A DNA stretch of 64,000 nt from positions 15,532 through 79,531 of the forward strand of contig JAUSJG010000027.1 in NCBI GenBank assembly GCA_030647555.1. The letters are read 5' to 3'. Within the stretch, counting starts at the first letter, position 1; each line of letters opens with the position of its first letter. Below are positions 1 to 64,000 of this stretch, piece by piece. The notes below the pieces were generated by a model. The model was given only the letters and a program-made list of their open reading frames with translations. It made no database searches and had not been told where the DNA came from. The translations under genes were made by a program, and so were the position numbers. The DNA comes from a bacterium. GTDB taxonomy: Bacteria > Patescibacteriota > Andersenbacteria > UBA10190 > CAIZMI01.

Positions 1-73
1 GAGCGACGGGGGATATTCATTGTCGGCCAATCAGGGTCCGACCCTGTTCTGCAGGGACGGACCCTGCTCGCCC
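1..73. repeat. REP-like GC-rich hairpin cluster with GGTCCGACC / GGACGGACC arms; the first 20 nt (agcgacgggggata) recur at 60262-60285
   Basis: Small inverted repeats cagggtc-c-gaccctg and caggg-acgga-ccctg read directly. Same arm motif family as 12437-12610 and 55076-55178. Confidence 0.5.
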
Positions 74-2635
74 CTACACGGTGACTTTTTGTTTTTGTTC
101 TTTTTTTATTTCTATGGGTTCGATTTTGGTTTTACCTTCAGACCAAACGACATTGAATTTGTTTCCTTCCGGAAGGGAACCTTCGATGATGCCTTGCGCG
201 ACCGGATCTTCGATTAATTCTTGGACAAACTGGCGAATTGGGCGCGCGCCTTCACCGCTATTAAAGGCGCGTTCGGCGATTTGGTCGCGGACTTCGTTGG
301 AAATTGAAGCTTCCAGGCGTTGCTTGCGGAGACGTTCCTTTAGTTCTTCTAAGTTTAGGGCGGTGATGCGACGCAGTTCCGGTAGGCCTAATGGTCGAAA
401 CACGACGATTTGATCGATACGGGAAAGTAGTTCCGGGGCCATTTCTTCGCGTAGATTACCCATCACGCGCCGTTTTACTTCATCGTAGCGTTCTTGGGAT
501 TCTTTTTTCGCGGTTTCGTCGGTGATGCCAAAACCCATCTTGGCTTCTTTGGCAAGCTCGGCTGATCCGATATTGGAAGTGAGAATGATAATTGTGTTGC
601 GGAAGTTAGCCTTTTTACCGTGCGTGTCGGTAAGTTCTCCTTCTTCCATGATTTGCAGAAGAATGTTGAAAACGTCGTGGTGGGCTTTTTCGATTTCATC
701 GAACAGAACGATAGAGTAGGGGCGACGACGAATTTTTTCTGTCAGTTTGCCACCATCTTCATAGCCGACATAGCCGGCGGGGGCGCCAATGAGACGCGAC
801 ACGGCGTGTGCTTCCATAAATTCGGACATATCCACGCGGATCAACGCATCTTCATCTTCATAGATTTCGCGCGCCAAAACTTTAGCCAGTTCGGTTTTTC
901 CAACGCCAGTTGGGCCCAAGAAAATAAACGAGCCGACCGGACGGTTTGGATTGGCGATGCCGGAACGGGAACGACGGATAAAGCGAGCCACGTTATTAAT
1001 TGCTTCTTTTTGGCCGACAATGCGACTGCCCATGGTGCGTTCGAGGTGTAGCAATTTCTTTTCTTCGGCTTTCAGGAGGCGCGTGGTGGGAATACCGGTC
1101 ATTTCGGCGATAACGGCCGCGATATCTTCACGCGTAATCGAATGGACGTGATTTTTTTCTTTTGGCATTGTGTGCAACAAATGAATTTTTTCTTCCAGAC
1201 GTTTTTCTTCTTTTTTCAAAACCAATGCTTCTTCATAGCGTTCTTCTTCAATCGCGTGATTTTTTTGCGATTGTATTTCTTGTAGTTCTTCTTTGGTTTC
1301 TTGTAGTTCGCTGGTATCGGTTTTGGATTCTGTGCCGAGTTTTAAGCGGGCAAGGGAAGCGGCTTCATCAAGTAAATCCAAAGCCTTATCCGGCAAAAAA
1401 CGCTCGGTGATGTAGCGCGTAGAAAGGGTGACGGCGGCTTCAATAGCGTCATCGGTAACTTCCAGGCCGTGATGTGTTTCATAGGCTTCGCGAACACCTT
1501 TTAAAATAGTAATTGATTCTTCTTCGGTTGATTCGCGTACTACGATTGGTTGGAAACGTCTTTCCAGGGCGGCGTCTTTTTCGATGTGTTTGCGGTATTC
1601 GTCCAGTGTTGTGGCGCCGACTACTTGTAATTCGCCGTTTGACAGAGCAGGTTTGAGGATATTGGCCGCGTCGAGTGAACCGCCGGCAGAACCGGCACCA
1701 ACAATCGTGTGCAGTTCATCAATGAAGAGTAAAACATTTGGTGTTTCTTTAACTTCGCGAAGAATTTCTTTTAAGCGTTCTTCAAATTCGCCACGGAATG
1801 TGGTGCCGGCCAAAATGGCCGCTAAATCCAAGGAAAGAATGCGTTTTTCGGCGAGATTTCCCGGCACTTTTCCACTGGCGATGCGTTGCGCGAGGCCGAT
1901 GGCAATGGCGGTTTTGCCAACGCCGGGATCGCCAATTAAGACAGGATTGTTTTTTGATTTGCGCGAAAGAATACTCATCATACGCATAATTTCTTTGTCG
2001 CGACCAATTACCGGGTCAAACTTTTTTTGCCTCGCTTGTTCCGTAAAATCGGTGCTGAAATAATCCAAACCCGGTGTTTTGGATTTAGATTTTTTTATTT
2101 GCGGTTCGGTGCCTTTGGGCATCTGGATTGGCATATTGGGCAAGCTGTTCATTCCGGAAAGGAAATTGGAGAGGTCGGGGAAATGGGCGGTGTTTTGCAA
2201 GACTGTTTTTACTTGGCGTAAGAGGGCCTTTATATCTGCCGGAGAACGTTCTAAAATGTGATAAGCGGTATTATCTTTTTGCGAAATGATGCCAAAAAGT
2301 AAATGTTCCGTGCCGATATAGCGGTGTTGGTGCTCGAAAGCTATACGCGCGGCTTTTTCAAACGCTTTTTCCGCTTGGTCGGATAATACCTCACGGAAAC
2401 CTGTTTTACGGGGGAGGGTTTCCAGTTCGGTTCTTATGTATTCCGGAGTAATATTGAATTTGCGCAAAATAGTGGCGGCAATGGAACCGGTTTCTTTGGT
2501 CATTCCGTAAAGCAGATGTTCGGTATCAATTTCTCCATGTTGAAGATCGTTCGATACTTGCGAGGCGGTCGCGAGAACATGTTTTAAACGAGTTGTAAGT
2601 TTGTCTTGGATTGGAAAATTTTTCATGTTGTGCAA
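74..2635 (-). CDS. clpC: ClpC/ClpB-family AAA+ chaperone/unfoldase (two Clp-N repeats, two nucleotide-binding domains, short coiled-coil middle domain, MGFG loop)
   Basis: 853 aa. Walker A motifs [11 protein letters not shown] and [13 protein letters not shown]-terminal Clp_N repeats ([10 protein letters not shown] / [10 protein letters not shown]). Linker of ~70 aa between NBD1 and NBD2 is ClpC-like rather than ClpB-like. MGFG tripeptide resembles the ClpP-docking loop. Confidence 0.85.
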
Positions 2636-2807
2636 AAGTCTTTTTAAAAGTGTAACATATGTGGGATGATAATTGCTACGAAGTTATTGTAGGGGCAATT
2701 CCAGCCGTCGCTACCCACTTCACTAAAGCTTCGAGGGTCAAGAAAGCTAAGGCCGGCAGGCATGAATTGCCCCAATAGTGACAGATAATACTTATTAATC
2801 TCGTTCA

Positions 2808-3302
2808 ATGACAAAAAATCCCATGAAAAAACGCGATAATTCTTGGTACGTGGCGACAATGCTTTTGGGTGTGCGACCGCGCTCGGTGGCGGAATTATTT
2901 GGACGGTTATCGGATAAAGGGTTTCCTCTGGACGAGGTGCAAAGAACGGTAGATAAGTGCCGAGAATTGGGTTATCTCAATGATAGGGAATTTGCCGTTG
3001 GTGTCTGTGACCAGTTGTTGGCGCGTAAAACCATGGGAAAAAAGAAGCTGTATGTGAAGTTGCGCTGGTTTGGTTTGAAGGAAGATTTAATTTCGGAAAT
3101 TATGGCGGAAAAATTGCCACCGGAAAAAGAATTAGAGATGGCGCAATATGCGGGAAATAAAAAGAAACAGCAACTGATTAAGCGAGGAACACCGAAAGAA
3201 AAATGGTACCAAAAGATCAGTCAATACTTACTTGGTCGCGGATTTTCAGGGGAAGTAGTTGGAACAACTGTGAGCGGTTTATTAAAAATGAATGATGATT
3301 GA
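2808..3302 (+). CDS. recX: RecX-like regulatory protein
   Basis: 164 aa. Pattern R..SV.EL..RL..KG...D....I.....ELGYLNDREFA and three-repeat helical layout resemble RecX. Assignment by eye only. Confidence 0.5.
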   Translation: MTKNPMKKRDNSWYVATMLLGVRPRSVAELFGRLSDKGFPLDEVQRTVDKCRELGYLNDREFAVGVCDQLLARKTMGKKKLYVKLRWFGLKEDLISEIMAEKLPPEKELEMAQYAGNKKKQQLIKRGTPKEKWYQKISQYLLGRGFSGEVVGTTVSGLLKMNDD

Positions 3303-3620
3303 TGATTTATGAACTAGAACAAATGCGGCGTCGTTCCTCCTCATCATTCATAAATCATTATTCATCATTCCATCACGCGTAATCGCTCACAGGTTAAGGA
3401 AATAGCCATAGCGATCGCTTCGGCGTTGTCAATCCGTGTTTGCGCTAACCAACACCGATCACGGAACGGAGCAACCTTGCTCCGTTCCGTGATCGGACGC
3501 GATGGTTATTCCTTAACCTGTGAGCGCGTACCATCACGCTGTTTGACAGCGTGATTCGTGTGTTTTATTATGCAGTGTTCCTGTGTTTCGTGTTCCTTTT
3601 ATCATGAAAGCGAGTAGTTT

Positions 3621-4292
3621 ATGTTTGAACGTTTCACTGATCAGGCACGGAAGGTTATGCAACTGGCCAACAGGCATGCACAACGGATGAATCTCGAATA
3701 CGTCGGCACCGAGCATATTTTACTCGGTTTGATTGAAGAAGGTTGGGGGTTGGCGGCTGTCGTGTTGAAGAATTTCGGCGTCGATTTGGGTAGGACTCGA
3801 TTGGAGGTGGAGAAGTTGGTCAAATCCGGACCCGAGATGGTCACCATTGGAAAACTGCCCCAGACGCCCAGCGCCAAGAAGGTGATCGAGTACGCGATGG
3901 AAGAGGCTCGCAATCTGAACCACAATTACATTGGCACCGAGCATATCCTGTTGGGATTGTTGCGGGAAAACGAGGGAGTTGCTGCCCAGGTGCTAATGAA
4001 CCTGGGGGTGAAGATTGGGGATGTTCGCGCGGAGGTTCTCAATGTGCTTGGACATGGCCCGGAAATCAAGAAAGAATTCCAAAAAGATTCCGCTCCCGAC
4101 GCGAATACTGTTTTGGAAGAACTCCTTGTTGCCGCCGGTAAGAAGCGCGAGGACTTGCCCGCTTTGTTGAGGGGGTTAGACAACAAAGAAAGCGATATTA
4201 GGGCTTTCATTACTTTTGTTCTGAAGCTAAGTGTCTTCAAGGAGTCTGAAATTAAAAAAGAAAATTCGGCCTCGGTTTCGGAGCAAAAGTGA
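3621..4292 (+). CDS. Stand-alone Clp N-terminal-domain protein (two Clp_N repeats, no ATPase domain)
   Basis: 223 aa. VGTEHILLGLIEEG and IGTEHILLGLLREN repeats match Clp_N. No Walker motifs. Strong hairpin plus T-run terminator immediately downstream. Confidence 0.6.
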   Translation: MFERFTDQARKVMQLANRHAQRMNLEYVGTEHILLGLIEEGWGLAAVVLKNFGVDLGRTRLEVEKLVKSGPEMVTIGKLPQTPSAKKVIEYAMEEARNLNHNYIGTEHILLGLLRENEGVAAQVLMNLGVKIGDVRAEVLNVLGHGPEIKKEFQKDSAPDANTVLEELLVAAGKKREDLPALLRGLDNKESDIRAFITFVLKLSVFKESEIKKENSASVSEQK

Positions 4293-4314
4293 TCAATTCG
4301 GGTAACCACCCCAC

Positions 4315-4343
4315 CCAGGCTTTGCAGAGCCTGGTTTTTTTTG
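4315..4343 (+). terminator. Rho-independent terminator of the Clp_N gene
   Basis: ccaggctttgcagagcctgg followed by tttttttt. Confidence 0.6.
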
Positions 4344-4371
4344 TTTTATTTTGCCGAAGCAAAATAAAACA

Positions 4372-4403
4372 ATCCCCCGTAGCTCATCAGAGCGAAGGGG
4401 GAT
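4372..4403 (-). terminator. Rho-independent terminator of htpX (minus strand)
   Basis: Hairpin atccccc-ttcgctctgatgagctac-gggggat followed on the minus strand by TTGTTTTATTTT. Confidence 0.5.
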
Positions 4404-4415
4404 GATGTGTCTTTC

Positions 4416-5303
4416 TCACCCCATTTTTTCGAGCACCGAGATGCGTTCTTCGATTGGTGGATGCGTGGAAAAAAGTTTACTGACCATTCTCCCTGAAAGG
4501 GGGTTTGTTAGGTAAAGATGAGCGGTGGCGGTATTGGCCTGGGTGACCGGCAACTGTTCTTGTTGGATTTTGCGAAAGGCGGAAATTAAGCCTTCCGGGT
4601 AGCGGGTGAGCAAGACACCCGATGCATCTGCCAGAAATTCCCGGCGTCTAGAAACGGCGAGTTGGATTAGTTGGGCGATAACAGGGGAGAGCAAGATTAG
4701 AACGACGCCGATTATTGCGAGAATTGCGCCGGCGTTGCCTTCGTTGTTATTACTGCGACGGCCACCAAATAGACGGGCGCGTAAAAATAAATCGGAAACC
4801 AAGGCGATTGTGCCCACGAAAATTGCCACAACCGTCAATAAACGAATGTCGTAATTGCCGATATGGGAAAATTCGTGGGCCAAAACTCCTTCCAACTCTT
4901 GCTTGTCCAGTTTGGCGAGCATTCCTTCGGTTACGGCGATTGATGCGTGTTTGGGATCACGTCCGGTGGCAAAGGCGTTTATTGCCGGCGAAGGGATAAT
5001 ATAGACGGCAGGAGTGGGGATTCCGGCTGTGATCGCGAGGTTTTCTACAATACGATAGAGTTCCGGCGAATCACTTTTGTTAATTTGCACGGCGGAATTG
5101 GCGGATAAGGCAATTTTGTCCCCGGCGTAGTAGCCGGTAAGAGAAGAAATGATTGAAATAATAATGGCAATTGGGAAAATTGCTGTTCCGCCTCCCTGGG
5201 TTTGATCAATGATGAAACCGAGGAGAAGGATGAACACTATAAAAAAGATAATCAATACCGCTGATCGGCGTTTATTGGAAGAGATGGAAGTGTAAACTGT
5301 CAT
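4416..5303 (-). CDS. htpX: HtpX-family M48 zinc metalloprotease, membrane-bound
   Basis: 295 aa. HEFSHI (HExxH) zinc motif. N-terminal TM helices. Classic lemA-htpX pairing. Confidence 0.8.
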   Translation of the reverse strand: MTVYTSISSNKRRSAVLIIFFIVFILLLGFIIDQTQGGGTAIFPIAIIISIISSLTGYYAGDKIALSANSAVQINKSDSPELYRIVENLAITAGIPTPAVYIIPSPAINAFATGRDPKHASIAVTEGMLAKLDKQELEGVLAHEFSHIGNYDIRLLTVVAIFVGTIALVSDLFLRARLFGGRRSNNNEGNAGAILAIIGVVLILLSPVIAQLIQLAVSRRREFLADASGVLLTRYPEGLISAFRKIQQEQLPVTQANTATAHLYLTNPLSGRMVSKLFSTHPPIEERISVLEKMG

Positions 5304-5317
5304 AATAGTTATTAATT

Positions 5318-5450
5318 TTCAATTATCAATTCCCAATTTTCAAACAATTATCAATTATTTAATTGTCAAAAGTTGCGCGTTTTGGAAAATTGAAATTTGA
5401 AAATTAATTGATAATTGGTCATTGAAAATTGATAATTTTAAATTTTAAAA
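5318..5450. promoter_or_regulatory. AT-rich upstream element of htpX; shares ~30-nt blocks (ttcaattatcaatt..., aattggtcattgaaaattga.aatttt) with the region upstream of the dsbA-like gene at 37456-37600
   Basis: Direct sequence comparison of the two intergenic regions. Both lie immediately 5' of minus-strand envelope-quality-control genes. Confidence 0.45.
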
Positions 5451-5461
5451 TCCTGTGGATT

Positions 5462-6013
5462 TTAAAATTTAACTTGTGGTACCTCTTTTTCCGCCACGTC
5501 GTCTAATTCAAAGAAAGCACGCTGTTTGAAATTGAAAGTGGAGGCGATAAAATTGCCTGGAAATACTTGCATTGCGGAGTTCATATCGCGTACATTGCCA
5601 TTGTAGAAACGACGGGAGGCTTGGATTTTGTTTTCCGTGTCGGAAAGTTCGCGCTGTAGCTCAAGAAAATTCGTATTGGCTTTCAGGTCCGGGTAGTTTT
5701 CCGCAACGGCAAAAAGCGATTTTAGGGTACCGGTTAGGGCGTTTTCCGCTTTTGCTTGGTCTTCCTGGCTTCCACTTTGCATAGCCTTTGTTCTGGCTTC
5801 AGTAACGGCCGTGAGAACACCGCTTTCGTGCGCCACGTAGCCCTTGACGGTTTCAATCAGATTGGGAATAAGATCGTGGCGACGTTTCAGTTGAACGTCA
5901 ATATCCGACCAGGCTTCGTCGGTGTTGTTTTTAAGACGGATAAAACCGTTATAGGTTATTACAACCCAAAGAACGATAGCGACGACGATTACCAGGAGGA
6001 TTAGCAACAACAT
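5462..6013 (-). CDS. lemA: LemA-family membrane protein
   Basis: 183 aa. N-terminal TM helix, then IRLKNNTDEAWSDIDVQLKRRHDLIPNLIETVKGYVAHE, typical of LemA. Confidence 0.8.
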   Translation of the reverse strand: MLLLILLVIVVAIVLWVVITYNGFIRLKNNTDEAWSDIDVQLKRRHDLIPNLIETVKGYVAHESGVLTAVTEARTKAMQSGSQEDQAKAENALTGTLKSLFAVAENYPDLKANTNFLELQRELSDTENKIQASRRFYNGNVRDMNSAMQVFPGNFIASTFNFKQRAFFELDDVAEKEVPQVKF

Positions 6014-6228
6014 ATGTTTGTATAAGGATAATGTCTATAATGTATACCGTTTTTGCAAAGGAGCAAGGAGTTGCTAATTTCTAATTTGCAATTTCTAATT
6101 TTTTCGGCATTGGGGACTGACGTAAATAACCTGTTCATATTTTGTTTAAGTACGCTTAAGAATAAGATTACTATGATTGAACAACGTAAAGTTGCGTGAC
6201 CACGTGGTTTTACGCGATGGTCGTCTAA

Positions 6229-6273
6229 AGGTATCAGGTACTTTTTTACCGGATAAAAAAGTACCTGATACCT
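6229..6273. promoter_or_regulatory. Perfect 19-bp-stem inverted repeat in the leader of the giant-protein gene
   Basis: aggtatcaggtactttttt-accggat-aaaaaagtacctgatacct, 40 bp upstream of the ATG at 6312. Also the palindrome gtgaccacgtggt at 6196-6208. Confidence 0.4.
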
Positions 6274-6311
6274 TTCGTTCTGTGCTACAATAATCCAGAA
6301 TACAAATACGT

Positions 6312-9300
6312 ATGTTAAGAACTTTTAAATCGGTCTTCCCTGGTATCCTGACTGTTGTTTTATTTATGGGTTGGTTTAGTCTTGCCACGCCGAAGCTTTT
6401 TGCGGAGGAGGGGGTTGCTTCATCACAAGAGACCAGTACCACTCCCGAAGTGGACCCGTTGGCCACTTCGGGAGTGGTACTGGGTGAAGCAACTCCCGCT
6501 TCAACACCGACACCCACTTCTGATCCAACACCAACACCAAATTCAACACCGCTACCCACTCCCGATCCCACGCCCGCTGTCACTCCCCCAATTACCCCTG
6601 TTCCTAATCCCAGTCCCACGGCTACACCGGAGGGAACTGATCCCGAGAACGAAAAACCAAATATCACCAAGACGGAAGAAGATACGGATACGGGGAAACT
6701 AGTCACTCTTTCCGCGCCGGACGAGACGGTAAATAATCAAAACGTCGTCACCGGCACCGAGATCCCCGAGATCTACAAAGTCGGTCAAGAAGGAAGAATC
6801 CAAATCAAGTGGAAAAACAACAACGATCAGGCAATGCAATTCAAGGCCGAAGATAAAAACAACAACGGCAAGCTTGATTACGTCGAGTGGACCGTTCCTC
6901 ATCTCTCCACCCAAGTCTTTGAAATCATCTACATCAGCAAAGCCTTCCAATTAGACGAGAACAAAGAAATAATCAGTGACATCTACGATAAGGTAAAGAC
7001 CCAAGATAACAACTGGGCAACAGTAAAAGATGGCCAATCTGTCCGTGTAACCTTCCAACAAGTATTGGATAATACGAAAGATATCACGATTCACGCCAGA
7101 CCAAAACAGAATCCTTTACTTTCTCTTTTTCAAGCCAAACCAAAAATCGAAGTTTATCCTGTTTATTCCACCACCCCTGAGACATCGGGGGTCCAAGCGT
7201 CCGAACCAATCGCCACGTTTCAAAGTATCGACAAAGAAAACACTTATCAAATCCTTCTCAAAGACTTAAAGACCCCTACCGATCAGTTTGATCTAAGAGT
7301 TATCAATGGCGACATTGATTTTGATTACATCGTAGATCCAGTAGGCTGGCTGACAAACTGGACTCACAGAAAGAAGATCACCATTGCCAACACCAATGTG
7401 GATGCGGATTTAACGGATTTTCCGGCACTGGTGAGCATTACTGCTGATGCGGATTTGGCAACCGCACTGGCAACTGGCTACGACATCAGGTTCACGGATT
7501 CCGGCGGAAGCACTTTGCTTTCCTACGAACGAGAATCTTGGTCAGGAGGCGCAGGCGCCAGCGCCACAGGAATCTTCTGGGTCAAAGTGCCAACCATCGA
7601 CGACACCGTGGACACCGACATTTATGTGTACTACGGCAAAAGTGACGCCGTCGACGGCCAATCGGCCGTCAATGTGTGGGATAGCAATTACAAAGGCGTG
7701 TGGCACATGGACGACGGGGCAGACACAAGCCACATTAACGATTCGACTTCCAATGGAAAAACCGGAACAAAGGAGGGGGCAGCAACACCTTCGCAAACAA
7801 CAGGATTGATCGGAAAGGCACAAAGCTTTGCCGCGCAACAAATCTCCACATCGAATATCGGGGTTTCTACGGTCGCTGGCGATAAAACAACGGTAGATTT
7901 TTGGATGAAGTGGGACGGAACGGACGAAGTGATGCCGTTCGGATTCGCGGCCTACGACCTGTATATGCATTTATCCGGCATAGGATTCAATTCCGCGCAA
8001 GGCGATGTATATGGCATCCCGACGACCGGATTCTCCGGGAACTGGAAGCACATAACGGCTGTGTTTTTTAACGGAGCATACACGGGGAATACGAAGATCT
8101 ATGTCAACGGAGTCTCCCAAACACTGACGCAGCTGTTTGGAGGCGCAGGAAGCGCGACCGTCAGCGTCAATCCTATGATCAGTGGCTGGGGATATAATTC
8201 GGGGTATAAATTTTCCGGATTATTGGATGACGTGAGAATATCGAATCTTGAGCGCTCTGCGGAGTGGATTAAGTTTGAATATTATAATCAAAGCTCGGCA
8301 AATGCAGAACTTACTTTTGCAAGCCAAGAAAACAATGTAAGCTGGTTGGCTGGCTGGAGCAATAGAAAGAAAATCACTATTGATCATACTAAAGTTGGTG
8401 GAGGCACTGAAACCCAAACCAACTTCCCGGTTCTTATTTCCCTCACAGGCTTATCCGGCATCAATGCCAATGGCACCGACATCAGATTCACTGCTGATGA
8501 TGGTGGAACATATCTTGCCCGCGAAATTGAAAGTTATTCCGCCGGCGCCCTTACCGCCTGGGTGAAAATTCCAACATTATCCCACACCGCAGACACCGTG
8601 ATTTATATGTACTATGGCAATAGTAGCGCTACCGAGCCCGCCGCCAATTCCACGTATGGAAGCCAAAATGTGTGGGACAGCAGTTTTAAAGGCGTGTGGC
8701 ATTTGAAGGAAGCAACAGGAGTAAACAATGCCGACTCAACCAGCAACGCCAACACAGGAACGCCAACGAATGGTCCAGTGCAAGCCACAGGGAAAGTTGA
8801 TGGCTCATTGAGCTTTGATGGGGGGGATGATTATGTAAATGTAGGAACTATTATTAATGTCGGCAACACGTTTAGCGTCGATGCTTGGTTCAACGCCAAT
8901 GAAGTAAAGACAGCCGGTTTAGTTTCAGTAATTGATTCAGGTGGGGACGGTCACTATGGCATTTGGACGAGAAACGACGGCACTGTTGAACTAATACTAG
9001 ACTGGTCGACTGGATGGACAAGTGTATCAACCACATATAGCACAAACAATTGGATACATATTATTGGCACATTTGATGGTACAACACTTCGTCTTTACAA
9101 AAATGGAATACTAGCGATTTCAAATACACCATCTGGTACTCCGATAAATGCTTCCAACAACTTAGTAATTGGAGCGATAACGGCAGCGAGCTTTCCATTC
9201 AACGGTCTCCTCGATGACACTCGCGTTTCCTCCACCGCTCGCTCCGCAGGTTGGATTGCTACCGAGTATGCCAACCAAAACTCTCCGGGGACTTTTTATG

Positions 9301-12300
9301 CAACCGATGATACCGGCGGAACCAGCAACAACATTGTTTGGACAGATGGTTCGGGAGACAACTTGTGGAGCACCGCCGGCAACTGGCAAGGCGGAGTAGT
9401 CCCAACCGCCAGTGACACCGCGGTGTTTAATTCCTCTGCCACCGGAAACGTCACCATAGACACAAATGCCAGCGTCAAAGGCATCAACATTGCCAGCGGT
9501 TACACCGGAACTATCACGCAATCTGCAAGTTACACCGTCACTATAGGAACCAGCGGTTTTACCCAAGCCGACGGCGTGTTTTCCGCCGGAGCCGGAGCCT
9601 TCACCGTGTCCGGCAATTGGGCGCACTCCGCAGGAACATTTACCGCCAACTCCGGCACGGTCACGCTCAATGGCACCGCTCAAACCATCTCCGGCAGCAC
9701 CACTTTCTACAACCTCACCAAGTCCGTAGCCTCTGCCGACACCCTCACATTTACCGCAGGAACAACACAGACAATTACCAACACCCTCACTCTCAACGGC
9801 GCCAGCGGACAACTGCTCTCGCTTCGTTCTTCCTCAACGCCAACGCAATGGAGCATCGATCCCCAAGGCACGAAATCATTCTCCTACCTGGATATCCAAG
9901 ACTCCAATAATATTAACGCCGTCAAAGCCAACGCTGGTTCCACCTCCATCTCTTCCGGTAACAATACCAACTGGTTCTTTGATGACACACTTCCGACAAT
10001 CCAATCCGTCTCTTCCGATAAAGCCAATAACACATACACGACCGGTACCGTCATCGATATCGACCTCACGTTCTCCGAACCCGTTACCTTAACCGGTACC
10101 GGCACGATCACCCTCGAAACAGGGACAACAGATCAAACCTGCGATTTTCAAGTTACCGACTCCGCTACAACAACCTGCAACTATACCGTGCAAACAGGAG
10201 ACACCAGCAGTGATCTCACTGTTAAAACAGTGGAAGGAACAATCAAAGATTCAGCAGAGAATCAAATGACCAATTTTGTGCCCGCCTCCAACCTCGCCGT
10301 AAACAAACAAATTGTAATCGATACTTTCCCCACCGCACCCTCTAATCTAACCGCCACCGTTCTTTCTTCTTCTTCCATTAAGTGGGACTGGACGGATAAC
10401 AGCAGTAACGAAGCCGGTTTTAAGTTGTACTCCTCCACAGGGACGCTTCTTGCGACCGTTTCTACAGGGGTAACCACATATACCGAGACAACGCTCACGG
10501 AAAACACCACATACAATCGCAAAGTCGTTTCATACAACAACGCCGGCAATTCTGCTTATTCTTCCACCGTTTCCGCGCTCACCAAACTAAACGCGCCATC
10601 GCTACTTTCCGGTCTCGCCATCTCTTCTACCAGTATTACCTGGAGCTGGACAGACAACAGTGGTGATGAAACAGGGTTCAAATTGTATGATGAAAATAAT
10701 GATTTGGTTGCTACGATTTCGACAGTCAATCGAACATACTACACCGAAACAAGTCTCACCAAAGGAACCAGTTACACCCGCAAGGTTGCTTCCTATAACG
10801 ATGATGGCACGTCAAGTTATTCCAACACCGTCACCGTCCAAACCCTCGCCCTCGCTCCCGCTTCACCAAAGCTTTTCACACCTGTTCCCGGCGCAGAGTT
10901 GGACACGCTCACGCCGACCTTCTCCTTTGGCCGTGTCTCCACCCTAGACGGCATCAAGTCGTACACCCTGCTAATCTACACAGAAGGAAGCACAACTAAG
11001 TCATACACGATTACTGATCTCCCTGATGGTTCCGTCGTCAACAACTCCGACTACACCGCCGAAGGTAATCAAGATTCCATAACCATCACCCTGAAAACAG
11101 AAGCCGGTCTTGTCAAAGGTCCCCACACATGGAAGGTGCGGGCCACGGACAACAACAACGCAACGGGAGACTCCGACTTCGCTTCCTTCACCATTGTCCT
11201 TACCGAAACCACCGCCGTCATCTCTCAACCCACTCCCACCGCGACCAGCAGTCCCGCTCCGTTGGAAGAACTGGCCGTTAAACCTCTTACTCCCGCCGAA
11301 GTAACCAAGCAGTACCAAGCAGGGAAGACTCCCTCCCGTACCAGTCCCTCACTCTGGCTTGATAACCTGGAGAAACAAGCGCAGATCAGAGCGGATAAGC
11401 AAACGGAGAATATGGATCAGCTGTTAAGCAAGTTTATTCCATTTGAGAAGATCCAAGCTTTTAATAACCGCCTGCAAGCCTTTATGCAAAGTCTCCAACA
11501 AAAATTAGCCAGTTTCTTTAATACAATGAAGAATCAAATAATCGCCTTCTTCACTAACACAACGCCTTCCAGTGTTCAACGTTTCTTCGCTTTCCTTTCT
11601 TCCTTCTTCCAAAACACAAGCAATTGGTGGGCGGAGCTGATGCAACAGGGCCGAGCGAACAGACTGGCGCTCGCGGAACAGGGAACAAACATCTTTGTCG
11701 TTTCGTTTAATCCCGTGAACAAAGTGGTGTCAAGTATGCAAGCGGGTGTGTTTAACATTATTGAGAAGTTCCAAGGCATCAACACGCCCAAAGATGCCAT
11801 CCTTGCCGATATCACGGCCAACCAGACCGCGCTTAAGCAATCTACCAATCGTCTGGTCGAAGGTACCGTCGATTTCTTCGGCCGACAGTTTAACGCGACG
11901 AAGAAAATCGCCATCTCCCTCTTCGCGGGGGCGCACACCACGTTCCGTTATAAGGTTTTGGCGGGAACGGGCGTAATTATAAGGAATACCGGTACTTGGC
12001 TTCACAATCTAATGAGTCAAGGCCGAGAGAACCGATTGGCGCTGGCGGGGAGTGGAACGAAGGTAGTAAACACCATCATTGATCCTGTACAGAGAGTGAG
12101 AAAAGCCGCCTGGCTTGGTTCCATTCAAGCATTGGAAGTTCTGGAAGGCAAAGACCAACTGAAACTCGCCATCGCCGACGTCCATCTTTCTGAGATACTA
12201 AACAACGAAGCCACGCTTAATTGGTCCACCAATCGTGTGACTTACGCCAAAGTCAACTACGGCGAATCCCTGATGTATGGCGAAGAAGTATTTATCAACG

Positions 12301-12434
12301 ACTATCAAAATAAACAAACAATAAAGTTGCCAAACCTAAAACCCAACACGAAGTATTATTTCGAGATTATTGTTACCGATCTGCAAAAAGAACAAGCGTA
12401 CGACGCGTATTATAGTTTTGTGACGAAAGAGTAG
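6312..12434 (+). CDS. Giant (2040-aa) secreted/anchored surface protein: signal anchor, Pro/Thr linker, two tandem DUF2341-like + LamG/ConA-like modules, beta-helix-like Thr/Gly-rich region, Ig-like and two FN3-like domains, duplicated C-terminal helical region, terminal FN3-like domain
   Basis: N-terminal hydrophobic segment, then TPTPTSDPTPTP linker. Two copies of W..RKKITI...FP.L....G..DIRFT module. Each copy followed by LLDDVRISN..RSAEWI / LLDDTRVSSTARSAGWI (LamG signature). Two FN3-like repeats (W.WTDNS..E.GFKLY...Y.R.V.SYN..G.S.YS). Internal duplicate QGRxNRLALAxxGT. Domain names assigned by motif recognition only. Confidence 0.75.
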   Translation: MLRTFKSVFPGILTVVLFMGWFSLATPKLFAEEGVASSQETSTTPEVDPLATSGVVLGEATPASTPTPTSDPTPTPNSTPLPTPDPTPAVTPPITPVPNPSPTATPEGTDPENEKPNITKTEEDTDTGKLVTLSAPDETVNNQNVVTGTEIPEIYKVGQEGRIQIKWKNNNDQAMQFKAEDKNNNGKLDYVEWTVPHLSTQVFEIIYISKAFQLDENKEIISDIYDKVKTQDNNWATVKDGQSVRVTFQQVLDNTKDITIHARPKQNPLLSLFQAKPKIEVYPVYSTTPETSGVQASEPIATFQSIDKENTYQILLKDLKTPTDQFDLRVINGDIDFDYIVDPVGWLTNWTHRKKITIANTNVDADLTDFPALVSITADADLATALATGYDIRFTDSGGSTLLSYERESWSGGAGASATGIFWVKVPTIDDTVDTDIYVYYGKSDAVDGQSAVNVWDSNYKGVWHMDDGADTSHINDSTSNGKTGTKEGAATPSQTTGLIGKAQSFAAQQISTSNIGVSTVAGDKTTVDFWMKWDGTDEVMPFGFAAYDLYMHLSGIGFNSAQGDVYGIPTTGFSGNWKHITAVFFNGAYTGNTKIYVNGVSQTLTQLFGGAGSATVSVNPMISGWGYNSGYKFSGLLDDVRISNLERSAEWIKFEYYNQSSANAELTFASQENNVSWLAGWSNRKKITIDHTKVGGGTETQTNFPVLISLTGLSGINANGTDIRFTADDGGTYLAREIESYSAGALTAWVKIPTLSHTADTVIYMYYGNSSATEPAANSTYGSQNVWDSSFKGVWHLKEATGVNNADSTSNANTGTPTNGPVQATGKVDGSLSFDGGDDYVNVGTIINVGNTFSVDAWFNANEVKTAGLVSVIDSGGDGHYGIWTRNDGTVELILDWSTGWTSVSTTYSTNNWIHIIGTFDGTTLRLYKNGILAISNTPSGTPINASNNLVIGAITAASFPFNGLLDDTRVSSTARSAGWIATEYANQNSPGTFYATDDTGGTSNNIVWTDGSGDNLWSTAGNWQGGVVPTASDTAVFNSSATGNVTIDTNASVKGINIASGYTGTITQSASYTVTIGTSGFTQADGVFSAGAGAFTVSGNWAHSAGTFTANSGTVTLNGTAQTISGSTTFYNLTKSVASADTLTFTAGTTQTITNTLTLNGASGQLLSLRSSSTPTQWSIDPQGTKSFSYLDIQDSNNINAVKANAGSTSISSGNNTNWFFDDTLPTIQSVSSDKANNTYTTGTVIDIDLTFSEPVTLTGTGTITLETGTTDQTCDFQVTDSATTTCNYTVQTGDTSSDLTVKTVEGTIKDSAENQMTNFVPASNLAVNKQIVIDTFPTAPSNLTATVLSSSSIKWDWTDNSSNEAGFKLYSSTGTLLATVSTGVTTYTETTLTENTTYNRKVVSYNNAGNSAYSSTVSALTKLNAPSLLSGLAISSTSITWSWTDNSGDETGFKLYDENNDLVATISTVNRTYYTETSLTKGTSYTRKVASYNDDGTSSYSNTVTVQTLALAPASPKLFTPVPGAELDTLTPTFSFGRVSTLDGIKSYTLLIYTEGSTTKSYTITDLPDGSVVNNSDYTAEGNQDSITITLKTEAGLVKGPHTWKVRATDNNNATGDSDFASFTIVLTETTAVISQPTPTATSSPAPLEELAVKPLTPAEVTKQYQAGKTPSRTSPSLWLDNLEKQAQIRADKQTENMDQLLSKFIPFEKIQAFNNRLQAFMQSLQQKLASFFNTMKNQIIAFFTNTTPSSVQRFFAFLSSFFQNTSNWWAELMQQGRANRLALAEQGTNIFVVSFNPVNKVVSSMQAGVFNIIEKFQGINTPKDAILADITANQTALKQSTNRLVEGTVDFFGRQFNATKKIAISLFAGAHTTFRYKVLAGTGVIIRNTGTWLHNLMSQGRENRLALAGSGTKVVNTIIDPVQRVRKAAWLGSIQALEVLEGKDQLKLAIADVHLSEILNNEATLNWSTNRVTYAKVNYGESLMYGEEVFINDYQNKQTIKLPNLKPNTKYYFEIIVTDLQKEQAYDAYYSFVTKE

Positions 12435-12436
12435 AC

Positions 12437-12610
12437 GGACTGCCAGGGTCGGATATCGGGTCGGACTGCTGTAGCGGTCCGACCCGCATTGGTCGGCGAC
12501 ACGTTGCCGCCAATCAAGGTCGGACCGCTCGGCAGTCCGACCTTACGCAGACGGGTCCGACCCTGAACCCAACGTGGTTCAGGGGTCCGACCTTAATGCG
12601 TCGTCTAATT
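12437..12610. repeat. REP-like cluster of at least four hairpins with GGTCGGAC/GTCCGACC arms
   Basis: ggtcggac-tgctgtagcg-gtccgacc; ggtcggac-cgctcggca-gtccgacc; gggtccgaccctgaacc-caacg-tggttcaggggtccgacc. Same family at 1-73 and 55076-55178. Confidence 0.6.
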
Positions 12611-12742
12611 CAGTCCCCTAAATGACGATTTTAGAAATTAGATATTAGTAATTGGAAATTTTTAAAACGATATGATTTTGTCATATCTGCTATTTAGCGT
12701 TATACTATCTTTATCAAAAAACAAACTAACATTTCGTAACAC

Positions 12743-13960
12743 ATGTCCCTATTTTCCAGAAAAGAATCTTATATCGGTTTAGATATTGGTACGTCTTCAA
12801 TAAAGATTGTTGAATTGAAGCGAGAGGGGAAGGATCAAATAAGATTAGTTACCTATGCGTCCGCGAAGAGCGCGGAGTCTTTGGCGAGTGATCAAAACAA
12901 TTCAGCCGTCGCGCATGTTGCGACAATCGCGCACGAGATATTACGGCGCGCGGGGGTGACTTCTTCGGAAGTGGTAGCCGCGCTTCCCAGTTTGTCTGTT
13001 TTTTCTGCTGTACTTTCTCTCCCTGATATGAGTGAACGTGATTTGGAAAAGGCGGTTGTTTTGGCGGCCAAAAATTATGTACCATCGCCATTAAAGGATG
13101 TTGTTTTGGGTTGGACGGTGATGAAGGAGGGTATTTCGTCAAAACCGGCATTGCCTGTGGATAAATCCAATAATCAGATGCAGTCGGTTGTAGGTGCCGT
13201 GGGAAAATTTGTTGATTTGAAAAAAAATGAAAATTCGGGCCAAGAGAAGCAAATTGTTCCGGTTGTTCCCGAAGATAGCGCCGAATTGAAAGTGCGTCGC
13301 CCTCTTGCGAAGAAAAACTCGGAAATATTTTTGACGGCTGCTCCCAAGGAATTGGTGCAACGCTATTCGGCGGTGATTGATCGATTGAATTTGAGCTTGG
13401 TTGCGTTGGAAGTCGAATCTTTTCCACTTTCACGTTCTCTTTTGGGGAACGCGAAGGAACCGGCGTTATTGGTGGATATTGGCGATTTGGCGACAAATTT
13501 TTCGATTGTGGATAACGGTTATTTGCGCATCAACCAGAGTGTCGATATTGGCGGAGCCGTATTAACCAAGGCTGTTGTCTCAAAATTTGGTGTTTCGTTG
13601 GAAGTGGCGGAAGCGCGCAAGTTTTCCTTTGGTTTAACTTCGGAAAAAGATAATGAAAGTACGGCAATGGCTTTAAAACCGGTAGTAAAAGATATTATTG
13701 ATCGAAGTATTAATCTAAAACGTATTTTTGAAAGAAAAAGCAATAAGGTTGTTGGTCGCGTGGTATTGATTGGCGGGGGGGCGAACCTAAAAGGTCTTGC
13801 GCAATTTTGGCAAGAAACATCGGGGATGTTTACCGAGGTGGGAAATCCATGGAAAGGCGTGCGGGTTCCGCTCACTTTAACTAATAAGTTAATTGCAAAC
13901 GGGCCTTCTTTCGCGGTGGCGGTTGGTTTGGCATTGCGCGAATTGGAACTTGGGGACTGA
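12743..13960 (+). CDS. pilM: Type IV pilus assembly protein PilM (actin-like ATPase fold)
   Basis: 405 aa. N-terminal YIGLDIGTSSIKIVEL actin-fold phosphate-1 motif. C-terminal VVLIGGGANLKGL. Sits at the head of the pilN/O/B cluster. Confidence 0.85.
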   Translation: MSLFSRKESYIGLDIGTSSIKIVELKREGKDQIRLVTYASAKSAESLASDQNNSAVAHVATIAHEILRRAGVTSSEVVAALPSLSVFSAVLSLPDMSERDLEKAVVLAAKNYVPSPLKDVVLGWTVMKEGISSKPALPVDKSNNQMQSVVGAVGKFVDLKKNENSGQEKQIVPVVPEDSAELKVRRPLAKKNSEIFLTAAPKELVQRYSAVIDRLNLSLVALEVESFPLSRSLLGNAKEPALLVDIGDLATNFSIVDNGYLRINQSVDIGGAVLTKAVVSKFGVSLEVAEARKFSFGLTSEKDNESTAMALKPVVKDIIDRSINLKRIFERKSNKVVGRVVLIGGGANLKGLAQFWQETSGMFTEVGNPWKGVRVPLTLTNKLIANGPSFAVAVGLALRELELGD

Positions 13961-14129
13961 CGTAAATAAACTATCCATCTTATGTCCACTACATCTCTGA
14001 CTACAATTACTACTCAATCACAAAATCTCTCACCGTACTTACAGTACGCCTCAAGATTTTGTTCAATCGTAGTAACCGTATTCAGAGCGTATTGAACAGA
14101 ATATGGACAGGTTATTTACGTCAGTCCCC
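13952..14129. repeat. 178-bp element bounded by 27-bp terminal inverted repeats (ggggactgacgtaaataaactatccat ... atggacaggttatttacgtcagtcccc); left TIR overlaps the pilM stop codon; a third TIR copy at 6102-6128
   Basis: Inverted repeats read directly. Reverse complement of the right arm is ggggactgacgtaaataacctgtccat. Near-identical 27-mer at 6102-6128. Confidence 0.55.
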
Positions 14130-14192
14130 AAAGCGAGTAAAATAGAATAAGTTATTCACAGGAGAGATATACACACTAAACAAAACACTACA

Positions 14193-14843
14193 ATGCCGAA
14201 AATAAATCTAGCTCAAGAAACAATGCGAAACCAAGCCATTGCGCGACGACGCAAGGTTGTGTATTTATTTTCGATTGTCGTCTTGGTGATTGTTGGTGCG
14301 TTTTATTTTGGCGTTTTGTTGCTAACAAAAAATTCTGAGGGAAAAGTGGCCGAAGTTGATAAACGTATCAAGGGTTTGGAACAACAAATTAAATCGCGCG
14401 AAGTCTCGGCAAAACAGATCAAGGCGTTTAGTATGCGTTTAGTTAATGTGGAGAGTCTTCTGAAAAACCATACGCGCTGGTCAACGACTTTGAGTGAGCT
14501 GGAGCGCCTAGTTTTGCCATCTGTTAGCATCCTTGGATTAAATGGCGGTGCGGATACCAAAGAGATCACGATGGATGTTTCGGCGCCAACAATCGAAACC
14601 GCGGCCGATCTTGTCGTGTCGCTAGAATCGGAGGCAAAAAATAATGAAACATTTTTCAGTAACGTTATTGCGTCATCATTGGGTTCGAGTAGTTCGAGCA
14701 GTTCAACGCCTAACGCAAGTACTGTTTTTGCTACAAAGCTTAAGTTTATAGTTAAACCGGAAGGGTTTCTTGATAAGAACATTTCCGTTTCTTCAGCCGA
14801 GTCTCCGGCTGTGGCGACGCCCGTTAATCCATTAATTCCCTAA
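14193..14843 (+). CDS. pilN: PilN-like type IV pilus inner-membrane assembly protein
   Basis: 216 aa. Single N-terminal TM helix then coiled-coil. Positioned after pilM. Confidence 0.55.
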   Translation: MPKINLAQETMRNQAIARRRKVVYLFSIVVLVIVGAFYFGVLLLTKNSEGKVAEVDKRIKGLEQQIKSREVSAKQIKAFSMRLVNVESLLKNHTRWSTTLSELERLVLPSVSILGLNGGADTKEITMDVSAPTIETAADLVVSLESEAKNNETFFSNVIASSLGSSSSSSSTPNASTVFATKLKFIVKPEGFLDKNISVSSAESPAVATPVNPLIP

Positions 14844-14847
14844 TCTT

Positions 14848-15495
14848 ATGGCACGCGCAACAACTGGTCTTTCTTACCTAACATTTGGTGTTGTAGTTTT
14901 GGGCTCATTAGTCTTTGGTGTTTTCGTCTTAATTCCGCAATTTGGACAATACAATTCGGCAAACGCGCAATTGGCACAGGCGTTAACGCAAGAACAAAAT
15001 AACCAAGCCTTCTTGGATAATTTGGATCTGCGAACTGAAGAGTTGAAAAAATATAGTGCTGATGCGAAAGCGCTTAGTGTGGTTTTGCCGGATAGATTTA
15101 TGCAGAGCAGTTTTTGGGTAAATATTAATGATTTGGCCATAAAGGCGGGAGTAGTGGTAAACACGATAAGTGATTCAAAAAAAGAAGCTGTTCCGCAAAG
15201 TAATACAAATCAACCAGTGGTGACCGCAAAATCCGTGTTGGCGAGTGACGGCACTCCGGTTGTTCAGGAAAATATTGTTTCGTCTCCAACCTCGAGATTG
15301 GAAAAATGGGTGACGTCTATTCAGGTTAAAGGTAACTATTCGCAGATTAGGGCGTTTATCAAGAATTTAGAGAGTTCTCTTATTCTTTCGGATTTGAAGG
15401 AGCTTAAGTTGTCTCCGGGAGCGTCTTCCGATAAAAGTACCGTAGTGGATATGCTTTCGGCCGACATGACGATTCGAACATATGTTCAACCTTAG
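14848..15495 (+). CDS. pilO: PilO-like type IV pilus assembly protein
   Basis: 215 aa. N-terminal TM then coiled-coil (AQLAQALTQEQNNQAFLDNLDLRTEELKK). Gene order pilMNO. Confidence 0.5.
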   Translation: MARATTGLSYLTFGVVVLGSLVFGVFVLIPQFGQYNSANAQLAQALTQEQNNQAFLDNLDLRTEELKKYSADAKALSVVLPDRFMQSSFWVNINDLAIKAGVVVNTISDSKKEAVPQSNTNQPVVTAKSVLASDGTPVVQENIVSSPTSRLEKWVTSIQVKGNYSQIRAFIKNLESSLILSDLKELKLSPGASSDKSTVVDMLSADMTIRTYVQP

Positions 15496-15512
15496 TTCAT
15501 AATACCGATACC

Positions 15513-15806
15513 ATGAATTCACAAAATATCAGAGTTGTCGCTTATAGTGCAGTGGGGGTATTAGTATTAGTGCTTGTTGGTATTGTTAGTTACATTTATT
15601 TATCCGGCCGACAGCCGGCGGGTTTACAGCAGGTTGCGCGTTTAAATGTGGGCGGTGTTTCGTCGAATGAGGCTAATAGTCCCTTTAATGTCGCGGTGTT
15701 AAACAGTGGTGCGTATAAAGCGCTGGATAAGTCCTTGCTTGATGCGGATAAGTTGCCCGTAAAAGTGCCGGAAAACAGAGGTAAAGCCAATCTTTTTGGA
15801 ATATAG
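15513..15806 (+). CDS. Small single-TM protein; possible PilP-like component
   Basis: 97 aa. One TM helix. Position between pilO and pilB only. Confidence 0.3.
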   Translation: MNSQNIRVVAYSAVGVLVLVLVGIVSYIYLSGRQPAGLQQVARLNVGGVSSNEANSPFNVAVLNSGAYKALDKSLLDADKLPVKVPENRGKANLFGI

Positions 15807-15853
15807 TTTTAATGAGAGGAGAATGAGTGAAGAAATATTCAGGGCGGTAACGC

Positions 15854-17626
15854 TTGAGTAATTTGCGATTTTTAAAAAATATGGCTCAATATAATCAAGG
15901 TTCAATCGAAGATGTCTTAGAAGAATGGGGTTTTCTTGCGACTGATCAAAAAGAAACACTTAGGGATACGGCGATTAAAAGTGGTCGCACGATCGATGAG
16001 ATTTTGTTGAGTGAAAGAGTTGTTCCCGAAGAGCAGTTTTATCGTGCCAAAGGAAAAGTACTTGGTATTCCATACATCAATTTGGCAGATTTAGAGATAC
16101 AACCGGACGCCGTTTCAGTTATTGCCGCGGATGTGGCAAAGAATTATAATTTTTTAGCTTTTGCTAAAGACGGGACGACATTGCATGTGGCAATGGCCCA
16201 ACCGGACGACTTTCAGGCGTTGGAAGCATTAAAATTTCTAACAAAAAATACGGGCTTAAAAACGGAAATTCATATCGCTTCGGCCACATCTGTTTTGGAC
16301 GCGCTTTCAAAGATTTCCGGTGGCTTGACCGGGGAAGTGCAGAGCGCGATCAGAGAGTTTAATGAGGAATTGGAAGATGTTCGAAAGGATGTAAGGGGCG
16401 GTGACAGAGATGTGGAAAAAATAGTCGGCGAAGCGCCCGTTACAAAAGCGGTGGCGGTTATTTTACGCCACGGCATTGAAGGAAAGGCGTCGGATGTACA
16501 CATTGAACCAAGCGCGGAAAATTTGCGCGTCAGATTTCGTGTTGATGGGTTGCTATATACGAGCCTTCTTTTGCCGTTAAAACTGCATAATCCGTTAACA
16601 TCGCGTATTAAAATTTTAAGTAATTTAAAAATAGACGAACAGAGATTGCCACAAGACGGTCGGTTTTCCACAAGCGCCGGTGGGCATGAATATGACATCC
16701 GTGTCTCTATTTTGCCAACGGTCTACGGTGAAAAAATTGTTTTACGTATTTTGGACAAATCGCAAGGGGCGGTACCGTTTGAAAAACTTGGTTATACCGG
16801 TGTGCGCTTGGAACACTTCAAAGCATCTTTAGCTAAGCCACACGGATTAATATTGATCACCGGCCCAACCGGTTCTGGAAAATCAACAACGTTATACACA
16901 GCTATTGATAGCATCTGTGATTCAACTCTTAATGTTGTTACTCTCGAAGATCCTGTTGAATATCGTATCGCGGGCACCAATCAGTCACAAATTAATTCGG
17001 ATATTAATTTTTCTTTTGCTAATGGTTTACGAAGTATTTTGCGTCAAGATCCCGATATAATTATGGTTGGAGAAATTCGTGACAAAGAAACGGCCGAATT
17101 GGCGGTACATGCCGCGTTAACCGGTCATTTGGTGTTGTCTACGTTGCATACCAATGACGCAATCGGCGCAATTCCGCGCTTGATCGACATGGGACTTGAA
17201 CCGTTTTTGTTGGCTGCCGTGTTTCGCGTGGTTGGCGCGCAACGTTTGGTTAGACGTCTTTGTGAAGCGTGTAAAAAAGAAGTTCCCATTCCAATGGAAT
17301 TTCGTGATATAATAACCAATGTAATCGCAACTGTTCCTGATTCAGAAAAAACGGAAGCAAATCAGAAAGATCCTAAGGTTCTTTATGAAGCCGAGGGATG
17401 TAAGGATTGTGGTGGCAAGGGCACGAGCGGGCGTATCGCTGTCGTGGAAGTTATCCCAATTACAGAGGATTTAAGGCAGGCGATGATGTTGCGTAAATCG
17501 CAAGCGGATATGTATAAGATTGTTGTAAAGGAAAGAATTCTTTCAATGCGTCAAGACGGTTTTCTTAAAGCGTTACTCGGAGTAGTATCATTAAGAGAGG
17601 TTCTCGAAGTTACGTCAGAGGATTAG
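15854..17626 (+). CDS. pilB: Type IV pilus assembly ATPase PilB (GspE family)
   Basis: 590 aa. N-terminal GSPII_E N-domain. Walker A GPTGSGKSTTLY. Asp box and His box. Tetracysteine CEACKK...CKDCGGKG zinc motif. Confidence 0.9.
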   Translation: MSNLRFLKNMAQYNQGSIEDVLEEWGFLATDQKETLRDTAIKSGRTIDEILLSERVVPEEQFYRAKGKVLGIPYINLADLEIQPDAVSVIAADVAKNYNFLAFAKDGTTLHVAMAQPDDFQALEALKFLTKNTGLKTEIHIASATSVLDALSKISGGLTGEVQSAIREFNEELEDVRKDVRGGDRDVEKIVGEAPVTKAVAVILRHGIEGKASDVHIEPSAENLRVRFRVDGLLYTSLLLPLKLHNPLTSRIKILSNLKIDEQRLPQDGRFSTSAGGHEYDIRVSILPTVYGEKIVLRILDKSQGAVPFEKLGYTGVRLEHFKASLAKPHGLILITGPTGSGKSTTLYTAIDSICDSTLNVVTLEDPVEYRIAGTNQSQINSDINFSFANGLRSILRQDPDIIMVGEIRDKETAELAVHAALTGHLVLSTLHTNDAIGAIPRLIDMGLEPFLLAAVFRVVGAQRLVRRLCEACKKEVPIPMEFRDIITNVIATVPDSEKTEANQKDPKVLYEAEGCKDCGGKGTSGRIAVVEVIPITEDLRQAMMLRKSQADMYKIVVKERILSMRQDGFLKALLGVVSLREVLEVTSED

Positions 17627-17665
17627 TAAGTGTAAAATTTTTTATCATTAGCAAACCATCTGATT

Positions 17666-18055
17666 ATGGATCCAGCCAAAGCAAAAATATTACTAGTTGA
17701 AGATGATACGTTCATTTCGGGCATGTACCAAACAAAACTTTCGATGCTTGGCTATTCAGTGCGGGTTGCTTCTGACGGTGAAGCAGGGTGGGCAGAGTTG
17801 CAAAAAGAGGCACCGAATATTGTTTTGCTGGATATTGTTCTTCCCAAAAAAGATGGCTTTGAGATTCTTAGTGAAATCAGAGCAAGCGCGACTTTAAAGA
17901 ATTTGCCGGTAATTTTATTAACAAACCTTGGTCAAAAACCGGACGTTCAGAAAGGTTTGGAATTAGGCGCCGATGACTATATTATTAAGGCGCATTTCAC
18001 GCCAACTGAAGTTGTGGAAAAGATTGAAAAAATGTTAGCCAAAAAAATAGCCTGA
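17666..18055 (+). CDS. Stand-alone CheY-like response-regulator receiver domain (PilH-like)
   Basis: 129 aa. ILLVEDD ... LLDIVLPKKDG ... K residues of the receiver fold. No output domain. Confidence 0.8.
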   Translation: MDPAKAKILLVEDDTFISGMYQTKLSMLGYSVRVASDGEAGWAELQKEAPNIVLLDIVLPKKDGFEILSEIRASATLKNLPVILLTNLGQKPDVQKGLELGADDYIIKAHFTPTEVVEKIEKMLAKKIA

Positions 18056-18084
18056 AGTAGTAGCAGATTTAATAACATAAAAAA

Positions 18085-19182
18085 ATGATCGGACGAACAC
18101 CGGAAAATCTTCTTAAAGACCTTTTCGAGCATGTAATTAGTCGTAATGCGTCTGATTTGCACTTGTCGGTGGGGAGACCGCCCGTAATTCGTATCGATGG
18201 GAAACTTTTTTCGGTTCCGGAGGTTGGTGTGTTAACAAAAATTGATTTAAATGAGGTGTTTAAGGCGATTGGTGGAGAAGAAAGGGCCAAGAAATTTGAT
18301 CAAGGTCAACAAGAGGTGGATTTTGCCTTTGCGCATGAAAGCGGTTTCCGCTTCCGTGTTAATGTCTATTTAACTTCTCAGGCGATAACAATCGCCATGC
18401 GGACAATTCCTCGCGACATTCGTACCTTGGATGAATTAAGTCTTCCGCACGAATTAGAGCAGTTTGCAAAACCGTCGCAAGGTTTTGTTTTAATTACCGG
18501 CCCAACTGGACACGGAAAAACAACTACCATGACGGCGATTGTGAATATAATTAATCGATCGAAAGTTGCTCATGTTATTACTATTGAAGATCCTGTGGAA
18601 TATGTTTACGTGGAAGATAAATGCCTGATTCATCAACGGGAAATTGGTCGTGATACCGAATCATTCTCGCAGGCGCTGAAAATGGCTTTTCGTGAAGACC
18701 CGAATGTCGTAGTGGTTGGTGAAATGCGTGATTTGGATAGCATTGCTACGGCTTTAACTATCGCGGAAACCGGTCACATGGTGTTTGCCACTTTGCACAC
18801 CAACAATTCCGCGCAAACCATCGACCGTATCGTTGATGTTTTTCCTGTCGGGCAACAGGCCCAAATTAGAACGCAGTTGGCGGGAACATTAACAGGGATT
18901 GTTTCACAGCGGTTAGTGCCGGCCAAGAACGGTGGTCGCTTACCGGCAGTTGAATTGCTTTTGGCCACACCAGCCGTTCGAAACTTAATTCGTGAGGGTG
19001 AAACGGCGCAAATTCCAGGGGTAATTCAAACTAGCGCCTCCCAAGGGATGATTCCTTTGGAAAGATCACTTAAATCGTTGGTTGATCAGAACCTTGTAAC
19101 AGTAGAGGAAGCAATGGTTTTTGCTTCCGACCCGTCGCTTCTTGGGTATAGCGATTTTGCGATGGGCAGTTCTATGGTATAA
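18085..19182 (+). CDS. pilT: Twitching-motility/retraction ATPase PilT
   Basis: 365 aa. Walker A GPTGHGKTTT. PilT-type His box. No N-terminal GSPII_E_N extension. Confidence 0.9.
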   Translation: MIGRTPENLLKDLFEHVISRNASDLHLSVGRPPVIRIDGKLFSVPEVGVLTKIDLNEVFKAIGGEERAKKFDQGQQEVDFAFAHESGFRFRVNVYLTSQAITIAMRTIPRDIRTLDELSLPHELEQFAKPSQGFVLITGPTGHGKTTTMTAIVNIINRSKVAHVITIEDPVEYVYVEDKCLIHQREIGRDTESFSQALKMAFREDPNVVVVGEMRDLDSIATALTIAETGHMVFATLHTNNSAQTIDRIVDVFPVGQQAQIRTQLAGTLTGIVSQRLVPAKNGGRLPAVELLLATPAVRNLIREGETAQIPGVIQTSASQGMIPLERSLKSLVDQNLVTVEEAMVFASDPSLLGYSDFAMGSSMV

Positions 19183-19205
19183 TTTAGTCACACAAATAAA
19201 CACAC

Positions 19206-20414
19206 ATGGCGGACTATCAATATCGCGTACGTAATCGGCAGGGAAACATTTCACGGGGTGTTATTAAAGCATCATCGGAAGAAGAGGCTGTTGAGATGTT
19301 GGGACAACACGGGCTCGTGCCGATTGAAATCCGTGATTCTAAAGATACATCTTTTTTCAGCAAAGAATTAACACTCAAAAACGTATCGGTGCGCGATCGC
19401 GCGATATTCTCGCGTCAATTGGCGACGATGATTTCTTCCGGTATTCCTATTTTACAGGCCCTGCGTATTCTGGTTTCTCAAACGGAAAATTCCAAGCTCG
19501 CCGATATTTTGAGAGAAGCTACATACGATATTGAAGGCGGGGAATCGTTGAGCAATGCGTTAGAAAAATATCCGCACCAATTTTCTGAATTCTTTATTAG
19601 TATGGTACGCAGTGGCGAGCAAAGTGGACGCGTGGCGGAGGCGTTGGAACGATTGGCAGACAACGAGGAAAGGAACTATTCCCTTATTAGCAAAGTGAGA
19701 GGCGCTCTGATTTATCCCGCCTTCGTTATTTCCGCCATGCTGGTAATGGGTCTATTGATGGTGGTGTTTGTTATTCCGCAATTAACGGGGCTGTTTGATC
19801 AGTCGGATGTTGAATTGCCGTTTATCACAAAAGTATTGATGGGAAGTTCCACGGTCATTGGGACTTATTGGTGGTTTATTCTGCTTTTTATAATCGTTGC
19901 AGGTGTTTTAATTTCGTTCTATGTGCGTACAACGGAGGGTAGGTATAATATGCACGCGATAATGTTGCGATTGCCAATTGCCGGTCGGTTACTTCAGAAA
20001 ATGTACCTCGCGCAGTTTACCGGAGCGATGGAAGTGCTGGTGAAAAGTGAAATTCCCGTGGTGCAGGCCTTGATGGTGGCGCGTGATATCATGGGTAATA
20101 AAATTTATCGTCAAATCATTGACGAAACGGCCGAAGAGGTTAAAAACGGTTCAACCATTTCTTCTGCTTTTGAAAAATATCCGGAAATTCCAATGATGGT
20201 TTCGCAGATGATCAGTGTTGGTGAGCGTAGCGGTGAATTGGGCAAGTCTTTAAGTTCCGTGAATCGTTTTTATCAAAGAGAAGTGAACGATGCTGTGCAA
20301 AACATAACGCAATTAATTGAACCGGTTGTTATCGTAGTTCTTGGTGTTGGTGTGGCCGTAATGATTATGGCGGTGTTGATGCCAATTTATCAGTTGGTAA
20401 ATGTGATACAATGA
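19206..20414 (+). CDS. pilC: Type IV pilus platform protein PilC (two T2SS-F domains)
   Basis: 402 aa. Duplicated T2SSF-type helical domains, three TM segments. Confidence 0.85.
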   Translation: MADYQYRVRNRQGNISRGVIKASSEEEAVEMLGQHGLVPIEIRDSKDTSFFSKELTLKNVSVRDRAIFSRQLATMISSGIPILQALRILVSQTENSKLADILREATYDIEGGESLSNALEKYPHQFSEFFISMVRSGEQSGRVAEALERLADNEERNYSLISKVRGALIYPAFVISAMLVMGLLMVVFVIPQLTGLFDQSDVELPFITKVLMGSSTVIGTYWWFILLFIIVAGVLISFYVRTTEGRYNMHAIMLRLPIAGRLLQKMYLAQFTGAMEVLVKSEIPVVQALMVARDIMGNKIYRQIIDETAEEVKNGSTISSAFEKYPEIPMMVSQMISVGERSGELGKSLSSVNRFYQREVNDAVQNITQLIEPVVIVVLGVGVAVMIMAVLMPIYQLVNVIQ

Positions 20415-20507
20415 GGGTAGCTTTTAGGTTAATTTTGAACTTAGAAGCAAGATGGGCCTTGAAGAATAACTGGTTTATTTACGCCCAAAATTACCAATGT
20501 CCAATTA

Positions 20508-20541
20508 CCAATTTCCAATGAAATTTCAAATTCCAAAAACG
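20508..20541. promoter_or_regulatory. CCAATTTCCAA...CCAATGAAAT motif upstream of the pilin gene (also at 48612-48637 and 59351-59394)
   Basis: Three copies, each in the 5' region of a plus-strand gene. Confidence 0.35.
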
Positions 20542-20645
20542 TCGTCTTTGCGCCTGCCGGCCGTAGCTTTAGCGAAGGCTGGAGCCAATCTCCTGAACTT
20601 TCGTATTGAAAACATTACTATTTTATCGAGAGGAGGTGATCGCGT

Positions 20646-21056
20646 GTGAAAAAGTTAAATAACAAAGGTTTTACCCTCATCGAATTGTTGGTTGTTATTG
20701 CGATCATCGGATTGCTAGCATCAATGGTTTTGGTGGCGGTATCAACAGCAAGAGCAAAGGCGAAGGATGCCCGCGTTAAAGCTGATGTTCAACAAATTAG
20801 GGTTCTTGCGGAAGCTTCGGCGAGTGATTCTGGTTCTTACTCAGACACGACTAGTTGGCCTACAGCAGCACAAACATCTTACGGAACACTTTCTGGTGAT
20901 ATTGGATCTCAAGGAGGTACGGTTACAAAAAATGTTAATGGAACAACCTCGTTCTGTATTAGTTCAACTTTGCCATCTGATAGTACTAAGAGTTTTTGTT
21001 TGGCGACTACAGGCAAAACTGGTACCGTTGCGTGTGGAACAGGAGATTGTCCGTAA
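20646..21056 (+). CDS. pilA: Type IV (major) pilin, class-III signal peptide (GTG start)
   Basis: 136 aa. KG|FTLIELLVVIAIIGLLA prepilin cleavage/N-methylation motif. AGGAGG Shine-Dalgarno 8 nt upstream. Confidence 0.85.
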   Translation: MKKLNNKGFTLIELLVVIAIIGLLASMVLVAVSTARAKAKDARVKADVQQIRVLAEASASDSGSYSDTTSWPTAAQTSYGTLSGDIGSQGGTVTKNVNGTTSFCISSTLPSDSTKSFCLATTGKTGTVACGTGDCP

Positions 21057-21060
21057 AGAT

Positions 21061-21145
21061 ACAAATGGAAAAAAACAACGCGGAAAATCCCGCGTTGTTT
21101 TGTATTGTAGTTTTCCCCGACTTCGTGCCTACTCTCTGTTTAGTT
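21061..21145. repeat. 85-bp module containing a bidirectional rho-independent terminator (copy 1, terminates pilin gene)
   Basis: aaaaaaacaacgcggaaaatcccgcgttgtttt hairpin with flanking A-run and T-run. Identical 85-mer at 21432-21516. Confidence 0.65.
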
Positions 21146-21431
21146 CCCGACTTCGGAGGTGTTTGACATAACAATAAAATATGATTTATTAATCAGCTTG
21201 CATTGGCCAATTATGTGATTTTCAACATATGAAAAAACGCACTAACGCGACGTTTTTTTCACTTTTTTGTCTTTGACAAATTCTAAAATATTTAACTTAA
21301 TAATTAGCTTATACTAGCTAATTATTTTTGATTTACACCAGTAAAAAACTTTTTTCAAAGGATTGCAAAAAATTGTTTTATTTTCGTACATGAGTGTTTA
21401 TAAAGAAACGCACTAAACCTCCGAACTCAGG

Positions 21432-21516
21432 ACAAATGGAAAAAAACAACGCGGAAAATCCCGCGTTGTTTTGTATTGTAGTTTTCCCCGACTTCGTGCC
21501 TACTCTCTGTTTAGTT
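21432..21516. repeat. Second identical copy of the 85-bp terminator module, abutting the stop codon of the minus-strand GT-C gene
   Basis: Exact 85/85 identity with 21061-21145. Confidence 0.65.
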
Positions 21517-22739
21517 TATAGGTGGGTTTGTGTTGATTTTTTTTCTAGTGATGCCGTAACAAATATTAAGACGATAATGTAAAAGATAATTATTCGGGAG
21601 AACCATAGCGCAAGGTTGCTAAACGATGGGACAAACAGCGCAAGTAATTGTAATGGCAGGATTGTAAATAACGCGAGATAAAAAATTTGTCGGGCATATA
21701 AATTAAATTTGATAAACAATTTTTCATACAAAATATCCATCGTAAACAGCGAAAGAAAGATGTGCAGAATAAAAATTATTTGATAAAAGAACCGTAAATT
21801 ATTCATTGATGATTTTAAGAGCAAGACCGTTGTTACACTTATGGTTAAAAATAAGGCCATTAGAAACAGTCTTGGAATTGTTAATTTATGCTTTAAGGTA
21901 ATGAGGAAAGAAAGAGAAATAAACGCGATAAAGGTAAGCGGTGCGTCTAAAATGAAACTGCTAAAAGTCACTTCTCGAAAATAGTAGGCGGGTATAATGT
22001 TTGTAGCGATATCGGTATCGATTAAGCTTGTAGTTCCCAAAAGTGATGAGCTCAAGAACGAAAAAGGGGAGTGCCAAAGATAGGGATCGGTTAGAAAAAA
22101 TACAGCAATAGCAATTATTGCTAGAATAATCATGTTTTTGAATGAGTGATAATACCAGATCAGAACGGGTATAAATACGGCCAGCATTAGGGTCATATGG
22201 ATTCTCGAAGCAAGTGCTAGCCCAATGCAAACACCAATGAATAAGGTGTCTAATGGGAGTGTTTTTCTTTCTTTAACGTGATAAAGCGTGATAATCCAGG
22301 CTAATCCAAGCAATTTAGCGGTGATTATATCGGAAGGGTTGGTGAAAAGCGCATAGTCGCTACCCAGTAAAATTGCAATCCAAACAAGCCACCAGAGATT
22401 GTTTCTGTATATTTTAAAAACATAGAAAAGGATAAAAAACGTCGCAAAAGAGTCTATAATTACACACGCTAAGCGAATACTGCGCAGTGGTGAAAACAGA
22501 TTTGAAGGAAAAAGATTTGATACCAACAAAGGAAATGTTCCCGGGTGCGTGGAATGGATACTCGGATTAAAGTCGAAACTATGCGTCCGCAGGTCGTTTA
22601 CTAGTTGGATTTTCTTTCCAACCCAGTAGCCCCCGTCAGCAATACCTGCGGTATTCCAAAGAAAAAGAGAAATTAAAAATATAGCCAGAAAGATGATGGG
22701 AAAGCAACGAATGGGGTTTATTTGGCTAATTTTGTACAT
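21516..22739 (-). CDS. Polytopic membrane protein, GT-C-fold glycosyltransferase-like (ArnT/PMT/O-antigen-ligase-like); candidate pilin glycosyltransferase
   Basis: 407 aa, at least 10 predicted TM helices. Periplasmic loops with Asp-rich motif near the N-terminus. Function inferred from topology and location between the two pilin genes. Confidence 0.45.
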   Translation of the reverse strand: MYKISQINPIRCFPIIFLAIFLISLFLWNTAGIADGGYWVGKKIQLVNDLRTHSFDFNPSIHSTHPGTFPLLVSNLFPSNLFSPLRSIRLACVIIDSFATFFILFYVFKIYRNNLWWLVWIAILLGSDYALFTNPSDIITAKLLGLAWIITLYHVKERKTLPLDTLFIGVCIGLALASRIHMTLMLAVFIPVLIWYYHSFKNMIILAIIAIAVFFLTDPYLWHSPFSFLSSSLLGTTSLIDTDIATNIIPAYYFREVTFSSFILDAPLTFIAFISLSFLITLKHKLTIPRLFLMALFLTISVTTVLLLKSSMNNLRFFYQIIFILHIFLSLFTMDILYEKLFIKFNLYARQIFYLALFTILPLQLLALFVPSFSNLALWFSRIIIFYIIVLIFVTASLEKKSTQTHL

Positions 22740-22886
22740 TAGGGCTTATTTTGTGGATTTATTATTTTATTTAGCTAGTAAAGTGTAAGGTACAGATTTT
22801 GGTTATGAACCGCAACTATAGGTTGTATTGTGTGCTATAATTAAAAAAGTGATTAATGGGGGGATAATTCTTATTAGCGAATCTAA

Positions 22887-23324
22887 ATGAAAATAAATAC
22901 ACAGAAAAACAAAAAAGGGTTTACGATGATAGAGTTGTTGGTTGTAATATCGGTGATTGCTTTACTTGTCGCCCTCGTGCTTGTTGCAGTCTCAATGGCT
23001 AGGGTGAAGGCAAATAATTCTCGGATTAAGGGCGATATGGACCAGTTGCGGAAGCAAGCAGAAGTGATATACGTAGCAAATGGAATGACAACATATTGTA
23101 AGGGCGTAGTTGCGGGGGATTGTTTTAGTAATGGTCAGAACCCTCAGGTAATTTTGCTTCGTGATGATATTGTGAAAAGAAGTTATGCTGCAGCTTATCC
23201 AAATCTGATCGCAAATGATATTGGATATTGCATTTCATCAAAAATGGCAAATAATAATAGGCTTTGTTATGATTCTTCGGGCAAACAAACGACGGGTATG
23301 TGTTCGGGCATCGTGTGCCAATAA
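22887..23324 (+). CDS. Second type IV pilin (class-III signal peptide)
   Basis: 145 aa. KKG|FTMIELLVVISVIALLVALV. C-terminal cysteines (CYDSSGKQTTGMCSGIVC) suggest a disulfide-bonded loop. Confidence 0.85.
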   Translation: MKINTQKNKKGFTMIELLVVISVIALLVALVLVAVSMARVKANNSRIKGDMDQLRKQAEVIYVANGMTTYCKGVVAGDCFSNGQNPQVILLRDDIVKRSYAAAYPNLIANDIGYCISSKMANNNRLCYDSSGKQTTGMCSGIVCQ

Positions 23325-24079
23325 TGTTGGTAGTAATTGTTGGGGTTGCCCTTATCATTGGTAGTTTTTTGACGGTCGCTTCGGAAGACCCGGATGGGTT
23401 TGATTGGTTGACGCGAAAACGGTCGAAATGCATGGAATGTGGGCATGTTTTGGATTTTTATGATCTTTTTCCGGTTTTTAGTTACTTGTGGTTGAAGGGA
23501 AAATGTCGCTATTGTGGAAAACTTATTGCTCCATATCATTTGATCACCGAATTAACGACTGTTTTCGTTTTTGTATTAGCTTATTTAGTTACTCCGAAAC
23601 CGCTACAAATAGGTTTTGTTTTTTTGTTAGTGATGCTGACACTATTATTGGTGCTTACTTTAACAGATCTGAAGTTTTGGACGCTACCGGATATCTTCGT
23701 CGGTCTATTGGCGCTTGTTGGTATTATTCGCGCCATAGTTATACACAGGCCGGATATAAAAGACTGTCTGGCGGGTGCGGTTGTGGGTTTTTTGTTGCTC
23801 GGTGGTATTCACTATTTTTCAAAAGGGAAGGCAATGGGCTTTGGGGACGTAAAACTGGCCGCCGCCATGGGGGTTGTACTGGGACTAGGACAAGTTGTTC
23901 TGGCCTTAATGATTGCTTTTGTCTTGGGAGGCATTGTTGGCGCTGTGCTTATGGCTCTAAAGAAGGCAACCGCAAAAAGCATGGTGCCGTTTGGGCCGTT
24001 TCTCACAATTGCAACGGCACTATTGTTGTTATTTCCACAGTTATATGGACGTATTCTTCTTTTTTACGGTCTGATGTAA
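23300..24079 (+). CDS. pilD: Prepilin peptidase PilD (A24 family); likely true start at the ATG at 23324 overlapping the pilin stop (TAATG)
   Basis: 259 aa. CMECGHVL...CRYCGK tetracysteine zinc motif. Multiple TM helices. Conserved catalytic Asp residues context. Confidence 0.85.
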   Translation: MFGHRVPIMLVVIVGVALIIGSFLTVASEDPDGFDWLTRKRSKCMECGHVLDFYDLFPVFSYLWLKGKCRYCGKLIAPYHLITELTTVFVFVLAYLVTPKPLQIGFVFLLVMLTLLLVLTLTDLKFWTLPDIFVGLLALVGIIRAIVIHRPDIKDCLAGAVVGFLLLGGIHYFSKGKAMGFGDVKLAAAMGVVLGLGQVVLALMIAFVLGGIVGAVLMALKKATAKSMVPFGPFLTIATALLLLFPQLYGRILLFYGLM

Positions 24080-24094
24080 GATATAGACAGACAC

Positions 24095-24715
24095 ATGTTA
24101 CGGCAAAAACAAACAATAACTAAAAATTCCGGCTTTACGCTGATTGAAGCCATTGTGACGATAATAATAATGTTGTTATTAATGGGTATTCTTTTATCCG
24201 GTTATAGTCAGGCCAAACAGCGTTTCTTGGTACGTGATTCAGCTCAACAGTTTGCCGATGTAATTAGGCAGACAATCGCTGACACAAAAAACGGCATAAG
24301 GGTTGTACCCGTTGCACCCATTACTTGTGTGCCTGACACCTCAAACCCTGCTACCGCAGATTATCGTCAATGTTCTAATTATAAAATAAGAGCCACCTCA
24401 GTGGATGACGCAGGTGTTACATTTAATAAATATGATAAATATGTAATAGGTACGGGAGTAAAGTACGCAAATGATCCAATGAATCATCCGTTGCTGGTTG
24501 GGACGGCTTTTTTGGGGGAATTAAATCTTGATTTTACTTATTCTACCGGGACATTTCCGCTTGTATCTATTGGTATGACGGGTAATGGTGGTAGTGTTAC
24601 GTCGAACGAGACAATTCAGCTGACGATAATAAGCTTGAGCGATGGAAATATAAAAACTAATATTTGTATTATGAAGTCAGGTTCTGTGTTGGTTCAAGCA
24701 GATCCTTGTAACTAG
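24095..24715 (+). CDS. Minor pilin / pseudopilin with prepilin-type N-terminus
   Basis: 206 aa. NSG|FTLIEAIVTIIIMLLL. Confidence 0.75.
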   Translation: MLRQKQTITKNSGFTLIEAIVTIIIMLLLMGILLSGYSQAKQRFLVRDSAQQFADVIRQTIADTKNGIRVVPVAPITCVPDTSNPATADYRQCSNYKIRATSVDDAGVTFNKYDKYVIGTGVKYANDPMNHPLLVGTAFLGELNLDFTYSTGTFPLVSIGMTGNGGSVTSNETIQLTIISLSDGNIKTNICIMKSGSVLVQADPCN

Positions 24716-24723
24716 AAAAATTT

Positions 24724-25440
24724 ATGAAAAAATATAAATTTTTAAAATCAAACATAAAACAGAGAGGGTTTTCCTTGGTTGGTGTTTTGGTGGCGGCATT
24801 TATCGCGCTCCTTGTTCTTACGGCGCTTCTTTCAATGCTTTCGCAAATTTTAGCACTGGGAAGGGTTTCTAAAAACAAGTTCGTGGCCGTCAATCTGGCA
24901 AAAGAAGGGATTGAGCTGGTTCGCAATATGCGAGACAGTAACTGGTTGTATTATCCAGTCGTGAGTGGGACATCGGTACAAGCGATGCAATGGCGGGGAT
25001 GTCAAGGTGGTGGTACTGCTACAGATTGCGTGAAATTAAAAAGTTTGTGCAATGGGGGGCCATATACAGTCGATGCTTTGGATGATGACCTTATTTTGAA
25101 AAGTGCCCCCAACCTCACCGATAGAGAGTTGAAACAGGTTACTTATGGAGGGGCAAAAGTGTTTACACATCAAGCAGGTGGCACTACTAACCCCATCTTT
25201 AGTCGGTCAATAACAATTGGTTCGGCGGACATAGAACCCTCTGAATTGTCTGAAGATTATTTACCAGTCTTGCTTGGTTGTGGCGAAACGGCTGATTTCT
25301 CGAGCACTAATTCTTTAAAAATAAAACCAAGAGGTATTGTTGTTACTTCGAGGGTTGAGTGGCTTGAACCGGGGACTGGCACACCTAAGAATGTCGAGTT
25401 GACGGGAATTTTATATGATTGGTTAACACAAAGGCCATGA
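24724..25440 (+). CDS. Minor pilin-like protein (PilV/PilW-like N-terminus)
   Basis: 238 aa. QRG|FSLVGVLVAAFIALLVL. Confidence 0.6.
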   Translation: MKKYKFLKSNIKQRGFSLVGVLVAAFIALLVLTALLSMLSQILALGRVSKNKFVAVNLAKEGIELVRNMRDSNWLYYPVVSGTSVQAMQWRGCQGGGTATDCVKLKSLCNGGPYTVDALDDDLILKSAPNLTDRELKQVTYGGAKVFTHQAGGTTNPIFSRSITIGSADIEPSELSEDYLPVLLGCGETADFSSTNSLKIKPRGIVVTSRVEWLEPGTGTPKNVELTGILYDWLTQRP

Positions 25441-26045
25441 GGTATCAAGAAAAAAATAGCGGTTTTTCGTTGATTGAATTAATGGTGGCCGGTTCAATCT
25501 TTATACTTGTCTTGGGCTTTGTGGGTGGAATATTTTCAATGTTTGTTAGTCGACAGAAGCAACAGGTTGATACACAGTTACTACAGCAGGAAGTGCAGAA
25601 CTTTTTGGAAGTTATCGAACGTGACGTTAGGACAGCGTACGGAGAAAAGTTTAATGATCCGAATGCATCATCAAATCAATCGATTTCATTTATGAATCAA
25701 GAGCAAAAGTTTACGCTCCCTGTTAGTGAGCGAGTTGAACATCAATATTCTTTAAAGACCGATATGGTCGAAAATTGGATAGGGCGAGTATATTATAATG
25801 ACGGCAGTGGATCATTATCTATGCCTATTCCTATTACATCCGATAAAATTAATGTAACAAACCTAGAGTTCAAATGGAATAAAGGGAAGTTCGCGACAGA
25901 CAGTAGTGGTAACCATTATCTAACCGGAGTTCCTTTACGGCTAACTATCGCGCTTGAGGTGTGTAGACGAGATGATCTAACCTCGTGCCTGCAAACTCAG
26001 GCCACGATTGCTTCTCGTCAAACTAAGCCGATAGATGAAAAATAA
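25437..26045 (+). CDS. Minor pilin with prepilin-type N-terminus (start chosen at ATG overlapping upstream stop, ATGA; longest ORF would start 25419)
   Basis: NSG|FSLIELMVAGSIFILVL. Confidence 0.7.
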   Translation: MRYQEKNSGFSLIELMVAGSIFILVLGFVGGIFSMFVSRQKQQVDTQLLQQEVQNFLEVIERDVRTAYGEKFNDPNASSNQSISFMNQEQKFTLPVSERVEHQYSLKTDMVENWIGRVYYNDGSGSLSMPIPITSDKINVTNLEFKWNKGKFATDSSGNHYLTGVPLRLTIALEVCRRDDLTSCLQTQATIASRQTKPIDEK

Positions 26046-26491
26046 TGCTTAAATATATTTTACAAAAAAACAACAATAAGGGGGAAGTGGCGCTAATTTA
26101 TGTTTTCATTATTTTGTCGATACTGATTGTAAGCGCATTTACTCTTTCCGCGATCGCTATAAGTACAATTAAGGGGTCCGGGACCGCCGAATATGTTGCC
26201 CGTGCTCAAGTCGCCTCCGACAGTTATCTTGAAAAAGCGATGTTTCAATTTCATTGGTCAAAACTCACAGACAGTCGATGCTTGAATACGGTAACACCCG
26301 TTGACGGTGATGGCACGAAGGTTACTGTAATGGTGGACAATGGTGAAAAAGGAGTGTGCCCATCGCTTGATGGTGTTGTTACAAAAAAAGATGAAAAGCT
26401 CTGTGTGTATTCATTTGCTGAAAATCACGGCGTTCAGAAAAAGGGATCGGCCGGAGCGGGTGACCCTACAAAGGGTTGCGAAGTGAGATAG
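26045..26491 (+). CDS. Pilus-associated hypothetical protein with N-terminal hydrophobic helix (PilX-like?)
   Basis: 148 aa. TAATG coupling to upstream gene. N-terminal membrane helix. Several cysteines. Confidence 0.4.
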   Translation: MLKYILQKNNNKGEVALIYVFIILSILIVSAFTLSAIAISTIKGSGTAEYVARAQVASDSYLEKAMFQFHWSKLTDSRCLNTVTPVDGDGTKVTVMVDNGEKGVCPSLDGVVTKKDEKLCVYSFAENHGVQKKGSAGAGDPTKGCEVR

Positions 26492-26528
26492 GATTTGAGA
26501 GATCTTAGCTACTGCTAAAAGGTCCAGC

Positions 26529-28541
26529 TTGCTTTATGATTCATCTATGGACAAAAGCAGTGCTAAAAAACGTATAATCAAACTTCGTGAGGAAATTGAG
26601 TATCATCGTCACCTTTATCATGTTTTAGATAAGCAGGAGATTTCGGATTCTGCGTTGGATTCGCTTAAGCACGAGCTTTACGGGCTAGAACAGCAGTTTC
26701 CTGACCTAATTACAAAAGACTCTCCAACACAGCGCGTGGGCGGGGAGCCGTTGAAAGAGTTTAAAGAAGTTCAGCATCAATCCCAAATGCTTTCTTTGGA
26801 GGATGTTTTTTTGGCGGAAGAATTGACCGACTGGGAAGAACGCAATCGTAAAATTTTTCCACAAGGTAAATACAATTATTATTGCGAATTGAAAATCGAC
26901 GGCTTGGCAATCGAATTACGATATCGTGACGGAGTATTGTTTGAAGCATCAACCAGAGGTGATGGAAAAACCGGTGAGAACGTTACGGAAAATATAAAGA
27001 CCATCGAAAGTATTCCTTTGAGAATTATTGGTAAGGCACCCAAAGAACTAACAGTGCGTGGCGAGGTGTATATGAATCAAGACCAGTTTGACGCGCTAAA
27101 CAAGGAACAGGAAAAACTTGGGAAACCGCTTTATGCTAATCCGCGTAACGTGGCGGCGGGCAGTATTCGTCAGTTGGATTCGAAAATTACCGCCAGCCGA
27201 AAATTGCATTGTGTGACATATGACATTGTTGATGATCAGTCGTTTGCAAAGCATCATGAAGAACATTTGGCATTGAAAAAATATGGTTTTCGGACAAGCG
27301 CGCAAACGGAAGAATGTGCTGATCTTGCGATCGTGGCCAAATATCACGCGAGGTGGCAACAAAAACGCGATTTATTACCGCACTGGATTGATGGGGTGGT
27401 GGTTTTCATTGATGACAATGAGACATTTCGTCGTCTGGGTGTGGCTGGAAAAACTCCACGCGGGGCAGTGGCATTTAAGTTCCCGGCCGAAGAAGCGACA
27501 ACGGTTGTGGAAGATATTCTCGTTCAGGTGGGTCGCACGGGTGCTCTTACTCCTGTTGCGGTTCTACGGCCTGTTTCTGTGGCAGGAACGACGGTCAGCA
27601 GGGCAACACTACATAACGAAGATGAAATTCATCGAAAAGATGTACGCGTGGGTGATACTGTTGTGATTCACAAAGCCGGCGATATTATTCCGGAAGTGGT
27701 ACGCGTTTTGCCAAAGTTGCGTCCGAACAAGACTAAGGAGTTTAGAATGCCCGTCAAGTGTCCAATTTGTGATGCTAGGGTGGAAAAAGAAAAGGATGGT
27801 GCGATTTCGCGTTGTACAAACAAACAGTGTTCCGCCCAGCAACTTGAGGGACTCATTCATTTTGTCTCGAGAACAGCAACAGACATGGAAGGTGTTGGTC
27901 CGAAATTGATTGAAAAATTGGTGGAGATTGGATTAGTGCGTGATTCTGCGGATTTGTACGGATTAAAAAAAACGGATGTGGTTAGTCTTGAACGTTTCGC
28001 GGAGAAATCAGCCGACAATGTGATTGAATCTATTCAGGGCCGGAAAAATCTTTCGCTGGGAAGATTCATTTATGCGCTTGGGATACAGCATGTAGGTAAT
28101 GTTACGGCCGTAGCATTGGCGGAGAAGTTTTCAACTCTGACAAATATTCAAAAAGCGTCCGAAGAAGAATTGTCTGCCGTGGATGGCGTGGGTGACGTGG
28201 TGGGAAAAAGTATTTATGAATTTTTTCAGTCGAAGCACGCCGGGGAATTATTGAAAAAATTTGAGAAAAATGGAGTGGTGGTAGAAAAAGCAGTGGTAAT
28301 AAAGAGAACAGGCATTTTTTCAGGAAAAACAGTTGTGGTAACAGGCAGTTTAGGTGATTTAACACGCGATGAAGTATGGGAAGAAATTCGCAAGCGTGGA
28401 GGAAAAATCACGGAAACAGTTTCTAAAAAAACCGGCTTATTGATAGTGGGGGAAGAACCGGGATCAAAGGTGGTAAAAGCGCAGAAGTTGGGAGTAGAGA
28501 TAATGGACGCGAAAGAATTTTTGAAAAAAATAAAAGAATGA
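26529..28541 (+). CDS. ligA: NAD+-dependent DNA ligase
   Basis: 670 aa. Adenylation motif ELKIDGLAIEL (KxDG). Zn-finger CPICDARVEKEKDGAISRCTNKQC. HhH and C-terminal BRCT. Confidence 0.95.
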   Translation: MLYDSSMDKSSAKKRIIKLREEIEYHRHLYHVLDKQEISDSALDSLKHELYGLEQQFPDLITKDSPTQRVGGEPLKEFKEVQHQSQMLSLEDVFLAEELTDWEERNRKIFPQGKYNYYCELKIDGLAIELRYRDGVLFEASTRGDGKTGENVTENIKTIESIPLRIIGKAPKELTVRGEVYMNQDQFDALNKEQEKLGKPLYANPRNVAAGSIRQLDSKITASRKLHCVTYDIVDDQSFAKHHEEHLALKKYGFRTSAQTEECADLAIVAKYHARWQQKRDLLPHWIDGVVVFIDDNETFRRLGVAGKTPRGAVAFKFPAEEATTVVEDILVQVGRTGALTPVAVLRPVSVAGTTVSRATLHNEDEIHRKDVRVGDTVVIHKAGDIIPEVVRVLPKLRPNKTKEFRMPVKCPICDARVEKEKDGAISRCTNKQCSAQQLEGLIHFVSRTATDMEGVGPKLIEKLVEIGLVRDSADLYGLKKTDVVSLERFAEKSADNVIESIQGRKNLSLGRFIYALGIQHVGNVTAVALAEKFSTLTNIQKASEEELSAVDGVGDVVGKSIYEFFQSKHAGELLKKFEKNGVVVEKAVVIKRTGIFSGKTVVVTGSLGDLTRDEVWEEIRKRGGKITETVSKKTGLLIVGEEPGSKVVKAQKLGVEIMDAKEFLKKIKE

Positions 28542-28547
28542 TTACCT

Positions 28548-28601
28548 GCACCACATTCCAAGTGGAGCAAGCTTGCTCCACTTGGAATGTGGTGCAGGCT
28601 T
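28548..28601. terminator. 54-bp perfect palindrome downstream of ligA (cctgcaccacattccaagtggagcaagc|gcttgctccacttggaatgtggtgcagg)
   Basis: Read directly. No T-run, so function as terminator is uncertain. Confidence 0.4.
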
Positions 28602-28640
28602 AAGGTTGCGCAGGATCCCAAAAATCGCTAGGGTATAGGA

Positions 28641-28931
28641 ATGGAAGAAGTGCAAAAAGAAACTATTGTTCCTCATTTGGCTGATTTGGCGCGTATTGAG
28701 CTCACGGCAGAAGAACAGGTTCGTTATGAACGAGATATTACCGAGATCATCGAATTTGTCGGCAAAATTGCCAATGTCAAAGTATCGTCGCAACCGTTAA
28801 CAACAACAATTTCTGGTGTCAGTCAGGTGATGCGGGCGGATCAGGTGGAGCAATCTGATTTAGCAGATAGTCTTTTGGCGCAAGCGCCGAAAACGCGTAA
28901 TCGGTTAGTTTTGGTTCCAAAAATTCTATAA
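28641..28931 (+). CDS. gatC: Glu-tRNA(Gln)/Asp-tRNA(Asn) amidotransferase subunit C
   Basis: 96 aa. LADLARIELTAEEQVRYERDITEIIEFV typical of GatC. Immediately upstream of gatA. Confidence 0.8.
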   Translation: MEEVQKETIVPHLADLARIELTAEEQVRYERDITEIIEFVGKIANVKVSSQPLTTTISGVSQVMRADQVEQSDLADSLLAQAPKTRNRLVLVPKIL

Positions 28932-28932
28932 T

Positions 28933-30354
28933 ATGCAATCGGAAATAAAAAACCTTGCGGAAAAATTGCAATCCGGTGAAACAACCGCCGTTCGATTATT
29001 GGATTCGGCTTACAAAATAATTGAAGAAAAAGAACCCAAAATCAATGCTTTTATCAGTCTTATGAAAGAACAGGCGCAAAGACAAGCGGAAGAGATTGAT
29101 GGGCGGCGAAAAGCCGGTGAAAAATTATCGGTATTGGCTGGAATTCCTTGCGCGATTAAAGACATGATTTGTATTGCCGAAACAAAAACTACTGCCGCTT
29201 CAAAGATGCTGGAAAATTTTGTGCCACCCTATGACGCGGAAGTAATTACGCGTTTGCGAAATAATGGCGCTGTTTTTGTTGGAAAAACCAATTTGGATGA
29301 ATTCGCGATGGGATCCTCCACTGAATTTTCGATTGTCGGACCGACGCATAATCCACTGGATAATCGTCTGGTGGCTGGTGGTAGTTCCGGTGGTAGCGCG
29401 GCGGCCGTTGCATCCGGAATGGTGCCATACGCGCTAGGAACAGATACCGGCGGGTCGATTCGCGAGCCGGCGAGTTTTTGCGGGATAGTGGGTTTTAAAC
29501 CGACGTATGGCAGAATTAGTCGCTCCGGTGTGATTGCTTACGCTTCTTCTTTTGATCAAGTTGGGCCTCTGGCACGGACGGTGGAAGATACAGCCTTGGT
29601 TTATGAAGCGATTGCGGGGCCAGATCCAAAAGATTCGACGACGCTTCCGGCGTCAGTGCCGTCGGTTTTGCCGACGATGCGTGATGGCGTAAAAGGTCTG
29701 CGTATTGGTGTGCCGAAAGAGTTTTTTAGCGAAGGTGTGGATAAAGAAGTAGCCACTACTGTAAAAAAGGCAATTGATGAACTGCAAGAAAAAGGTGCAA
29801 TTATTACCGAAGTTTCCTTGCCGTTAACCGATGTGGCGCTTGCCGTTTATCTTATTCTTACTCGCGCGGAGGCGTCGACAAATTTGGCACGATATGATGG
29901 AGTTCGTTTCGGATTGCGTTCCGACGGAAAAACAATGGAAGAAATTTACCGCAAAACACGGGGCGCGGGGTTTGGGGTGGAAGTGAAACAGCGTATTATG
30001 TTGGGTACGTTTGCGCTTTCTTCCGGTTATGCCGATAAGTATTACCGACAAGCGACGGCGGTGCGTAGAGAAATTGCGTTGGAATATGCCAGGATTTTTG
30101 AACAAGTTGATGTTTTGGTTGGTCCCGCGACGCCAGAGGTCGCGTTTCCAATCGGTTCGAAAACCAATGATCCATTGCGAATGTACGCGGCGGACGTTCT
30201 GACTGTTCCGGTAAACGTGGCCGGTGTGCCGGCGATTGTTGTTCCGTGTGGCAAAGCGCATGATCTGCCAGTTGGTCTGCAGATTATTGCCGCGCAAGGT
30301 AGGGAAGATTTATGTTTTCGTGTTGCCGCGTCAGCTGAAGCGTCCAATGGTTAA
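28933..30354 (+). CDS. gatA: Glu-tRNA(Gln) amidotransferase subunit A (amidase)
   Basis: 473 aa. Amidase signature GGSSGGSAAAVASG. Ser-cisSer-Lys triad context. Confidence 0.95.
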   Translation: MQSEIKNLAEKLQSGETTAVRLLDSAYKIIEEKEPKINAFISLMKEQAQRQAEEIDGRRKAGEKLSVLAGIPCAIKDMICIAETKTTAASKMLENFVPPYDAEVITRLRNNGAVFVGKTNLDEFAMGSSTEFSIVGPTHNPLDNRLVAGGSSGGSAAAVASGMVPYALGTDTGGSIREPASFCGIVGFKPTYGRISRSGVIAYASSFDQVGPLARTVEDTALVYEAIAGPDPKDSTTLPASVPSVLPTMRDGVKGLRIGVPKEFFSEGVDKEVATTVKKAIDELQEKGAIITEVSLPLTDVALAVYLILTRAEASTNLARYDGVRFGLRSDGKTMEEIYRKTRGAGFGVEVKQRIMLGTFALSSGYADKYYRQATAVRREIALEYARIFEQVDVLVGPATPEVAFPIGSKTNDPLRMYAADVLTVPVNVAGVPAIVVPCGKAHDLPVGLQIIAAQGREDLCFRVAASAEASNG

Positions 30355-32875
30355 GGCTAAGGAAATTGCAAAAAGAAAAGCGACAACGTTCGAATTTATT
30401 TCCGCAAAGTTTAACAAGGTCACAAGAGAGGCTCAATTTAACTATCGAGTTTGTTTTGAGAATTTAGAAGAACTAAATTTTGTTGAAACATTAATCTTTC
30501 CCCAGGAGCGAGATATTGTCATCGGGGATGATGATTTAATTCAGACAGCATTATCGGATTTACATCTAGTTTTGGGAGTCAGTTATTACAAACTTTATTG
30601 TCCGTCAGATGTTGTTTTGAAACGGAAACTCACGCTTGAGCAAGCTTCTTTTTGGACAAAACTATACACCGAAGGGATGGGGGAATTTTATTTTCGAAAT
30701 CAGTTAGATCCAAAAAAGTTTCAAGGTTTTAAGGGGGAGCCGGGATTGAAAGCAAAGAGTTGGTCTGTTAGTAGAAGTGCCAGGAGTTTGGTTGGTGTTG
30801 GTGGCGGTAAGGAGTCGGCTGTTGCCGTAGAGCTTATGAAAGAACACGCGCATGATGTGACCGCTTTTGTCCTGGAAGCCAGACCATCCACCATCGTGGA
30901 TGAATCGATTAGGGTGATGAGTGTTCCGTCATTGCGTGTTCAAAGGGTGTTAGATCCTAAATTGTTTGGGGGATTGAGCGATACATATAACGGTCATGTG
31001 CCCGTGTCGGCAATCATTGCGTTTGCCGGGTATTTTGCGGCGCTTCTGTATGGTTTTAGAGAAGTTGTTGTGGGCAATGAATTCAGTAGTAATTTTGGCA
31101 ATGTTGATTATAAAGGAATCGCGGTAAATCACCAATGGAGCAAATCGCAAGTTTTTGAGAGTGCGTTTCAAAAATATACGCGAGAAAATATCTCGCCGGA
31201 TGTAGAATATTTTTCTTTATTACGTCCGTTTTATGAAATCAGGATTGCGCAAATGTTTTCCAAATACAAACAATATTTTTCGGTATTTTCCAGTTGTAAT
31301 CGAAATTTCAAGATAAAAGAAACAACGGAAAAGAAGTGGTGTGGCGAGTGTGCAAAATGTGTGTTTGTTTTTACGTTGCTGTCCGCATTTCTCACAAAAA
31401 AAGAATTGGTTGGAATTTTTGGCGCGAATCTTTATGACAACAAAAAATTATTGCCGATCTTTCGCGATCTGTTAGGGATTGGAAGAATGAAGCCGTTTGA
31501 TTGCGTGGGAACATTTACAGAGACGCGAGTTGCTTTTGAAATGTCGGCAAAAAAATATGGTAAAACACCGGTGCAAAAAGCGTTGTTGGGAGAATTTAAG
31601 GTGACAGGTCAAGAGCGTAGTGAAGTAATGCAAATGCAAAAAACTGAACTACAACCGCCCTATTTGCTTTATGGTGTAAATAATATTCTTCTGGTTGGCT
31701 ATGCGCGTGAGGGTGTGGAGTCGGAAAAATTTCTCAAAAAACATTTTCCTAAAATAAAACTCGGTATTGCCGATAAAAAATTTGGCGATGATTATTTAGC
31801 TAAACAAAATGATTTTGATTTGGTAATTAAAACCGCAGGTATGCCGGGCCGTTTGATTAAAATTCCGTATACAACGGCTACAAATTTATTTTTTGCCAAC
31901 GTTGATCGCAGGAAAGTTATTGGTGTTACCGGCACAAAAGGAAAGAGTACAACAGCCACTTTAATTGCGTGGATTATTGAACAAAGTGGTCGACCGGTGC
32001 AGTTGCTGGGAAATATCGGCAAACCGATGTTGCATGCCCTCGACAAACCCTTGGTGGAAAATGAGCTGGTTGTTTTGGAATTATCCAGTTACCAACTGGA
32101 GGATCTGCAATTTTCACCGCACATTGCCGTCGTTACCAATCTTTTTCCGGAACATATGGATTATCACGGCGATGTTAAAAAATATTATCATGCTAAGAAA
32201 CAAATTATTACAACGCAAACAAGCGATGATTTGTTTGTTTACAATGCGGATGATGAGCGTTTGGTCGGGTGGGCGAAAAAGAGTAGGGCAAAAACGGAGA
32301 AGTTTGTCGTCAAACTACCACTAAAAGATAAGGAGATTCCGTTGCTTGGTGAGCATAATAAAAGAAATGTGCGAACGGCGGTAACCGTGGCTCGTCATCT
32401 TGGAATTAATGATGCTGTTATCGCACAAGCAATTAAAACATTTACTCCGCTTAAGCATCGCCTACAATTCGTGGGAGAATATCATGGTATTAAGTTTTAC
32501 GATGATGCTATTTCCACCACTCCGGAATCAACTATTCAGGCGTTGGAAACTTTAAAGAAAGTGGCAACAATCTTTTTGGGTGGCCAAGATCGCGGTTACG
32601 ATTTTTCAGAATTGCGAAAAAGCTTAAAAAAATATGGCGTAAAAAATGTTGTGTTGTTTCCTGACAGCGGGGAAAAAATTATCGATTCCGCGAAAGGTTT
32701 TGAAAACGTCCTGAAAACCTCAAGTATGAAAGAAGCGGTTAAATTCGCATATAAATTTACCAAGCCGGGTGAAATCTGTCTGTTGTCCTGTGCGTCACCC
32801 AGTTACAGTATCTGGAAAGACTTTGAAGAAAAGGGCGATTTGTTTCAGGAGGAAGTGAAAAAACAAGCGAAGTAG
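30347..32875 (+). CDS. murD: Fusion protein: N-terminal ~450-aa domain with PP-loop-like motif (VGGGKESAV) and CGECAKC cysteine cluster, fused to C-terminal MurD-like Mur ligase (UDP-MurNAc-L-Ala:D-Glu ligase family). Start set at the ATG overlapping the gatA stop (ATGGTTAA); longest ORF begins 30224.
   Basis: C-terminal half: GVTGTKGKSTTATLIAW (Mur ligase P-loop), MurD-like N-domain KTAGMP...IPYTTATNLFFANVD, C-terminal FLGGQDRGYDF. N-terminal half has no recognisable Mur motifs. Continuous reading frame, no stop. Confidence 0.6.
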   Translation: MVKAKEIAKRKATTFEFISAKFNKVTREAQFNYRVCFENLEELNFVETLIFPQERDIVIGDDDLIQTALSDLHLVLGVSYYKLYCPSDVVLKRKLTLEQASFWTKLYTEGMGEFYFRNQLDPKKFQGFKGEPGLKAKSWSVSRSARSLVGVGGGKESAVAVELMKEHAHDVTAFVLEARPSTIVDESIRVMSVPSLRVQRVLDPKLFGGLSDTYNGHVPVSAIIAFAGYFAALLYGFREVVVGNEFSSNFGNVDYKGIAVNHQWSKSQVFESAFQKYTRENISPDVEYFSLLRPFYEIRIAQMFSKYKQYFSVFSSCNRNFKIKETTEKKWCGECAKCVFVFTLLSAFLTKKELVGIFGANLYDNKKLLPIFRDLLGIGRMKPFDCVGTFTETRVAFEMSAKKYGKTPVQKALLGEFKVTGQERSEVMQMQKTELQPPYLLYGVNNILLVGYAREGVESEKFLKKHFPKIKLGIADKKFGDDYLAKQNDFDLVIKTAGMPGRLIKIPYTTATNLFFANVDRRKVIGVTGTKGKSTTATLIAWIIEQSGRPVQLLGNIGKPMLHALDKPLVENELVVLELSSYQLEDLQFSPHIAVVTNLFPEHMDYHGDVKKYYHAKKQIITTQTSDDLFVYNADDERLVGWAKKSRAKTEKFVVKLPLKDKEIPLLGEHNKRNVRTAVTVARHLGINDAVIAQAIKTFTPLKHRLQFVGEYHGIKFYDDAISTTPESTIQALETLKKVATIFLGGQDRGYDFSELRKSLKKYGVKNVVLFPDSGEKIIDSAKGFENVLKTSSMKEAVKFAYKFTKPGEICLLSCASPSYSIWKDFEEKGDLFQEEVKKQAK

Positions 32876-32879
32876 CGAT

Positions 32880-32915
32880 ACCCTCCCTTATTCAAGGGAG
32901 GGCGAGGGTGGGTTT
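32880..32915. repeat. Hairpin-family repeat ccctcccttattcaagggagggcgagggtggg (partial copy of the CCTCCCTTT..AAAGGGAGG family)
   Basis: Read directly. Related copies at 44255, 48726, 53100 and 61237. Confidence 0.5.
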
Positions 32916-33111
32916 TGTGTGTGTATATTTTATTTTTGGTAAACGGTATAGGTATTTAGGCTTGTTCATCATAGCTTCGTCTTCGTTTGTATCGATATAT
33001 CGATACAAGGTTTTGGAAATTTTGAATTTCATTAGAAATTAGATATTAGTAATTAGTCATTTTGGGCGTCGATAAAACAGTATTAGCAGAGTTAAACAAG
33101 ATGTTTATATT

Positions 33112-34707
33112 TTAGACCAAACTGCGCAATATACTCATCGCTGTCATTTGCGGGGGTTGTGGAATTTGCATTATTTCCAAGACTGTTGGCCCGATGTCGG
33201 CCAGGCAACCAATTGGGGTGGAGAGCACTTGCATTACCATTTCTTCTTCCTTTGGGGGGTCTTGTTTGTTGTTGGCGGTTATATAAATAACAGGCACAGG
33301 GTTGGCGGTGTGGTCTTTCGAGATTTGGTGTGTGGTTGGATTCAACATCTCCTCGGCATTTCCATGATCGGCGGTGATAAGTACCGCGCCGTCTTTGGCT
33401 ATTGTGACATCAATTATTTTTTTCATTTCCTTATCCAGAAACTGCAATGATTCAACCGTGGCATCGTATTCTCCCGTATGACCAATCATGTCGGGGTTGG
33501 CAAAGTTCATTATGATGAGGTCGTATTTGTCTTTATTGATTTCTTTTACAACATGGTCGGCGATCACCTTCGCGCTCATTTCGGGAGTATCGGAATAATT
33601 TTTAACATTCGGTGAGGGGACCATGACGCGGTCTTCGCCTGGAAAAGATATTTCACGTCCACTGTTAAAATAATATGTGACGTGCGCGTATTTTTCTGTT
33701 TCGGCAATACGGAGCTGTGTTTTTCCGGCATCGGAAACAACACGGCCGGTGGGAAATTCTGCTTGTTCTTCGGGGAAGGCGACTGTAACCGGTAAATCCT
33801 TTTGGTATTCGGACATGGTGACAAATTCCAGGTCCGTCCAGTTTTGCACGGGGAAATCGTTAAAGCCTTTTGTTGTAAAAGCATAAGTCAGTTGGCGAGC
33901 GCGGTCCGGGCGAAAGTTAAAGAAGATAACAGTATCGCCATCTTGGATTTTACGTAACGGTTCGCCGTGTTTGGTAATTACGTAGGCCGTGACAGTTTCG
34001 TCGGTTTCTTTTTTCTCATAAGCGCTTTCGAGCGCATCTTTCCAACTGTCGGTATGTTCGCCAATTCCGTCGGTCAGTAAATCGTATGCGACCTTCGTGC
34101 GGTCCCAATTATTGTTACGGTCCATTGCAAAGTAGCGACCAACGAGAGAAGCGATTCCACCACTTTTTGTGTGATCGATGGCTTCTTGTACTTTTTTCAG
34201 ATACGATCCGGCGCTTATAGCGGGAGTATCACGGCCGTCCAAAAACGCGTGGACAAATGTTCTATTGCTCACTCCTTCTTTTTTTGCGAGTTGTAATATG
34301 GCAAGAAGGTGGTCGACGTGACTGTGTACTCCGCCGTCGCTAACACAACCAATCAGGTGTAACGCGGAATTGGGACGTTCTTTGACGTGATTCGTGGCTG
34401 CTACAAATGCGGGGTTTTTGAAAAAGGATTTATTTTCGATGGACATCGTAATCTGAGGGAGAGGTTGGTAAATGATGCGTCCCGAACCCATGTTTTTGTG
34501 ACCAACCTCGGAATTTCCCGATTCGCCCCACGGTAAACCAACTTCAATCCCTGAAGCTTTTATTACAGCGGATGGATACTCACGTACCCAACGTTCAAAA
34601 TTTTCCATTTTAGCGGCATAAATCGCGTTGCCTTCCTGCAGGAAGGAGATACCAAACCCATCGAGAATCATTAAAACTAACGGTCGAGGAATTTTTATAT
34701 CGGACAT
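33112..34707 (-). CDS. gpmI: 2,3-bisphosphoglycerate-independent phosphoglycerate mutase
   Basis: 531 aa. LVLMILDGFGI N-terminus, metal-binding Asp/His/Ser context, alkaline-phosphatase-like core. Confidence 0.95.
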   Translation of the reverse strand: MSDIKIPRPLVLMILDGFGISFLQEGNAIYAAKMENFERWVREYPSAVIKASGIEVGLPWGESGNSEVGHKNMGSGRIIYQPLPQITMSIENKSFFKNPAFVAATNHVKERPNSALHLIGCVSDGGVHSHVDHLLAILQLAKKEGVSNRTFVHAFLDGRDTPAISAGSYLKKVQEAIDHTKSGGIASLVGRYFAMDRNNNWDRTKVAYDLLTDGIGEHTDSWKDALESAYEKKETDETVTAYVITKHGEPLRKIQDGDTVIFFNFRPDRARQLTYAFTTKGFNDFPVQNWTDLEFVTMSEYQKDLPVTVAFPEEQAEFPTGRVVSDAGKTQLRIAETEKYAHVTYYFNSGREISFPGEDRVMVPSPNVKNYSDTPEMSAKVIADHVVKEINKDKYDLIIMNFANPDMIGHTGEYDATVESLQFLDKEMKKIIDVTIAKDGAVLITADHGNAEEMLNPTTHQISKDHTANPVPVIYITANNKQDPPKEEEMVMQVLSTPIGCLADIGPTVLEIMQIPQPPQMTAMSILRSLV

Positions 34708-34819
34708 GAGTAATAGTATACACTGGGATGGGGGAAGCAGGAATGAAGAGTTTTTACGTTTGACTAACAGTGTCGTTGAGAGTAATCTATTTTCAGCTGA
34801 ATAAGTTCAGCTTTAATGA

Positions 34820-34893
34820 CGCGGGGAAGAGCAGCCCGGTCGCTCGCATGGCTCATAACCATGAGGTCGCAGGTTCGAATCCTGCCCCCGCTA
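34820..34893 (+). tRNA. tRNA(CAU), initiator-like (C1/U72 mismatch, A11:U24)
   Basis: Cloverleaf folded by hand: acceptor cgcgggg/ccccgct, D-stem gagc/gctc, anticodon stem catgg/ccatg with loop ctCATaa, T-arm gcagg-ttcgaat-cctgc, discriminator A. No encoded CCA. Confidence 0.7.
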
Positions 34894-34935
34894 CTATTAC
34901 TAAAAAGACCCCTGTGGGGTCTTTTTAGTAATAGA
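34894..34935. terminator. Perfect hairpin after the tRNA (ctattactaaaaagacccc-tgt-ggggtctttttagtaatag)
   Basis: 19-bp stem read directly. Similar aaaatacccctgtggggtatttt hairpin at 35044-35066. Confidence 0.45.
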
Positions 34936-34940
34936 ATGTG

Positions 34941-35375
34941 TGCAGGATTCGAACGGTTCATATTTTCGTCGCACGAAAACATGAACCGGTGGCCAGAATT
35001 ATGCAATATCAATTGCATAATTCGAGGCCAAATCCTGCCCACAAAATACCCCTGTGGGGTATTTTTATTGTTATGATCGAGTGCAGGATTTGAACGGTAT
35101 CGTTGTTTCGTAAAACAACGATACCGGTGGCCAGAATTATGCAATATCAATTGCATAATTCGAGGCCAAATCCTGCCCCCTGCGTGGCTCGTGTTTTATT
35201 TATAAAATTTCGCAAAGCGAAATGACAATAATGACGAGCGATATCTTCGAACCAATACTATTGGTTCGAAGATATCGCTCGGATTTGAACGCCGGAGCAT
35301 ATTTTGCGAAGCAAAATGCGAGGCGGTGGCCAGAAACTTTCGTGTCAACGAAAGTTTCGAGGCCAAATCCTGCCC
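34941..35375. repeat. Three tandem ~95-100-nt structured elements (34941-35040, 35083-35178, 35281-35375). Conserved scaffold: gcaggatTYgaac-[hairpin1]-ggtggccaga-[hairpin2]-tcgaggccaaatcctgccc. Candidate structured ncRNAs or tRNA-end-derived miniature elements.
   Basis: Scaffold termini pair (gcaggatt/aatcctgc). tggcc/ggcca encloses hairpin 2. Hairpin 1 differs completely in sequence among the three units yet keeps a 13-14-bp stem. Hairpin 2 is aattatgcaat-atca-attgcataatt in units 1-2 but aaactttcg-tgtcaa-cgaaagttt in unit 3 (compensatory changes). The 3' end aatcctgccc equals the 3' T-arm/acceptor of the adjacent tRNA. Confidence 0.6.
35262..35306. repeat. Perfect inverted repeat gagcgatatcttcgaacc-aatactatt-ggttcgaagatatcgctc between structured units 2 and 3
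   Basis: 18-bp stem read directly. Confidence 0.45.
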
Positions 35376-35518
35376 AGCGCGTAAATCAGAAATCGGGAGT
35401 GGAAATCGGAGATGACGTCTTGTCCATTTACAAATGCAAAAAATTTAGTAGTATTACTCTAGTTTGGGAAGTCGGATGGATCCGACCACCGACTATCTGA
35501 TTTCCGATTTCCGCGTTT

Positions 35519-35591
35519 GGCTGGATAGCTCAGCGGTTAGAGCAATGGCATCATAAGCCATGGGTCGCAGGTTCGAATCCTGCTCCAGCTA
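35519..35591 (+). tRNA. tRNA(CAU), elongator-type (Met or Ile2/lysidine)
   Basis: Acceptor ggctgga/tccagct (G1-U72). D-stem gctc/gagc. Anticodon stem atggc/gccat with loop atCATaa. T-arm gcagg-ttcgaat-cctgc identical to the first tRNA. Discriminator A. Confidence 0.75.
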
Positions 35592-35617
35592 CAAATTATT
35601 CGTAGGGTATTTGTACA

Positions 35618-36583
35618 TTGTTCGCAAAACGTACGGATACGGTATATAATAGTAGCATGAGAGCAAAAGTTGTGGAAAAGTCGCGGGCAATTCAATTGCG
35701 TAAAAACGGTTTAAGTGTGAAACAGATTGCTCAAAAATTAAGCGTCAGCAAGGGTAGTGTCAGTCCTTGGGTGAAGCTGGTTGTTGTTCCGAAAGAAAAG
35801 AGAAAAAAGATCCGCGAAAGAATGTTAATGGGCGGAGAGAAGGGGAGAAAGAAAATTTTGCGAGGTTGGGATGAATATCGAATATTGCATCCAAAACCGC
35901 CACCATATGTTAAACCAGTCCGTTTAATTGACACTTTTTTTGACAAGTGGTCGCCCGAAATGGCGTATGTGCTGGGCTATTTTGCAGCGGACGGCTGTAT
36001 GTTTCGAAACAAGCGTGGGTCTTATTATATCGAATTTACCTCCACAGACATTGAGTTGATTGCATGTGTAAAAAGTATTTTGGAATCAACAAACAAACTT
36101 GAACGATACAAGCTTAAAAACCCAAAATATAAAATCAGGTATAATATTCAGCTTGGGAGTAAAAGTGCTTTCTTGTCGCTTAATAAACTTGGTTTAACAC
36201 CAAATAAGAGTTTAATAATCAAGTTTCCAGCTGTGCCTGATGAGTATTTGGGGCATTTTTTGCGTGGTAACCTTGATGGCGACGGCTGTGTTACTTTCAC
36301 AAATTATTTTCGAAAAGACAGGGGAAAAAGATATTTGAGTTTAATGATCCGTTTCACCAGTGGAAGTAGAGTGTTTTTAGTCGGGATGAAAAATAGGATT
36401 GAACAAAAAATACCGAATATCGGTGGAAGTTTGATATTATACACTCCAAGGCACCATGTTTTGGCGTATTGCACGTCAAGTGCTAGACAACTGTATAAGA
36501 TAATGTATCCTAATAAATTAGTGCCCTGTCTAAAGCGTAAACGTGACATTTTTCTTAGGGCATTTGAGATTTTGGACCCGTAG
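35618..36583 (+). CDS. Free-standing double-motif LAGLIDADG homing endonuclease with N-terminal helix-turn-helix domain
   Basis: 321 aa. Motif 1 MAYVLGYFAADGCMF and motif 2 LGHFLRGNLDGDGCV (LAGLIDADG consensus). N-terminal LSVKQIAQKLSVSKGSVSPW HTH-like. Last two codons plus stop overlap the 5' acceptor of tRNA-Asp. Confidence 0.85.
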   Translation: MFAKRTDTVYNSSMRAKVVEKSRAIQLRKNGLSVKQIAQKLSVSKGSVSPWVKLVVVPKEKRKKIRERMLMGGEKGRKKILRGWDEYRILHPKPPPYVKPVRLIDTFFDKWSPEMAYVLGYFAADGCMFRNKRGSYYIEFTSTDIELIACVKSILESTNKLERYKLKNPKYKIRYNIQLGSKSAFLSLNKLGLTPNKSLIIKFPAVPDEYLGHFLRGNLDGDGCVTFTNYFRKDRGKRYLSLMIRFTSGSRVFLVGMKNRIEQKIPNIGGSLILYTPRHHVLAYCTSSARQLYKIMYPNKLVPCLKRKRDIFLRAFEILDP

Positions 36584-36648
36584 TTTAATCGGTAAAACAC
36601 CTGCTTGTCACGCAGGAGACAGCGAGTTCGATCCTCGTCGGGTCCGCC
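36574..36648 (+). tRNA. tRNA-Asp(GUC) with encoded CCA
   Basis: Acceptor ggacccg/cgggtcc. D-stem gttt/aaac. Anticodon stem cctgc/gcagg with loop ttGTCac. T-arm gcgag-ttcgatc-ctcgt. Discriminator G then CCA. Confidence 0.8.
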
Positions 36649-36677
36649 AAAAAATACGCCTTTCGGCGTATTTTTCG
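36649..36677. terminator. Bidirectional rho-independent terminator (aaaaaatacgcc-tttc-ggcgtattttt) serving tRNA-Asp and the convergent dsbA-like gene
   Basis: Symmetric hairpin flanked by A-run and T-run. Confidence 0.6.
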
Positions 36678-36694
36678 ATGTTCTACGAAATCTG

Positions 36695-37384
36695 TTACTT
36701 AACCGAATTGACCACTTTTGCCAACTGGTCGGCACCAACAGCGCCCCTTATCGGTGTTGCACCTTTTGGTCCGATAATAATCGAAGTTGGCGTGCCGGTG
36801 ATTTTTGCAACGCGGGCGGCGTCAAGATAGATTTGGGTTTTCGATCCGTATTTGTCCGAGCTTAAACATTGAGAGAACACTGTTCCGTCTAAACCTAAAT
36901 CTGTGCCGATTTTTGCTAAACGGGCCGGATCGATAATGTTTTCCGTGTCGGTGGAAGTATAAATTGCGTCAAGATATTCCCAGTATTTTCCTTGGTCATT
37001 TGCGCAATCCATCGCTTTTTCTTCCACTTGTCCTGTGGGCTTAAACGGAGTTGGACGATAAACAAGACGGACATCCGGGTTTTCGGATAGAACCTTTTTT
37101 AACTCCGGGTAGAAAACACGGCAATATGGACATTGAGTATCCGAATAGAGAACAATTGTTGTGGTCGCTGTCGCAGAACCTTTAATGTAGTCTTGGGCTG
37201 ATACAGCGGGAATAGAGGCTGGATCGAATGGTGGTTCTGTTGGCGCGCTACCGGCTTGTTGAACAGCTGGCTTTGTTGCTGGTGGCACTTTTGCTTTAGT
37301 AAGCAAAAAACCCACGACAACCACAATAACAACTAAAACGATGATTGCCGGTAATGTTGATTTGTTTGATATGTTTTCTTCCAT
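36695..37384 (-). CDS. dsbA: DsbA-family thioredoxin-fold thiol:disulfide oxidoreductase, membrane-anchored
   Basis: 229 aa. N-terminal TM helix. CPYC active-site motif (DTQCPYCRVF). Confidence 0.8.
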   Translation of the reverse strand: MEENISNKSTLPAIIVLVVIVVVVGFLLTKAKVPPATKPAVQQAGSAPTEPPFDPASIPAVSAQDYIKGSATATTTIVLYSDTQCPYCRVFYPELKKVLSENPDVRLVYRPTPFKPTGQVEEKAMDCANDQGKYWEYLDAIYTSTDTENIIDPARLAKIGTDLGLDGTVFSQCLSSDKYGSKTQIYLDAARVAKITGTPTSIIIGPKGATPIRGAVGADQLAKVVNSVK

Positions 37385-37455
37385 AATGATTGATTGAAGT
37401 GTTAGATCTATATGATGAGCATATAGAAAGGATGGAGGAGAAGCAAGCGCAAATT

Positions 37456-37600
37456 TTCAATTATCAATTTTGCAATTTTCAAATAATTTTCAATGATTTA
37501 ATTATTTGATAGCGTCACCATCTTTGAGAATTAGAAGAATTGATAATTATTTGAAAATTGGTCATTGAAAATTGAAAATTTTGTATAATTATTCATATAA
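37456..37600. promoter_or_regulatory. AT-rich divergent promoter region sharing conserved blocks with the htpX upstream region (5318-5450)
   Basis: ttcaattatcaatt...ttttcaa and aaaattggtcattgaaaattgaaaatttt present in both. Confidence 0.45.
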
Positions 37601-37657
37601 ATTCTATATTGGAGATTATGGCTTTTATTTACTGGGATTTTTCTCTATAATGTTCCC

Positions 37658-38167
37658 ATGGGCTTACATGAACAACGAATCGAAAACTTAACACGGGAGA
37701 TATTACTCGTTTTAGACGAGCTGGTGTCGAAAGGCGCGGGCATTCCACGGCCGATTATCGGTCTAAGTAAAGAAATGCCTTTTTTCTTGCCGGTGCAACA
37801 GCGTTGCGTGGCGAAATTAAGGAAGATAGCGCAAGACAATAAGGCGGAATTTCATCCGGCAGTCATTATGATGACGGTGCATCCATATCAGGATCCATCA
37901 AGCAAACGTGTTGCTCAAGTAGCTTTTCCGTATAACGAATTGGTTACGGGTGACGTTATTGATCGTTTGGATGATGAGTCAGAGGTTAAGCTGGCAAAAA
38001 TTGTTATGAAAGACGTGCCGAAGGATTGGGAAAGCGAGCGCGTACTCGATTTACGTATGCAGGCAATCAGTAAGCACGTTCGTTATGGGGAAGTAATGGC
38101 AACAGCAAAAAATGTAAACTTACGCGTTCCGCGAGTAGCGATTCCAGGCAAAGAGTCCGGGGTTTAG
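37658..38167 (+). CDS. Hypothetical protein
   Basis: 169-aa ORF, good coding appearance, no recognisable motif. Confidence 0.4.
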   Translation: MGLHEQRIENLTREILLVLDELVSKGAGIPRPIIGLSKEMPFFLPVQQRCVAKLRKIAQDNKAEFHPAVIMMTVHPYQDPSSKRVAQVAFPYNELVTGDVIDRLDDESEVKLAKIVMKDVPKDWESERVLDLRMQAISKHVRYGEVMATAKNVNLRVPRVAIPGKESGV

Positions 38168-38178
38168 AAGCTATTTGA

Positions 38179-38562
38179 ATGACACTACGCAGTTCACTGG
38201 TAATATTTGGAATTTGGACGGCGTTAGCGCTGGCAACGCTTGTTTTTGTGATTACGTCGGTAGCGCCGGGGGCTAATGGGCTTTATGCGGAAGCCTTTTT
38301 CTTTGGGGCGCTCTTTTTGGCGACAACTGGTGCTATAACAATATTGGGTGTATTTGGTCGTTTGCGTAATTCAACAGAACTTCCGGCAAATCAGCTGGCC
38401 CCCGCATTTAGGCAGGGGATATTGATTGCTATTGCACTTGTGACCGTATTGCTTTTGCAGAGATTTAGAATTTTGCAATGGTGGAACATCCTTTTGCTGG
38501 GAATAATTCTGGTTTTGATCGATTTGGTGTTCGCGAGCACAAAGAGGAGGTCTAAGGTTTAG
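38179..38562 (+). CDS. Hypothetical small membrane protein (four predicted TM helices)
   Basis: 127 aa, hydrophobic segments throughout. Confidence 0.45.
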   Translation: MTLRSSLVIFGIWTALALATLVFVITSVAPGANGLYAEAFFFGALFLATTGAITILGVFGRLRNSTELPANQLAPAFRQGILIAIALVTVLLLQRFRILQWWNILLLGIILVLIDLVFASTKRRSKV

Positions 38563-38605
38563 ATTGCGCGTTGTGGTTTTTTTGTTTTTAGCATAAAATT
38601 GGGCG

Positions 38606-39616
38606 GTGATGACATTAAACGAAGAGCTCTACAAAATCGAACAGGATGCGCAGAAAGCGCTGGAAGAAGCCAAGACAACTGAATATTTGGAGGCCTTCAA
38701 ATTGGAATATCTTAGTCGTCATGGTGTTTTGTCGACTTTTTTAAGGGGAATTAAGGATGCTTCGATTGATGAAAAGCGTACTGTAGGAAGTCGTGCGAAT
38801 ACACTGCGCGCGGAATTGGAACAAAAATATGAATCAAAATTGTCTGTATTAAACAAAGGTTCGGTCAGAAAAATCGATGTCACAGTTCCCGGGAAACGTC
38901 CGGCACAAGGACACTTGCACCCGCTCACGATCGTGCGCCGTGAAATTGAAGATATTTTTTTGAGTATGGGTTTTGAAATTGCTGATACGCCGGAAGTGGA
39001 AGAAGCAAAATTTAATTTCGACTTGGTTAATATGCCGAAAGATCATCCCGCCCGGGATTTGATGGATACTTTTTGGTTAGCAGATGGACGTTTATTGCGT
39101 GCTCATACTTCCGCTGGACAGGGAAGAGTGATGACGGGAAGAAAACCGCCACTTCGTATACTTATTCCTGGACGCGTTTTTCGTAATGAAGCGACAGATG
39201 CTTCGCACGAGTCCACTTTTCATCAATTCGAAGGAATGATGGTTGATAAGGATATTTCCATGGCCGATTTGAAGGGTGTTATTGAGGTAGTGTTAAAGAA
39301 GATATTAAATCGTGATGATGCCAAGCTTCGATTTCGTCCAACGTACTTTCCATTTGTTGAACCGGGCATTGAAACACACGTCTCCTGTTTGTTTTGCAAG
39401 TCTGGTTGTGCGACATGTAAATATTCCGGTTGGATAGAAATTTTGCCGGCTGGGATGATCCATCCCAATGTTTTGCGCAATGTGGGTATTGATTCCACAA
39501 AATATCGCGGTTTTGCCTTTGGTGGCAGTATCGATCGCCTGGCGATGTTGAGGTTTGGTATTAGCGATATTCGCTTGCTTTGGAGTGGAGATCCGTCTTT
39601 CTTAAAACAATTTTAA
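38606..39616 (+). CDS. pheS: Phenylalanine--tRNA ligase alpha subunit
   Basis: 336 aa. Class II motifs. FRPTYFPFVEPG motif 2/3 context. Confidence 0.95.
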   Translation: MMTLNEELYKIEQDAQKALEEAKTTEYLEAFKLEYLSRHGVLSTFLRGIKDASIDEKRTVGSRANTLRAELEQKYESKLSVLNKGSVRKIDVTVPGKRPAQGHLHPLTIVRREIEDIFLSMGFEIADTPEVEEAKFNFDLVNMPKDHPARDLMDTFWLADGRLLRAHTSAGQGRVMTGRKPPLRILIPGRVFRNEATDASHESTFHQFEGMMVDKDISMADLKGVIEVVLKKILNRDDAKLRFRPTYFPFVEPGIETHVSCLFCKSGCATCKYSGWIEILPAGMIHPNVLRNVGIDSTKYRGFAFGGSIDRLAMLRFGISDIRLLWSGDPSFLKQF

Positions 39617-39694
39617 TGGAAATTGTTTTAGGGATTTTCCTTTCGCAGGAGAATCCCTAAAACGGGAGCTTATTGAATAGACTATAAAAATATT

Positions 39695-42037
39695 ATGAAA
39701 ATATCCTATAACTGGCTAAAAGAATACGTAGATTTACCCGTTAATCCGGAGGAAATTGCACGTCTTCTGACCGAACATTCGTATGAAGCGTCGGTTGTTG
39801 GTAACGGGCCTTTAGTTGATTTAAAGCGGATCGTTGTCGGTGAAGTCGTAGAAACCGCGAAACACCCAAACGCCGATCGATTGTCTTTAACAAGAACAAA
39901 AGTCGGTAACAAAGTTTATGAAATCATTTGTGGTGCATCCAACGTGAGAACTGGATTAAAGGTGGCCGTCGCGTTTCCGGGTGTGCAAGTTTTGGATAAA
40001 GAGGGGAATTTGGCAACTTTGGAAAAGGCGGTAATTCGCGGAATCGCCAGTGAAGGAATGTTGTGTTCTGAACGCGAGTTGGGACTTGGGGACAGTCACA
40101 GTGGAATCATGGAATTGCCGGTCGAAACAAAGAATGGCTTAACACTGGACAAATTGTTTGCGCCAAATGTTGTTTTGGATATCGATTTGCTTCCCGATCG
40201 GGCGCCAGATAGCTCATCATATTTTGGTGTTGCGCGTGAAGTTGGCGCCTTGCTACAAAAAAAGACAAAACTACCAAAGGTTTCATTGAAACTTTCAAAA
40301 AAGAATTCTTCCGCGATCAAATTAAATATCGAGAACAAGAATCATTGTCTTCGTTATATAGCGATGGAAATCGACGGAATCAAAAATGGTCCTTCGCCGG
40401 AATGGCTTCAGGATGATCTGCGTTCGCAAGGTATCAAGCCACAAAATCTTATCGTGGACGTTACGAATTTTGTGTTGTGGGAATTGGGTCAACCAACACA
40501 TGCGTTTGATGCGACGGCCATAAACGGACAAATTGGTGTGCGTCAAAGCAAAGCCGGCGAAAAATTGGTTACGTTGGATGACGTGGAACGAGTTTTGCCT
40601 AAAGGCACGTTAATTATTACTTCTAATGATTTGCCGGTGGCAATTGCCGGTGTAATGGGCGGTAAGGCAAGTGCGGTAAAACCTGATACAAGTAAAATTG
40701 TTTTAGAGGCAGCTATTTTCGCGCAACCGATTATCAGACAATTTGTAAATAAAACAAATGTTCGCACTGATGCATCCGATCGGTTTACGCGCGGATTAAC
40801 ACTTGATCATGCCGCTGCTGGAGCAAATCGCGTGATCGAGTTACTTGTTAAGTACGGTGGCGGAAAAGTGGTTGCACAGCAGGAATTTTCCGTAAAGCAA
40901 GAAAAGACAAAATCCGTCACTGTTACGCACCAACAAATAGAAGATGTTTTGGGCACAAAAGTTAAACCGTCTGAAGTTATAAGTATTTTAAAAAGATTGC
41001 AGTTTTCTGTTTCGGAAAAAGCAAAAAAATATGTCGTGAAAGCGCCCTTATTCCGTCGTGATATCGAAATTCCCGAAGATGTAATTGAAGAAGTGGGAAG
41101 AGTACTTGGATACAATAATCTTCCAAGCAGACTTCCGGAAGCACCACTTACACCAACACAGTTGCCCCAGTTAGCAAAAGATATTCGCGTTCTGCAAAAC
41201 GTTCTGCGTGGCGCCGGTTTTCTTGAGGCTTATTTCTATTCAGTCGTTAAAGATAATATTGCGAACATTCTTGAGGTAAACGTCGACGAAAGTTTGGTTG
41301 TGGTTAATCCACTTCGCAGTGATGAAAAATTACTGCGTCAAAGTTTATTGCCGAATATCTTGGGTGCTTCGGAAAATATCGTAAAAAAAGAACTATTGAC
41401 AAGGATTTTCGAAATCGGGCATGTCTATGCGAAGGACTCCTCGGAAAAAAGTTTCTTGGCCGGCGCGATTGTGCGTCGCGGAACAGCAGAAACACAAGAT
41501 TTTTTTGAATTGAAGGGAATTGTTGAATACCTATTGGAACAGTTGGATTTACCGGAGATTACGTTCAAACCACTTGCATCTTGGAATCTTGGTACGGCTG
41601 GTGCATCCATTTCTGTTGGAAAAACAGTGGTAGGAGCAATTGGATTAATCGACCAAGAAATTTTAGGTAAGCTCAAGGTGCGGGGTGGTATCGTGGCATT
41701 TGAAATAGATTTGTCATTAGTCGAAAAATTACAGCGTGAACAAACGACGTATAATCCGCCCTTGCCATATCCAACCGTCGAGCGCGATATAACACTTGTC
41801 TTTCCGGAACAGGTTTTGGTGGATGCGGTGCAAACAATGATTATGACAGCTGGTGGTAAAAATGTTCAGGATGTGGATTTTGTCGATCAGTATGATGATG
41901 AAAAACAGCGTAGCGTGACATTGCGAATCCTATACGGATCATCTGAAAAAACGCTGACCGATGGGGAAGTAAATAGTCTTCAAAAAAATATTTTGTCCGA
42001 ACTGGCAGAAAAACTTGGTGTAAAAGAAAAAGGATAG
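39695..42037 (+). CDS. pheT: Phenylalanine--tRNA ligase beta subunit
   Basis: 780 aa. N-terminal tRNA-binding (EMAP-like) domain with HPNADRLSL. B3/B4 and C-terminal anticodon-binding domains. Confidence 0.9.
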   Translation: MKISYNWLKEYVDLPVNPEEIARLLTEHSYEASVVGNGPLVDLKRIVVGEVVETAKHPNADRLSLTRTKVGNKVYEIICGASNVRTGLKVAVAFPGVQVLDKEGNLATLEKAVIRGIASEGMLCSERELGLGDSHSGIMELPVETKNGLTLDKLFAPNVVLDIDLLPDRAPDSSSYFGVAREVGALLQKKTKLPKVSLKLSKKNSSAIKLNIENKNHCLRYIAMEIDGIKNGPSPEWLQDDLRSQGIKPQNLIVDVTNFVLWELGQPTHAFDATAINGQIGVRQSKAGEKLVTLDDVERVLPKGTLIITSNDLPVAIAGVMGGKASAVKPDTSKIVLEAAIFAQPIIRQFVNKTNVRTDASDRFTRGLTLDHAAAGANRVIELLVKYGGGKVVAQQEFSVKQEKTKSVTVTHQQIEDVLGTKVKPSEVISILKRLQFSVSEKAKKYVVKAPLFRRDIEIPEDVIEEVGRVLGYNNLPSRLPEAPLTPTQLPQLAKDIRVLQNVLRGAGFLEAYFYSVVKDNIANILEVNVDESLVVVNPLRSDEKLLRQSLLPNILGASENIVKKELLTRIFEIGHVYAKDSSEKSFLAGAIVRRGTAETQDFFELKGIVEYLLEQLDLPEITFKPLASWNLGTAGASISVGKTVVGAIGLIDQEILGKLKVRGGIVAFEIDLSLVEKLQREQTTYNPPLPYPTVERDITLVFPEQVLVDAVQTMIMTAGGKNVQDVDFVDQYDDEKQRSVTLRILYGSSEKTLTDGEVNSLQKNILSELAEKLGVKEKG

Positions 42038-42060
42038 GGCAAGAAAACAGGATACAGGAT

Positions 42061-44202
<2,142 letters not shown>

Positions 44203-44212
44203 AGGTTTTTGT

Positions 44213-44405
44213 GGATCACACGCGATAATGGGTCATTTGAGGTAGGCGTAGCGATTCCTCCCTTTTTCAAAGGTTGCACACGCATCGGCGGTGTTACCCT
44301 GATGGGTTAAAGGCGGGGAGGGATTGTGAAGATAAGCACAGTCTAAGCTTCTTATCTTAATCCACCCTCGCCCTCCTTTAAATAAAGGAGGGAAACGACG
44401 GCGTC
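44213..44405. repeat. Composite ~190-bp structured element E1 (left hairpin cctcccttt...aaagg interrupted by a 37-bp segment, middle arms ggcggggagggatt/aatccaccctcgccc, right hairpin ccctcctttaaataaaggaggg)
   Basis: Near-identical modules to E2 at 53056-53246. The 37-bp segment ttgcacacgcatcggcggtgttaccctgatgggttaa (44274-44310) is present in E2 as its reverse complement at 53181-53217. Confidence 0.6.
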
Positions 44406-44517
44406 TTCTTTTTTAATTTGACGTAATTCTGCGTGTACTGCTATCCCGCTATTGCGTGTGATCCGTTTTTGTGTTGTTTATCGTAAAAACTTTGTTTTGT
44501 TGTGTTATCATATACGG

Positions 44518-46263
44518 ATGAATGACCAACAAGATAAAAATCTAATAAGTGAACCTATTAAACCGCCAGTTGTGAATAATCCTATTCCTCAAACAAAGGT
44601 AGTTTCTGACATTATTCCGGAAGTTGATAAAAGTCTTTTGATAAAACCGAATGACCAGCTTTTGAATATAGATCTTCAGTCCAAAGAAAAGATTGCGGAA
44701 GTGAAGCAAAAAAACGACTTTAAAGTGCTAACAGCTGTGCCATTGGTTGTCGATAATAATGCCAGCTCGATACTACTGGGGATTGAAGAGAAAAAACCGT
44801 TTAATCGGTTGTTTATCATTACTCCTTTTTTTCTATTGGTACTTGCCGGTTTTGCCGTGGCTTTCTATAGCGGAGTTCTGCCGTTGCCATTTTGGGGTTT
44901 GACGCATGAACAAGTCATAGAAAAAATGTTTGACGCTATCCCCAATATTCGTTCCGGTCGTTTTGGGATGGAAATCAATTTTAAATCCTCGGCAAGACAA
45001 GCGGGAATGCAAGGATATGATTTATCTCCAATGTTGGGTGGGGCGGGAAACGGCGCGTCGGTTGATGGTGCCGGCGAAAGAGATCGTGTACGGCTTAACG
45101 CAACTAGTGATATTGCGACCGCCTTGGAAGCTTATAAAAAACAGAATGGTAAATATCCGCAATTTCTTAATGATATAAAAATCGTCACTCCTGATATTAT
45201 CCTTGATCCGGCTTCAAAAAACCAATTTGGTTATCGACAAGAAAAGGGCGGAATGGATTTCACACTGCATATACAGATGGAGACCGATCAAGGAATCAAT
45301 AATTTTCGAAATGCCGTGTTGGTAATTCCTTCCGCATCTCTGCAAACTGTCGAGGATAAGTTGGCGGTGGTGCATGCTGATACGCCAAAACTTAAGAAAC
45401 AAAACGTATCGTCTGTTTCAGCAAATACAACACCGGCATATGACCCAACGGTTGTTCTTCAAAATTTACCGTCCGAAATTGACGCAAATCTTCGTTTTTC
45501 CGGTTTAGCTAAACAAGGTATCGCTGGTAGTGACGCGCTTTTGAATATTGACGGTAGTTTAAAATTGAGTGGAATGAGTTTTTCCGCCGGTTTGGGATTG
45601 ATAAAAAAAGGCGATATTGTTTATGGGAAAGTTAAAGAGGTTCCAACGTTGGGTTTCTTTGATCTTGCTGTGCTTAGAGATAAATGGGTCAAGTTGGAGA
45701 AGGCCGATTTAAGCAAATTAGGGTTTAAAGACGCGGATCAGCAGTTACAACAGGAAAATATGGCAAAGTATCTTGTGTTGGCGAAAACATACTTGCAAAT
45801 TCTAAAAGAAGAAAAAGTCTTTTCAGTTGTTAAAGAGTTGCCGAAGACGAAAGATAAAAATGACACTTATTATCATTACGCGGTGAATATTAATAGTGAT
45901 AAAATAGCGGTTATTTACGAAAGATTAAACGCCGAAATAAAGAAGCAATTTGGCGGTAAAGGTGACTATATCAGCGCTGATTTGATCGCTTATCTTCGTG
46001 GTTCGGAATACGCCAAAATCAATAAAATTTCTCAACAAAACACGCAAATAGAGATCTGGATCGATACAAAGAATTTTTGGCCGCATAAATTCACTTCAAA
46101 CTCGGTCTTTGTACCACCGGATAATATTCAAAAATTGAAAGACAAACAGTACCTTGCGCAGGTGACCTTTGATCTATTTGACGTAAATAAGCCAATTGTT
46201 GTCGACGCGCCCACAGAATTTATTTCTCTCGATGATGCGCAGAAACTGGTGACGGGGAAATAG
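44518..46263 (+). CDS. Membrane-anchored hypothetical protein with a pilin-fold-like segment (ATALEAYKKQNGKYP)
   Basis: 582 aa from the ATG at 44518. One TM helix at ~aa 100-125. Motif resembling the conserved alpha-beta loop region of type IV pilins and pseudopilins. Confidence 0.45.
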   Translation: MNDQQDKNLISEPIKPPVVNNPIPQTKVVSDIIPEVDKSLLIKPNDQLLNIDLQSKEKIAEVKQKNDFKVLTAVPLVVDNNASSILLGIEEKKPFNRLFIITPFFLLVLAGFAVAFYSGVLPLPFWGLTHEQVIEKMFDAIPNIRSGRFGMEINFKSSARQAGMQGYDLSPMLGGAGNGASVDGAGERDRVRLNATSDIATALEAYKKQNGKYPQFLNDIKIVTPDIILDPASKNQFGYRQEKGGMDFTLHIQMETDQGINNFRNAVLVIPSASLQTVEDKLAVVHADTPKLKKQNVSSVSANTTPAYDPTVVLQNLPSEIDANLRFSGLAKQGIAGSDALLNIDGSLKLSGMSFSAGLGLIKKGDIVYGKVKEVPTLGFFDLAVLRDKWVKLEKADLSKLGFKDADQQLQQENMAKYLVLAKTYLQILKEEKVFSVVKELPKTKDKNDTYYHYAVNINSDKIAVIYERLNAEIKKQFGGKGDYISADLIAYLRGSEYAKINKISQQNTQIEIWIDTKNFWPHKFTSNSVFVPPDNIQKLKDKQYLAQVTFDLFDVNKPIVVDAPTEFISLDDAQKLVTGK

Positions 46264-46467
46264 GGTGGTAGATCAGTTGTTGAAGTCTTGATTAGCCCTC
46301 TTCGTTATTGATTTTATTTTTTGATCCAGATTTGTATATAGTATTTGGTATGTTGTATATGGGGAAGATGGGCTTGCTACGCTCCATATACTATATACCA
46401 TATACTATATACAAAAGGTCATATCATTTTGGGGTGGGTTACAAGAAAAGGTTCTAAATGCGTGTTG

Positions 46468-46496
46468 ACACCATAAGATATGCCTGTTATTATCCT
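46468..46496 (+). promoter_or_regulatory. Sigma70-like promoter (TTGACA-17 bp-TATTAT) for the secE-nusG-rplK-rplA cluster
   Basis: ttgacaccataagatatgcctgttattat read directly, ~55 bp upstream of the secE ATG. Confidence 0.5.
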
Positions 46497-46552
46497 CATG
46501 AGGTCTCACCGACGCGCAATGCTAATTTTTACCCCGGTGAGCCGAGCACACT

Positions 46553-46768
46553 ATGAATTACATATCCAATATCACCAAACTCCCCCAAGGAGTTGTGTCC
46601 TATATTCGTGATTCACGAACGGAATTAAAGAACGTCCAATGGCCCACTAGGGCCGAGACGATTCGTTATACGATCCTGATTTTGGCTGTTTCGCTGGCTG
46701 TGGCTATTGCCACTGGTGCAGTTGATGCCGGTCTCACCTATGTTATCCAAAAATTCGTCCTTAAATAA
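46553..46768 (+). CDS. secE: Preprotein translocase subunit SecE
   Basis: 71 aa. Single C-terminal TM helix preceded by the NVQWPTRAET-like motif. Confidence 0.85.
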   Translation: MNYISNITKLPQGVVSYIRDSRTELKNVQWPTRAETIRYTILILAVSLAVAIATGAVDAGLTYVIQKFVLK

Positions 46769-46774
46769 CAAACG

Positions 46775-47320
46775 ATGCCTAAACAGATATCTAGCGGAGA
46801 AAAATCTTGGTTCGTCCTTCACACCTATTCAGGTTACGAAGATAATGTTGCGCGCAATTTAAAGCAACGTATTGAGTCGATGGGAATGGAAGATAAGATT
46901 TTCAATGTTTTGGTGCCACGCGAAAAGAAAATCAAGATCAAGAACGGCAAACGTCGCACGGTTGAGGAACGTCTTTTCCCCGGTTATGTGATGGTCGAAA
47001 TGATTGTGACGGACGATTCTTGGTATGTTGTGCGCAATACGCCAAATGTCACCGGTTTCGTTGGTTCCGGTACCACGCCGACTCCCGTTTCTGAAGACGA
47101 AATGAAGCATTTAATGGAGCGAATGGGCCAAGACGAACCGAAGTACACGATGGACATCAAGATTGGCGAAACCGTCAAAATTATTGATGGGCACTTCAAA
47201 GAATTCGATGGTAAAATCTCCGAAGTTAACGAGCAAAAGGGCAAAATCAAGGTTTTGATCAATATGTTTGGTCGCGAAACGCCACTAGAATTGGACTTTT
47301 TGCAGGTTAAGAAAGTATGA
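46775..47320 (+). CDS. nusG: Transcription termination/antitermination factor NusG
   Basis: 181 aa. NGN domain (WFVLHTYSGYE) and C-terminal KOW (GETVKIIDGHFKEFDGKI). Confidence 0.95.
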   Translation: MPKQISSGEKSWFVLHTYSGYEDNVARNLKQRIESMGMEDKIFNVLVPREKKIKIKNGKRRTVEERLFPGYVMVEMIVTDDSWYVVRNTPNVTGFVGSGTTPTPVSEDEMKHLMERMGQDEPKYTMDIKIGETVKIIDGHFKEFDGKISEVNEQKGKIKVLINMFGRETPLELDFLQVKKV

Positions 47321-47459
47321 GATAGTAGTCTTTGCGAGGCACATCAGTGCCGACCCTGCGAGGGTTACCGATAAAGCAATCTCCTTTCTAGTAAAGCCAC
47401 TCGCAATGACGGTCGACATTGGACAAAATTAAGCAAATAATATATCTTTTAAACTCATC

Positions 47460-47882
47460 ATGGCTAAAGAAATAATAAAAAATATAAAGTTGCAAATTCC
47501 CGGTGGTCGGGCAAACCCGGCTCCACCTGTGGCTACTGCGCTCGGGCCCCACGGTATTAATATGCAGGATTTCTGCGCGAAGTTTAACGAGAAGACAAAG
47601 GAAAAGAATGGGGAAGTAACGCCTGTTATCGTTACTATTTATAAAGATCGTACTTTCACTTTTGTTCTTAAATCGCCACCGGCTGCGGAACTTTTAAAGA
47701 AGGCCGCTAGGGTTGAAAAAGGTTCCAGTGAACCTAATAAGAATAAGGTTGGTACAGTCACAAAAGAACAAATTCGTGCCATTGCCGAACAAAAAATGGA
47801 AGACTTGAATGCTTTCGATGTTGATCAAGCAATGAAAATGGTGGAAGGAACAGCACGCTCAATGGGAATTTTAGTTAAATAA
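47460..47882 (+). CDS. rplK: 50S ribosomal protein L11
   Basis: 140 aa. [27 protein letters not shown]. Confidence 0.95.
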
Positions 47883-47898
47883 TTTTTGAATCAATCTT

Positions 47899-48576
47899 AT
47901 GACAGGAAAGCGAACAGCGGAAATTGAAAAGACTAAACCGGCGACAACTGTTTCTATTAAAGAAGCGGCGGCGTTTGTAAAAGAACACGCCAAAGCCAAG
48001 TTTGACGAAACGGTAGAAATTCATATGCACCTCGGTGTTGATCCAAAGCAATCCGATCAAACAGTCCGTGGCACGGTTTCGTTGCCACATGGTTCACCTC
48101 GATCAATTAAGGTTGCTGTTTTTACTGACAATACCGCCTTACAAGAAAAAGCTAAAGAAGCTGGCGCCGACATTGTTGGTGGTGTTGAATTGGTCAATGA
48201 AATTGCGGCTAAGAAATCTTTTGCCGCCGACGTTGCAGTGACTACTCCGGACATGATGAAGGAATTGGCGAAGATTGCGAAAGTATTAGGTCCACGCGGA
48301 TTAATGCCAAATCCAAAGACCAGCACAATTGGTCCTGATCCGGCTGTCCTCGTAAAATCATTAAAGGCCGGCAAAGTGAGCTTCAAAATGGACGAATCCG
48401 CCAACATTCACGTTGGTGTGGCCAAAGCGTCTTGGGACGCGGATAAAATTGCCGATAACGCACGCGCAGTAGTAGATGCCGTCCGCCAGGCCCGCCCGCA
48501 AACAGCGAAAGGGGAATATATTTTGTCAGGGACTCTTACTTCAACTATGGGAGTAGGTCTGAAAGTCCAACTGTAA
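47899..48576 (+). CDS. rplA: 50S ribosomal protein L1
   Basis: 225 aa. Typical L1 motifs (KFDETVEIHMHLGVDPK, LGPRGLMPNPK). Confidence 0.95.
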   Translation: MTGKRTAEIEKTKPATTVSIKEAAAFVKEHAKAKFDETVEIHMHLGVDPKQSDQTVRGTVSLPHGSPRSIKVAVFTDNTALQEKAKEAGADIVGGVELVNEIAAKKSFAADVAVTTPDMMKELAKIAKVLGPRGLMPNPKTSTIGPDPAVLVKSLKAGKVSFKMDESANIHVGVAKASWDADKIADNARAVVDAVRQARPQTAKGEYILSGTLTSTMGVGLKVQL

Positions 48577-48579
48577 CGG

Positions 48580-48975
48580 TATTTGAAACTTGGGCGACAG
48601 AATGCCCAATACCCAATTTCCAATAACCAATGAAATGTTCGAATGTTCAATTCGGGCATTTTTGTAAAGGAGGGCAGTCTTTGCGAGCCATCGCTCGAAG
48701 CGAGGCGAAGCAATCTCTCGCGTTTCCTCCCTTTATTCAAAGGGAGGAGGGGAGGGATTTTAGGCGAGTGTAAGGCAAAAACAACCAACACATATATTAT
48801 AGTAAGCGCTCACAGGTTGAGGAAATAGCCGTAGTGGCCACATCGAAGGTGGTGCTTCAGCACTTCCTCGGGAGTGGATGCAGGTTAGCGACGAACGAAC
48901 CCACACCACCTTCGAGGAAGCCGTGAGCGGCCACCTCGAAGGTGGTCACTTATCAAAATATTTTGTAACATAAAC
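48580..48975. repeat. Repeat-rich structured intergenic region combining members of several families (CCAATTTCCAA motif, cctccctttattcaaagggagg hairpin, cgctcacaggttRaggaaatagccRtag motif, ccaccttcgagg/cctcgaaggtgg palindromes)
   Basis: Motifs read directly. The cgctcacaggtt...aggaaatagcc 29-mer also occurs at 3396-3424. Confidence 0.5.
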
Positions 48976-48977
48976 TC

Positions 48978-49700
48978 ATGCATAAAGGTCTACTCCTCGT
49001 CAACGAAGGTCCGGATGGTTCCGGCAAAGAAACGCAGACACGACTACTTTGCGACTATTTGGAAGGAGAAGGGTATAATCTCGTAAAATTTTCGTTTCCT
49101 ACATACAAGCAAGATCCGGTGGCGGACTTGATTCGGTTTATGTTGCACGAGGCCAAGGATGATTGGAACACACGCGATTGGCGTTCTAAAGCGGTTTTAT
49201 ATGCATCGAACAGGTTACGCTTCGCGCCAGAGATGCGCGCAGCATTAGAAGTTCCGGGGAACGTTGTTATATGTGATCGGTTTGTTTCCAGTAACCAAGG
49301 CCATATGGGCGCGTTGGCGGAAGATCCGACCGAGCGCTTACAACGCTACGCCTGGATTGATCATTTGGAATTTGAAATGATGGGCCTGCCAAGACCGGAC
49401 GTTGTTTTATTACACACGATGCCGAGTGAAATGCGGGCTCAGCTTCTAATGAAACGCGAAAACGGAAATCCGGACGCGCACGAAGGAAATTCCGCATATC
49501 TAGACCTTGTCGAACAAAGTTACTACGAACTGATGGATTTTTACCCGGAAGTTTGGCGACACATTCCGGCGGACATGGACGGAAGGTTGCAGACGCCGGA
49601 TGAAGTGCACGGACGTGTGAAGCAAGCACTTCTGGGACATCAAAATTGGATTGAATTTGTAGAACAACGAGAGCCGGCTGGCATTCAATTTGAAATTTGA
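48978..49700 (+). CDS. tmk: Thymidylate kinase-family protein (dTMP kinase)
   Basis: 240 aa. P-loop EGPDGSGKETQ. DRF motif (CDRFVSSNQGHMGA). Lid region. Confidence 0.75.
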   Translation: MHKGLLLVNEGPDGSGKETQTRLLCDYLEGEGYNLVKFSFPTYKQDPVADLIRFMLHEAKDDWNTRDWRSKAVLYASNRLRFAPEMRAALEVPGNVVICDRFVSSNQGHMGALAEDPTERLQRYAWIDHLEFEMMGLPRPDVVLLHTMPSEMRAQLLMKRENGNPDAHEGNSAYLDLVEQSYYELMDFYPEVWRHIPADMDGRLQTPDEVHGRVKQALLGHQNWIEFVEQREPAGIQFEI

Positions 49701-49868
49701 AATTTTTAATTTGAAATCAATTTTTAATATTTAAATTTGAAATAACGACGCGCGGTTTTCAAATTAAGATATTTAACTATTTCAAATTGATTAAAAATTT
49801 CAAATTTCAAATTAAAAATTGGCAGTCAACTAGGTGACAAACCACACGTTTTCTTTTAATCTGAGCTT

Positions 49869-51353
49869 ATGGAACTAGAACCAGTAATAGGCTTAGAGAT
49901 CCACGTTCATCTCAACACCCAATCGAAAATGTTCTGCGGGTGTAAAAACGTATCTGAAGCAGAAGAACCCAACCGTTTTGTCTGTCCGATCTGTATGGGT
50001 TTTCCGGGGCAGCTGCCCGTTTTGAATGCCAAGGCGGTGGAGTGGGCAATCAAAGTTGGCTTGGCTCTAAACTGCAAAATTGCCTCGCATACGACATTTT
50101 CCCGCAAAAGCTACTTCTATCCCGATTTGCCAAAGGGTTATCAGATTTCGCAATACGACGAACCGATTTGTTATGAAGGAAAAGTAAAAGTATTCGTAAA
50201 TAACGAAGAAAAAGAAATTGGAATTACACGTGCGCACATGGAAGAAGACGCTGCAAAAAACATTCATGACGGTGGAACGCTTGTTGATTACACCCGTTCA
50301 GGGACTCCACTGGTAGAAATTGTGACCGAGCCGGACATCAAAACTCCACAAGAGGCCAAGATATTTTTGGAAGATTTACAGCGCACGATTCGCTACATTG
50401 GCGTATCTAATGCGGATATGGAAAATGGCGACTTGCGGGTTGATGCCAATATTTCGATGCGCGAAAAAGGTGGCAAATTAAATCCAAAAACGGAATGTAA
50501 AAATCTGAATTCATTCAAAGCCGTGGAACGCGCACTGACTTATGAAATTGCACGTCAGACAGAACTCTGGAAACAGGGCAATCCGCCAATGAAACAAAGC
50601 ACGCGTGGTTGGAATGATGCAACCCAAGAAACAGTTGAACAGCGTGTGAAAGAAGATGAAGCGGATTATCGTTATTTTCCGGAACCGGATGTACCGCCAC
50701 TAAGAATTGATGAAGAGTTGATTCAACGGATGCGTGAGGCATTGCCGGAATTACCTCATGACAAAGAAGCTCGTTTCATTAGTCAGTTTCAACTTCCTGA
50801 TGAGCAGGTGCGGATTATGGTGGAAGATCGAATGTTGGCCGCTTATACCGAGGATGTATTCTCAGAGATTTTGGCATGGAACGAACAACGTTCAGACGTT
50901 GAAAAGAGAGACAGTGTCCGCTTGTATAAATTGGCATCAAACTATTTACTCGGTGATTTTCGTAATATTCTTGCCGAAGAAAAAACGGATTTTAGTCATA
51001 CAAAAGTAAGTCCGGAGAATTTTGCCGAATTGATTGTAATGTTGCATCGCGAGGAAGTGAATCGCAACGCGATGCCGGAAGTTTTGCGAATTATGCAACA
51101 AACAGGCGGTGACCCATCAAACATCGTTGCCGATAAAGGATTGGGGCAGGTGAGTGATGATGATCAGTTGCGTCGGATTGTTCAAGACATGTTGAACGCT
51201 AATCCTGCCGAGGTGGATAAGGCGCGAGCCGGAAAAGTCCAAGTAATTCAATTCTTGATGGGCAAAGTAATGGCAGAAACGAAAGGTCGTGCCAATCCGC
51301 AAAAAGTGCAGGAGATGATTCGCGATGAATTAGGATTGACGAATAATGAATGA
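49869..51353 (+). CDS. gatB: Asp-tRNA(Asn)/Glu-tRNA(Gln) amidotransferase subunit B
   Basis: 494 aa. IGLEIHVHLNTQSKMFCGC N-terminus. C-terminal YqeY-like domain. Confidence 0.95.
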   Translation: MELEPVIGLEIHVHLNTQSKMFCGCKNVSEAEEPNRFVCPICMGFPGQLPVLNAKAVEWAIKVGLALNCKIASHTTFSRKSYFYPDLPKGYQISQYDEPICYEGKVKVFVNNEEKEIGITRAHMEEDAAKNIHDGGTLVDYTRSGTPLVEIVTEPDIKTPQEAKIFLEDLQRTIRYIGVSNADMENGDLRVDANISMREKGGKLNPKTECKNLNSFKAVERALTYEIARQTELWKQGNPPMKQSTRGWNDATQETVEQRVKEDEADYRYFPEPDVPPLRIDEELIQRMREALPELPHDKEARFISQFQLPDEQVRIMVEDRMLAAYTEDVFSEILAWNEQRSDVEKRDSVRLYKLASNYLLGDFRNILAEEKTDFSHTKVSPENFAELIVMLHREEVNRNAMPEVLRIMQQTGGDPSNIVADKGLGQVSDDDQLRRIVQDMLNANPAEVDKARAGKVQVIQFLMGKVMAETKGRANPQKVQEMIRDELGLTNNE

Positions 51354-51388
51354 TGAATCGACTACGCGATACGTTCATTATTCATTAA

Positions 51389-52384
51389 TCATAAATCATT
51401 ATTCATGTCCTGAATCCAATTAAGGACTTTAGTAGTAGCGTCTTCTTCACTATCAACCCAAACCACATTTGGCTCCTTCCGTAGCCACGTCAGTTGTCGT
51501 CTTGAGTATTGCCAGTTGGCGTTGATAATTTTTTGTCGTTCCTCTTCAAGAGATTCTTCACCTCTAAGAAACGGAAACAGTTCTCGATAAGCAATTGCTT
51601 GAAGGCCCGGCGCCTGTTCGCCGTATTTTTTGATCAACTCTCGGACTTCTTCGATGAGGCCTTGTTGAAGTTGTTTATCAACACGCTTAGTGATCAATTC
51701 GCGCAAATTGTCCGGTTGCCGGCGAATGGCGAGTTTGAGAATGTTGTAATTATTTGTATTCGCAACACGTTCGTCTTTGCGAGGTGCTTCAGCGCCGAAA
51801 CAATTTCCGTTCGGCAACGACGGGAGATTGCTTCGCTTTGCTCGCAATGACTCGGCGATTTCTAGTGCCCGAATGACCCGTCTTGGATTTTTCAAATCAA
51901 CACGCGTGGCTAACACGGGATCTTTTTTTAATAAATCATTGGCTAAAATTTCCACCGGTTGTTGGTCTGCCCAATCACGAAATGCAAAATCCGGTGGAAC
52001 TGACGCAAAATTTTTCTTTTCGGTTAACGCACGAATGTAAAATCCGGTACCGCCAATTACAATCGGCAAATGATTGTTCTCATGAATTTTTGTAATTACT
52101 TTTGTAGCGTCGTTTACGAAGTCTGCTGCTGAATAGGGTTGGTTCGGAGTAATTGTGTCGATTAGGTAGTGGGGAATTGAATTGTATTTAATCGACTCAA
52201 GTGGTGAATCTGCAATTTTTTTTCGCGAAACGATTTTATCCGTGCCAATATTCATACCAAAATAAACCTGGCGGGAATCGGCAGAGATAATTTCTCCGTT
52301 AAATTGCTTTGCCAATTTTAACGACAATTGAGTCTTTCCCGAGGCGGTGGGGCCCATGATGGCGAGGAGGGGGTTGGAAGGCAT
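51389..52384 (-). CDS. miaA: tRNA dimethylallyltransferase (start trimmed to MPSNPLL; longer ORF overlaps a repeat)
   Basis: P-loop GPTASGKT. DSRQVYFGMNIGTDK. Confidence 0.85.
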   Translation of the reverse strand: MPSNPLLAIMGPTASGKTQLSLKLAKQFNGEIISADSRQVYFGMNIGTDKIVSRKKIADSPLESIKYNSIPHYLIDTITPNQPYSAADFVNDATKVITKIHENNHLPIVIGGTGFYIRALTEKKNFASVPPDFAFRDWADQQPVEILANDLLKKDPVLATRVDLKNPRRVIRALEIAESLRAKRSNLPSLPNGNCFGAEAPRKDERVANTNNYNILKLAIRRQPDNLRELITKRVDKQLQQGLIEEVRELIKKYGEQAPGLQAIAYRELFPFLRGEESLEEERQKIINANWQYSRRQLTWLRKEPNVVWVDSEEDATTKVLNWIQDMNNDL

Positions 52385-52404
52385 AATGAAATTTTGGTTT
52401 ATCT

Positions 52405-52435
52405 GTGACCGACCCTGGCGTACAGGGACGGTCCC
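52405..52435. repeat. 31-nt element GTGACCGACCCTGGCGTACAGGGACGGTCCC in the miaA/52471 divergent region; inverted near-identical copy at 59414-59444
   Basis: 30/31 identity after reverse-complementing. Both copies sit in divergent promoter regions. Confidence 0.55.
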
Positions 52436-52470
52436 AGATATAAAGTAATTGATGTGATAGAATATGCAAT

Positions 52471-53040
52471 ATGAGGATAATTCGTTTGTTGATGTCACTT
52501 GTTGTTCTGTTTTTCCTTGTTTGGGTCATGCTTATTTGGGGGTTGCCTACGATAGTGGCCAATAGCACCTTTTTTTGTGAGCGGTGGAAAATGACCACTG
52601 GCATTTGTGCTCCTGACGCATTAAGTAAGGCGCAAGGAATAAGCAATTGGACAAAGAAGAATGTGCCACTATCGACGGATAATTTTGCGGGGAAAACTTT
52701 GAGTGATGCCTATGTCGGTTTGAATGTATTGGAGAATGCGGCACGTGACAAGCTAGGCAATGATAAAGTTAATCTGGCCTTGGATAATGTGGACAAAGGA
52801 ATTAAAAGCACGGAAATTGTGTTAAATAAACAGGGCTTTGGCAGTAAACTGCAAGATATTCCAAAAAACGCGCAAAATTTACTGACTGAAGCGCGCAAGG
52901 CACTTGAGCAACTGCGCGGTATATTTGATAAAACACAACGTCGCACCGAGGATGTTACGAATGCGGTAAATAATACCAAGAAAGCACTGGATGCTTTGTC
53001 GAGTGTTTTGCCGAGCGTGGTGCCGAGTCCGGGGAAGTAG
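52471..53040 (+). CDS. Hypothetical membrane-anchored/secreted protein
   Basis: 189 aa, N-terminal TM helix, no recognisable motif. Confidence 0.45.
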   Translation: MRIIRLLMSLVVLFFLVWVMLIWGLPTIVANSTFFCERWKMTTGICAPDALSKAQGISNWTKKNVPLSTDNFAGKTLSDAYVGLNVLENAARDKLGNDKVNLALDNVDKGIKSTEIVLNKQGFGSKLQDIPKNAQNLLTEARKALEQLRGIFDKTQRRTEDVTNAVNNTKKALDALSSVLPSVVPSPGK

Positions 53041-53055
53041 AGTACGGAAGATAAT

Positions 53056-53246
53056 GGATCACACGCAATAGTGGGTCATTTGTAGAAACCGCAACGTTTC
53101 CTCCCTTTTTCAAAGGGAGGCGGGGAGGGATTGTGATTATAAGGACATCGTAGCTTCTTAATTTAATCCACCCTCGCCCTTTAGCCCATCAGGGCAACAC
53201 CGCCGAAGCGTGTGCAACTTTGAATAAAGGAGGGTAACGGGGCGTC
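53056..53246. repeat. Composite structured element E2 (paralog of 44213-44405) with the 37-bp segment inverted and located in the right-hand hairpin
   Basis: See E1. Shared blocks ggatcacacgcRataRtgggtcatttg, ttcctccctttttcaaagg, ggcggggagggattgtga, agcttctta.tttaatccaccctcgccc, aataaaggaggg.aacgRcgRcgtc. Confidence 0.6.
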
Positions 53247-53259
53247 ATTTATTTATCGG

Positions 53260-55038
53260 TTACTCAAACGTGATTTTCTTCTCGGCGATATTTTTGGAAA
53301 GCAGAGAAATTGTATCTTCGATCGATAACACTCCGCCGTCTTTTTTGCCGTGCATGCGTAGGGCGATTGTTTTGGCTTGCATTTCGCGGTCACCGACCAC
53401 GGCAATCACCGGAACTTTTTTCATTTCATTGTCGCGAATTTTCTTGCCGATTTTTTCGTTACGTTCGTCGACCTGGGAGCGAATTCCTTGTTTTTTTAAT
53501 TCAACAGCCACTTGTTTTGCGTAATCCAATTGTGCTTCACCGATTGGAAGAACTGAAACTTGTACCGGGGCGAGCCAGAGAGGGAAATTACCGGCCAAAT
53601 GTTCGATGAGAATGGAAAGGAAACGCTCAATCGATCCCATGATCGCGGCATGAATCATGACGATACGTTCTTCTTTGCCCTCTTCGTTGTGGCAGAAAAG
53701 ATTAAAGCGTTCCGGCATATTAAGATCTAATTGGATTGTTGCTACTTGCCATTGGCGTCCCAAAGAATCCTGGGCCATGAAGTCTAATTTTGGTCCATAA
53801 AAAGCGGCTTCGCCCAAACCCTCAAACCAGTCTATTTTTTTCTCGGTGACGATTTCACGTAAAACCGTTTCGGCATATTCCCAGCGCTTTGCATCGCCAA
53901 GGTATTTTTCGGGATGTTTTGGATCATGAATGGAAAGACGGACACGTAGGTCAAAACCGAAGACGCCGTAAAATTCATGAACGATGTCCCAAATCTTGAG
54001 AAATTCCTCTTTGGCTTGCGATGAGCGACAGAAAACGTGCGCATCGTCTTGAGTAAAACTGCGGGCACGGGAAAGACCGGAAAGTTCGCCGGATTGTTCG
54101 TCGCGATAGCACATTGTGGTATTGGCGTAACGCTGTGGCAGTTCGCGGTAGCTCCAGGCCTTGCGAGCGTAGATTTGTGTGTGGTGCGGGCAGTTCATCG
54201 GCTTCATCGCAAACTCGTGTCCTTCACGCGTGGTAATGCGAAAAAGTTCGTCCTTGAATTTATCCCAGTGACCGCTCACTTCGTACAATTCTTTTTTGGT
54301 AATGTGGGGGATTTCTACTTTTTCATATCCGCGCGCGTCGCGCAACTTCCAAACGAAATTATCAAGGAGAGTGCGTACCATCATGCCGTTTGGTGTCCAG
54401 AGGGGTAGACCACTCCCAACCAAATCGGAGAAAACAAACAAGTCCAATTCACGGCCAAGTTTTTTATGGTCGCGTTTTTCCGCTTCTTCGAGCATCGTCA
54501 AGTACGTGTCCAATTCTTCTTTTGTTGCAAAAGCCACGCCGTAAATACGCGTGAGCATTTTATTCTTTTCATCACCGCGCCAATATGCGCCGGCGGTCTT
54601 AAGTAGTTTGAACGCGTCGGGATTGATTTCCTTGGTGGATTTTACGTGTGGACCACCACAAAGATTATCAAATGTACCGGAAAGATAGAAACTGACATTT
54701 TTTTCACCTTTTTCTTTTAATCCATTGATGAGCTCTGTTTTGTACGGATCGTTTTTGTAAGCTTTTAGTGCTTCATCAAATTCGACGTTGTGTTGTTTGA
54801 ATTCAATGTTTTCCGCGATCATTTCGCGCATTCTTTTTTCCAGTTTTGGAAAAATGTCTTGATTAATTGTTTCAGGAAGGTCGTAGTCTTGATAAAAACC
54901 GTTTTCGATTACAGGGCCAACACCCAAACCGACGGTTGGGTAAAGCTCTTGCACTGCCATGCTCATCAAGTGAGAGAGGGAGTGGCGAATAGGTTCGATT
55001 GGATTGGTTTCGTTTGGGTTGGATTGTTTGGAAGACAT
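53260..55038 (-). CDS. thrS: Threonine--tRNA ligase lacking the N-terminal TGS domain
   Basis: 592 aa. Begins at the editing-domain motif HSLSHLMSMAV. Class II core and C-terminal anticodon-binding domain. Confidence 0.9.
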   Translation of the reverse strand: MSSKQSNPNETNPIEPIRHSLSHLMSMAVQELYPTVGLGVGPVIENGFYQDYDLPETINQDIFPKLEKRMREMIAENIEFKQHNVEFDEALKAYKNDPYKTELINGLKEKGEKNVSFYLSGTFDNLCGGPHVKSTKEINPDAFKLLKTAGAYWRGDEKNKMLTRIYGVAFATKEELDTYLTMLEEAEKRDHKKLGRELDLFVFSDLVGSGLPLWTPNGMMVRTLLDNFVWKLRDARGYEKVEIPHITKKELYEVSGHWDKFKDELFRITTREGHEFAMKPMNCPHHTQIYARKAWSYRELPQRYANTTMCYRDEQSGELSGLSRARSFTQDDAHVFCRSSQAKEEFLKIWDIVHEFYGVFGFDLRVRLSIHDPKHPEKYLGDAKRWEYAETVLREIVTEKKIDWFEGLGEAAFYGPKLDFMAQDSLGRQWQVATIQLDLNMPERFNLFCHNEEGKEERIVMIHAAIMGSIERFLSILIEHLAGNFPLWLAPVQVSVLPIGEAQLDYAKQVAVELKKQGIRSQVDERNEKIGKKIRDNEMKKVPVIAVVGDREMQAKTIALRMHGKKDGGVLSIEDTISLLSKNIAEKKITFE

Positions 55039-55075
55039 ATAGGAGACTATAGCAAGTGGGAGACGATTAGAAAAG

Positions 55076-55178
55076 ACGGACGGGTAAGGTCGGACTGCCG
55101 GGCGGTCCGACCTTAACTGGTCGCGTCGCCGTCCAATGAGGGTCGGACCCCTCGAGGAGTCCGACCCTTTCTAGACAA
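55076..55178. repeat. REP-like hairpin cluster (GGTCGGAC arms)
   Basis: taaggtcggac-tgccgggcg-gtccgacctta and gagggtcggaccc-ctcgaggag-tccgaccct. Confidence 0.55.
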
Positions 55179-55249
55179 AATATCGTTTTGGGGGTACAAA
55201 GTGGGGTGGCGTTGGTTCTTTTCTGAAACTTTTACTTACAGGGTGACTT

Positions 55250-55555
55250 ATGGAAACGGACAACGATTTGTGCGAGTGGCGTGAGGAGGGATTGGGACAG
55301 AACAGACGAAACGGAACGAATCGTCGTGTGGTGTTGTGGGGACTAACGGCGGTCGGGCTTAAGAACCTAGTCTGTTACGTGTTTTTGGTCGCTCTCGCCC
55401 TTTCAAGTGTGTTTGCTACCATTGCTGTGAGCAAGATGCCCTCGTCCGATTTTTGCGAAAGAGTTACGAGCGTTTTGTGTGTTGTTGGTCTAGGGCAATT
55501 TGTTTTGTCCCTACTGTCCATTATTGCTGTATTCCATTTACCAACAAGGCGTTAG
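55250..55555 (+). CDS. Hypothetical small membrane protein
   Basis: 101-aa ORF with two hydrophobic segments. Weak. Confidence 0.3.
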   Translation: METDNDLCEWREEGLGQNRRNGTNRRVVLWGLTAVGLKNLVCYVFLVALALSSVFATIAVSKMPSSDFCERVTSVLCVVGLGQFVLSLLSIIAVFHLPTRR

Positions 55556-55714
55556 TACCGCCGCTCGTCGTCTGACGCGCGGTTTTTTTTAATTCATTTT
55601 TCTTGAAAGAAAAATGAATTAATCCCTCGAAGCTCGTCTCGCGAGACGAGCGAAGTGGGATATCTCCAACTTTAAGGGTCACCCCTAAAGTAAGCGCTAC
55701 TTTAGGGGTGACCC

Positions 55715-58700
55715 TTAAAGTTCTTCCTGTGCGGGTTCAAACTTGTGTTGAATTACCGGTTTCGCTTCTTCGACTTTGATGCAATTTGGTCCGAGAATGT
55801 TGCCAAATAGATTTTGCAGGAATGGCGTGTAAGTAATTAAATAGGATGTTTTGACGAGATCTTTTTGATTTTCCTTCTGGATTTCCAAGAAGACTGCGGT
55901 GCGGCCCTTGCCGACCTTTTCCAGAATTGCTTTCAAATCCATGAAGGTGCGTTTCGTCGCATTTACCGGAACACTGATTGTGATGCTAATCGGAGGTTTT
56001 TCGTCAAAAATAGCTTTGTTTTTTAGGGCCTTTGGTGGATTGGCCGGGTCGTATTCCGACGCGGAGTCGGCTAAAATTTTCGGTACGCCGTCCTTGTCGC
56101 TGACGCGTCCTTCAATAATTAAGACTTTATCTTCCAGCCACAGGTTTTGGGTGGTTTCCAGCAATTTTGCGAACACTAAAACCTCCAACGAACCGGAGCG
56201 GTCTTCAACAGTGGCGAAGGCCATGGCTTTTTGTGTGCGAGTGATAATTTTTTTGATGGTGGTAATTATACCGCCGATTTTCACTTTTTCGTTCGCATTA
56301 TGAATGGTGATGTCGGCAATTGGGGTTGTGGCTTCCGCGAGCGCTGGGGCGATATCCATCAATGGATGACCGGAAATAAATAATCCCAACAATTCTTTTT
56401 CCCAACTAAGGCGTTGCTTTTGCGTGGCCGGTTCAACGGCTTTTAGGGTTACTTTTGGTCGCGCCACTTCGGCGGGCATCATACCAAAAAGATTGGCCTG
56501 ATTAGTTAGCAATTGTTTGCCAATATCGCGGTTGAAATTCAAAAGTGTGTCGGTGTTTTCCAAAATTTGGTTGCGTTCGGCAAGTGTGTCAAAAGCGCCG
56601 GCCTTAGCTAGACTTTCGACAGACTTTTTATTCAGATCACGCGAATGCACGCGGGAGAAGAAATCTATGAGATCTTTGGACGAGCCGGCCTTCTCGCGTT
56701 CAGCGATAATTGCTTCTACAATATGTTCGCCGACATTTTTTACCGTGTGCAGTCCAAAACGGATTTCGTCTTTCGGAATTGAATCATTGGCTTTCAAGAC
56801 TGTAAAACCTTTATGTGAAAAATTTACATCCGGCGGTAACACGGGAATTTCCATCCGTTTACATTCGTTGATGATGATGGCAATTTTTTCGATATCGCCG
56901 GATTCGGCGGAAAGGACGGCGCACATATACTCGGCAGGGAAGTTGGCCTTCATGTAGGCAGTTTGGTAGGCAACACGTCCGTAACACGCGGCGTGTGCTT
57001 TGTTGAAACCGTAACCTTGGAAGGGTTCGAACAAATTCCAAATCGCTTCGGCTTGGTCTTTGGTTAAGTTGCTGTTTTTTTGACACCCATCAACGAAAAT
57101 AATATGTTGCTTTGCCATTTCTGCCGGAATCTTTTTTCCGATGGCTTTTCTAAACTTATCGACTGTTTCCCAGTTGTAGCCGGCTAGTTCCAGAGCGGTA
57201 AACATTAGGTCATCTTGATAAACTAAAATACCATAAGATTTGGCCAAGAAATTTTGTGCCTTCGGGTGGAAATATTTGATTGGACTGCGTCCAAGTTTAC
57301 GTGCGATATATTCCGGAATGTTATTCATTGGTCCCGGGCGATAGAGGGCCACCATGGCGTTGATGTCATGTATCGTAGTTGGCTTCAGATCCATTAAATG
57401 TTTTGTCATACCTTCGCCGTTTAGTTGAAACAATCCTTCCGTTTCGCCATTCGCCAACATTTCAAAAGTTTTTTTGTCATCGAACGGAATCCGTTCGATG
57501 TCTATTTTAATATTGTGGTGAAGTTTCACTAGGCGCACCGCGTCTTCCAGTATGGCCAAATTACGGATCCCTAAAAAGTCGAGTTTGGTTAGGCCGACGC
57601 CATCTTCGCCAACGGTGTACATGTCGTACTGGGTAATGCGTCGGTTGCCGTCTTTCGGATCAAGCTGAATTGGGACGTAATTAACAAGTGGTTGGGGAGC
57701 AATAACTACGCCGGCCGCGTGCACCGAAACATGGCGCATCGTGCCCTCCAGTTTGCGAGAAATATCCAGAATGTGTTTTATTTCCGGGTCAGTGTCATAT
57801 ATTTTTTTCAATTCCGGTTCAATTTCCATGGCGTGGTCGATAGTCATCGGAAAGCCTTGCGAGCCCATTGGGATCAGTTTGGCCACGCGGTCACCCAGTT
57901 CATATGGTTTATTTAACGCTCTGGCCACGTCACGCACCGCACCACGCGCCATCATCGTACCGAATGTGCCGATCTGGGCCACTTTATCATCGCCGTATTT
58001 TAGTTTGGCATAGTCAATTACTTCGCCTCGGCGATTATCCGCAAAATCCATATCGATATCGGGCGCGGACGGGCGGAAAGGATTTAAGAACCGTTCAAAA
58101 GGAAGTTGGAATTCGATTGGATTAACATTTGTGATTCCGGAAAGATAAGCAACCAGTGATCCGGCGGCGGATCCACGCACGGTGGTGTAAATATCCGATT
58201 TACGGGCGAAGCGTAATAAGTCGGCAACCACTAGAAAATAGGGGGCGTAGTTTTTTTGTTTGATAACATCCAGTTCGTATTTGCGTCTTTCTTCGGAAAC
58301 CTTATCTTCCGTTAGGCCATGGAAGTTCATCCCTTTTTGCGTAAGTTCGTCGAGCATTTGATCGGCGGTTTTTCCTTCTTCTAGCGCAAAGTCGGGGAAG
58401 ATAAATTTGCCTAGAGTCAGTTCGATGTTGCAACGATCCGCAATAACTTTTGTATTAGTGACAGCCTCGGGAATATCGGAAAACCATTCCATCGCTTCCT
58501 CGGTGGAAATAAAATGGTATTGGCCGGTGCCGGCAAAAATGCCGGTGTCGCCCACGTCGGTGTTGGTGGAAATGGCAACGAGTGTTTTGTGCGCTTCCGC
58601 ATCGTCGGGGCGCAAGTAATGAGAGTCTTGGGTGGCGACTAGCGGGATATTCAGTTCGCGCGAAAGTTCGATCAACATAAAGCGCCACTTTTCAAAATTG

Positions 58701-59245
58701 TCGACGTCCGGGTGGTGCATTATTTCCAGGTAATAATTTTCGGCGCCGAAAATGTCTTGATATTCACGGATGACTTCAATCGCTTTTTCTTTGCCACTGC
58801 CGGTGATGGCGCGCCCCACTTCACTTCCGATACAACCGGATAAAGCAATGATGCCCTCGTGATTTTCACGAAGCAGTTCTTTGTCGACGCGCGGTTTATA
58901 GTAATAACCTTCGAGGTGAGCCGAGGTGATTAATTTAATTAAATTTTTATAACCGGTCATGTTTTTGGCCAGTAGCGTTAGGTGGTAACGGCGATTATCA
59001 ATACCGGTTTCTTTTTGTTTGTGACTACGAACGGCGACATAAGTTTCTACACCAATTATCGGCTTAATCCCGTTTTTTTTGCAGGCGGAATAAAAATCAA
59101 TGATGCCGTACATCGCGCCGTGGTCGGTGAGACCGATGGCGGACATATTAAGTTCCTTGGCGCGTTTAACCATGTCGTCCACTTTCGAAAGACCATCCAG
59201 GAGGGAATAGTGGGAGTGGGTATGGAGGTGGATGAATTCTGCCAT
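55715..59245 (-). CDS. dnaE: DNA polymerase III alpha subunit (start trimmed to MAEFIHLHTHS)
   Basis: PHP domain HLHTHSHYSLLDG. Polymerase core (fingers GYGFNKAHAACY). OB-fold near the C-terminus. Confidence 0.95.
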   Translation of the reverse strand: MAEFIHLHTHSHYSLLDGLSKVDDMVKRAKELNMSAIGLTDHGAMYGIIDFYSACKKNGIKPIIGVETYVAVRSHKQKETGIDNRRYHLTLLAKNMTGYKNLIKLITSAHLEGYYYKPRVDKELLRENHEGIIALSGCIGSEVGRAITGSGKEKAIEVIREYQDIFGAENYYLEIMHHPDVDNFEKWRFMLIELSRELNIPLVATQDSHYLRPDDAEAHKTLVAISTNTDVGDTGIFAGTGQYHFISTEEAMEWFSDIPEAVTNTKVIADRCNIELTLGKFIFPDFALEEGKTADQMLDELTQKGMNFHGLTEDKVSEERRKYELDVIKQKNYAPYFLVVADLLRFARKSDIYTTVRGSAAGSLVAYLSGITNVNPIEFQLPFERFLNPFRPSAPDIDMDFADNRRGEVIDYAKLKYGDDKVAQIGTFGTMMARGAVRDVARALNKPYELGDRVAKLIPMGSQGFPMTIDHAMEIEPELKKIYDTDPEIKHILDISRKLEGTMRHVSVHAAGVVIAPQPLVNYVPIQLDPKDGNRRITQYDMYTVGEDGVGLTKLDFLGIRNLAILEDAVRLVKLHHNIKIDIERIPFDDKKTFEMLANGETEGLFQLNGEGMTKHLMDLKPTTIHDINAMVALYRPGPMNNIPEYIARKLGRSPIKYFHPKAQNFLAKSYGILVYQDDLMFTALELAGYNWETVDKFRKAIGKKIPAEMAKQHIIFVDGCQKNSNLTKDQAEAIWNLFEPFQGYGFNKAHAACYGRVAYQTAYMKANFPAEYMCAVLSAESGDIEKIAIIINECKRMEIPVLPPDVNFSHKGFTVLKANDSIPKDEIRFGLHTVKNVGEHIVEAIIAEREKAGSSKDLIDFFSRVHSRDLNKKSVESLAKAGAFDTLAERNQILENTDTLLNFNRDIGKQLLTNQANLFGMMPAEVARPKVTLKAVEPATQKQRLSWEKELLGLFISGHPLMDIAPALAEATTPIADITIHNANEKVKIGGIITTIKKIITRTQKAMAFATVEDRSGSLEVLVFAKLLETTQNLWLEDKVLIIEGRVSDKDGVPKILADSASEYDPANPPKALKNKAIFDEKPPISITISVPVNATKRTFMDLKAILEKVGKGRTAVFLEIQKENQKDLVKTSYLITYTPFLQNLFGNILGPNCIKVEEAKPVIQHKFEPAQEEL

Positions 59246-59306
59246 GGTCAGTAGATAGAAAATATATTTTGAAAAACAGTGTTCTGTGAAATCAATCGAC
59301 ACCACA

Positions 59307-59336
59307 AAATCCCAAATCCCAAATCCCAAATCCCAA
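59307..59336. repeat. Tandem heptamer (aaatccc) x4
   Basis: Read directly. Confidence 0.6.
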
Positions 59337-59413
59337 ATAATGCTCTAAATCCCAATTTCCAAAACGACACTTCGGTAATTAGTCCAATGAAATGTCGAAA
59401 TGACAAAAGATCA

Positions 59414-59444
59414 GGGACCGTCCCTGCACGCCAGGGTCGGTCAC
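59414..59444. repeat. Inverted copy of the 31-nt GTGACCGACCC... element
   Basis: See 52405-52435. Confidence 0.55.
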
Positions 59445-59601
59445 TGATAGTAGTGTTTTTTTGTTGGTTTCTCATGAATTTTCATCTTACCAAGCCACCC
59501 AAAAATGCACTATTGACAATTTGGGTGGTTTGGAGTATAATTATGGGTTGTTCTTGGAAAACTTGTGCGTTCTGTGGTCGCTTTTTGTGAAGGAGAATGT
59601 C

Positions 59602-60141
59602 ATGCAAGTTCGATTGTTGCAGGTTGTGATCGTGGTTCTGTGTCTGATTTCTCTTAGTCTTTGTGTTCTCAATCATAATTCGTCTGTTGCTCGCAAGAAA
59701 CAGGAACAGGCGCGGCATGTTGTTGGGGTCACCAAAGAACGTATTTTGCGTGAAAACCTCGGACTCGTGACGGATCTCACTCAAAAATATGCCTCGCGAG
59801 GCGAGTATGAGTGTTTGACTTCCGAACGAGATCTTGCTCGCGATGATGTAGACTGCGCGATCGTCTATCGGGAGTGCTTGCGGATTATTTCCGACGTCAA
59901 CAAGGGACCGGCGACGGACGCGAAGTACGGAGCCTTGAGACAGGAGAACAAAGATTTTGGTTTTTGCTTCAGCGTCCTTGAAGTTAAGAAAGATTTGGAA
60001 AATTTCTTGGACGGCTTGGACGAAGGTTCTCTCAGCGCCGATTTTGTCCTGAAGCATGCCGACAAGATTGAGGTGTCAATTCGCGTCAAAGCGACGGAAC
60101 TCAGGAAGGGGTTTTACGAGAGTCCGTTTGATCGACCGTAA
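59602..60141 (+). CDS. Hypothetical exported protein (start at ATG preceded by AAGGAG; longer ORF from 59461 runs through repeats)
   Basis: 179 aa, N-terminal signal/TM helix. SD aaggag 6 nt upstream. Strong terminator downstream. Confidence 0.45.
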   Translation: MQVRLLQVVIVVLCLISLSLCVLNHNSSVARKKQEQARHVVGVTKERILRENLGLVTDLTQKYASRGEYECLTSERDLARDDVDCAIVYRECLRIISDVNKGPATDAKYGALRQENKDFGFCFSVLEVKKDLENFLDGLDEGSLSADFVLKHADKIEVSIRVKATELRKGFYESPFDRP

Positions 60142-60174
60142 CAAAATAGAGTTCGTCATTCGGTAAACTGAATG

Positions 60175-60216
60175 GCCACCCACCCGGGCAACGTGTCGCG
60201 GGTGGTTTTTTAATTT
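60175..60216 (+). terminator. Rho-independent terminator (ccacccgggcaacgtgtcgcgggtgg + T6)
   Basis: Read directly. Confidence 0.6.
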
Positions 60217-60389
60217 TCTTCGCAAAGAAAATTATCCCCCATAGCTCCGCCAGCTGGCGGAAGCGACGGGGGATACTGTTTCCATATATTGAAACAAAAA
60301 CGACTTGTGTGGTGACACACAATCGGTGACCGACCCCGGCGTCCCCACTTCGCTAAAGCTACGCGGGGCAGGTCGGGGACGGTCCCCGA

Positions 60390-61229
60390 TTGCAGTGCAA
60401 GTTCATCTTTCCCCCAATATTTGCTAAGCTGTATCTAATGCTTCTCAAACACCGCACAGTAAAACAAATAGTCATCGCTTGTATCTTTTTTGGTTTCTGG
60501 ATTTCGCTGGGCGGTCTTATTTATTGGGCGACCTACACTCCACCGGACGCATTACCACCACCACCGAAAACCGCTTTGCCTTTGCAAGTGATTGCGACAA
60601 AAATTATTGCCACTACTCCCGGAAAAGGAGATTTGGTTGGAACACTGCGTAACCCAAATCCGAATGCCGGCGCGGTGCGCTTTAAATACAAGTTCACAAT
60701 TTCTGCTACTAATCAAAATCCGCAAGTTGTAACGGGTGAGTCGTTTGTTTTGCCGAGTGACCAAAAATATCTGACGGCGTTCAATAATGATATTCCGACA
60801 GGTGCAACGGCAAGTTTGGAAATAAGTAGTACGGAGTGGGCGTTTGTGGATAGCGGTTTCGCACCGCCGGAAATTGTGTTGATCAACAAGCCGACGAATA
60901 TTATTTCGGGTCCGACGATCGATACTTTTCAGTTGAAGGGTCTGCTCGCTAATCAAAGTAATGTTGACTATACACGTGTAGAAGTAACGGTGGTCGGCTT
61001 GGATGCGCAGGGCGAAATGATTGGTGTGAGTAAGACTTTTATGGGCTCATTCTTGTCGGCGGAACGGCGCGAGTTTACCGCGCAGTGGCCGTTGAATAAG
61101 GGCGAAATTGTTTCTGATTTCAAAGTTGTACCGGAGGTGAATGTGTTTTTGCCGGACGCGATTCAGCGGAGGCAGGGGATTCAGGATATTCGCGATTTGC
61201 AGTCGGTCGCAACACCGGCGGGGAATTAA
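60390..61229 (+). CDS. Hypothetical membrane-anchored protein (alternative start at 60438)
   Basis: 279 aa, one N-terminal TM helix. Beta-rich extracellular region. Confidence 0.45.
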   Translation: MQCKFIFPPIFAKLYLMLLKHRTVKQIVIACIFFGFWISLGGLIYWATYTPPDALPPPPKTALPLQVIATKIIATTPGKGDLVGTLRNPNPNAGAVRFKYKFTISATNQNPQVVTGESFVLPSDQKYLTAFNNDIPTGATASLEISSTEWAFVDSGFAPPEIVLINKPTNIISGPTIDTFQLKGLLANQSNVDYTRVEVTVVGLDAQGEMIGVSKTFMGSFLSAERREFTAQWPLNKGEIVSDFKVVPEVNVFLPDAIQRRQGIQDIRDLQSVATPAGN

Positions 61230-61236
61230 TAGCATT

Positions 61237-61343
61237 CCTCCCTTTATTTAAAGGGAGGCGGGGAGGGATTAAGTCAATAATCCTTTGATTGCCCAATAGA
61301 CATAACCCATCCCCGCCTTCCCTTGAATAAGGGAAGGAATGCG
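61237..61343. repeat. Compact (insert-free) copy of the composite element: cctccctttatttaaagggagg + ggcggggagggatt...aacccatccccgcc + ccttcccttgaataagggaagg
   Basis: Same three-module architecture as E1/E2. Confidence 0.5.
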
Positions 61344-61429
61344 ACGTCCGCGACCCTGACGTCCTGTTCCCTGTACCCTGATTTCTTTCGCGGTTGGTCA
61401 CAACCAAATTTGTGCGCTATTAATAGGGA

Positions 61430-62560
61430 GTGATTATTAGAGATGTTTTTCGACGAAGTGACCCCGTACTTTGGGGGAGCGCGTTACTTTTGGTGGTAAT
61501 TAGTTTGGTTCTATTGGGAACGGGAAGTGATTCCGCCAATCTTGGCTATTTTATGCGCCAGGGGGTGGCAGCCGGGTTAGGAATTTTGGTTATGTTTATT
61601 ATTGCGCGCACGCATTATACTTTTGCGCGTTCGTTTTCTTCCGTATTGTTTGTTGTGCTGATTTTCTTACTTTTGATTGTTTTGCAAGCAAGGATTATCA
61701 GAGGCGCCGCGTCGTGGTTGGTTTTTGGCGGGTTTCATCTACAGCCGGGCGAATTAGCAAAAGCAATTTTGGTTGTGGTATTGGCAAAAATTTTAGGTGA
61801 GAGTAAACAAGGCGTGGCATTAACACGGGTACTGTTTCGCACAATTCTCTATGCCGGTATTCCAATTATCTTGGTGATTTTACAGCCGGATTTCGGTACG
61901 GCGATGCTTTTGACGGCAATTTGGTTTGGTATGATTGCGGTGGCTGGGCTTACGCGCAAGCAGTTTTTGAGTTTGGCCGTGATTGCTGTTGTAGTTTTCG
62001 CCAGCGGTTGGGTATTTTTTCTTAAGCCTTACCAAAAGGATCGTGTCTTGGTTTTTTTAAATCCCGGTTCCGATCCGTTGGGACGTGGTTACACTGTTCT
62101 GCAGTCGGTCACGGCTTTTGGTTCCGGTGGTTTTTGGGGAAGAGGTCTTGGTTATGGTCCGCAGAGTCGTTTAAATTTTTTGCCGGAAAATAGGACCGAT
62201 TTTATCTTTGCCCGTATTGGCGAGGAATTGGGGTTGGTGGGTGTTTTGGGTGTGTTGTCTTTGTACGGGGTAATTCTTTGGCGCACATTGGTCGCAGCGT
62301 CAAAGACGACGGATTCGTTTGGACGGGCGATTGCGGTTGGGGCATTTGTGGCCTTGCTAAGTGGGATTGTAGTTAACGCGGGTATGAATATCGGTCTTTT
62401 GCCTGTCACCGGCGTGCCCTTACCATTCATTTCATACGGCGGGAGTAGCCTTTTGACAATGTTTATCATCATTGGTTTGGTGGAGAGTGTGATTATTCAC
62501 GGCGAAGCGTGGGAAGTTGATGATACAAGTGATGTAACGACGTTGTCGTTGGGAGGGTGA
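61430..62560 (+). CDS. ftsW: FtsW/RodA/SpoVE-family peptidoglycan glycosyltransferase (SEDS)
   Basis: 376 aa, about 10 TM helices. Conserved NFLPENRTDFIFARIGEELG and GLLPVTGVPLPFISYGGSS motifs. Confidence 0.9.
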   Translation: MIIRDVFRRSDPVLWGSALLLVVISLVLLGTGSDSANLGYFMRQGVAAGLGILVMFIIARTHYTFARSFSSVLFVVLIFLLLIVLQARIIRGAASWLVFGGFHLQPGELAKAILVVVLAKILGESKQGVALTRVLFRTILYAGIPIILVILQPDFGTAMLLTAIWFGMIAVAGLTRKQFLSLAVIAVVVFASGWVFFLKPYQKDRVLVFLNPGSDPLGRGYTVLQSVTAFGSGGFWGRGLGYGPQSRLNFLPENRTDFIFARIGEELGLVGVLGVLSLYGVILWRTLVAASKTTDSFGRAIAVGAFVALLSGIVVNAGMNIGLLPVTGVPLPFISYGGSSLLTMFIIIGLVESVIIHGEAWEVDDTSDVTTLSLGG

Positions 62561-62777
62561 GGAAGTGTGTGGGGAAGCACAAGCAATTTTTCACTTTCAA
62601 GCGTACACTCCGGTTAATGGCGAACTGCGCCATTAACCTCGCTCTGCACGCTTTTTGTTGCGACAAAAAGTCGTGAGGCCGCTTGAAAGCGAAAAATTAC
62701 TTGTGCTTCCGGTGGTAGAATAGTGCCGTTTGACAAAAAGCCACCTCTTAATTATTATCTACTCATAAACAAAGAAT

Positions 62778-63113
62778 ATGTTTGACGAAGCGAATCAATT
62801 AATCTCCCGTTGTCCGTTATGTAACGCGGGCTATCGGGTTGAGGACGCGCAAATCATCGAAACTACCGATGAATCTTCTAGCGTTTATGTAGAATGTCCG
62901 CGTTGCAAAAGTTCAATTATGGCCGTTGTGGCCATGAGTGGTATGGGTATGATTTCTCTCGGTATGGTAACGGATATGACCAGAGAAGATATAGAAAAGT
63001 TTCGCCTTACTCCAAGCGTGAGCGGAAATGAATTATTGGAGATGATCCAACTGTTGAAGCGTCAAGATAGATCCGTTGTTCGAGAATTAACTAAAGAAAC
63101 CGATGTCTACTAA
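62778..63113 (+). CDS. Hypothetical zinc-ribbon protein (CPLC...CPRC)
   Basis: 111 aa. Two CxxC pairs. Confidence 0.4.
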   Translation: MFDEANQLISRCPLCNAGYRVEDAQIIETTDESSSVYVECPRCKSSIMAVVAMSGMGMISLGMVTDMTREDIEKFRLTPSVSGNELLEMIQLLKRQDRSVVRELTKETDVY

Positions 63114-63855
63114 CAAAATCCATCAAATCGAAGCGCAACCCCGTGTCAAAGCGGGGCGTAAAGCAAAAAATGTCCGCATTGGCGGAGCTATTCCCGGTAT
63201 TCTTTATGGCAACGGCGTTGCCAATGTTCAAATTGCAATTAATCAAAAAGCGTTCGAAAAGATATTACCGGAGTTGACGCATAGCACGCTTATTAATCTT
63301 GTTATTGAAGGTGAAAAAGACGGTCGAGCGGTTTTGGTTTCGGAAGTACAACGCAACCCAATGACCGGCTTGCCACAACATATTGATTTTCATCAAGTTA
63401 ACTTGAAAGAAGAAATTGAAGCAACCGTGCCGTTGGTTTTTCATGGGGAATCATTCGCGGTGAAAGATTTGGCCGGAACTTTGGTCAAGAGTTTGAGCAA
63501 TATCAAAGTGCAAGCATTACCGCAAGATTTGCCGGAAAACATTATTGTTGATATTGGTGCGTTGAAAGATTTTGAAGCCCGTATCACAATTGCCGACTTG
63601 AATATCTCCGATAAAGTTAAAGTTTTGGATAATATGGAAGAAATTGTCGCGGTTGTCACGCCTCCTCGCTCGGAAGCCGAAATGGAAGAATTGAATAAGG
63701 AAGTGGAAGAAAATGCCGGTGAAGTAAAGACCGAAGCGGACGAAAAGAAAGCCGCCAAGGAAGCCGAAGCGGTTGCGGAAGGTACGCCGGCTGAAGGAGA
63801 GAAGGGCGAGAAGAAGGAAGTCAAGAAAGAAACGAAGAAAGAAGAGAAGAAATAA
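63103..63855 (+). CDS. rplY: 50S ribosomal protein L25 / general stress protein Ctc form with Lys/Glu-rich C-terminal tail
   Basis: 250 aa. N-terminal L25 beta-barrel motifs (RVKAGRKAKNVRIGGAIPGILYG). C-terminal extension typical of Ctc. Confidence 0.9.
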   Translation: MSTNKIHQIEAQPRVKAGRKAKNVRIGGAIPGILYGNGVANVQIAINQKAFEKILPELTHSTLINLVIEGEKDGRAVLVSEVQRNPMTGLPQHIDFHQVNLKEEIEATVPLVFHGESFAVKDLAGTLVKSLSNIKVQALPQDLPENIIVDIGALKDFEARITIADLNISDKVKVLDNMEEIVAVVTPPRSEAEMEELNKEVEENAGEVKTEADEKKAAKEAEAVAEGTPAEGEKGEKKEVKKETKKEEKK

Positions 63856-64000
63856 TAGTTTTACCGAAATATTGAACCAATTAATCCCCGCATAAGCGGG
63901 GATTTTGGTAAAGAAAAAACCAATCTTGGGTCGGTTGGGTTTAATCTCTGGAGTGGAACTAGTTTGCAACCAGGGACGGCCCCTTTTTCGGGGCCGTCCC

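Follow-up and report, generated by a model that had tools for sequence, protein, structure and literature searches.

The DNA analyzed here (the window) is a 64,000-nt stretch, and its largest ORF starts with ATG at position 6312 and encodes a protein of 2040 aa. The second largest encodes DnaE (1204 aa). Size and rank were already given by an earlier reading made from the sequence alone, and the ORF is annotated in GenBank as "DUF2341 domain-containing protein" (MDO8512701.1). The same sequence-only reading had found the gene content compatible with an episymbiotic small-genome bacterium. This fits the best named relatives of the GyrB encoded in the window, which are from the Parcubacteria group, Andersenbacteria, and Patescibacteria (62-69% identity), indicating an ultrasmall, Parcubacteria-like bacterium of the Patescibacteria/CPR. 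The codon usage of the giant gene is deviant (RSCU r = 0.23, versus 0.63-0.81 for housekeeping genes), and GC3 ranges from 0.43 to 0.63 among its modules. The gene lies head-to-tail with pilM (12743-13960), the first gene of a type IV pilus locus. The features of the locus are as follows.

5462..6013, minus strand: lemA, the left neighbour, found directly beside pilM in relatives
6071..6098: left AT-rich repeat TTGCTAATTTCTAATTTGCAATTTCTAA, bordering on the left the segment that relatives lack
6227..6275: perfect hairpin upstream of the start codon (22-bp arms, 5-nt loop)
6312..12434, plus strand: giant surface protein CDS (MDO8512701.1, 2040 aa)
6405..6502: palindrome within the Pro/Thr spacer, in frame (perfect 21-bp arms 6433-6453/6463-6483)
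12437..12615: GC-rich REP-like hairpin cluster, following the stop codon and preceding the pilM promoter (GGTCSGACC in four exact copies)
12631..12658: right AT-rich repeat, the inverted partner of 6071-6098 (79% complementary)
12678..12706, plus strand: conserved pilM promoter-like site TTGTCA-17-TATACT (-35/-10 motif)
12743..26045, plus strand: type IV pilus locus (pilM, pilN-like, pilO, small ORF, pilB, response regulator, pilT, pilC, pilins), context outside the unit of the giant gene

The protein is divided into the following parts, all encoded on the plus strand.

6312..6404, residues 1-31: putative N-terminal signal peptide or signal anchor (hydropathy, motif search, homologues)
6405..6650, residues 32-113: Pro/Thr-rich spacer (P 26%, T 22%)
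6651..7346, residues 114-345: N-proximal domain, conserved and all-beta, combining an Ig-like part with a CBM/galactose-binding-like jelly roll
7347..8339, residues 346-676: DUF2341 + Laminin_G_3 module 1 (Pfam, profile search)
8340..9311, residues 677-1000: DUF2341 + Laminin_G_3 module 2 (Pfam, profile search)
9312..9983, residues 1001-1224: region rich in Thr, Ser, and Gly, containing short units of the GNW..GTFTA..GTVT type
9984..10319, residues 1225-1336: putative Ig-like domain (sub-threshold Big_12 and CopC matches)
10320..10853, residues 1337-1514: two FN3 domains (Pfam, PDB FN3 matches)
10854..11207, residues 1515-1632: third FN3/Ig-like beta-sandwich (third Pfam fn3 stretch, weak in a separate scan)
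11208..11351, residues 1633-1680: second Thr/Pro linker (T 19%, P 17%)
11352..12161, residues 1681-1950: internally duplicated region with ..WW.ELMQQGRANRLALAEQGT.. and ..WLHNLMSQGRENRLALAGSGT.. units
12162..12431, residues 1951-2040: terminal FN3/PAP-N-like domain (segment scan, model)

Residues 1-31 consist of MLRTFK, a 19-aa hydrophobic stretch, and TPKLFA/EE. By hydropathy, residues 8-26 are the sole strongly hydrophobic segment of the protein, which agrees with the claim of signal anchoring; the segment may be a signal peptide or an anchor. Motif searches found neither a lipobox at the N-terminus nor the class III (pilin) motif G-F/M-T/S-L-x-E in the first 60 residues, and there is no N_methyl match; the class of type IV or modular pilins was rejected. 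PilY1/PilC-type tip adhesins were also rejected, as no such Pfam family is found in the protein at E up to 0.1. LPXTG-like strings are internal only and no hydrophobic segment is present at the C-terminus, placing the protein outside the sortase-anchored class. The expected Pro/Thr linkers are evident from the composition of residues 32-113 and 1633-1680. The N-proximal domain (~230 aa) carries a calcium-loop-like motif, DKNNNGKLD, and matches no Pfam family.

The two DUF2341-LamG modules are 34% identical to each other (tblastn E 2.7e-35). Both of their families score above the Pfam gathering cut-offs, each in two stretches: DUF2341 (PF10102) with 70.9 bits (cut-off 23.4) and Laminin_G_3 (PF13385) with 102 bits (cut-off 27.6). 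The motif W..RKKITI is found as WTHRKKITI at residue 350 and as WSNRKKITI at 682, and LLDD.R.S as LLDDVRIS at 637 and LLDDTRVS at 966. Among solved structures, the best match of the DUF2341-LamG profile (A3) is an S-layer domain protein (4qvs, E 1.6e-13). Matches of the same type are the arabinanase 5hon (E 2.9e-10) and neurexin LNS (~2e-9), and the profile also matches the Hc binding domain of the mosquitocidal clostridial toxin PMP1. The Pfam scores and these LamG/ConA-type binding modules confirm the two tandem lectin-like modules that had been proposed.

For the remaining regions the earlier claims hold in part. The predicted Thr/Gly/Ser-rich composition is found at residues 1001-1224; for the beta-helix-like fold there is no Pfam or PDB match, either with the sequence alone or with a 9-sequence profile. 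Neither PATR repeats (PF12951) nor a beta-barrel translocator was found in this region or in nine aligned homologous segments. FN3 domains (PF00041) are present in three stretches above the cut-off (59.6 bits, cut-off 25) and match FN3 structures in the PDB, while the Ig-like domain at residues 1225-1336 has only Big_12 and CopC matches below threshold (E 0.02-0.04, segment scan). The C-terminal duplication is clear (two copies 32% identical over 87 aa, E 6e-15); its helical nature comes from a low-confidence model, in which residues 1681-1950 form long helices (pLDDT 44). When the terminal 94 aa are scanned alone, Pur_ac_phosph_N and fn3 appear with E of 4e-5 to 7e-5, both below their cut-offs. 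The last helix and this terminal domain together make up an end module, with which at least 12 other clusters of large proteins also terminate at their extreme C-terminus.

The architecture is supported as secreted or anchored, lectin-rich, and adhesin-like, given the matches of the LamG profile to lectin-type modules of solved structure and the lack of any catalytic domain in the searches. The sequence-only reading had proposed an adhesin-type architecture and named enzymatic modules as what would contradict it; no catalytic family was detected. A different possibility is that the Thr/Gly/Ser-rich or helical regions hide a polysaccharide-degrading or toxin-delivering function, which the lectin modules would direct to prey or host walls. 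Laminin_G_3 is part of the ConA-like lectin/glucanase superfamily, glycoside hydrolases such as the arabinanase 5hon/5ho0 are accompanied by LamG-like modules, and many DUF2341-LamG relatives are RHS/YD fusions (P0009, P0021, P0041, P0045, P0059, and P0077). About 500 residues of the giant protein are without assignable fold. However, Pfam searches of separate segments, even at E up to 1, found no catalytic, RHS, or toxin family in the giant protein, and the RHS/YD repeats and C-terminal toxin domain of other DUF2341-LamG proteins are missing. The fold-less regions are low-complexity or repeat-like rather than enzyme-like. An enzyme or effector-delivery protein is therefore highly unlikely.

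The N-proximal domain is found with 45-58% identity in 63 of the 120 best matches. Downstream of it these proteins differ widely, carrying BspA-like LRR, PKD, PATR, Big_2, or RHS domains (Pfam). The family was defined by an N-terminal hydrophobic segment, a variable spacer, and the ~230-aa domain with invariant residues I53, W57, D71, D79, E82, W83, P86, L88, S89, and Q91 (A1 numbering). It is confirmed in 151 metagenome stretches, and the giant protein has all of these marks. In homologues, a K/R-rich N-terminus and one TM segment precede a spacer of 116-673 aa before the domain. That this domain unites many giant CPR proteins is a new observation. The giant gene is one member of a large, paralogue-rich CPR family with a common N-proximal domain and a variable cassette. 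Family members exist in multiple copies per genome or contig; for example, Ga0247841_10000065 has two, and P0075 and P0113 lie on one contig.

The mosaicism of the family is seen in P0002 (MDO8512468.1), probably from the same MAG as the giant gene. It agrees with the giant protein over the first ~345 aa and again over the ~400 aa at the C-terminal end (67% identity in the latter), has one DUF2341-LamG module, and its beta-rich region is ~420 aa longer than the equivalent residues 1001-1224. Close full-length homologues of the duplicated region 1681-1950 are limited to P0361, P0002, P0362, and P0003.

The earlier reading also allowed for an S-layer-like protein, and this part did not stand as well as the adhesin part. 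As an S-layer or envelope structural protein, the product would form or decorate an outer proteinaceous layer rather than adhere. It is large, secreted, and beta-rich, the best solved relative of its LamG part was deposited as "S-layer domain-containing protein" (4qvs), and SLH (PF00395) is present in the DUF2341-LamG relatives P0032, P0035, P0046, and P0089. In the giant protein itself, Pfam found no SLH or other known wall-binding domain. The multiple copies per genome also speak against a structural role, and the high mosaicism of the family together with the absence of the gene in close relatives is unlike a core envelope component. This role is quite unlikely.

Members of the family have a usual neighbourhood, UvrC / giant / c0 / UvrA / GroES-GroEL / LemA-M48, in which c0 is a conserved ~120-aa single-TM partner gene. 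c0 is found directly downstream of the family member in 16 of the 37 loci showing the 3' side, and was not found in the 64-kb window (tblastn; best E 0.67 with hmmsearch --max). That many of these giant proteins come with such a partner gene is likewise a new observation. Speaking against the main reading given below, ligA is followed by a family member at a distance of 1.3-2.3 kb in five or six metagenome loci, and ligA comes after the pilus locus in the window and in two related loci (L006/L036).

The giant gene is, as had been claimed, immediately upstream of pilM on the same strand. Three relatives (L089, L090, and L091) are collinear with the window in the order ClpB-RecX-M48-LemA/PilM-...-PilC; they have complete pilus loci and no giant gene. 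Their ClpB, M48, and LemA are 77-93% identical to those of the window and their PilM 64-79%, and their lemA-pilM spacer is 147-323 nt long. Remnants of this ancestral spacer map to 6014-6070 and about 12655-12742, indicating by sequence comparison that the segment of about 6071-12658, which contains the giant gene and separates lemA from the pilM promoter, is an insertion specific to this lineage. The contigs of the closest pilM relatives (81-85% identity) end just upstream of pilM. pilM follows the giant gene in none of the 26 related loci showing its 3' side, and of the 46 related metagenome loci that extend 5 kb or more upstream, two have pilus genes within 10 kb (PilC in L036, pilin-like genes in L006). 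Co-location with pilus genes, which would mark a pilus-operon component, is not conserved in relatives. The position beside the pilus genes thus appears to be a recent lineage-specific insertion, not a conserved pilus-adhesin unit.

At both edges of the inserted segment lies a 28-nt inverted repeat, whose motif comes from a dispersed AT-rich intergenic repeat family; 23 nt of the right copy are identical to 33034-33056. No direct repeat that could be a target-site duplication flanks the inverted repeat at the insertion edges. As for a transposon-like mobile cassette, no transposase or recombinase was found in the segment: among its separately scanned ORFs, to which the overlapping-frame ORFs of 83-216 aa do not belong, only the giant gene matches a family or homologue.

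It had been suggested that the giant protein and the pilus locus form one attachment module. In that case the adjoining type IV pilus would display or deliver the protein as a PilY1-like tip or accessory adhesin. Besides the adjacency to pilM and the pilus genes in L036 and L006, it is reported that Methanococcus Epd pilus loci encode large DUF2341 proteins, proposed to be tip adhesins (PMC4858521), and that a transformation screen repeatedly hit a DUF2341 gene of that locus (PMC10133366). Therefore a functional link to pili is possible (PMC4858521, PMC10133366). Cultivated Saccharibacteria are reported to bind their hosts via type IV pili (PMC11623550). However, the gene is absent from the three collinear relatives with complete pilus loci, family members usually stand in the UvrC-to-M48 neighbourhood, and the codon usage of the giant gene is unlike that of the pilus genes. 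As indirect evidence on co-transcription, pilM has its own promoter, whose -10 element is kept in five relatives, whether they carry the giant gene or not, and the REP-like hairpin cluster (211-nt stretch 12430-12640: dG -116 kcal/mol, z = -10) exists between the two genes. The protein has no class III signal peptide, N_methyl match, PilY1/PilC beta-propeller, or vWA domain. The single-module proposal fails on the synteny comparison that was called for with it, and a pilus-associated adhesin is unlikely.

The long perfect hairpin upstream of the giant gene is real: the 131-nt stretch around it (6200-6330) has z = -6.5 against shuffles. It matches no Rfam family above threshold. The suggestion that it points to regulated expression is weakened by the presence of further perfect hairpins in the window, nine at the least (16-27-bp arms) and mostly intergenic or at 3' ends of genes. 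Should TACAAT (6284-6289) serve as the -10 element, the hairpin would lie upstream of the transcript and not in its leader.

A near-perfect palindrome of ~40 bp in frame within the coding sequence is a new observation. Its 21-bp arms are extended by 18-bp arms (6405-6422 and 6485-6502), and the 111-nt stretch 6400-6510 has a dG of -76 kcal/mol (z = -9.8). The encoded peptide is conserved in P0002. The arm sequence has no other copy in the window or the 94 fetched loci.

With a probability of roughly 0.6, the gene encodes a modular cell-surface adhesin of this Parcubacteria-like bacterium and would form a separate transcription unit in a lineage-specific insertion rather than a conserved pilus-operon component. 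The predicted topology runs from inside to outside. The single N-terminal hydrophobic segment would export the protein and possibly anchor it in the membrane, and the Pro/Thr spacer would take it through the cell wall. The N-proximal beta-sandwich/CBM-like domain with its calcium-loop-like motif may serve as a family-wide base. The distal shuffled cassette (two DUF2341+LamG modules, the Thr/Gly/Ser-rich region, Ig/FN3 spacers, the helical region, and the terminal FN3) would point outward, its predicted ligands being glycans or proteins carried by a host or partner cell or by another surface.

Rickettsia palindromic elements are inserted in frame in protein-coding genes. Like them, the palindrome in the spacer is long palindromic DNA lying in frame in a structurally tolerant coding region; unlike them it is single-copy (window and 94 fetched loci), and both insertion and origin in situ are possible.

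In MSCRAMM-type adhesins of monoderm bacteria (e.g., SdrG), sortase anchors the C-terminus via LPXTG. These adhesins resemble the giant protein, as its layout is predicted here, in the signal sequence, the spacer of low complexity, the Ig/FN3-like beta-sandwiches in tandem, and a region that projects from the wall to bind a ligand. The giant protein has no C-terminal sorting signal, and its only hydrophobic segment is N-terminal. PilB and PilC of Streptococcus sanguinis are modular type IV pilins with grafted lectin modules and class III signal peptides. ConA/LamG-like lectin modules, a type IV pilus locus, and a monoderm-type cell are found in both cases, but the giant protein lacks the class III signal peptide and is ten times larger.

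The Methanococcus Epd-locus proteins (arCOG03508; MMJJ_08210) also have DUF2341, are encoded beside pilus genes, and have a hypothesised adhesin role (PMC4858521, PMC10133366). In the archaea the genes lie within the pilus locus itself, a position conserved across Methanococci, whereas the adjacency in the window is absent in the nearest collinear relatives. The likeness is limited to the DUF2341 domain and does not imply orthology.

Also close are the giant DUF2341/FhaB-domain proteins of Patescibacteria noted in the description of Patescibacterium danicum, for which a role in adhesion or host interaction was proposed earlier (PMC11809585). They are alike in phylum-level group, in being large secreted DUF2341 proteins, and in the proposed role. 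That study counted proteins >4000 aa and left the N-proximal domain, the c0 partner gene, and the genomic context undefined; the protein in the window is 2040 aa long and lacks an FhaB-type domain. It adds a further member to a class of giant CPR surface proteins that had been noticed before.

The largest gene of the window was correctly picked out by the sequence-only reading: the ORF at 6312-12434 (+), with an ATG start and a product of 2040 aa, is the biggest ORF there. An identical protein is found in GenBank (MDO8512701.1, 'MAG: DUF2341 domain-containing protein [bacterium]', on a 109,794-nt contig), flanked by LemA (MDO8512700.1) and PilM (MDO8512702.1). The giant gene has the following neighbours.

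Genes around the giant gene, in window order
Upstream: ClpB (-), RecX (+), Clp_N-only protein (+), M48 peptidase (-), LemA (-)
Downstream, a full type IV pilus locus: PilM, PilN-like, PilO, 97-aa ORF, PilB, response regulator, PilT, PilC, pilins
After the pilus locus: DNA ligase, then housekeeping genes

At 62-69% identity, the best named relatives of the window GyrB come from the Parcubacteria group, Andersenbacteria, and 'Patescibacteria group', which makes the earlier suggestion of a CPR-type small-genome bacterium a reasonable one. The nearest GyrB relative (P0122, 95% identical to window 42070-44202) carries an intein (PF14890, 1187 aa), while the window GyrB has none.

In the giant protein, Pfam matches above the curated cut-offs are Laminin_G_3 (two copies, 102 bits), DUF2341 (two copies, 70.9 bits), and fn3 (three copies, 59.6 bits); a search of NCBIfam gave 0 models. 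The motifs that had been read as tandem modules are present, W..RKKITI as WTHRKKITI at residue 350 and WSNRKKITI at 682, LLDD.R.S as LLDDVRIS at 637 and LLDDTRVS at 966, and the two DUF2341-LamG copies share 34% identity. Composition agrees with the Pro/Thr richness of the linkers, and the internal duplication of the C-terminal region is recovered at 32% identity over 87 aa (E 6e-15). Strong hydrophobicity is confined to residues 8-26. Because no Cys lies close to the N-terminus, the protein was rejected as a lipoprotein. Residues 1225-1336 form a putative Ig-like domain, and the final 94 residues, scanned alone, match the PAP-N/FN3 type at E 4e-5 to 7e-5, under both cut-offs. The structure model of the last 400 aa is poor (pLDDT 44, from a 3-sequence alignment). 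For residues 1001-1224 the beta-helix-like label is putative: an assignment to PATR or beta-helix failed, with no Pfam or PDB match from the single sequence or from nine homologues.

A profile of the DUF2341-LamG module (11 sequences) matches solved binding modules of the LamG/ConA type. They include the S-layer-domain protein 4qvs (1.6e-13), an arabinanase C-terminal module, neurexin LNS domains, and clostridial toxin Hc domains; among these structure matches there is no solved relative of the DUF2341 half. No catalytic, RHS, SLH, LPXTG, PATR, or pilin features were found in the giant protein. The adhesin-like reading is backed by the domain evidence, namely matches to LamG/ConA-type binding modules and no catalytic family. 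Taken together, these features describe what would be an N-terminally exported, possibly anchored, lectin-rich, mosaic surface protein.

Unexpectedly, what is shared most widely in this protein is neither DUF2341 nor LamG. In a BLAST map of the best 120 matches it is residues ~114-345, here called the N-domain, and 63 large proteins (1185-3465 aa) among these matches carry it at 45-58% identity. The content downstream of the N-domain differs entirely among the 63 (e.g., BspA-type LRR, PKD, PATR, Big_2, or nothing recognisable), and in the homologues the domain is always preceded by a K/R-rich tail, one TM segment, and a spacer of 116-673 aa. The N-domain belongs to no Pfam family. Its model is confident and all-beta (pLDDT 88, pTM 0.77, 30-sequence alignment), and Foldseek against PDB with the whole model gave 0 matches at E <= 0.001. 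A sub-threshold EF-hand match comes from an invariant loop, D..D.NGKLDYVEW.

Another conserved protein, c0, is often encoded directly 3' of N-domain giant genes, mostly at a distance of -3 to +30 nt. This single-TM protein of ~120 aa has the motif FVEKVL..EVSFEDRL.LENAVR.LND..IF.QWQKF and no Pfam family, and it occurs in 16 of the 37 loci that show the 3' side of the giant gene. It is absent from the window.

Locations of c0 (12 more loci also carry it)
L006 19359-19718
L008 20689-21084
L014 16248-16616
L022 14827-15210

The nearest relative of the giant protein is P0002 (MDO8512468.1), on a 40,998-nt contig. Since its accession is 233 numbers before MDO8512701.1 in the same GenBank batch, P0002 is probably a paralogue in the same MAG. 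Two N-domain family members on one contig are also found in other cases. The two proteins agree in the signal, in the spacer with a palindrome-encoded peptide, in the N-domain, and over the last 400 aa, where identity is 67%. P0002 has one DUF2341-LamG module while the giant protein has two, and its Thr/Gly/Ser-rich region is ~420 aa longer. The modules of the giant gene differ in GC3, with values of 0.43 to 0.63. Close full-length relatives of the C-terminal 400 aa are only P0361, P0002, P0362 (an ORF of locus L001), and P0003, and at least 12 other large-protein clusters have counterparts of the last ~150 aa (helix and FN3) at their extreme C-terminus. In L001 6185-9425 (CAIZMI010000055.1) a 900-aa homologue of the C-terminal half directly follows a diversity-generating-retroelement-like set (a protein of FGE-sulfatase/C-type-lectin fold, bAvd, and a reverse transcriptase). 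Such a set is not found among the Pfam-scanned ORFs of the window, a scan that leaves about a dozen ORFs of at least 150 aa outside it.

Three relatives collinear with the window (L089, L090, and L091) were found through PilM homologues and have the order ClpB-RecX-M48-LemA|PilM-... L089 is 89% identical to the window in ClpB, 93% in M48, 91% in LemA, 79% in PilM, 85% in PilB, and 89% in PilT. The lemA-pilM spacers are 147, 166, and 323 nt in these relatives while that of the window is 6729 nt, which makes the giant gene an indel at the lemA|pilM site. Both ends of the ancestral spacer can be aligned with the window, at 6014-~6070 and ~12655-12742, so that the extra segment is about 6071-12658, with a 28-nt AT-rich inverted repeat (79% complementary) at both edges. 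Neither a transposase nor a target duplication was found at the segment, where overlapping-frame ORFs of 83-216 aa lay outside the family scan. The pilM promoter (TTGTCA-17-TATACT) is retained, and its -10 element is conserved in five relatives. The synonymous codon usage of the giant gene correlates with the rest of the window at r = 0.23, while five housekeeping genes reach 0.63-0.81; its GC3 is 0.53, against 0.37-0.51 for most other window genes.

Two repeat families are dispersed in the window. Copies of an AT-rich 'AATTTCNAATT'-type repeat lie in intergenic regions, and two of them bound the extra segment; the right-edge copy (12631-12653) is identical to 33034-33056 over 23 nt. GC-rich REP-like hairpins are built on GGTCSGACC (7 exact copies in the window against 0.28 expected). 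Their largest cluster lies between the giant-gene stop and the pilM promoter, where 211 nt (12430-12640) fold with dG -116 kcal/mol (z = -10).

Dispersed repeats of the window
6071-6100: AT-rich 'AATTTCNAATT'-type copy
12631-12660: AT-rich 'AATTTCNAATT'-type copy
20490-20535: AT-rich 'AATTTCNAATT'-type copy
33030-33056: AT-rich 'AATTTCNAATT'-type copy
49687-49820: AT-rich 'AATTTCNAATT'-type copy
30-70: GGTCSGACC hairpin
12437-12615: GGTCSGACC hairpins, largest cluster, just 3' of the giant-gene stop
55088-55170: GGTCSGACC hairpin

Contigs of the nearest pilM relatives (81-85% identity) stop within AT-rich repeats, 60-118 nt before pilM. The contig ends lie just 5' of pilM in at least three assemblies (L092 1-118; L093 and L094 1-60). 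These breaks fit a repeat-rich or strain-variable region there. A 102,848-nt contig of a relative carries both LemA and PilM homologues, and among the top 120 giant-protein homologues there is none for which a contig of this length is recorded, which is suggestive only.

A stand-alone Clp_N-domain gene (3621-4292), between recX and the M48 peptidase gene, is absent from L089-L091 too. It has the top GC3 of the window (0.60), and hairpins at 3290-3370 and 3455-3496 lie upstream. It looks like a second small insertion and, as judged from gene order, would likewise be an indel at its own site.

It had been proposed that the giant gene and the pilus locus form one attachment module. This is not upheld: L089-L091 have the pilus genes without the giant gene, and pilus genes lie near the family in two loci only. 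A survey from the adhesin side took 80 metagenome loci that encode the N-domain and clustered the neighbours. The arrangement that recurs is SBP ... UvrC / giant / c0 / UvrA / GroES-GroEL / Zn-ribbon / LemA-M48. Among the 46 loci with at least 5 kb upstream, only L036 (PilC ~9 kb upstream of the family gene) and L006 (pilin-like genes ~8 kb upstream) have pilus genes nearby. LigA comes after the pilus locus in the window; in L006/L007, L023, L036, L048, and L051 it is found 1.3-2.3 kb upstream of the family gene. The giant protein as a pilin, a PilY1-type protein, or a conserved pilus-operon member was also considered, and it failed the tests for all three. Adjacency to the pilus operon seemed meaningful, yet the collinear relatives point to recent insertion, which is a caution for similar cases.

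A single-domain response regulator, 31-39% identical to that of the window pilus operon, lies 0-5 kb from the family gene in five loci and directly abuts it in L050 and L080.

Response-regulator genes near giant family genes
L005 21152-21589
L050 3357-3716
L080 1209-1589
L061 7228-7596
L001 4143-4493

The long perfect hairpin noted upstream of the giant gene is real (6227-6275, 22 perfect base pairs). Its proposed role as a sign of regulated expression is not supported, with at least nine other perfect hairpins (16-27-bp arms) in the window, all different in sequence and most located after genes or tRNAs. Hairpins with 19-27-bp arms, 0-5-nt loops, and unique sequences follow many genes and tRNAs.

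Long perfect hairpins of the window
28545-28598
55668-55722
35235-35281
3455-3496
34894-34934

They appear to be a genome-wide style of intergenic structure and are probably terminators. In L091, too, a long hairpin lies between lemA and pilM, with no giant gene there. If TACAAT (6284-6289) is the -10 element, the hairpin at 6227-6275 would lie upstream of the transcript. Rfam in gathering mode reported only three tRNAs in the window, and in E-value mode over 5950-6600 nothing but miRNA-precursor models below threshold, matches that a generic hairpin gives. A phase-variation switch was rejected for two perfect hairpins because their arms, 5 and 9 nt apart, enclose no invertible segment.

A near-perfect palindrome (6405-6502) lies in frame in the Pro/Thr spacer of the giant gene (codons 32-64). 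Perfect pairing covers 21 bp, and about 40 with the extension; the 111 nt around it (6400-6510) fold with dG -76 kcal/mol (z = -9.8). P0002 shows conservation of the encoded peptide, and the arm sequence has no match in any fetched locus.

A tentative reading, to which we give a probability of roughly 0.3, is that membrane anchor, variable spacer, and N-domain make up an undescribed, CPR-wide display base for swappable adhesive cassettes, with mobile copies. A calcium-loop/CBM-like N-domain, together with anchor and spacer, would serve as the base onto which cassettes are recombined, and c0 would be its dedicated 120-aa membrane partner in many lineages. Copies whose ends are conserved (MDO8512701.1 and MDO8512468.1, for example) would be duplicated and then dropped into new sites, the lemA|pilM spacer with AT-rich repeats on both sides being one such landing site. 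If true, episymbionts would gain a fast-varying repertoire of host-binding proteins.

A life attached to other cells is generally assumed for ultrasmall CPR bacteria. To our knowledge, the molecules with which they choose and hold their hosts are largely unknown outside Saccharibacteria, and the giant gene is a concrete candidate for host binding. Through the N-domain, and likewise through c0 in other lineages, such proteins could easily be catalogued in CPR genomes at large. The unannotated N-domain family, the c0 partner elsewhere in the family, and the repeat-bounded insertion may be worth dedicated study.

The giant protein was likened to modular monoderm adhesins, from which it differs in missing LPXTG anchoring. 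Giant DUF2341-bearing proteins have already been reported from Patescibacteria, with a suggested role in adhesion or host interaction (PMC11809585). In Methanococcus, DUF2341 proteins are embedded in the Epd pilus loci, with a proposed tip-adhesin role (PMC4858521), and one of them was found in a transformation screen (PMC10133366). The giant protein shares with these Patescibacteria giants and Methanococcus Epd proteins the DUF2341 domain and the general idea.

Follow-up and report, generated by a model that had tools for sequence, protein, structure and literature searches.

A secretin-less type IV pilus gene cluster of a kind described in Patescibacteria, with a membrane glycosyltransferase gene between two pilin genes

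Positions 12743 to 26491 of the 64-kb window (the whole stretch of DNA analyzed here) hold a real and complete type IV pilus gene cluster without a secretin gene, none being present within the window. Clusters of this kind have already been described in Patescibacteria, and the type is hence a known one; its uncommon traits are an unannotated membrane glycosyltransferase gene placed between two pilin genes and a pilin gene that carries the sole strong SD site. We consider it quite probable that the whole encodes one type IVa-like, secretin-less machine of the Patescibacteria (CPR) kind, operating by the mechanism proposed below. The gene order involving the receiver and the GT-C glycosyltransferase is kept in relatives. 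The source is an uncultured bacterium with a small genome, and one of the relatives is labelled Ca. Saccharibacteria.

Gene content and assembly machinery

The features of the locus are as follows (positions in the window, strand, and description).

12743..13960, +, pilM, actin-like cytoplasmic alignment protein (405 aa)
13945..14135, no strand, MITE-like palindromic element (~190 nt) located between pilM and pilN and overlapping the stop codon of pilM
14193..14843, +, pilN-like bitopic membrane protein (216 aa)
14848..15495, +, pilO (215 aa; PF04350, 26.9 bits, cutoff 22; weak GspM match)
15513..15806, +, conserved 97-aa protein with a single TM segment, not PilP
15854..17626, +, pilB, extension ATPase (590 aa)
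17666..18055, +, stand-alone receiver (129 aa; PF00072 only, E = 3.1e-24)
18085..19182, +, pilT, retraction ATPase (365 aa; TIGR01420, 415 bits, cutoff 319)
19206..20414, +, pilC, platform protein (402 aa; two T2SSF domains, E = 4.9e-59)
20630..21056, +, pilin 1 with its SD, GAGGAGGTGATC (GTG start at 20646; 136 aa)
21072..21101, no strand, hairpin terminator 3' of pilin 1 (13-bp stem, 6 GC pairs, T run)
21516..22739, -, minimal GT-C-fold membrane glycosyltransferase, candidate for acting on the pilins (407 aa)
22887..23324, +, pilin 2, first gene of the pilD/minor-pilin operon (145 aa)
23324..24079, +, pilD, prepilin peptidase/N-methyltransferase (251 aa from ATG)
24095..24715, +, minor pilin 1, GspH/FimU-like (206 aa; G/FTLIE; N_methyl, 25.1 bits)
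24724..25440, +, minor pilin 2 (238 aa; G/FSLVG, no Glu5; N_methyl, 22.4 bits)
25437..26045, +, minor pilin 3, GspJ/ComGF-like (~202 aa from ATG; G/FSLIE)
26045..26491, +, N-anchored protein without a prepilin motif (148 aa; KGEVALIYVF...), its start overlapping the minor pilin 3 stop

The ORF coordinates and order given in the first-pass annotation of this DNA all hold, and profile searches bore out its naming of PilM, PilO, PilB, the receiver, PilT, PilC, and PilD. PilM scores 164 bits with TIGR01175 (cutoff 133; PF11104, E = 4.7e-42) and is 85% identical to its counterpart in relative L002, with identities of 85 to 95% across the machinery. PilB combines a T2SSE domain (E = 1.5e-124) with an MshEN domain and displays the Walker A motif GPTGSGKST, a His box, and the pairs CEAC and CKDC, and PilT has the AVRNLIRE motif, Walker A and B motifs, and a His box, without CxxC. 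PilD was recovered with A24_N_bact (E = 9.2e-22) and Peptidase_A24 (E = 1.4e-13) and has the CMEC, CRYC, LPD, and GFGDVK motifs; its translational coupling to pilin 2 through TAATG, as previously annotated, is borne out by the sequence (TAA at 23322-23324, ATG at 23324-23326).

Two further annotations fared less well. The ORF called pilN has the expected position, a single TM segment following the N terminus MPKINLAQE, and a syntenic counterpart in both L002 and L003, but profile searches recovered no PilN Pfam match, only a low-scoring hit (E = 0.0028) to the Amuc_1101 PilM-like family, in its C-terminal part; its identity is supported by position, topology, and the N-terminal INL ("KINL") motif alone. 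The tentative PilP label of the 97-aa ORF was not borne out, with no match to PilP or any other family even at E <= 10. This protein has one TM segment (residues 4 to 34) and is kept in place in L002 (78% identity), L003 (49%), and L016 (61%), with a 106-aa ORF in L018.

All the key residues of the receiver are in place (E12-D13-D14, D56, T86, and K108). Its nearest sequence matches are OmpR/PhoB-type receivers, and it is kept between pilB and pilT in L002, L003, L016, and L018, the last being a distant relative that retains the order pilM, pilN, pilO, small ORF, pilB, receiver, and pilT. L002 shows an identical gene order across the entire locus, L016 the same order with the glycosyltransferase gene on the pilin strand, and L003 the same order up to pilC, where its contig ends. 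The order including both receiver and glycosyltransferase is common to the two relatives with coverage of the locus, although in one of them the pilM-pilN end is lacking.

The element in the pilM-pilN spacer, with an RNA fold of -81.9 kcal/mol (z = -8.4), occurs at the same site in L002, which has an extra copy in the gap between pilD and minor pilin 1, and is absent from L003; a partial copy lies elsewhere in the window (6107-6184). It is a passenger and not a part of the pilus.

A scan of all six frames of the window for prepilin motifs found five, every one inside the locus. Six prepilin-like ORFs had been annotated earlier, and N_methyl exceeds its cutoff (21.2 bits) in four of them (pilins 1 and 2, minor pilins 1 and 2), falls below it in minor pilin 3 (17.8 bits), and yields no match in the last. 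The motif G/F[TS]L[IV]E, previously assigned to all four minor pilins, fits minor pilins 1 and 3, but minor pilin 2 has GFSLVG, with the Gly at +5 shared by its L002 and L016 orthologues, and the last ORF has no such motif. Weak matches link minor pilin 1 to GspH and PRK10506 and minor pilin 3, the start of which overlaps minor pilin 2 by ATGA, to ComGF, HpsC, and GspJ. For the ORF at 26045-26491, with one TM segment (residues 11 to 44) and 68% and 48% identity to its L002 and L016 counterparts, respectively, the sole hint is PilX_N (E = 0.66); it is possibly a PilX/GspK-like fourth tip subunit. Among the four ORFs after pilD, numbers one, three, and four have weak family matches that follow the H, J, K (FimU, PilW, PilX) order.

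The pilins and the intervening glycosyltransferase

Pilin 1 (N_methyl, E = 8.5e-10) has an 8-residue leader and the motif G/FTLIE. Its SD duplex (-22.8 kcal/mol) is the only strong one among 45 genes in the window, the next best reaching -9.8, and its leader is invariant in L001, L002, and L016. The gene is followed by its own hairpin terminator, and a second, identical hairpin (21443-21472) terminates the glycosyltransferase gene, each lying within one copy of a perfect direct repeat of 85 bp (21061-21145 and 21432-21516); in L002, one shared hairpin takes the place of both. Ser and Thr make up 38% of the pilin 1 globular domain, versus 13% in pilin 2 and other proteins. Pilin 2 (N_methyl, E = 9.7e-7; G/FTMIE) is 34% identical to pilin 1, has orthologues in L002 and L016, and was without an SD in the duplex scan of the 45 window genes. 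The claim that pilin 1 has no cysteines in the D-region position, as against pilin 2, proved false: it has four toward the C terminus (Cys104, 118, 130, and 135), all matching four of the six in pilin 2 (Cys71, 79, 115, 127, 139, and 144), with C104/C115, C118/C127, and C130/C139 paired in the BLASTP alignment.

The protein encoded between them, on the opposite strand, has no match among Pfam or NCBIfam models or PDB sequences in our profile searches, and yet comparison of folds upheld its earlier assignment to GT-C. It has an invariant Asp35 directly after TM1, no soluble domain, and 56% and 37-38% identity to its counterparts in the two relatives that cover the locus, with its position between the pilins kept despite the inversion in L016. 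Divergence is much faster over the stretch of pilin 1, glycosyltransferase, and pilin 2 than in the machinery genes: DNA identity to L002 drops from ~0.8 in the machinery to 0.50-0.56 over the 3' half of pilin 1 (54% identical as a protein) and the C-terminal half of the glycosyltransferase.

Class of the machine, roles of its parts, and alternative readings

An assignment of the locus to a type II secretion or competence (Com) pseudopilus system, with no surface pilus, is very improbable. It could draw on PilB, for which the top NCBIfam match (TIGR02538 PilB, 528 bits) is below the cutoff of 675 and GspE scores 519, on PilC, with both GspF and PilC models below cutoff, on weak GspG and GspH matches from both pilins, and on the NCBI name of the latter, "type II secretion system protein." As the scores with GspE and GspF are this close, the type IVa call rests on PilT, PilM, and context. 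The PilT/PilU-family ATPase is above its NCBIfam cutoff and has an AIRNLIRE-type motif, PilM exceeds the PilM cutoff, and the PilB-type ATPase has MshEN and two CxxC pairs; PilO, PilC, a bifunctional PilD, and short-leader pilins agree with this. ComGA, ComGB, and ComGC models score far below PilB and PilC, and the window contains neither GspC nor GspL, nor comEC, comEA, or dprA. The type IVa rather than T2SS or Tad assignment of the first-pass annotation therefore stands, and with both PilB-type and PilT-family ATPases alongside PilM, PilO, PilC, PilD, and short-leader pilins, its view of a dynamic, extending and retracting pilus is a sound prediction. The two pilins had also been presented as equal major-pilin candidates, which does not hold: only pilin 1 has a strong SD, a terminator of its own, and a head that is hypervariable and rich in Ser/Thr, and because of these features and its invariant leader, it is likely, as judged from sequence, to be the major pilin. 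In an otherwise SD-less genome, such a site could have a regulatory role rather than a simply enhancing one. For pilin 2, a PilE-like minor pilin and a second filament subunit are equally possible. That both are major pilins, assembled alternately by one PilB/PilC motor into two filaments with different roles (e.g., attachment/twitching versus DNA uptake), appears unlikely. The two are T4a-type pilins of short length (136 and 145 aa), each with a canonical G/FT[LM]IE motif and an N_methyl score above cutoff, and have in common a four-Cys C-terminal pattern; L002 and L016 keep them as distinct orthologous groups, and Thermus PilA4 and PilA5 filaments are among their PDB sequence matches. Nevertheless, pilin 2 is SD-less, translationally coupled to pilD at the head of the minor-pilin operon, and not rich in Ser/Thr.

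Glycosylation of the pilins by the predicted GT-C enzyme is plausible, and a competing reading, a substantial possibility that falls short of an even chance, is a general envelope glycosyltransferase acting on a wall polymer, lipid, or other surface protein, with its adjacency to the pilins merely inherited. Distant family members adjoin iPGM (L022) or lie between gatA and iPGM, 3.7 kb from pilD (L023), and are not between pilins; hence, regional synteny rather than a common function may account for some of the association with the pilus genes. In L018, two tandem paralogues lie next to the pilus operon and not within it, and the window enzyme is without the extracytoplasmic domain by which PglB, PMT, and TfpW bind their acceptors. 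Against this, its exact place between the two pilins is kept at the above degrees of divergence and through an inversion, its C-terminal half and the pilin 1 head diverge together, the flanking genes remaining ~80% identical at the DNA level, and the Ser/Thr richness of pilin 1 is unusual.

Under the reading of a single glycosylated type IVa-like pilus, PilD would cut the short leaders and N-methylate the prepilins, and a PilM/PilN/PilO alignment complex, with the 97-aa protein as a membrane partner, would together with the PilC platform link the PilB hexamer to filament assembly. Pilin 1 would be the main filament subunit, produced from the sole strong SD site of the window and bounded by its own terminator, and the operon of pilin 2, pilD, and four ORFs would supply the peptidase and a scarce priming or tip set, with pilin 2 as a PilE-like adaptor or second filament subunit. 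The GT-C enzyme may transfer sugar from a polyprenyl-phosphate donor to the Ser/Thr-rich pilin 1 head outside the membrane. PilT would power retraction, making the fibre dynamic, and the phosphorylatable receiver may bias extension versus retraction in the manner of PilG/PilH.

Comparison with known pilus systems

PilG and PilH of the Pseudomonas Chp system are single-domain CheY-like regulators of pilus extension and retraction. The receiver resembles them in being a lone domain with an intact phospho-acceptor pocket and a genetic tie to a type IVa pilus; it differs in lying between pilB and pilT, outside any chemosensory operon, with no CheA-like or other histidine kinase within the 64-kb window. 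Thermus thermophilus makes wide (PilA4) and narrow (PilA5) pili from one machine. Two short pilin paralogues likewise adjoin one set of assembly genes here, and the Thermus structures (6xxd and 6xxe) are weak sequence matches. The two pilins of the window locus differ strongly from each other in their translation signals.

Protein O-mannosyltransferases, ArnT, and Alg9 share the GT-C fold (PMT_2, Glyco_transf_22) at ~10% identity to the window protein, which, unlike them, is without a luminal or periplasmic domain. In the group IV pilA-tfpW cassette of Pseudomonas aeruginosa, the GT-C arabinosyltransferase TfpW (646 aa, 11 TM segments, periplasmic TPR domain) modifies Ser/Thr of the pilin (bioRxiv 10.1101/2020.04.19.049825). 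Compared by description, both loci place a GT-C membrane glycosyltransferase gene next to the major pilin gene, in both enzymes the first extracytoplasmic loop holds a conserved Asp, the target pilins (a putative target in the window) have many Ser/Thr residues, and pilin and accessory cassette vary more than the machinery. The window enzyme differs in its smaller size (407 aa) and lack of a soluble domain, and no donor-sugar pathway gene was found within the window.

The closest counterpart is T4P locus one (T4P-1) of Nanosynbacter lyticus TM7x and other Saccharibacteria/Patescibacteria, with pilM, N, O, B, T, C, and D, about five pilins, and no secretin (PMC12206443; PMC9894109). In TM7x, the locus comprises pilC, B, T, M, N, O, and D and five pilins; it is conserved across Patescibacteria, in machinery but poorly in pilins, and its pilus is essential and involved in twitching motility (PMC12206443). 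The paper text searched mentions neither a receiver between pilB and pilT nor a glycosyltransferase between pilins. On parts lists compared by description, and within what that text covers, the window locus matches T4P-1 and is of a known kind, and by analogy to TM7x, the role of its pilus is most likely surface or host attachment together with twitching.

Composition and class of the pilus locus

All of the genes that the first-pass annotation placed at 12743 to 26491 are present and in the order claimed, and together they constitute a real, essentially complete, secretin-less T4aP-like system. The features on which the analysis turns are as follows.

15513-15806, + strand, 97-aa ORF between pilO and pilB
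17666-18055, + strand, receiver between pilB and pilT
20630-21056, + strand, pilin 1 with its ribosome-binding site (GTG start at 20646, 136 aa)
21516-22739, - strand, inverted membrane protein (407 aa) between the two pilins
22887-23324, + strand, pilin 2 (145 aa)
24095-24715, + strand, minor pilin 1
24724-25440, + strand, second downstream ORF (minor 2)
25437-26045, + strand, minor pilin 3
26045-26491, + strand, last ORF

Profile searches identified PilT as a PilT/PilU-family retraction ATPase (TIGR01420, 415.5 bits; cutoff, 319.1), and motif reading located AVRNLIRE at residue 297 in addition to Walker A, Walker B, and His box motifs. PilM (TIGR01175, 164 bits; cutoff, 133) and PilO (PF04350, 26.9 bits; cutoff, 22) also exceed their cutoffs, and we accept a PilM-PilN-PilO alignment subcomplex; the pilN label is supported only by its position, a single transmembrane (TM) segment, and a KINL motif at the N terminus, with no match to the PilN Pfam model. 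PilB combines a T2SSE domain (E = 1.5e-124) with an N-terminal MshEN domain; its best NCBIfam match, TIGR02538 at 528 bits, lies under the cutoff of 675 and 9 bits over GspE. Walker A and His box motifs occur in both ATPases, and PilB has two CxxC motifs that are absent from PilT. PilC contains two T2SSF domains, and PilD contains A24_N_bact and Peptidase_A24 domains with two CxxC motifs, LPD, and GFGDVK. Because PilB and PilC fall below their equivalog cutoffs, with GspE and GspF scoring nearly equally, the class assignment rests on PilT, PilM, and the context. The PilT-family ATPase, the PilM/N/O set, short pilin leaders (8 and 11 residues in the short pilins), and mature pilins of ~130 aa point to a type IVa-like pilus.

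The competing classes fare less well. In the PGAP annotation the pilins are called "type II secretion system protein," and the PilB and PilC scores lie close to those of GspE and GspF; however, the window has no GspD secretin, GspC, or GspL and does encode PilT. A Tad (type IVc) pilus is rejected, as PilB and PilT score 39 to 42 bits with the TadA-family model (cutoff, 373) and the pilins are not Flp-like; the original choice of a T4aP-like pilus over a type II or Tad system is thus upheld. A Com pseudopilus is likewise rejected, with ComGA at 243.9 bits (cutoff, 300), ComGB at 151 (cutoff, 240), and ComGC at 24 to 26 (cutoff, 75); comEA, comEC, and dprA were not found within the 64-kb window. 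Nor does the locus conform to a diderm T4aP, as neither the PilQ secretin nor PilP was found in the window ORFs scanned; as judged from the window alone, the absent secretin fits a monoderm or CPR-type system. The 97-aa ORF, tentatively proposed to be PilP, has no PilP or other significant match and has to give up that label, but it is kept at the same site in all of the relatives examined.

The receiver (129 aa) is a CheY-like single-domain protein, with PF00072 covering residues 8 to 120, no other domain, and an intact pocket (E12-D13-D14, D56, T86, and K108). In sequence it is closest to OmpR/PhoB-type receivers, without their output domain. Its place between pilB and pilT is the same in every relative covering it, and by analogy the receiver might switch the motors in a PilG/PilH-like manner. 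No histidine kinase was found within the 64-kb window, and we found no mention of this receiver in the Saccharibacteria pilus papers searched.

Relatives and flanking elements

The species-level collection yielded two close relatives: L002, from an uncultured lake bacterium (PilT 95% identical), in which the gene order from pilM to ligA is exactly that of the window, and L003, labelled Ca. Saccharibacteria (PilT 76% identical), in which the order is the same up to pilC, where its contig ends. A third stretch, L016, recovered via a 38%-identical homologue of the inverted membrane protein, has the same order from pilO, at its start, to ligA, with the membrane protein gene on the pilin strand. 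The more distant L018 retains pilM-N-O-small ORF-pilB-receiver-pilT. The source metagenome-assembled genome (locus tags Q7S57_055xx; contig of 109,794 bp) is annotated by PGAP with the membrane protein, 97-aa ORF, and last ORF as hypothetical. The remaining window genes are housekeeping (clpB, recX, ligA, gatCAB, pheST, gyrB, nusG, L1, dnaE, thrS, ftsW, and L25); L1 is 70% identical to that of a relative on a 1.02-Mb contig, and Rfam found three tRNAs and no rRNA in the window.

Several other elements lie in or near the locus. The pilM-pilN spacer holds a near-perfect palindromic, MITE-like element of ~190 nt (13945 to 14135; RNA fold of -81.9 kcal/mol, z = -8.4), and since Rfam finds only the three tRNAs, its hairpin belongs to no known RNA family. 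A partial copy lies at 6107 to 6184; L002 has copies at 5614 to 5804 and 15625 to 15762, one at the same site and an extra one between pilD and minor pilin 1, and in L003 the pilM-pilN spacer lacks the element. Between receiver and pilT, L002 has ~250 bp of extra DNA (9752 to 10000) with a GC-rich hairpin-like stretch, where the window spacer is 29 bp. Immediately upstream of pilM, a secreted or anchored protein of 2040 aa (6312 to 12434, + strand) has two DUF2341, two LamG-like (Laminin_G_3), and two FN3 domains. As no homologue turned up in L002 (tblastn, E <= 1e-3), we take it for a probable variable adhesin of the cell surface and not for a part of the pilus locus.

A DsbA-like thioredoxin-fold protein is encoded at 36695 to 37384 (- strand), 10 kb from the locus. 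In the interval 34820 to 36649, two tRNA-Met genes and one tRNA-Asp gene flank a LAGLIDADG/HTH_23 ORF (35618 to 36583), and a 56-bp perfect direct repeat occurs at 34985 to 35040 and 35123 to 35178; the LAGLIDADG-pheST-iPGM neighborhood recurs in L023, another related stretch. G-rich intergenic hairpin repeats (TTCCTCCCTTTATTCAAAGGGAGG...GGGGAGGGATT) follow several genes (32879 to 32914, 44349 to 44394, 48724 to 48759, 53097 to 53132, and 61235 to 61270) and probably represent a terminator-like repeat family of this genome. In L018 (5369 to 8360), and also in the related L019 and L020, a ComFC-like protein (N-terminal CxxC...CxxC plus PRTase) overlaps the start of two tandem GT-C paralogues, divergent from the pilM-N-O-small ORF-pilB-REC-pilT operon.

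Pilins and the pilin 1 leader

A six-frame scan of the 64 kb recovered five prepilin motifs, every one of them inside the locus, and G|F[ST][LM]IE is present in pilin 1, pilin 2, minor 1, and minor 3. N_methyl exceeds its cutoff in the two small pilins and two of the downstream ORFs. Four minor pilins with G|F[TS]L[IV]E had been proposed; the motif holds for 24095-24715 (GFTLIE) and for 25419/25437-26045 (GFSLIE, with N_methyl under its cutoff) but not for the other two. Minor 2 has GFSLVG, with Gly at +5, as do its orthologues, and the last ORF has no prepilin motif, its N terminus reading KGEVALIYVF and its sole match being PilX_N at E = 0.66. In gene order, the weak best matches of these four ORFs are GspH/PpdA, PilV/HpsC, GspJ/ComGF/PpdB, and PilX_N.

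Pilin 1 had been described as lacking a C-terminal Cys pair, which is incorrect: it has Cys104, 118, 130, and 135. Pilin 2 has Cys71, 79, 115, 127, 139, and 144, and the two are paralogues (34% identical) with their cysteines aligned. As all six pilin-like proteins contain cysteines (two to six each), they probably need extracytoplasmic disulfide formation.

Pilin 1 is preceded by a perfect 12-nt Shine-Dalgarno (SD) sequence (GAGGAGGTGATC) 9 nt 5' of its GTG start (20630 to 20648). With a predicted duplex of -22.8 kcal/mol, it has no equal at the 45 gene starts checked in the window, which are otherwise essentially devoid of SD sequences: the runner-up reaches -9.8, and most, including those of nusG and the ribosomal protein genes L1 and L25, lie near -2 kcal/mol. 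The 21-nt leader is invariant in L002, L016, and a further relative, L001, whereas the DNA further upstream differs. A strong hairpin terminator lies directly 3' of pilin 1. Pilin 2 lacks an SD sequence, overlaps pilD through the reported TAATG, which is there in the DNA, and stands first in an operon with four tightly coupled downstream ORFs. From these differences, we assign the role of putative major subunit to pilin 1 and that of putative PilE-like adaptor to pilin 2; on the rival reading, by analogy with Thermus PilA4/PilA5, pilin 2 would instead be a second filament subunit. The lone SD sequence of the putative major pilin could be a sign either of very high translation or of a point of special control.

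Scans with promoter and terminator consensus sequences stayed at background overall (28 versus 32 expected and 16 versus 14 expected), and only the duplicated pilin 1/GT-C hairpin was used from them. That hairpin is contained in each copy of an 85-bp perfect direct repeat (21061 to 21145 and 21432 to 21516). The copies are 286 bp apart, and the AT-rich DNA inserted between them has no convincing ORF; at this site L002 has one hairpin only. A local duplication or insertion would account for the repeat, and so would an assembly artefact.

The inverted membrane protein and known systems

The inverted gene between the pilins encodes a protein with no Pfam or NCBIfam match even at E <= 10. An exhaustive HMMER search recovered a family of 139 cluster representatives of 350 to 430 aa; a word-indexed search with the 56-sequence profile returned 3 proteins only, and a profile search found nothing meaningful among PDB sequences. 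In the alignment of 56 members, Asp35 and Trp39 are invariant, and an H-P-G motif, R179, and several prolines are >=90% conserved. Against curated families (PMT_2/GT39/GT83, GT22, and similar), 3 of the 56 relatives match PMT_2 and 1 matches GT22, the window protein matching none. A model from a two-sequence alignment (pLDDT, 39.9) was discarded. The AlphaFold model from the 56-sequence alignment (pLDDT, 86.6; pTM, 0.87) has a multi-TM core superimposable on solved GT-C enzymes, and as every strong fold match is GT-C, the original GT-C label proves right at the fold level, and a WaaL/PglL/TfpO-type O-oligosaccharyltransferase is rejected. GT-C enzymes carry a conserved acidic residue just after TM1, in the first extracytoplasmic loop. 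In the model, Asp35 lies between TM1 (helix 9 to 30) and the first loop helix (36 to 52), at the position of that residue. The modelled protein is a TM core alone, without the soluble acceptor-binding domain of PglB and PMT.

In the window as in L001, L002, and L016, the gene is found between the two pilins, despite an inversion. Relative to L002, PilM, PilB, receiver, PilT, PilC, and PilD are 85 to 95% identical, and PilN, PilO, and the 97-aa ORF are 75 to 78% identical, with pilin 1 at 54%, GT-C at 56%, pilin 2 at 57%, and the minor pilins at 65 to 69%. DNA identity drops from ~0.8 to 0.50 to 0.56 precisely over the 3' half of pilin 1 and the C-terminal half of GT-C; over the N-terminal half of GT-C it stays at 0.79. 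Ser plus Thr make up 38% of the pilin 1 head (30 to 31% in orthologues) versus 13% in pilin 2 and other proteins. Conserved adjacency, a Ser/Thr-rich pilin 1, and codivergence are the indirect evidence for a candidate TfpW-like pilin glycosyltransferase. Against the link, distant family members are neighbors of iPGM or, 3.7 kb from pilD, occupy the gatA-iPGM interval, and the window has no donor-sugar gene. A check of that interval, where L023 has a GT-C family member, turned up no second paralogue in the window. Taken together, pilin glycosylation is a candidate function to which we would give at best an even chance, and perhaps rather less.

The arrangement resembles the pilA-tfpW cassette of Pseudomonas aeruginosa, in which a GT-C enzyme adjoining pilA glycosylates the pilin (bioRxiv 10.1101/2020.04.19.049825), but TfpW has a soluble acceptor-binding domain that the window protein lacks. 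A wider joint reading, which we advance tentatively and consider rather doubtful, is that this hitherto unannotated, minimal GT-C family (~350 to 430 aa, TM core only, no Pfam model) would serve CPR-type bacteria as an O-glycosyltransferase dedicated to pilins. The gene would then be locked in place between a second pilin and a major pilin that is Ser/Thr-rich and highly translated, and it would codiversify with the pilin head; the lone SD sequence of pilin 1, in a genome otherwise devoid of such sequences, would be a dedicated translation control point for the major subunit. If so, the genes would act as a swappable "pilin plus glycan" cassette for surface variation, one that in episymbiotic bacteria could determine host or phage recognition.

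Among the attachment and motility organelles of the ultrasmall, largely uncultured Patescibacteria, type IV pili have the best support; their pilins form the face that the cells present to hosts and phages. We found no description, in the literature searched, of the GT-C family in the pilin cassette, the lone pilin 1 SD sequence, or the conserved receiver between the motor ATPases. Each is relevant to pilus modification, regulation, and mass production in such cells, and together they could guide work in genetically tractable Saccharibacteria. The locus as a whole belongs to a known, recently characterised kind of system, to which it adds one more example and little else: its composition matches T4P locus one of TM7x (Nanosynbacter lyticus), which comprises pilC, B, T, M, N, O, and D plus five pilins (PMC12206443; PMC9894109) and whose machinery is conserved across Patescibacteria and forms an essential pilus with a role in twitching motility (PMC12206443).

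Follow-up and report, generated by a model that had tools for sequence, protein, structure and literature searches.

REPINs are inverted doublets of REP sequences that are mobilised by RAYT, an IS200-like HUH enzyme, and occur in tens to hundreds of copies; the RAYT gene is usually flanked by REPs. The Correia elements (CREE/NEMIS) of Neisseria and the RUP elements of Streptococcus pneumoniae are IS630-type MITEs of approximately 100-200 bp with terminal repeats of approximately 26 bp, which insert at gene ends and inside operons, can give rise to outward promoters and to RNase III substrates (PMC2649163, PMC2229807, PMC10969869). Rickettsia palindromic elements (RPEs; approximately 150 bp) lie inside protein-coding genes as part of the reading frame and have no known transposase, and integrons flanked by identical MITEs in Acinetobacter are an example of MITE-flanked cargo (PMC10969869). 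Small mobile repeats are hardly described in the CPR/Patescibacteria, for which a full-text literature search returned nothing relevant on the subject. Here we describe an element at the pilM-pilN junction in a 64-kb stretch (the window) of a contig from an uncultured patescibacterium, which offers a clean and datable case with filled and empty sites at two loci. We regard it, with a probability of roughly 0.8, as a non-autonomous mobile element of the MITE kind, namely a 178-bp foldback that represents a new low-copy family and is retained under constraint.

The element occupies positions 13952-14129 (178 bp, no strand assigned) and consists of two arms of approximately 88 nt joined by an apical loop near 14040. 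The left terminal inverted repeat, GGGGACTGACGTAAATAAACTATCCAT (13952-13978, plus strand; end of an a1-type arm), and its inverted partner (14103-14129, minus strand; end of an a2-type arm with an arm-profile match at 14129-14043, E = 5e-25) differ by two mismatches (25/27), and none of 100 dinucleotide shuffles gave a match, which bears out the pair of 27-bp repeats reported in the earlier note. The repeat tips pair at 20 of 20 positions when the flanking TT/AA is counted in. Complementarity runs past the 27 nt, and the RNA fold of 13950-14131 is one rod-like hairpin of -78.7 kcal/mol on the plus strand (z = -13) and -102.5 kcal/mol on the minus strand (z = -15); the 124 bp once taken for a separate core between the repeats therefore belong to the palindrome, and the whole is a single foldback. 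Each of the full copies (n = 3) is exactly 178 nt long, the conserved arm ends extend over approximately 55 nt, and single arms are not palindromic themselves. A symmetric 6x6 internal loop is formed by 14014-14019 and 14063-14068 (TCAATC in both on the plus strand, GAUUGA for the former on the minus strand); both hexamers read GACCGA in L001, which shares the pilM insertion, and in L004, which carries a copy elsewhere, a parallel change in the two arms.

In being shorter than 500 bp, in ending in terminal inverted repeats and in coding for no transposase the element agrees with a MITE. Its sole internal ORF, of 38 codons, is open in all three copies; a coding role was rejected on account of 14 non-synonymous versus 2 synonymous changed codons and the lack of a ribosome-binding site. 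An intrinsic terminator was also rejected, as the hairpin is followed by CCCCAAAGCGAG with no U tract and the terminator scan does not list the site. Searches of the whole window against Rfam at the gathering score yielded three tRNAs and nothing else, and positions 13900-14200 gave no match at E <= 10.

The pilM gene (12743-13960, plus strand) encodes 405 aa, the last three residues of which were rewritten by the insertion together with the stop. As had been proposed, the repeat supplies the last two codons and the stop of the ORF (GGG GAC TGA, 13952-13960); it holds the TGA at 13958-13960 and a second in-frame TAA at 13967-13969. PilM ends with LGD* in the window and with QSE* in relatives that do not have the element, so that the motif is not a matter of coding conservation and the comparison favours insertion. 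The ancestral 3' end (CAA AGC GAG TAA, i.e., Q S E stop) is left as the now non-coding relic AAAGCGAGTAA at 14130-14140 on the plus strand, and the identical string is found at the pilM end of the empty-site relatives L005 and L008-10. The element is missing from the orthologous junction in four related lineages (L005, L006/7, L008-10 and L011/12), in which the junction is intact and the pilM-pilN gap measures 50-51 nt, as opposed to 232 nt in the window. Exactly at GGAAC^AAAGCG, the window and the L001/L020 lineage, its sister, contain 178+2 extra bases, the sequence being alignable on either side of GGAAC^AAAGCGAGTAAAATAG, and the filled site reads GGAAC-TT-GGGG...CCCC-AAAGCG. The two extra bases (13950-13951, plus strand) are TT in the window and TA in L001/L020; they possibly represent the left copy of a 2-bp duplication, since mutated, or else belong to the element as its final two bases. 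In the pilM tree the filled lineages (window, L001 and L020) are sisters and the empty lineages outgroups, so that a single gain suffices. The insertion took place in the ancestor shared by the window and L001/L020 lineages, 8 nt ahead of the pilM stop; it replaced the last three codons and provided the new TGA from the terminal repeat of the element, an example of how the end of a conserved pilus-assembly gene can be rewritten in this way without harm. The next gene of the operon, in the pilN position (14193-14843, plus strand), keeps its native 63-nt leader and ribosome-binding site 3' of the element. An alternative code with TGA = Gly was rejected, since TGA is an ordinary stop that ends 12 of 33 Pfam-supported genes in the window and table 11 leaves long conserved ORFs uninterrupted.

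A copy of 88% identity is located in another lineage (L004, L013 and L014) at an unrelated operon junction (sugar-transferase/glycosyltransferase), directly after the TAA of a Bac_transf gene and before a glycosyltransferase gene. In L015-L018, the glycosyltransferase of which is 91% identical, this junction is a 13-nt gap with no element, an empty site that is judged by the gap, the spacers being too diverged for nucleotide-level alignment. A second operon junction that is filled and has its own empty-site relative indicates that the element has moved. Filled and empty orthologous sites were thus found at two loci, the insertion polymorphism expected of a MITE, and the suggestion that a miniature element inserted at the gene end is upheld by the empty pilM sites together with the independent insertion at the second locus.

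The copy number is very low (about three sites in all sequence searched), which is atypical for both MITEs and REPINs, and an abundant family was not encountered. Among the GTDB representative genomes an exact 18-mer had one true match, in one other species representative (L001) at the pilM-pilN site, the remaining two being chance matches inside unrelated coding DNA; within the L001 assembly the 18-mer search returned the pilM site only, with one arm exact and the other with one mismatch. A 27-nt degenerate pattern was found in one contig of the JGI metagenomes, a pattern scan of IMG/VR and blastn against phages and plasmids gave no match, and nhmmer with the arm profile detected no further diverged copies in approximately 230 kb of sequence. 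The window itself contains one full copy, one half copy and one terminal 9-mer. No transposase, RAYT or Y1_Tnp was matched among its approximately 47 ORFs (Pfam), no integrase or array is present in it, and no autonomous copy was found in any sequence searched. Two attributes of MITEs, multiple copies per genome and a related autonomous insertion sequence, are therefore missing from the sequence searched; an enzyme encoded elsewhere would mobilise, or would once have mobilised, the element in trans.

The element resembles Correia and RUP in size, repeat length, whole-element hairpin and position at a gene end within an operon, and its +2 nt fit a 2-bp duplication. It differs from them in the lack of sequence similarity and of an intact TA duplication, in having 1-3 copies as opposed to tens to hundreds, in its strand-asymmetric wobble pairs and in an orthologous copy that is conserved across lineages with saturated synonymous sites. 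Insertion at TA with the TA duplicated on both sides, as in the IS630/Tc1 type, is seen at no copy. With REPINs and IS200/IS605-derived elements it shares two inverted units, a long imperfect hairpin with conserved ends and a variable apex that compensatory change keeps paired, the absence of a clear target duplication, an apparently strand-specific folded form and long-term persistence. Unlike in REPINs, the arms are not palindromic REP units, bear no GTAG-type tetranucleotide and are, with approximately 88 nt, much longer; moreover, there is no RAYT in the window and the copy number is tiny. Like the RPEs it is a palindromic insertion into a protein-coding gene with no known transposase; RPEs, however, are in frame and translated through, whereas the pilM element truncates the gene and re-terminates it at its end, and the two are unrelated in sequence and belong to different phyla.

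Two further kinds of element were considered and rejected. Tn3-derived TIMEs have a repeat of approximately 38 bp that starts with GGGG and ends with TAAG, and a 5-bp duplication. The first 11 nt of the element, GGGGACTGACG, agree with the Tn3 end, GGGGTCTGACG, in 10 of 11 nucleotides; the element does begin with GGGG, but its positions 35-38 are not TAAG and the 5-nt flanks differ. Integron attC sites have R''/R' core sites (RYYYAAC ... GTTRRRY) that end a bottom-strand hairpin and lie in an array next to an integrase. The ends observed here are GGGGACT...AGTCCCC with neither integrase nor array in the window, and the likeness is limited to the preferred folding of the bottom strand.

Between the window and L001 the element is 84.8% identical (151/178), versus 50.4% for four-fold degenerate sites (483/958; binomial p = 6e-22), with 93-95% identity in the outer arms and 70.6% in the inner part (p = 6e-4). 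The pilM copy shows zero indels and substitutions that keep the hairpin, and it evolved approximately as slowly as the neighbouring coding DNA and far more slowly than the four-fold degenerate sites. On the minus strand 98.2% of 219 cells are paired (36-44% in slid controls), and five pairs are changed on both sides, a number reached in 2 of 500 shuffles. Judged from these alignments, the element is apparently retained under constraint since its insertion, and it is unusual mainly in a conservation far above that of neutral DNA. Intramolecular repair can keep the two arms of a palindrome matched in the absence of selection. Selfish mobility does not account for conservation at one locus, for which either a host-level function, as yet unproven, or gene conversion is needed.

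Wobble pairs occur almost only on the minus strand, where the non-Watson-Crick pairs are G.U(T) and G.A, corresponding to A.C and C.U on the plus strand. The stems contain 21 G.U cells versus 1 A.C cell, with three G.U pairs invariant. Several G.U pairs are inherited and not independent, and the statistics on covariation and asymmetry are thin, as they come from no more than three distinct full copies. RNA energies of the three copies (minus/plus strand) are -101/-78, -93/-80 and -90/-67 kcal/mol. Mutation bias was rejected as the source of the asymmetry: the plus strand has a positive GC skew, under which deamination would be expected to favour G.T on that strand, contrary to the observation. 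Selection would act on the folded bottom strand, i.e., the minus strand in window coordinates. The 85% identity of the orthologous copy, against 50% at synonymous sites, and the wobble on one strand make the element a tractable test of bacterial MITE domestication and of which strand or molecule is selected; if it were only a decaying selfish insert, it would be ordinary. Both the strong conservation after insertion and the strand asymmetry go beyond the earlier note.

A search for target-site duplications, one of the checks proposed for a mobile element, revealed no clean duplication. There are no identical direct repeats around the copies, the dinucleotide flanks being TT/AA, TA/AA, AA/TA and TT/TA, and the 5-nt flanks differ (AACTT/AAAGC and TATAA/TAATG). 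A duplication of 5 bp (Tn3-like) or 3 bp was rejected, since neither agrees with the net +2 nt found at pilM, and TAA/TAA at the second locus may be due to chance. Flanking direct repeats of MITEs are reported to decay with age (PMC10969869). Flank similarity is found on the a2 side only, with anchored matches of 10/16, 10/16 and 9/16 (background probability of at least 10 matches, 0.0076). Together with the missing clean duplication and an asymmetry that runs against the local mutation bias, this one-sided similarity favours a single-stranded hairpin, and we lean towards transposition that would use a single-stranded DNA hairpin in the manner of REPIN/RAYT and IS200-IS605 elements. Classical cut-and-paste transposition with a 2-bp duplication is nearly as likely as such a single-strand mechanism.

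The strongest alternative combines cut-and-paste with co-option: the element would be a DDE-type MITE (IS630/Tc1-like or IS5/ISL2-like) that makes a 2-bp duplication and was recruited by the host as an RNA hairpin, promoter or processing site, and the asymmetry would reflect selection on RNA and not the transposition mechanism. We consider this combination a serious competitor, if on balance somewhat improbable. It accounts for the long perfect terminal repeats (20/20 with the flanking TT/AA) and for a net pilM insertion of exactly the element plus 2 nt, which fits a 2-bp duplication, all flanking dinucleotides being A/T and two of them TA; for Correia and RUP, too, hairpin folding, the creation of promoters and cleavage by RNase III are described (PMC2649163, PMC2229807, PMC10969869). 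Co-option would also suit the promoter-like hybrid that reads outward from the right arm at 14115-14143 on the plus strand, a consensus match only, in which TTTACG of the right repeat and TAAAAT of the old pilM end are separated by 17 nt. However, no identical dinucleotide pair occurs, TA is lacking at the pilM insertion point of the empty site GGAACAAAGCG and none of the copies is flanked by TA both left and right; the similarity of the flanks is confined to one side and not palindromic; of the two strands, the one that folds better runs antisense to both host operons, with no conserved antisense promoter evident; and there is no cognate transposase among the approximately 47 window ORFs. Under the preferred reading of a mobile foldback that is retained, the element at pilM would serve at least as terminator codon and large intercistronic hairpin, and its right arm may provide the next gene with a -35 box.

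A self-contained gene for a structured non-coding RNA, such as an antisense small RNA or a 6S-like rod, copied to a small number of sites, would explain the rod-like hairpin of approximately 180 nt, its conserved G.A and G.U pairs, the pairing-preserving changes on one strand and the strong conservation. We think it improbable, as Rfam gives no match even at E <= 10, no conserved minus-strand promoter or terminator accompanies the two full sites and their flanks differ, the hairpin reaches the last base of the inserted DNA as transposon ends do, and the half copy at 6112 would not make such an RNA.

This half copy, a single a2-type arm of approximately 88 nt (6112-6199, plus strand; arm profile E = 1e-18, model positions 1-87), accounts for the third 27-mer that had been noted upstream of the giant gene. 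The repeat exists but is located at 6112-6138 and not at 6102-6128, with three mismatches to the left repeat and one to the reverse complement of the right repeat. Positions 6112-6199 match the whole arm as at 14042-14129 read on the minus strand and diverge beyond it, and the lone arm does not fold as a REP-type palindrome by itself. That a host regulatory palindrome or operator, not mobile, links the giant gene and pilMNO is very improbable: the two sites do lie within the same 8-kb neighbourhood and conservation does exceed the neutral expectation, but four related lineages have the junction without the element in otherwise collinear pil operons, a full copy resides in the unrelated glycosyltransferase operon, and the single arm upstream of the giant gene, half an element, forms no palindrome there. 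Chance or low complexity, assembly artefact and coding conservation can be dismissed, since only the AT-richness of intergenic DNA speaks for chance against 0/100 shuffles and fold z-scores of -13 to -15, the same element was recovered in independent GenBank, JGI, ENA and Logan assemblies, and the 38-codon ORF changes 14 codons non-synonymously and 2 synonymously.

The half copy marks the left-hand boundary of the giant-gene insertion and is 98 nt away from the start of lemA; the earlier note had not remarked upon this boundary. The terminal 9-mer GGGGACTGA has only four occurrences in the window (6112+, 13952+, 14129- and 12618-), of which the last (12610-12618, minus strand; TCAGTCCCC on the plus strand) is inverted relative to 6112 and lies 19 nt left of 12637, the point from which the sequence is again homologous to the lemA-pilM spacer of L019. 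One arm and one terminal 9-mer thereby bracket a 6.5-kb segment with the giant gene (6312-12434, plus strand; 2040 aa with Laminin_G_3, DUF2341 and fn3), which is absent in L008, L009, L011 and L019, where lemA adjoins pilM. A 9-mer TTAGTCCCC upstream of lemA in L021 was set aside as too weak. It is possible that the giant gene is the cargo of a 6112-12618 cassette, the right end of which is the 9-mer only and the boundaries of which can be checked against relatives to within approximately 20-40 nt; for a nucleotide-level empty site the relatives are too diverged in this spacer. Such an arrangement is like mobile insertion cassettes in that inverted ends bracket a passenger gene with no transposase, and unlike them in the 9-mer right end and in that no second cassette copy is known. 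More speculatively, and in our view rather unlikely, the element would represent a new strand-specific type of hairpin transposon in the CPR/Patescibacteria, a folded single strand moved by an enzyme that makes no duplication, that recognises or carries approximately 16 nt on one side and can carry kilobase cargo (the 6.5-kb giant adhesin-like gene), and that the host keeps as an outward promoter, a hairpin for processing between cistrons or an RNA whose symmetric GAYYGA/GAYYGA loop binds protein. The element may mark how a giant surface-protein gene, of a kind typical in these bacteria, came to lie beside the pilus operon.

The 27-bp inverted repeats that the earlier note placed around 13952-14129 are present: the left 27-mer, GGGGACTGACGTAAATAAACTATCCAT (13952-13978), has its inverted partner at 14103-14129 with two mismatches, a match found in none of 100 shuffles. 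They do not bracket a separate core, as had been supposed; pairing of the arms extends beyond the 27-mers and the whole of 13950-14131 is a single rod-like hairpin (fold z = -13 on the plus and -15 on the minus strand). The third copy exists, but its position is 6112-6138 rather than the reported 6102-6128, a rightward shift of ten bases; it is one complete arm of ca. 88 nt, of the type read leftwards from 14129, and diverges beyond. GGG GAC TGA (13952-13960) indeed closes the 405-aa PilM ORF, TGA being an ordinary stop in this genome; PilM was assigned by matches to PF11104/PF14450 and by a GenBank entry, 'pilus assembly protein PilM', that it matches at 100%. The hairpin matched none of the Rfam families, and a terminator was ruled out because a U tract is absent. 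All three copies share an open 38-codon ORF inside the element (13982-14098, plus strand, MSTTSLTTITTQSQNLSPYLQYASRFCSIVVTVFRAY), probably an incidental product of the palindrome, because a ribosome-binding site is lacking and non-synonymous changes account for 14 of the 16 codons that differ.

This hairpin is a low-copy foldback element of MITE-like type, inserted at the pilM stop codon in a common ancestor. Relatives were collected by a PilM search (identity from 86% downwards) and their contigs compared. The pilM-pilN gap measures 232 nt in the window vs. 50-51 nt in four lineage groups, represented by contigs L005 (PilM identity to the window 86%), L006/7 (81%), L008-10 (79%) and L011/12 (72%), so that the proposed insertion of a miniature inverted-repeat element at a gene end is borne out by empty sites. 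Filled and empty junctions can be aligned base for base: the empty junction reads ...TTGGAAC^AAAGCGAGTAA AATAGAAGAGGTTATTCACAG, that of the window ...TTGGAAC-TT-[GGGG...178 nt...CCCC]-AAAGCGAGTAAAATAGAATAAGTTATTCACAG. The end of pilM was thereby rewritten from CAA AGC GAG TAA (Q S E stop) to C-TT GGG GAC TGA (L G D stop), the length of PilM remaining the same by coincidence, and the former gene end persists at 14130-14140 as non-coding DNA. Mere coding conservation of the pilM end is refuted by the empty relatives, which end PilM in ...E[QLI]SE; among the C-termini of 44 relatives this ending is common, whereas ...ELGD is confined to filled lineages.

Scans of other genomes and metagenomes located the repeat at the same site in contig L001 and at another locus in contig L004. 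An exact 18-mer had a single true match among 185,579 species-representative genomes, namely L001 (CAIZMI010000034.1). There, location and orientation are identical to those of the pilM copy of the window; L020 is a second assembly of the same lineage. The pilM tree places L001/L020 as sister to the window (nucleotide distance 0.20), every empty lineage being an outgroup, so that a single gain in the common ancestor explains the pattern of filled and empty sites.

L004, the only match among JGI metagenomes, carries the element between a gene for a Bac_transf sugar transferase, whose TAA it directly follows, and a GT4 glycosyltransferase gene; this locus was assembled independently in L013 and L014. 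In L015-L018, whose glycosyltransferase is 91% identical, just 13 nt separate the two genes and the site is empty. The three distinct full copies are each exactly 178 nt long, with pairwise identities of 85-88%. By these comparisons the element has moved, having transposed at least once more. The L004 copy is immediately followed (783-812) by two occurrences of the 8-mer ATGCGCGT at a distance of 14 nt (TA-ATGCGCGT-AATTTG-ATGCGCGT); its second occurrence is the start of the glycosyltransferase gene, and the 13-nt spacer of the empty-site relatives is unrelated.

In a comparison of the window with L001, identity at four-fold degenerate sites in eight flanking genes is 50.4% (483/958), vs. 84.8% for the element (151/178; p = 6e-22). 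Its outer 55 nt per arm are 93-95% identical, the inner part 70.6% (p = 6e-4). No local identity peak, as a sign of recent recombination import, was found in the flanking genes. Selection appears to act on the folded bottom strand. On the minus strand, standard pairs make up 98.2% of 219 pair cells and both sides changed in five pairs; these values were reached in 2 of 500 shuffles, and slid controls were 36-44% paired. Minus/plus fold energies of the three copies are -101/-78, -93/-80 and -90/-67 kcal/mol, the minus strand being stronger throughout. The stems contain 21 G.U cells vs. one A.C cell, G.U being invariant in three pairs, and conserved mismatches of the 1x1 type read A.G on the minus strand, corresponding to C.U on the plus strand. 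GC skew of the plus strand is positive, so the usual deamination bias predicts G.T on the plus, not the minus strand. The hairpin also has a symmetric internal loop (6x6) with GAUUGA/GAUUGA in the window copy and GACCGA/GACCGA in the other two; its tandem G.A pairs are invariant, and UU changed to CC in parallel in both arms. With three copies only, these statistics are thin, and intramolecular palindrome repair could mimic compensatory change.

At its edges, the giant-gene segment is also associated with the element. In L008, L009, L011 and L019, lemA and pilM are divergent neighbours 147-273 nt apart and the giant gene (6312-12434; 2040 aa; Laminin_G_3, DUF2341, fn3) is absent; because of this adjacency it is an insertion relative to these contigs. 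The arm at 6112 lies at its left edge. Within the window, the terminal 9-mer GGGGACTGA has just four occurrences, the fourth inverted at 12610-12618; similarity to the L019 spacer begins again 19 nt away, at 12637. This is suggestive of a cassette of 6.5 kb (6112-12618) with element termini at both ends, and only suggestive because the right end comprises 9 nt and the relatives are too diverged for base-exact boundaries. It would be consistent with a mobile insertion cassette as well as with entry of the gene into a copy already present. The GC skew of the giant gene is opposite to the rest of the window (-0.14 at 8001-12000 vs. +0.04 to +0.23 elsewhere) and its GC content is higher (0.49), which is consistent with foreign descent, a recent inversion or a strong effect of amino-acid composition. 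A perfect 20-bp hairpin with T/A runs on both sides, resembling a bidirectional terminator (6229-6273), sits between the 6112 half copy and the likely -10 box of the giant gene (TGCTACAAT, ca. 6283-6291). In L021, a further related contig, TTAGTCCCC|AA (ca. 105-113, reverse strand), similar to the terminal 9-mer, lies 97 nt upstream of lemA, at the distance of the 6112 copy and in opposite orientation; this lone site could be chance (roughly P = 0.04).

Target-site duplications were sought at all copies, and identical flanking repeats are absent from every one. The dinucleotides beside GGGG...CCCC are TT/AA (pilM site of the window), TA/AA (L001), AA/TA (L004) and TT/TA (putative cassette). 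A Tn3-like 5-bp duplication is excluded, although the first 11 nt are similar to a Tn3 end. The net gain of 178+2 nt at pilM implies either a decayed 2-bp duplication, as in a cut-and-paste DDE mechanism, or a 180-nt element without duplication. Transposition via a single-stranded DNA hairpin intermediate, following REPIN/RAYT or IS200-IS605 logic, is favoured, but only slightly, over cut-and-paste. Flanks on the side of the right arm (a2) are alike over ca. 16 nt at each of the three sites (AAAGCGAGTAAAATAG, (T)AATGCGCGTAATTTG and AATGCCGAAAAAATTAG; anchored matches 10/16, 10/16 and 9/16; background probability of at least 10, 0.0076), and those of the left arm (a1) show no mutual resemblance. 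At pilM the a2 stretch is native DNA, which points to one-sided target choice or to copies carrying the pilM-site flank along. No transposase, RAYT or integrase was found among the ca. 47 ORFs of the window, which encode housekeeping and type IV pilus functions plus one LAGLIDADG-like protein among tRNAs.

Against generic MITE criteria (PMC10969869), the element agrees in size, terminal repeats, non-coding content, hairpin transcript and insertion polymorphism; in duplication, copy number and parent element it disagrees or is ambiguous. Correia/RUP-type MITEs and REPINs are closest in working and RPEs are alike in becoming part of a gene, although it belongs to none of them by sequence. Unusual are the constraint on one strand and the one-sided flank similarity with possible cargo; a literature search for MITEs in CPR/Patescibacteria found no paper. 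The a2 end is directed towards the next gene start at all three sites (pilN, 63 nt; glycosyltransferase, 16 nt; lemA, 98 nt), and TTTACG of the repeat lies 17-18 nt from an A/T-rich hexamer (by promoter scan in the window, by eye at the other two sites). A putative outward promoter, such as Correia elements carry (PMC2649163), would therefore be a testable host-level role.

Other repeats also occur in the window. GC-rich palindromes on GGTCCGACC/GGTCGGAC (e.g., CCAATCAAGGTCGGACCGCTCGGCAGTCCGACCTTAC; 30-69, 12440-12600, 52400-52450, 55084-55120, 59399-59449) are a separate family that looks REP-like or terminator-like, several being stacked just 3' of the giant gene. Another family (repeat families D1, D9, D12, I2, I8, I9 and I13), a CCTCCCTTTATTCAAAGGGAGG hairpin followed by GGGGAGGGATT, lies at gene ends in both orientations (32876-32918, 44252-44397, 48724-48759, 53097-53239, 61235-61340). 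AT-rich short-motif arrays (AATTTTCAATTATCAATT, TTAGAAATTAGATATTAG), often inverted pairs, occupy many intergenic and promoter regions (5314-5470, 6076-6099, 12627-12686, 20469-20545, 33002-33081, 37450-37583, 49684-49829); similar arrays lie upstream of pilM in L005, L006 and L019, and several relatives' contigs end there. Shortly after the end of a pilin gene (20646-21056), a stretch of 85 nt is perfectly repeated in direct orientation (21061-21145 and 21432-21516, 371 nt apart), with a terminator-like hairpin (AAAACAACGCGGAAAATCCCGCGTTGTTTT) in each copy, and a repeat of 44 nt is shared by 3379-3422 and 48802-48845. The region 34820-36646, with three tRNA genes, a LAGLIDADG_3/HTH_23 ORF (35618-36583) in between and repeated tRNA 3'-end fragments (34985-35040 = 35123-35178, 100%; TTCGAGGCCAAATCCTGCCC three times), may be what is left of an integration or homing event. 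Between recX and an M48 peptidase gene lies an additional ORF of 223 aa (3621-4292) whose only domains are Clp_N; L008 and L011 lack it at this position, and in L019 a Clp_N ORF of 330 aa adjoins the M48 gene.

Follow-up and report, generated by a model that had tools for sequence, protein, structure and literature searches.

A 286-nt MITE-like sequence between identical 85-nt terminator repeats in a Patescibacteria pilus locus is best read as an insertion with an unusually long flanking duplication

Ordinary target duplications span 2–14 bp. MITEs, of which the Correia elements of Neisseria are an example, are small, AT-rich, structured and intergenic; they have inverted ends and flanking target repeats, carry no transposase gene, and occur as multi-copy families with duplications of 2–10 bp. 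We know of no MITE with a target duplication on the scale of 85 nt. Bidirectional Rho-independent terminators between convergent genes are likewise a known arrangement. Among bacterial elements, target repeats that are both very long and variable in length are documented only for two insertion sequences, IS1549 of Mycobacterium smegmatis and IS1634 of Mycoplasma mycoides, whose direct repeats measure 8–514 bp and for which there is no mechanistic model (PMC2266710). The ends of the IS1634 family follow the consensus C-----YT (PMC2266710). The IS1202 group has target duplications of 16–28 bp, which have been called "unusually long" (PMC10132070).

Here we describe a locus in the genome of an uncultivated member of the Patescibacteria at which a direct repeat of 85 nt surrounds a small sequence with inverted ends. 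It lies between two convergent genes of a 64-kb stretch of DNA, the whole of which is referred to below as the window. The threonyl-tRNA synthetase has its nearest named relatives in Patescibacteria, which places the organism in the candidate phyla radiation. We favour the reading that an otherwise ordinary insertion took place at this locus, with a flanking duplication of unusual length.

The repeat, designated R, is an exact direct repeat of 85 nt (ACAAATGG...GTTTAGTT), whose two copies are located at positions 21061–21145 and 21432–21516 with 100% identity and a start-to-start distance of 371 nt. Enclosed between them is a non-coding sequence of 286 nt, designated S (21146–21431), with a GC content of 29.4% against 44.2% for the window. 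The initial annotation had described an exact 85-bp duplication around a 286-bp AT-rich spacer, and its coordinates, the identity of the copies and the base composition were all confirmed. R is not extendable by a single base on either side, the left contexts of the two copies being ...AAGAT and ...CTCAGG and the right contexts CCCGAC... and TATAGG..., and the joints between R and S are sharp and without microhomology. Copy 1 starts 4 nt past the stop codon of the pilin gene. Copy 2 ends at 21516, where the stop codon of the GT-C ORF on the minus strand also has its final base. When one R+S unit is taken out of the window, 88 nt are left between the pilin and GT-C stop codons. There is no third copy of R in the 64-kb window. 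The 31-nt hairpin core of R gave 0 matches in shuffled sequences and none in GTDB representative genomes; its single match in JGI metagenomes, over a 29-nt core, is one of the syntenic relatives described below.

The upstream convergent neighbour is a type IV pilin gene of 136 aa (20646–21056, plus strand; Pfam N_methyl, E 8.5e-10). It belongs to a full pilus cluster with PilM, a PilO-like protein, PilB, a response regulator, PilT and PilC on its upstream side and a second pilin, the prepilin peptidase (PilD) and minor pilins on its downstream side. The downstream convergent neighbour (21516–22739, minus strand) is an ORF of 407 aa whose predicted fold is that of a GT-C membrane glycosyltransferase. 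The 407-aa protein is annotated as hypothetical at NCBI (MDO8512712.1) and is itself unmatched in Pfam and NCBIfam; among 5.8 billion proteins a single further 90% cluster was found, and an exhaustive HMMER search gave 139 remote relatives. Within a set of 55 aligned homologues, PMT_2 is matched by three and Alg9-like by one, and residues D35 and W39 are invariant throughout. The AlphaFold2 model (pLDDT 86.7, pTM 0.87) was searched with Foldseek, and the best 15 PDB matches are all GT-C glycosyltransferases, the GT-C matches including STT3, ALG9, ALG3, PglB, EmbA/B, ArnT, Pmt4, AftA/B and DPY19. Given the N_methyl match of one product and the exclusively GT-C structural matches of the other, the labels pilin and GT-C, which both genes already bore, are right.

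For comparison, three syntenic loci from two related lineages were used: a JGI metagenome contig with about 76% nucleotide identity (L002), an ENA scaffold (L004), and a GTDB representative genome whose PilC is 92% identical at the amino acid level (L006). L004 and L006 are essentially one sequence in the pilin/GT-C region. In all three loci the order is pilin, one hairpin and GT-C, the two genes are convergent, and S is absent; the stop-to-stop distance is 108 nt in L002 and 61 nt in both L004 and L006, with which the 88 nt left in the window after removal of one R+S unit agree. Since each of them carries one hairpin and no S, a single terminator shared by both genes is, as judged by this comparison, the ancestral arrangement and the 371-nt R+S unit a lineage-specific gain, the relatives being 17–30% divergent and unaligned with the 3′ half of R, and the site an orthologous one and not an exact empty site of the same species. 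That the duplication is derived is borne out by the one hairpin copy of the relatives. The earlier argument, which took the perfect identity of the copies as a sign of recent duplication or ongoing gene conversion, was overstated. The 85 identical bases bound the divergence of the two R copies only below roughly 3.5% (95% limit), "recent" being a relative term here, and the absence of the duplication from relatives is the stronger evidence.

The pilin shares 54% identity with its syntenic counterparts in L002 and L006; the N-terminus is the same in all of them, and the C-terminal half diverges. At the nucleotide level, a conserved 5′ block of 83 nt and the conserved hairpin flank the hypervariable 3′ half of the pilin gene. 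A role of the direct repeats as points of recombination in variation of the pilin locus, which the initial annotation had also raised, is not supported. Exact look-ups of the GT-C protein, PilC, the second pilin and the response regulator led to SRR13727527 only, and the exact pilin product gave no record in the collection searched, Logan included.

Each copy of R contains a hairpin, located at 21072–21101 in copy 1 (AAAACAACGCGG, loop, CCGCGTTGTTTT) and at 21443–21472 in copy 2, where it is terminator-like on the minus strand, is followed by TTTTTTTCC and folds on both strands. The stem is 12–13 bp long with a GC core; an A-run lies on its upstream side and a T-run on its downstream side. In a consensus scan the hairpin was terminator-like on the minus strand, with 13 pairs, 6 of them GC, and a 7-T tail (TTTCCATTTG). 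On the plus strand it is followed by TTTTGTATTGT, an interrupted T-tract, and was not flagged by the scan. On both strands the hairpin is the dominant element of the fold predicted for R, at -22 kcal/mol each. L002, L004 and L006 all retain the stem AACAACGCGG/CCGCGTTGTT without change, in flanking DNA of only 70–83% identity; L002 matches 29 nt of the hairpin at 100% identity, and the loop is a different one in L004 and L006. The designation of R as a terminator module thus stands, on account of the GC-cored hairpin, the A- and T-runs, the minus-strand call and the same stem in three syntenic loci. Prediction supports, more precisely, a bidirectional intrinsic terminator module between convergent genes. 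R resembles known terminators of this type both in its position, between convergent stop codons and conserved in relatives together with the stem sequence, and in its A-run and T-run; it differs from them in the interrupted plus-strand T-tract and in being present twice, presumably through insertion.

The ends of S are inverted repeats. The left terminal repeat of 15 nt (CCCGACTTCGGAGGT, 21146–21160) is complementary to the right one (ACCTCCGAACTCAGG, 21417–21431) at 13 of 15 positions, or at 14 of 16 when one base of R on each side is included, and the two repeats lie exactly at both S/R junctions. The probability of 13/15 arising by chance at fixed ends of S is about 6e-6, a value that takes the ends as set independently by the boundaries of R. 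These terminal repeats are a feature absent from the initial annotation. The interior of S contains a palindrome with 11-bp arms and a 6-nt loop (21299–21326), which forms a stem in the folds of both strands; its core TAATTAGCT-TATACT-AGCTAATTA, given earlier as TAATTAGCTTATACTAGCTAATTA, occupies 21301–21324. S is more strongly folded than shuffled sequences, with z-scores of -4.4 on the plus strand and -5.7 on the minus strand. Its plus strand contains two TTGACA hexamers (21164 and 21273), and the longest ORF within it encodes 25 aa. A 10-mer at the left end of S, CCCGACTTCG, recurs inside R, 30 nt upstream, and an insertion model leaves this recurrence unexplained.

Searches with S gave no match in any collection used. 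No second copy of S and no matching ends were found in the 64-kb window, and no homologue in the three syntenic loci, in phage records, in plasmid records or, by means of three patterns, in IMG/VR viral contigs. S has no Rfam family at threshold; the best match of a permissive scan of 20900–21700, driven by the terminator, reached 27 bits where the gathering score is 75. At gathering thresholds, the Rfam scan of the window returned three tRNAs only, with no tRNA or tmRNA at the R/S locus and the nearest tRNA 13 kb from the unit. A sigma-70 consensus scan found no site in S on either strand, the nearby hits lying only in R, and the description of the spacer as promoter-like is accordingly unsupported. 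The NCBIfam scan found no transposase among 20 ORFs of the window, a selection from 57 stop-to-stop frames of at least 150 aa in which most of the ORFs flanking the site are left out. S is also not recognizable as a decayed pilin cassette or gene fragment (tblastn of the intergenic region with four pilins and two GT-C proteins gave nothing better than E 0.19) or as a degenerate inverted copy of the terminator (the best local score of S against R is 20, with a mean of 16.8 and a maximum of 27 for shuffles, and is not significant).

Because inverted ends stand at both junctions, R-S-R is re-read here as an inserted element with a duplicated target, and not as a duplicated terminator around a spacer. 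The reading we prefer, and to which we would give about an even chance of being correct, takes S for a non-autonomous element of the MITE-like kind and R for its 85-nt target-site duplication. The repeat, the inverted ends at the junctions, the single terminator of the relatives and the absence of coding or known RNA content from S are shown; transposition, a staggered cut and neutrality we infer. S would have entered a region of about 88 nt between the convergent pilin and GT-C genes, which held one bidirectional terminator shared by both. The two cuts would have been staggered by about 85 nt, one of them 4 nt past the pilin stop codon and the other within the GT-C stop codon, and repair of the two single-stranded gaps would have copied the entire terminator region, giving rise to R as an exact 85-nt duplication. 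Insertion by gap repair is supported by the exactness of the repeat, its sharp edges and the lack of microhomology. On this view copy 1 would be the target's left duplicate, which now serves the pilin gene, and copy 2 its right duplicate, which now serves the GT-C gene.

The outcome of such an event would be near neutral. Both reading frames would be left intact, and each gene would still have a complete terminator, as far from its stop codon as before. Two terminators around S would also halt transcripts entering or leaving it, and a near-neutral insertion would account for the persistence of S. In the reverse direction, recombination between the two R copies is a plausible route by which S and one R would be lost and the ancestral state restored.

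S is described as MITE-like since it is small, AT-rich, non-coding and strongly structured, with inverted ends and a flanking direct repeat. Its 286 nt are under the size of about 600 nt, it has no transposase gene, its terminal inverted repeats are at the exact ends, and its target duplication, though of atypical length, is accompanied by an empty orthologous site in L002, L004 and L006. It also shares with MITEs an intergenic position. Different from the multi-copy families with 2–10 bp duplications, S has one known copy. Among the points that speak against the MITE reading are that S is single-copy within everything searched, that a duplication of 85 nt is far outside the norm, and that no transposase was found among the 20 ORFs scanned.

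With respect to length, the closest likeness is to IS1549 and IS1634, since the 85 nt of R fall inside the range of 8–514 bp and these elements, too, have terminal inverted repeats; a single copy is at hand here. Both ends of S (CCCGACTT and CCTGAGTT) fit the consensus C-----YT and none of the nine other groups in the table of PMC2266710, although the consensus has three informative positions and would be matched about 1 time in 32 by chance. This fit is a weak lead to the IS1634 family and does not amount to membership. Members of that family are 1.5–2 kb long with a DDE transposase, and most of them duplicate 5–6 bp, in contrast to S with its 286 nt, no coding capacity and an 85-nt duplication. 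S could therefore at most be an IS1634-family derivative, not a member. Elements of the IS1202 group differ from S in being autonomous and 1.5 kb long, and their duplications of 16–28 bp compare with 85 nt here. Several further systems were considered and set aside. A diversity-generating retroelement does not agree with R copies that are 100% identical and both non-coding, and no reverse transcriptase was found among the 20 ORFs scanned; for integron attC sites and cassettes, CRISPR-like repeat-spacer arrays, group II introns and IS200/IS605-type elements, the sizes, the ends or the neighbouring genes do not fit.

A second small element, unrelated to S, is present in the same pilus cluster. 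It is a foldback element of 178 nt at 13952–14129 of the window, with perfect inverted ends of 18 nt (GGGGACTGACGTAAATAA), and it folds as one long hairpin (z -11.7). In L006 the element occurs at the syntenic position and again at the pilD 3′ end, where the window sequence is uninterrupted. Small elements with inverted repeats have thus demonstrably moved in this lineage, and within this very cluster, which speaks for the insertion reading of S. The apparent duplication made by the 178-nt element is 5 nt, unlike the length of R, and counts against it.

Other origins of R-S-R have to be weighed against insertion with target duplication. Non-transpositional capture is, in our estimate, unlikely but deserving of serious consideration. 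It could have taken place by repair of a break, or by template switching, at the terminator with S, as foreign or distant DNA, serving as filler; or a transformation donor carrying S beside a homologue of R could have recombined on the R/GT-C side and been sealed by an illegitimate joint after the resident R. The length of the repeat would then be arbitrary, set by the illegitimate joint, so that 85 nt would need no special enzyme. A full type IV pilus and competence-like gene set (PilB, PilT, PilC, PilD and pilins) adjoins the site, S is foreign in composition (29% vs 44% GC) and single-copy everywhere searched, and the conserved 83-nt block and hairpin on either side of the hypervariable pilin 3′ half make up the layout expected of recombinational exchange. 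However, inverted ends exactly at both joints (P about 6e-6) are left unexplained by capture unless a complete inverted-repeat element was what was captured, neither joint has the microhomology that is usual for illegitimate joints, and no donor sequence is known. Integration at R of a circle containing R+S by a single crossover, homologous or site-specific, is far less credible. The circle would possibly be a remnant of a larger element, and the R copies would be attL and attR. Inserts at attachment sites normally have identical direct repeats around them, from tens of nt up to about 100 nt, and in the circular form R would lie between the inverted ends of S; yet the cores used by tyrosine recombinases have inverted sites 6–8 nt apart, against 85 here. 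A circle of 371 nt is also implausible as a replicon or element, no integrase or recombinase is found in or beside the unit (S has ORFs of 25 aa at most and is bordered by the pilin and GT-C genes), the site has neither a tRNA, the nearest being 13 kb away, nor another of the usual targets, and S is unlike phage or plasmid DNA in the records searched.

An assembly artefact, in which the true order would be pilin-R-GT-C and the assembler would have threaded in R-S-R from a cycle in its graph or from a different strain or locus that also has R, is likewise given very little credence. In its favour, the genome was assembled from a metagenome, records of the species come from a single sample, the exact pilin product has no record, as noted above, and the Logan contigs of that sample are broken around the locus at 18335, 20581 and 21487, which indicates some heterogeneity. 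Two Logan contigs of SRR13727527 (k=31) are nevertheless 100% identical to the window, and one of them (21487–27739) ends 30 nt (k-1) inside R copy 2. This end counts against an artefact because a k=31 graph must branch where R has two contexts; the independent assembly does branch at the right boundary of R, and otherwise the contig would run into the pilin gene. Even a wrongly threaded path requires that S be in the reads and adjoin R at both ends, the sole alternative topology, a free circle of 371 nt, is not credible, and R is absent elsewhere in the window, in GTDB representatives and in JGI metagenomes, save for the 29-nt core in L002. The remaining proposal concerns maintenance and is compatible with any origin: S might be a module with a function of its own, retained by selection and shielded by a terminator on each side, such as a small RNA or a regulatory or protein-binding region with the palindrome at 21299–21326 as operator. 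The structure of S in excess of shuffles (z -4.4 and -5.7), the strong palindrome, the TTGACA hexamers at 21164 and 21273 of the plus strand and a terminator downstream in both directions are in its favour. Nonetheless we think it improbable, as S has neither a promoter-like site by the consensus scan nor an Rfam family at threshold, much of its structure signal comes from the inverted repeats at its ends and from AT-rich hairpins of the kind usual in MITEs, and with no homologue in relatives no conservation or covariation is shown.

The wider significance of the MITE-like insertion is limited, with one locus in one metagenome-assembled genome, a single copy of S and no transposase among the ORFs scanned. 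A more far-reaching proposal, which we regard as a long shot, is that S belongs to an undescribed class of small non-autonomous elements in Patescibacteria, the transposase of which cuts on both sides of terminator hairpins and duplicates the whole terminator as a "safe harbour". If such a class exists, convergent genes would keep intact 3′ ends, and the long-duplication chemistry of IS1549 and IS1634 would extend to a new lineage and to MITEs. If the preferred reading of R-S-R is right, the locus is a clean natural insertion with an 85-nt target duplication, a property known from only two insertion sequences, in a genome of the candidate phyla radiation, the mobile elements of which are poorly catalogued. 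The paired 85-nt repeats would then mark a predictable site both of the deletion of S and of breaks in short-k assemblies. The locus would further illustrate that a long duplication can render an insertion harmless, the shared terminator having been copied so that neither of the two convergent genes is deprived of it.

The 5′ end of the type IV pilin gene (20646–21056, plus strand) is uniform between lineages. Over 83 nt (20628–20710), covering the ribosome-binding site and codons 1–21 of the gene, the nucleotide identity is 100% across the window, the syntenic locus of a relative on a JGI metagenome contig (L002) and that of a GTDB representative genome (L006). In contrast, identity in the adjacent genes is 70–83%, and over its 3′ half the pilin gene cannot be aligned. 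Such a discrepancy indicates either a very strong constraint on this block or its exchange between lineages.

Upstream of the pilin gene, an AT-rich motif, AATTACCAAT/AATTTCCAAT, is located at 20480–20545 and is kept at that place in both L002 and L006. The motif, a possible promoter or regulatory module, is repeated elsewhere in the window (33010–33081, minus strand), in some cases as inverted pairs, with similar AT-rich motifs at 5320–5440 and 37450–37590. Between the motif and the ribosome-binding site lies a GC-rich segment (20550–20590; GCCTGCCGGCCGTAGCTTTAGCGAAGGCTGGAGCC), and at the same place L002 and L006 each possess a different GC-rich, hairpin-like segment of their own. A contig of the Logan assembly (k = 31) of SRR13727527 ends at position 20581, within this segment. 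Downstream of the pilin gene, the AT-rich non-coding segment at 21146–21431 contains an 18-nt direct repeat matching at 16 of 18 positions (21228–21245 and 21399–21416; TATGAAAAAACGCACTAA and TATAAAGAAACGCACTAA), the second copy of which adjoins the inner side of the right inverted end of the segment. This repeat may represent a subterminal binding site or have arisen by chance.

A 178-nt foldback element is found at 13952–14129, with a partial copy from 6112. It has perfect inverted ends of 18 nt (GGGGACTGACGTAAATAA), folds as a single long hairpin (DNA z −11.7) and has no match in Rfam; its left end provides the stop codon of pilM. L006 carries the syntenic copy (2503–2680) and, at the 3′ end of pilD, an extra one (about 12483–12663; 85.6% identity over 139 nt), which alters the C-terminus of PilD. 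The site of this extra copy corresponds to window position 24072, where the sequence is uninterrupted, and the apparent duplication is 5 nt (GGTCT).

Two tRNA-Met genes (34820–34894 and 35519–35592) flank a repeat array at 34976–35382, in which an exact 56-nt direct repeat (34985–35040 and 35123–35178, period 138) is accompanied by a third, partial copy. The units, which look like tRNA-fragment repeats, combine a palindrome (GGCCAGAATTATGCAAT..ATTGCATAATTCGAGGCC) and small GC hairpins with an end that resembles a tRNA T-arm (TTCGAGGCCAAATCCTGCCC). Two ORFs have no match in NCBIfam: one of 325 aa (35606–36580), which lies between tRNA-Met and tRNA-Asp, and one of 613 aa (44422–46260).

The GT-C-fold protein (21516–22739, minus strand) belongs to a sparse family, with two clusters at 90% identity among 5.8 billion proteins, 139 remote representatives and no Pfam model of its own. 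Asp35 and Trp39 are invariant in the 55 aligned homologues, and an HPG motif (residues 65–67) is nearly so. Since its gene is convergent to the major pilin gene, we regard this protein as a candidate pilin glycosyltransferase.
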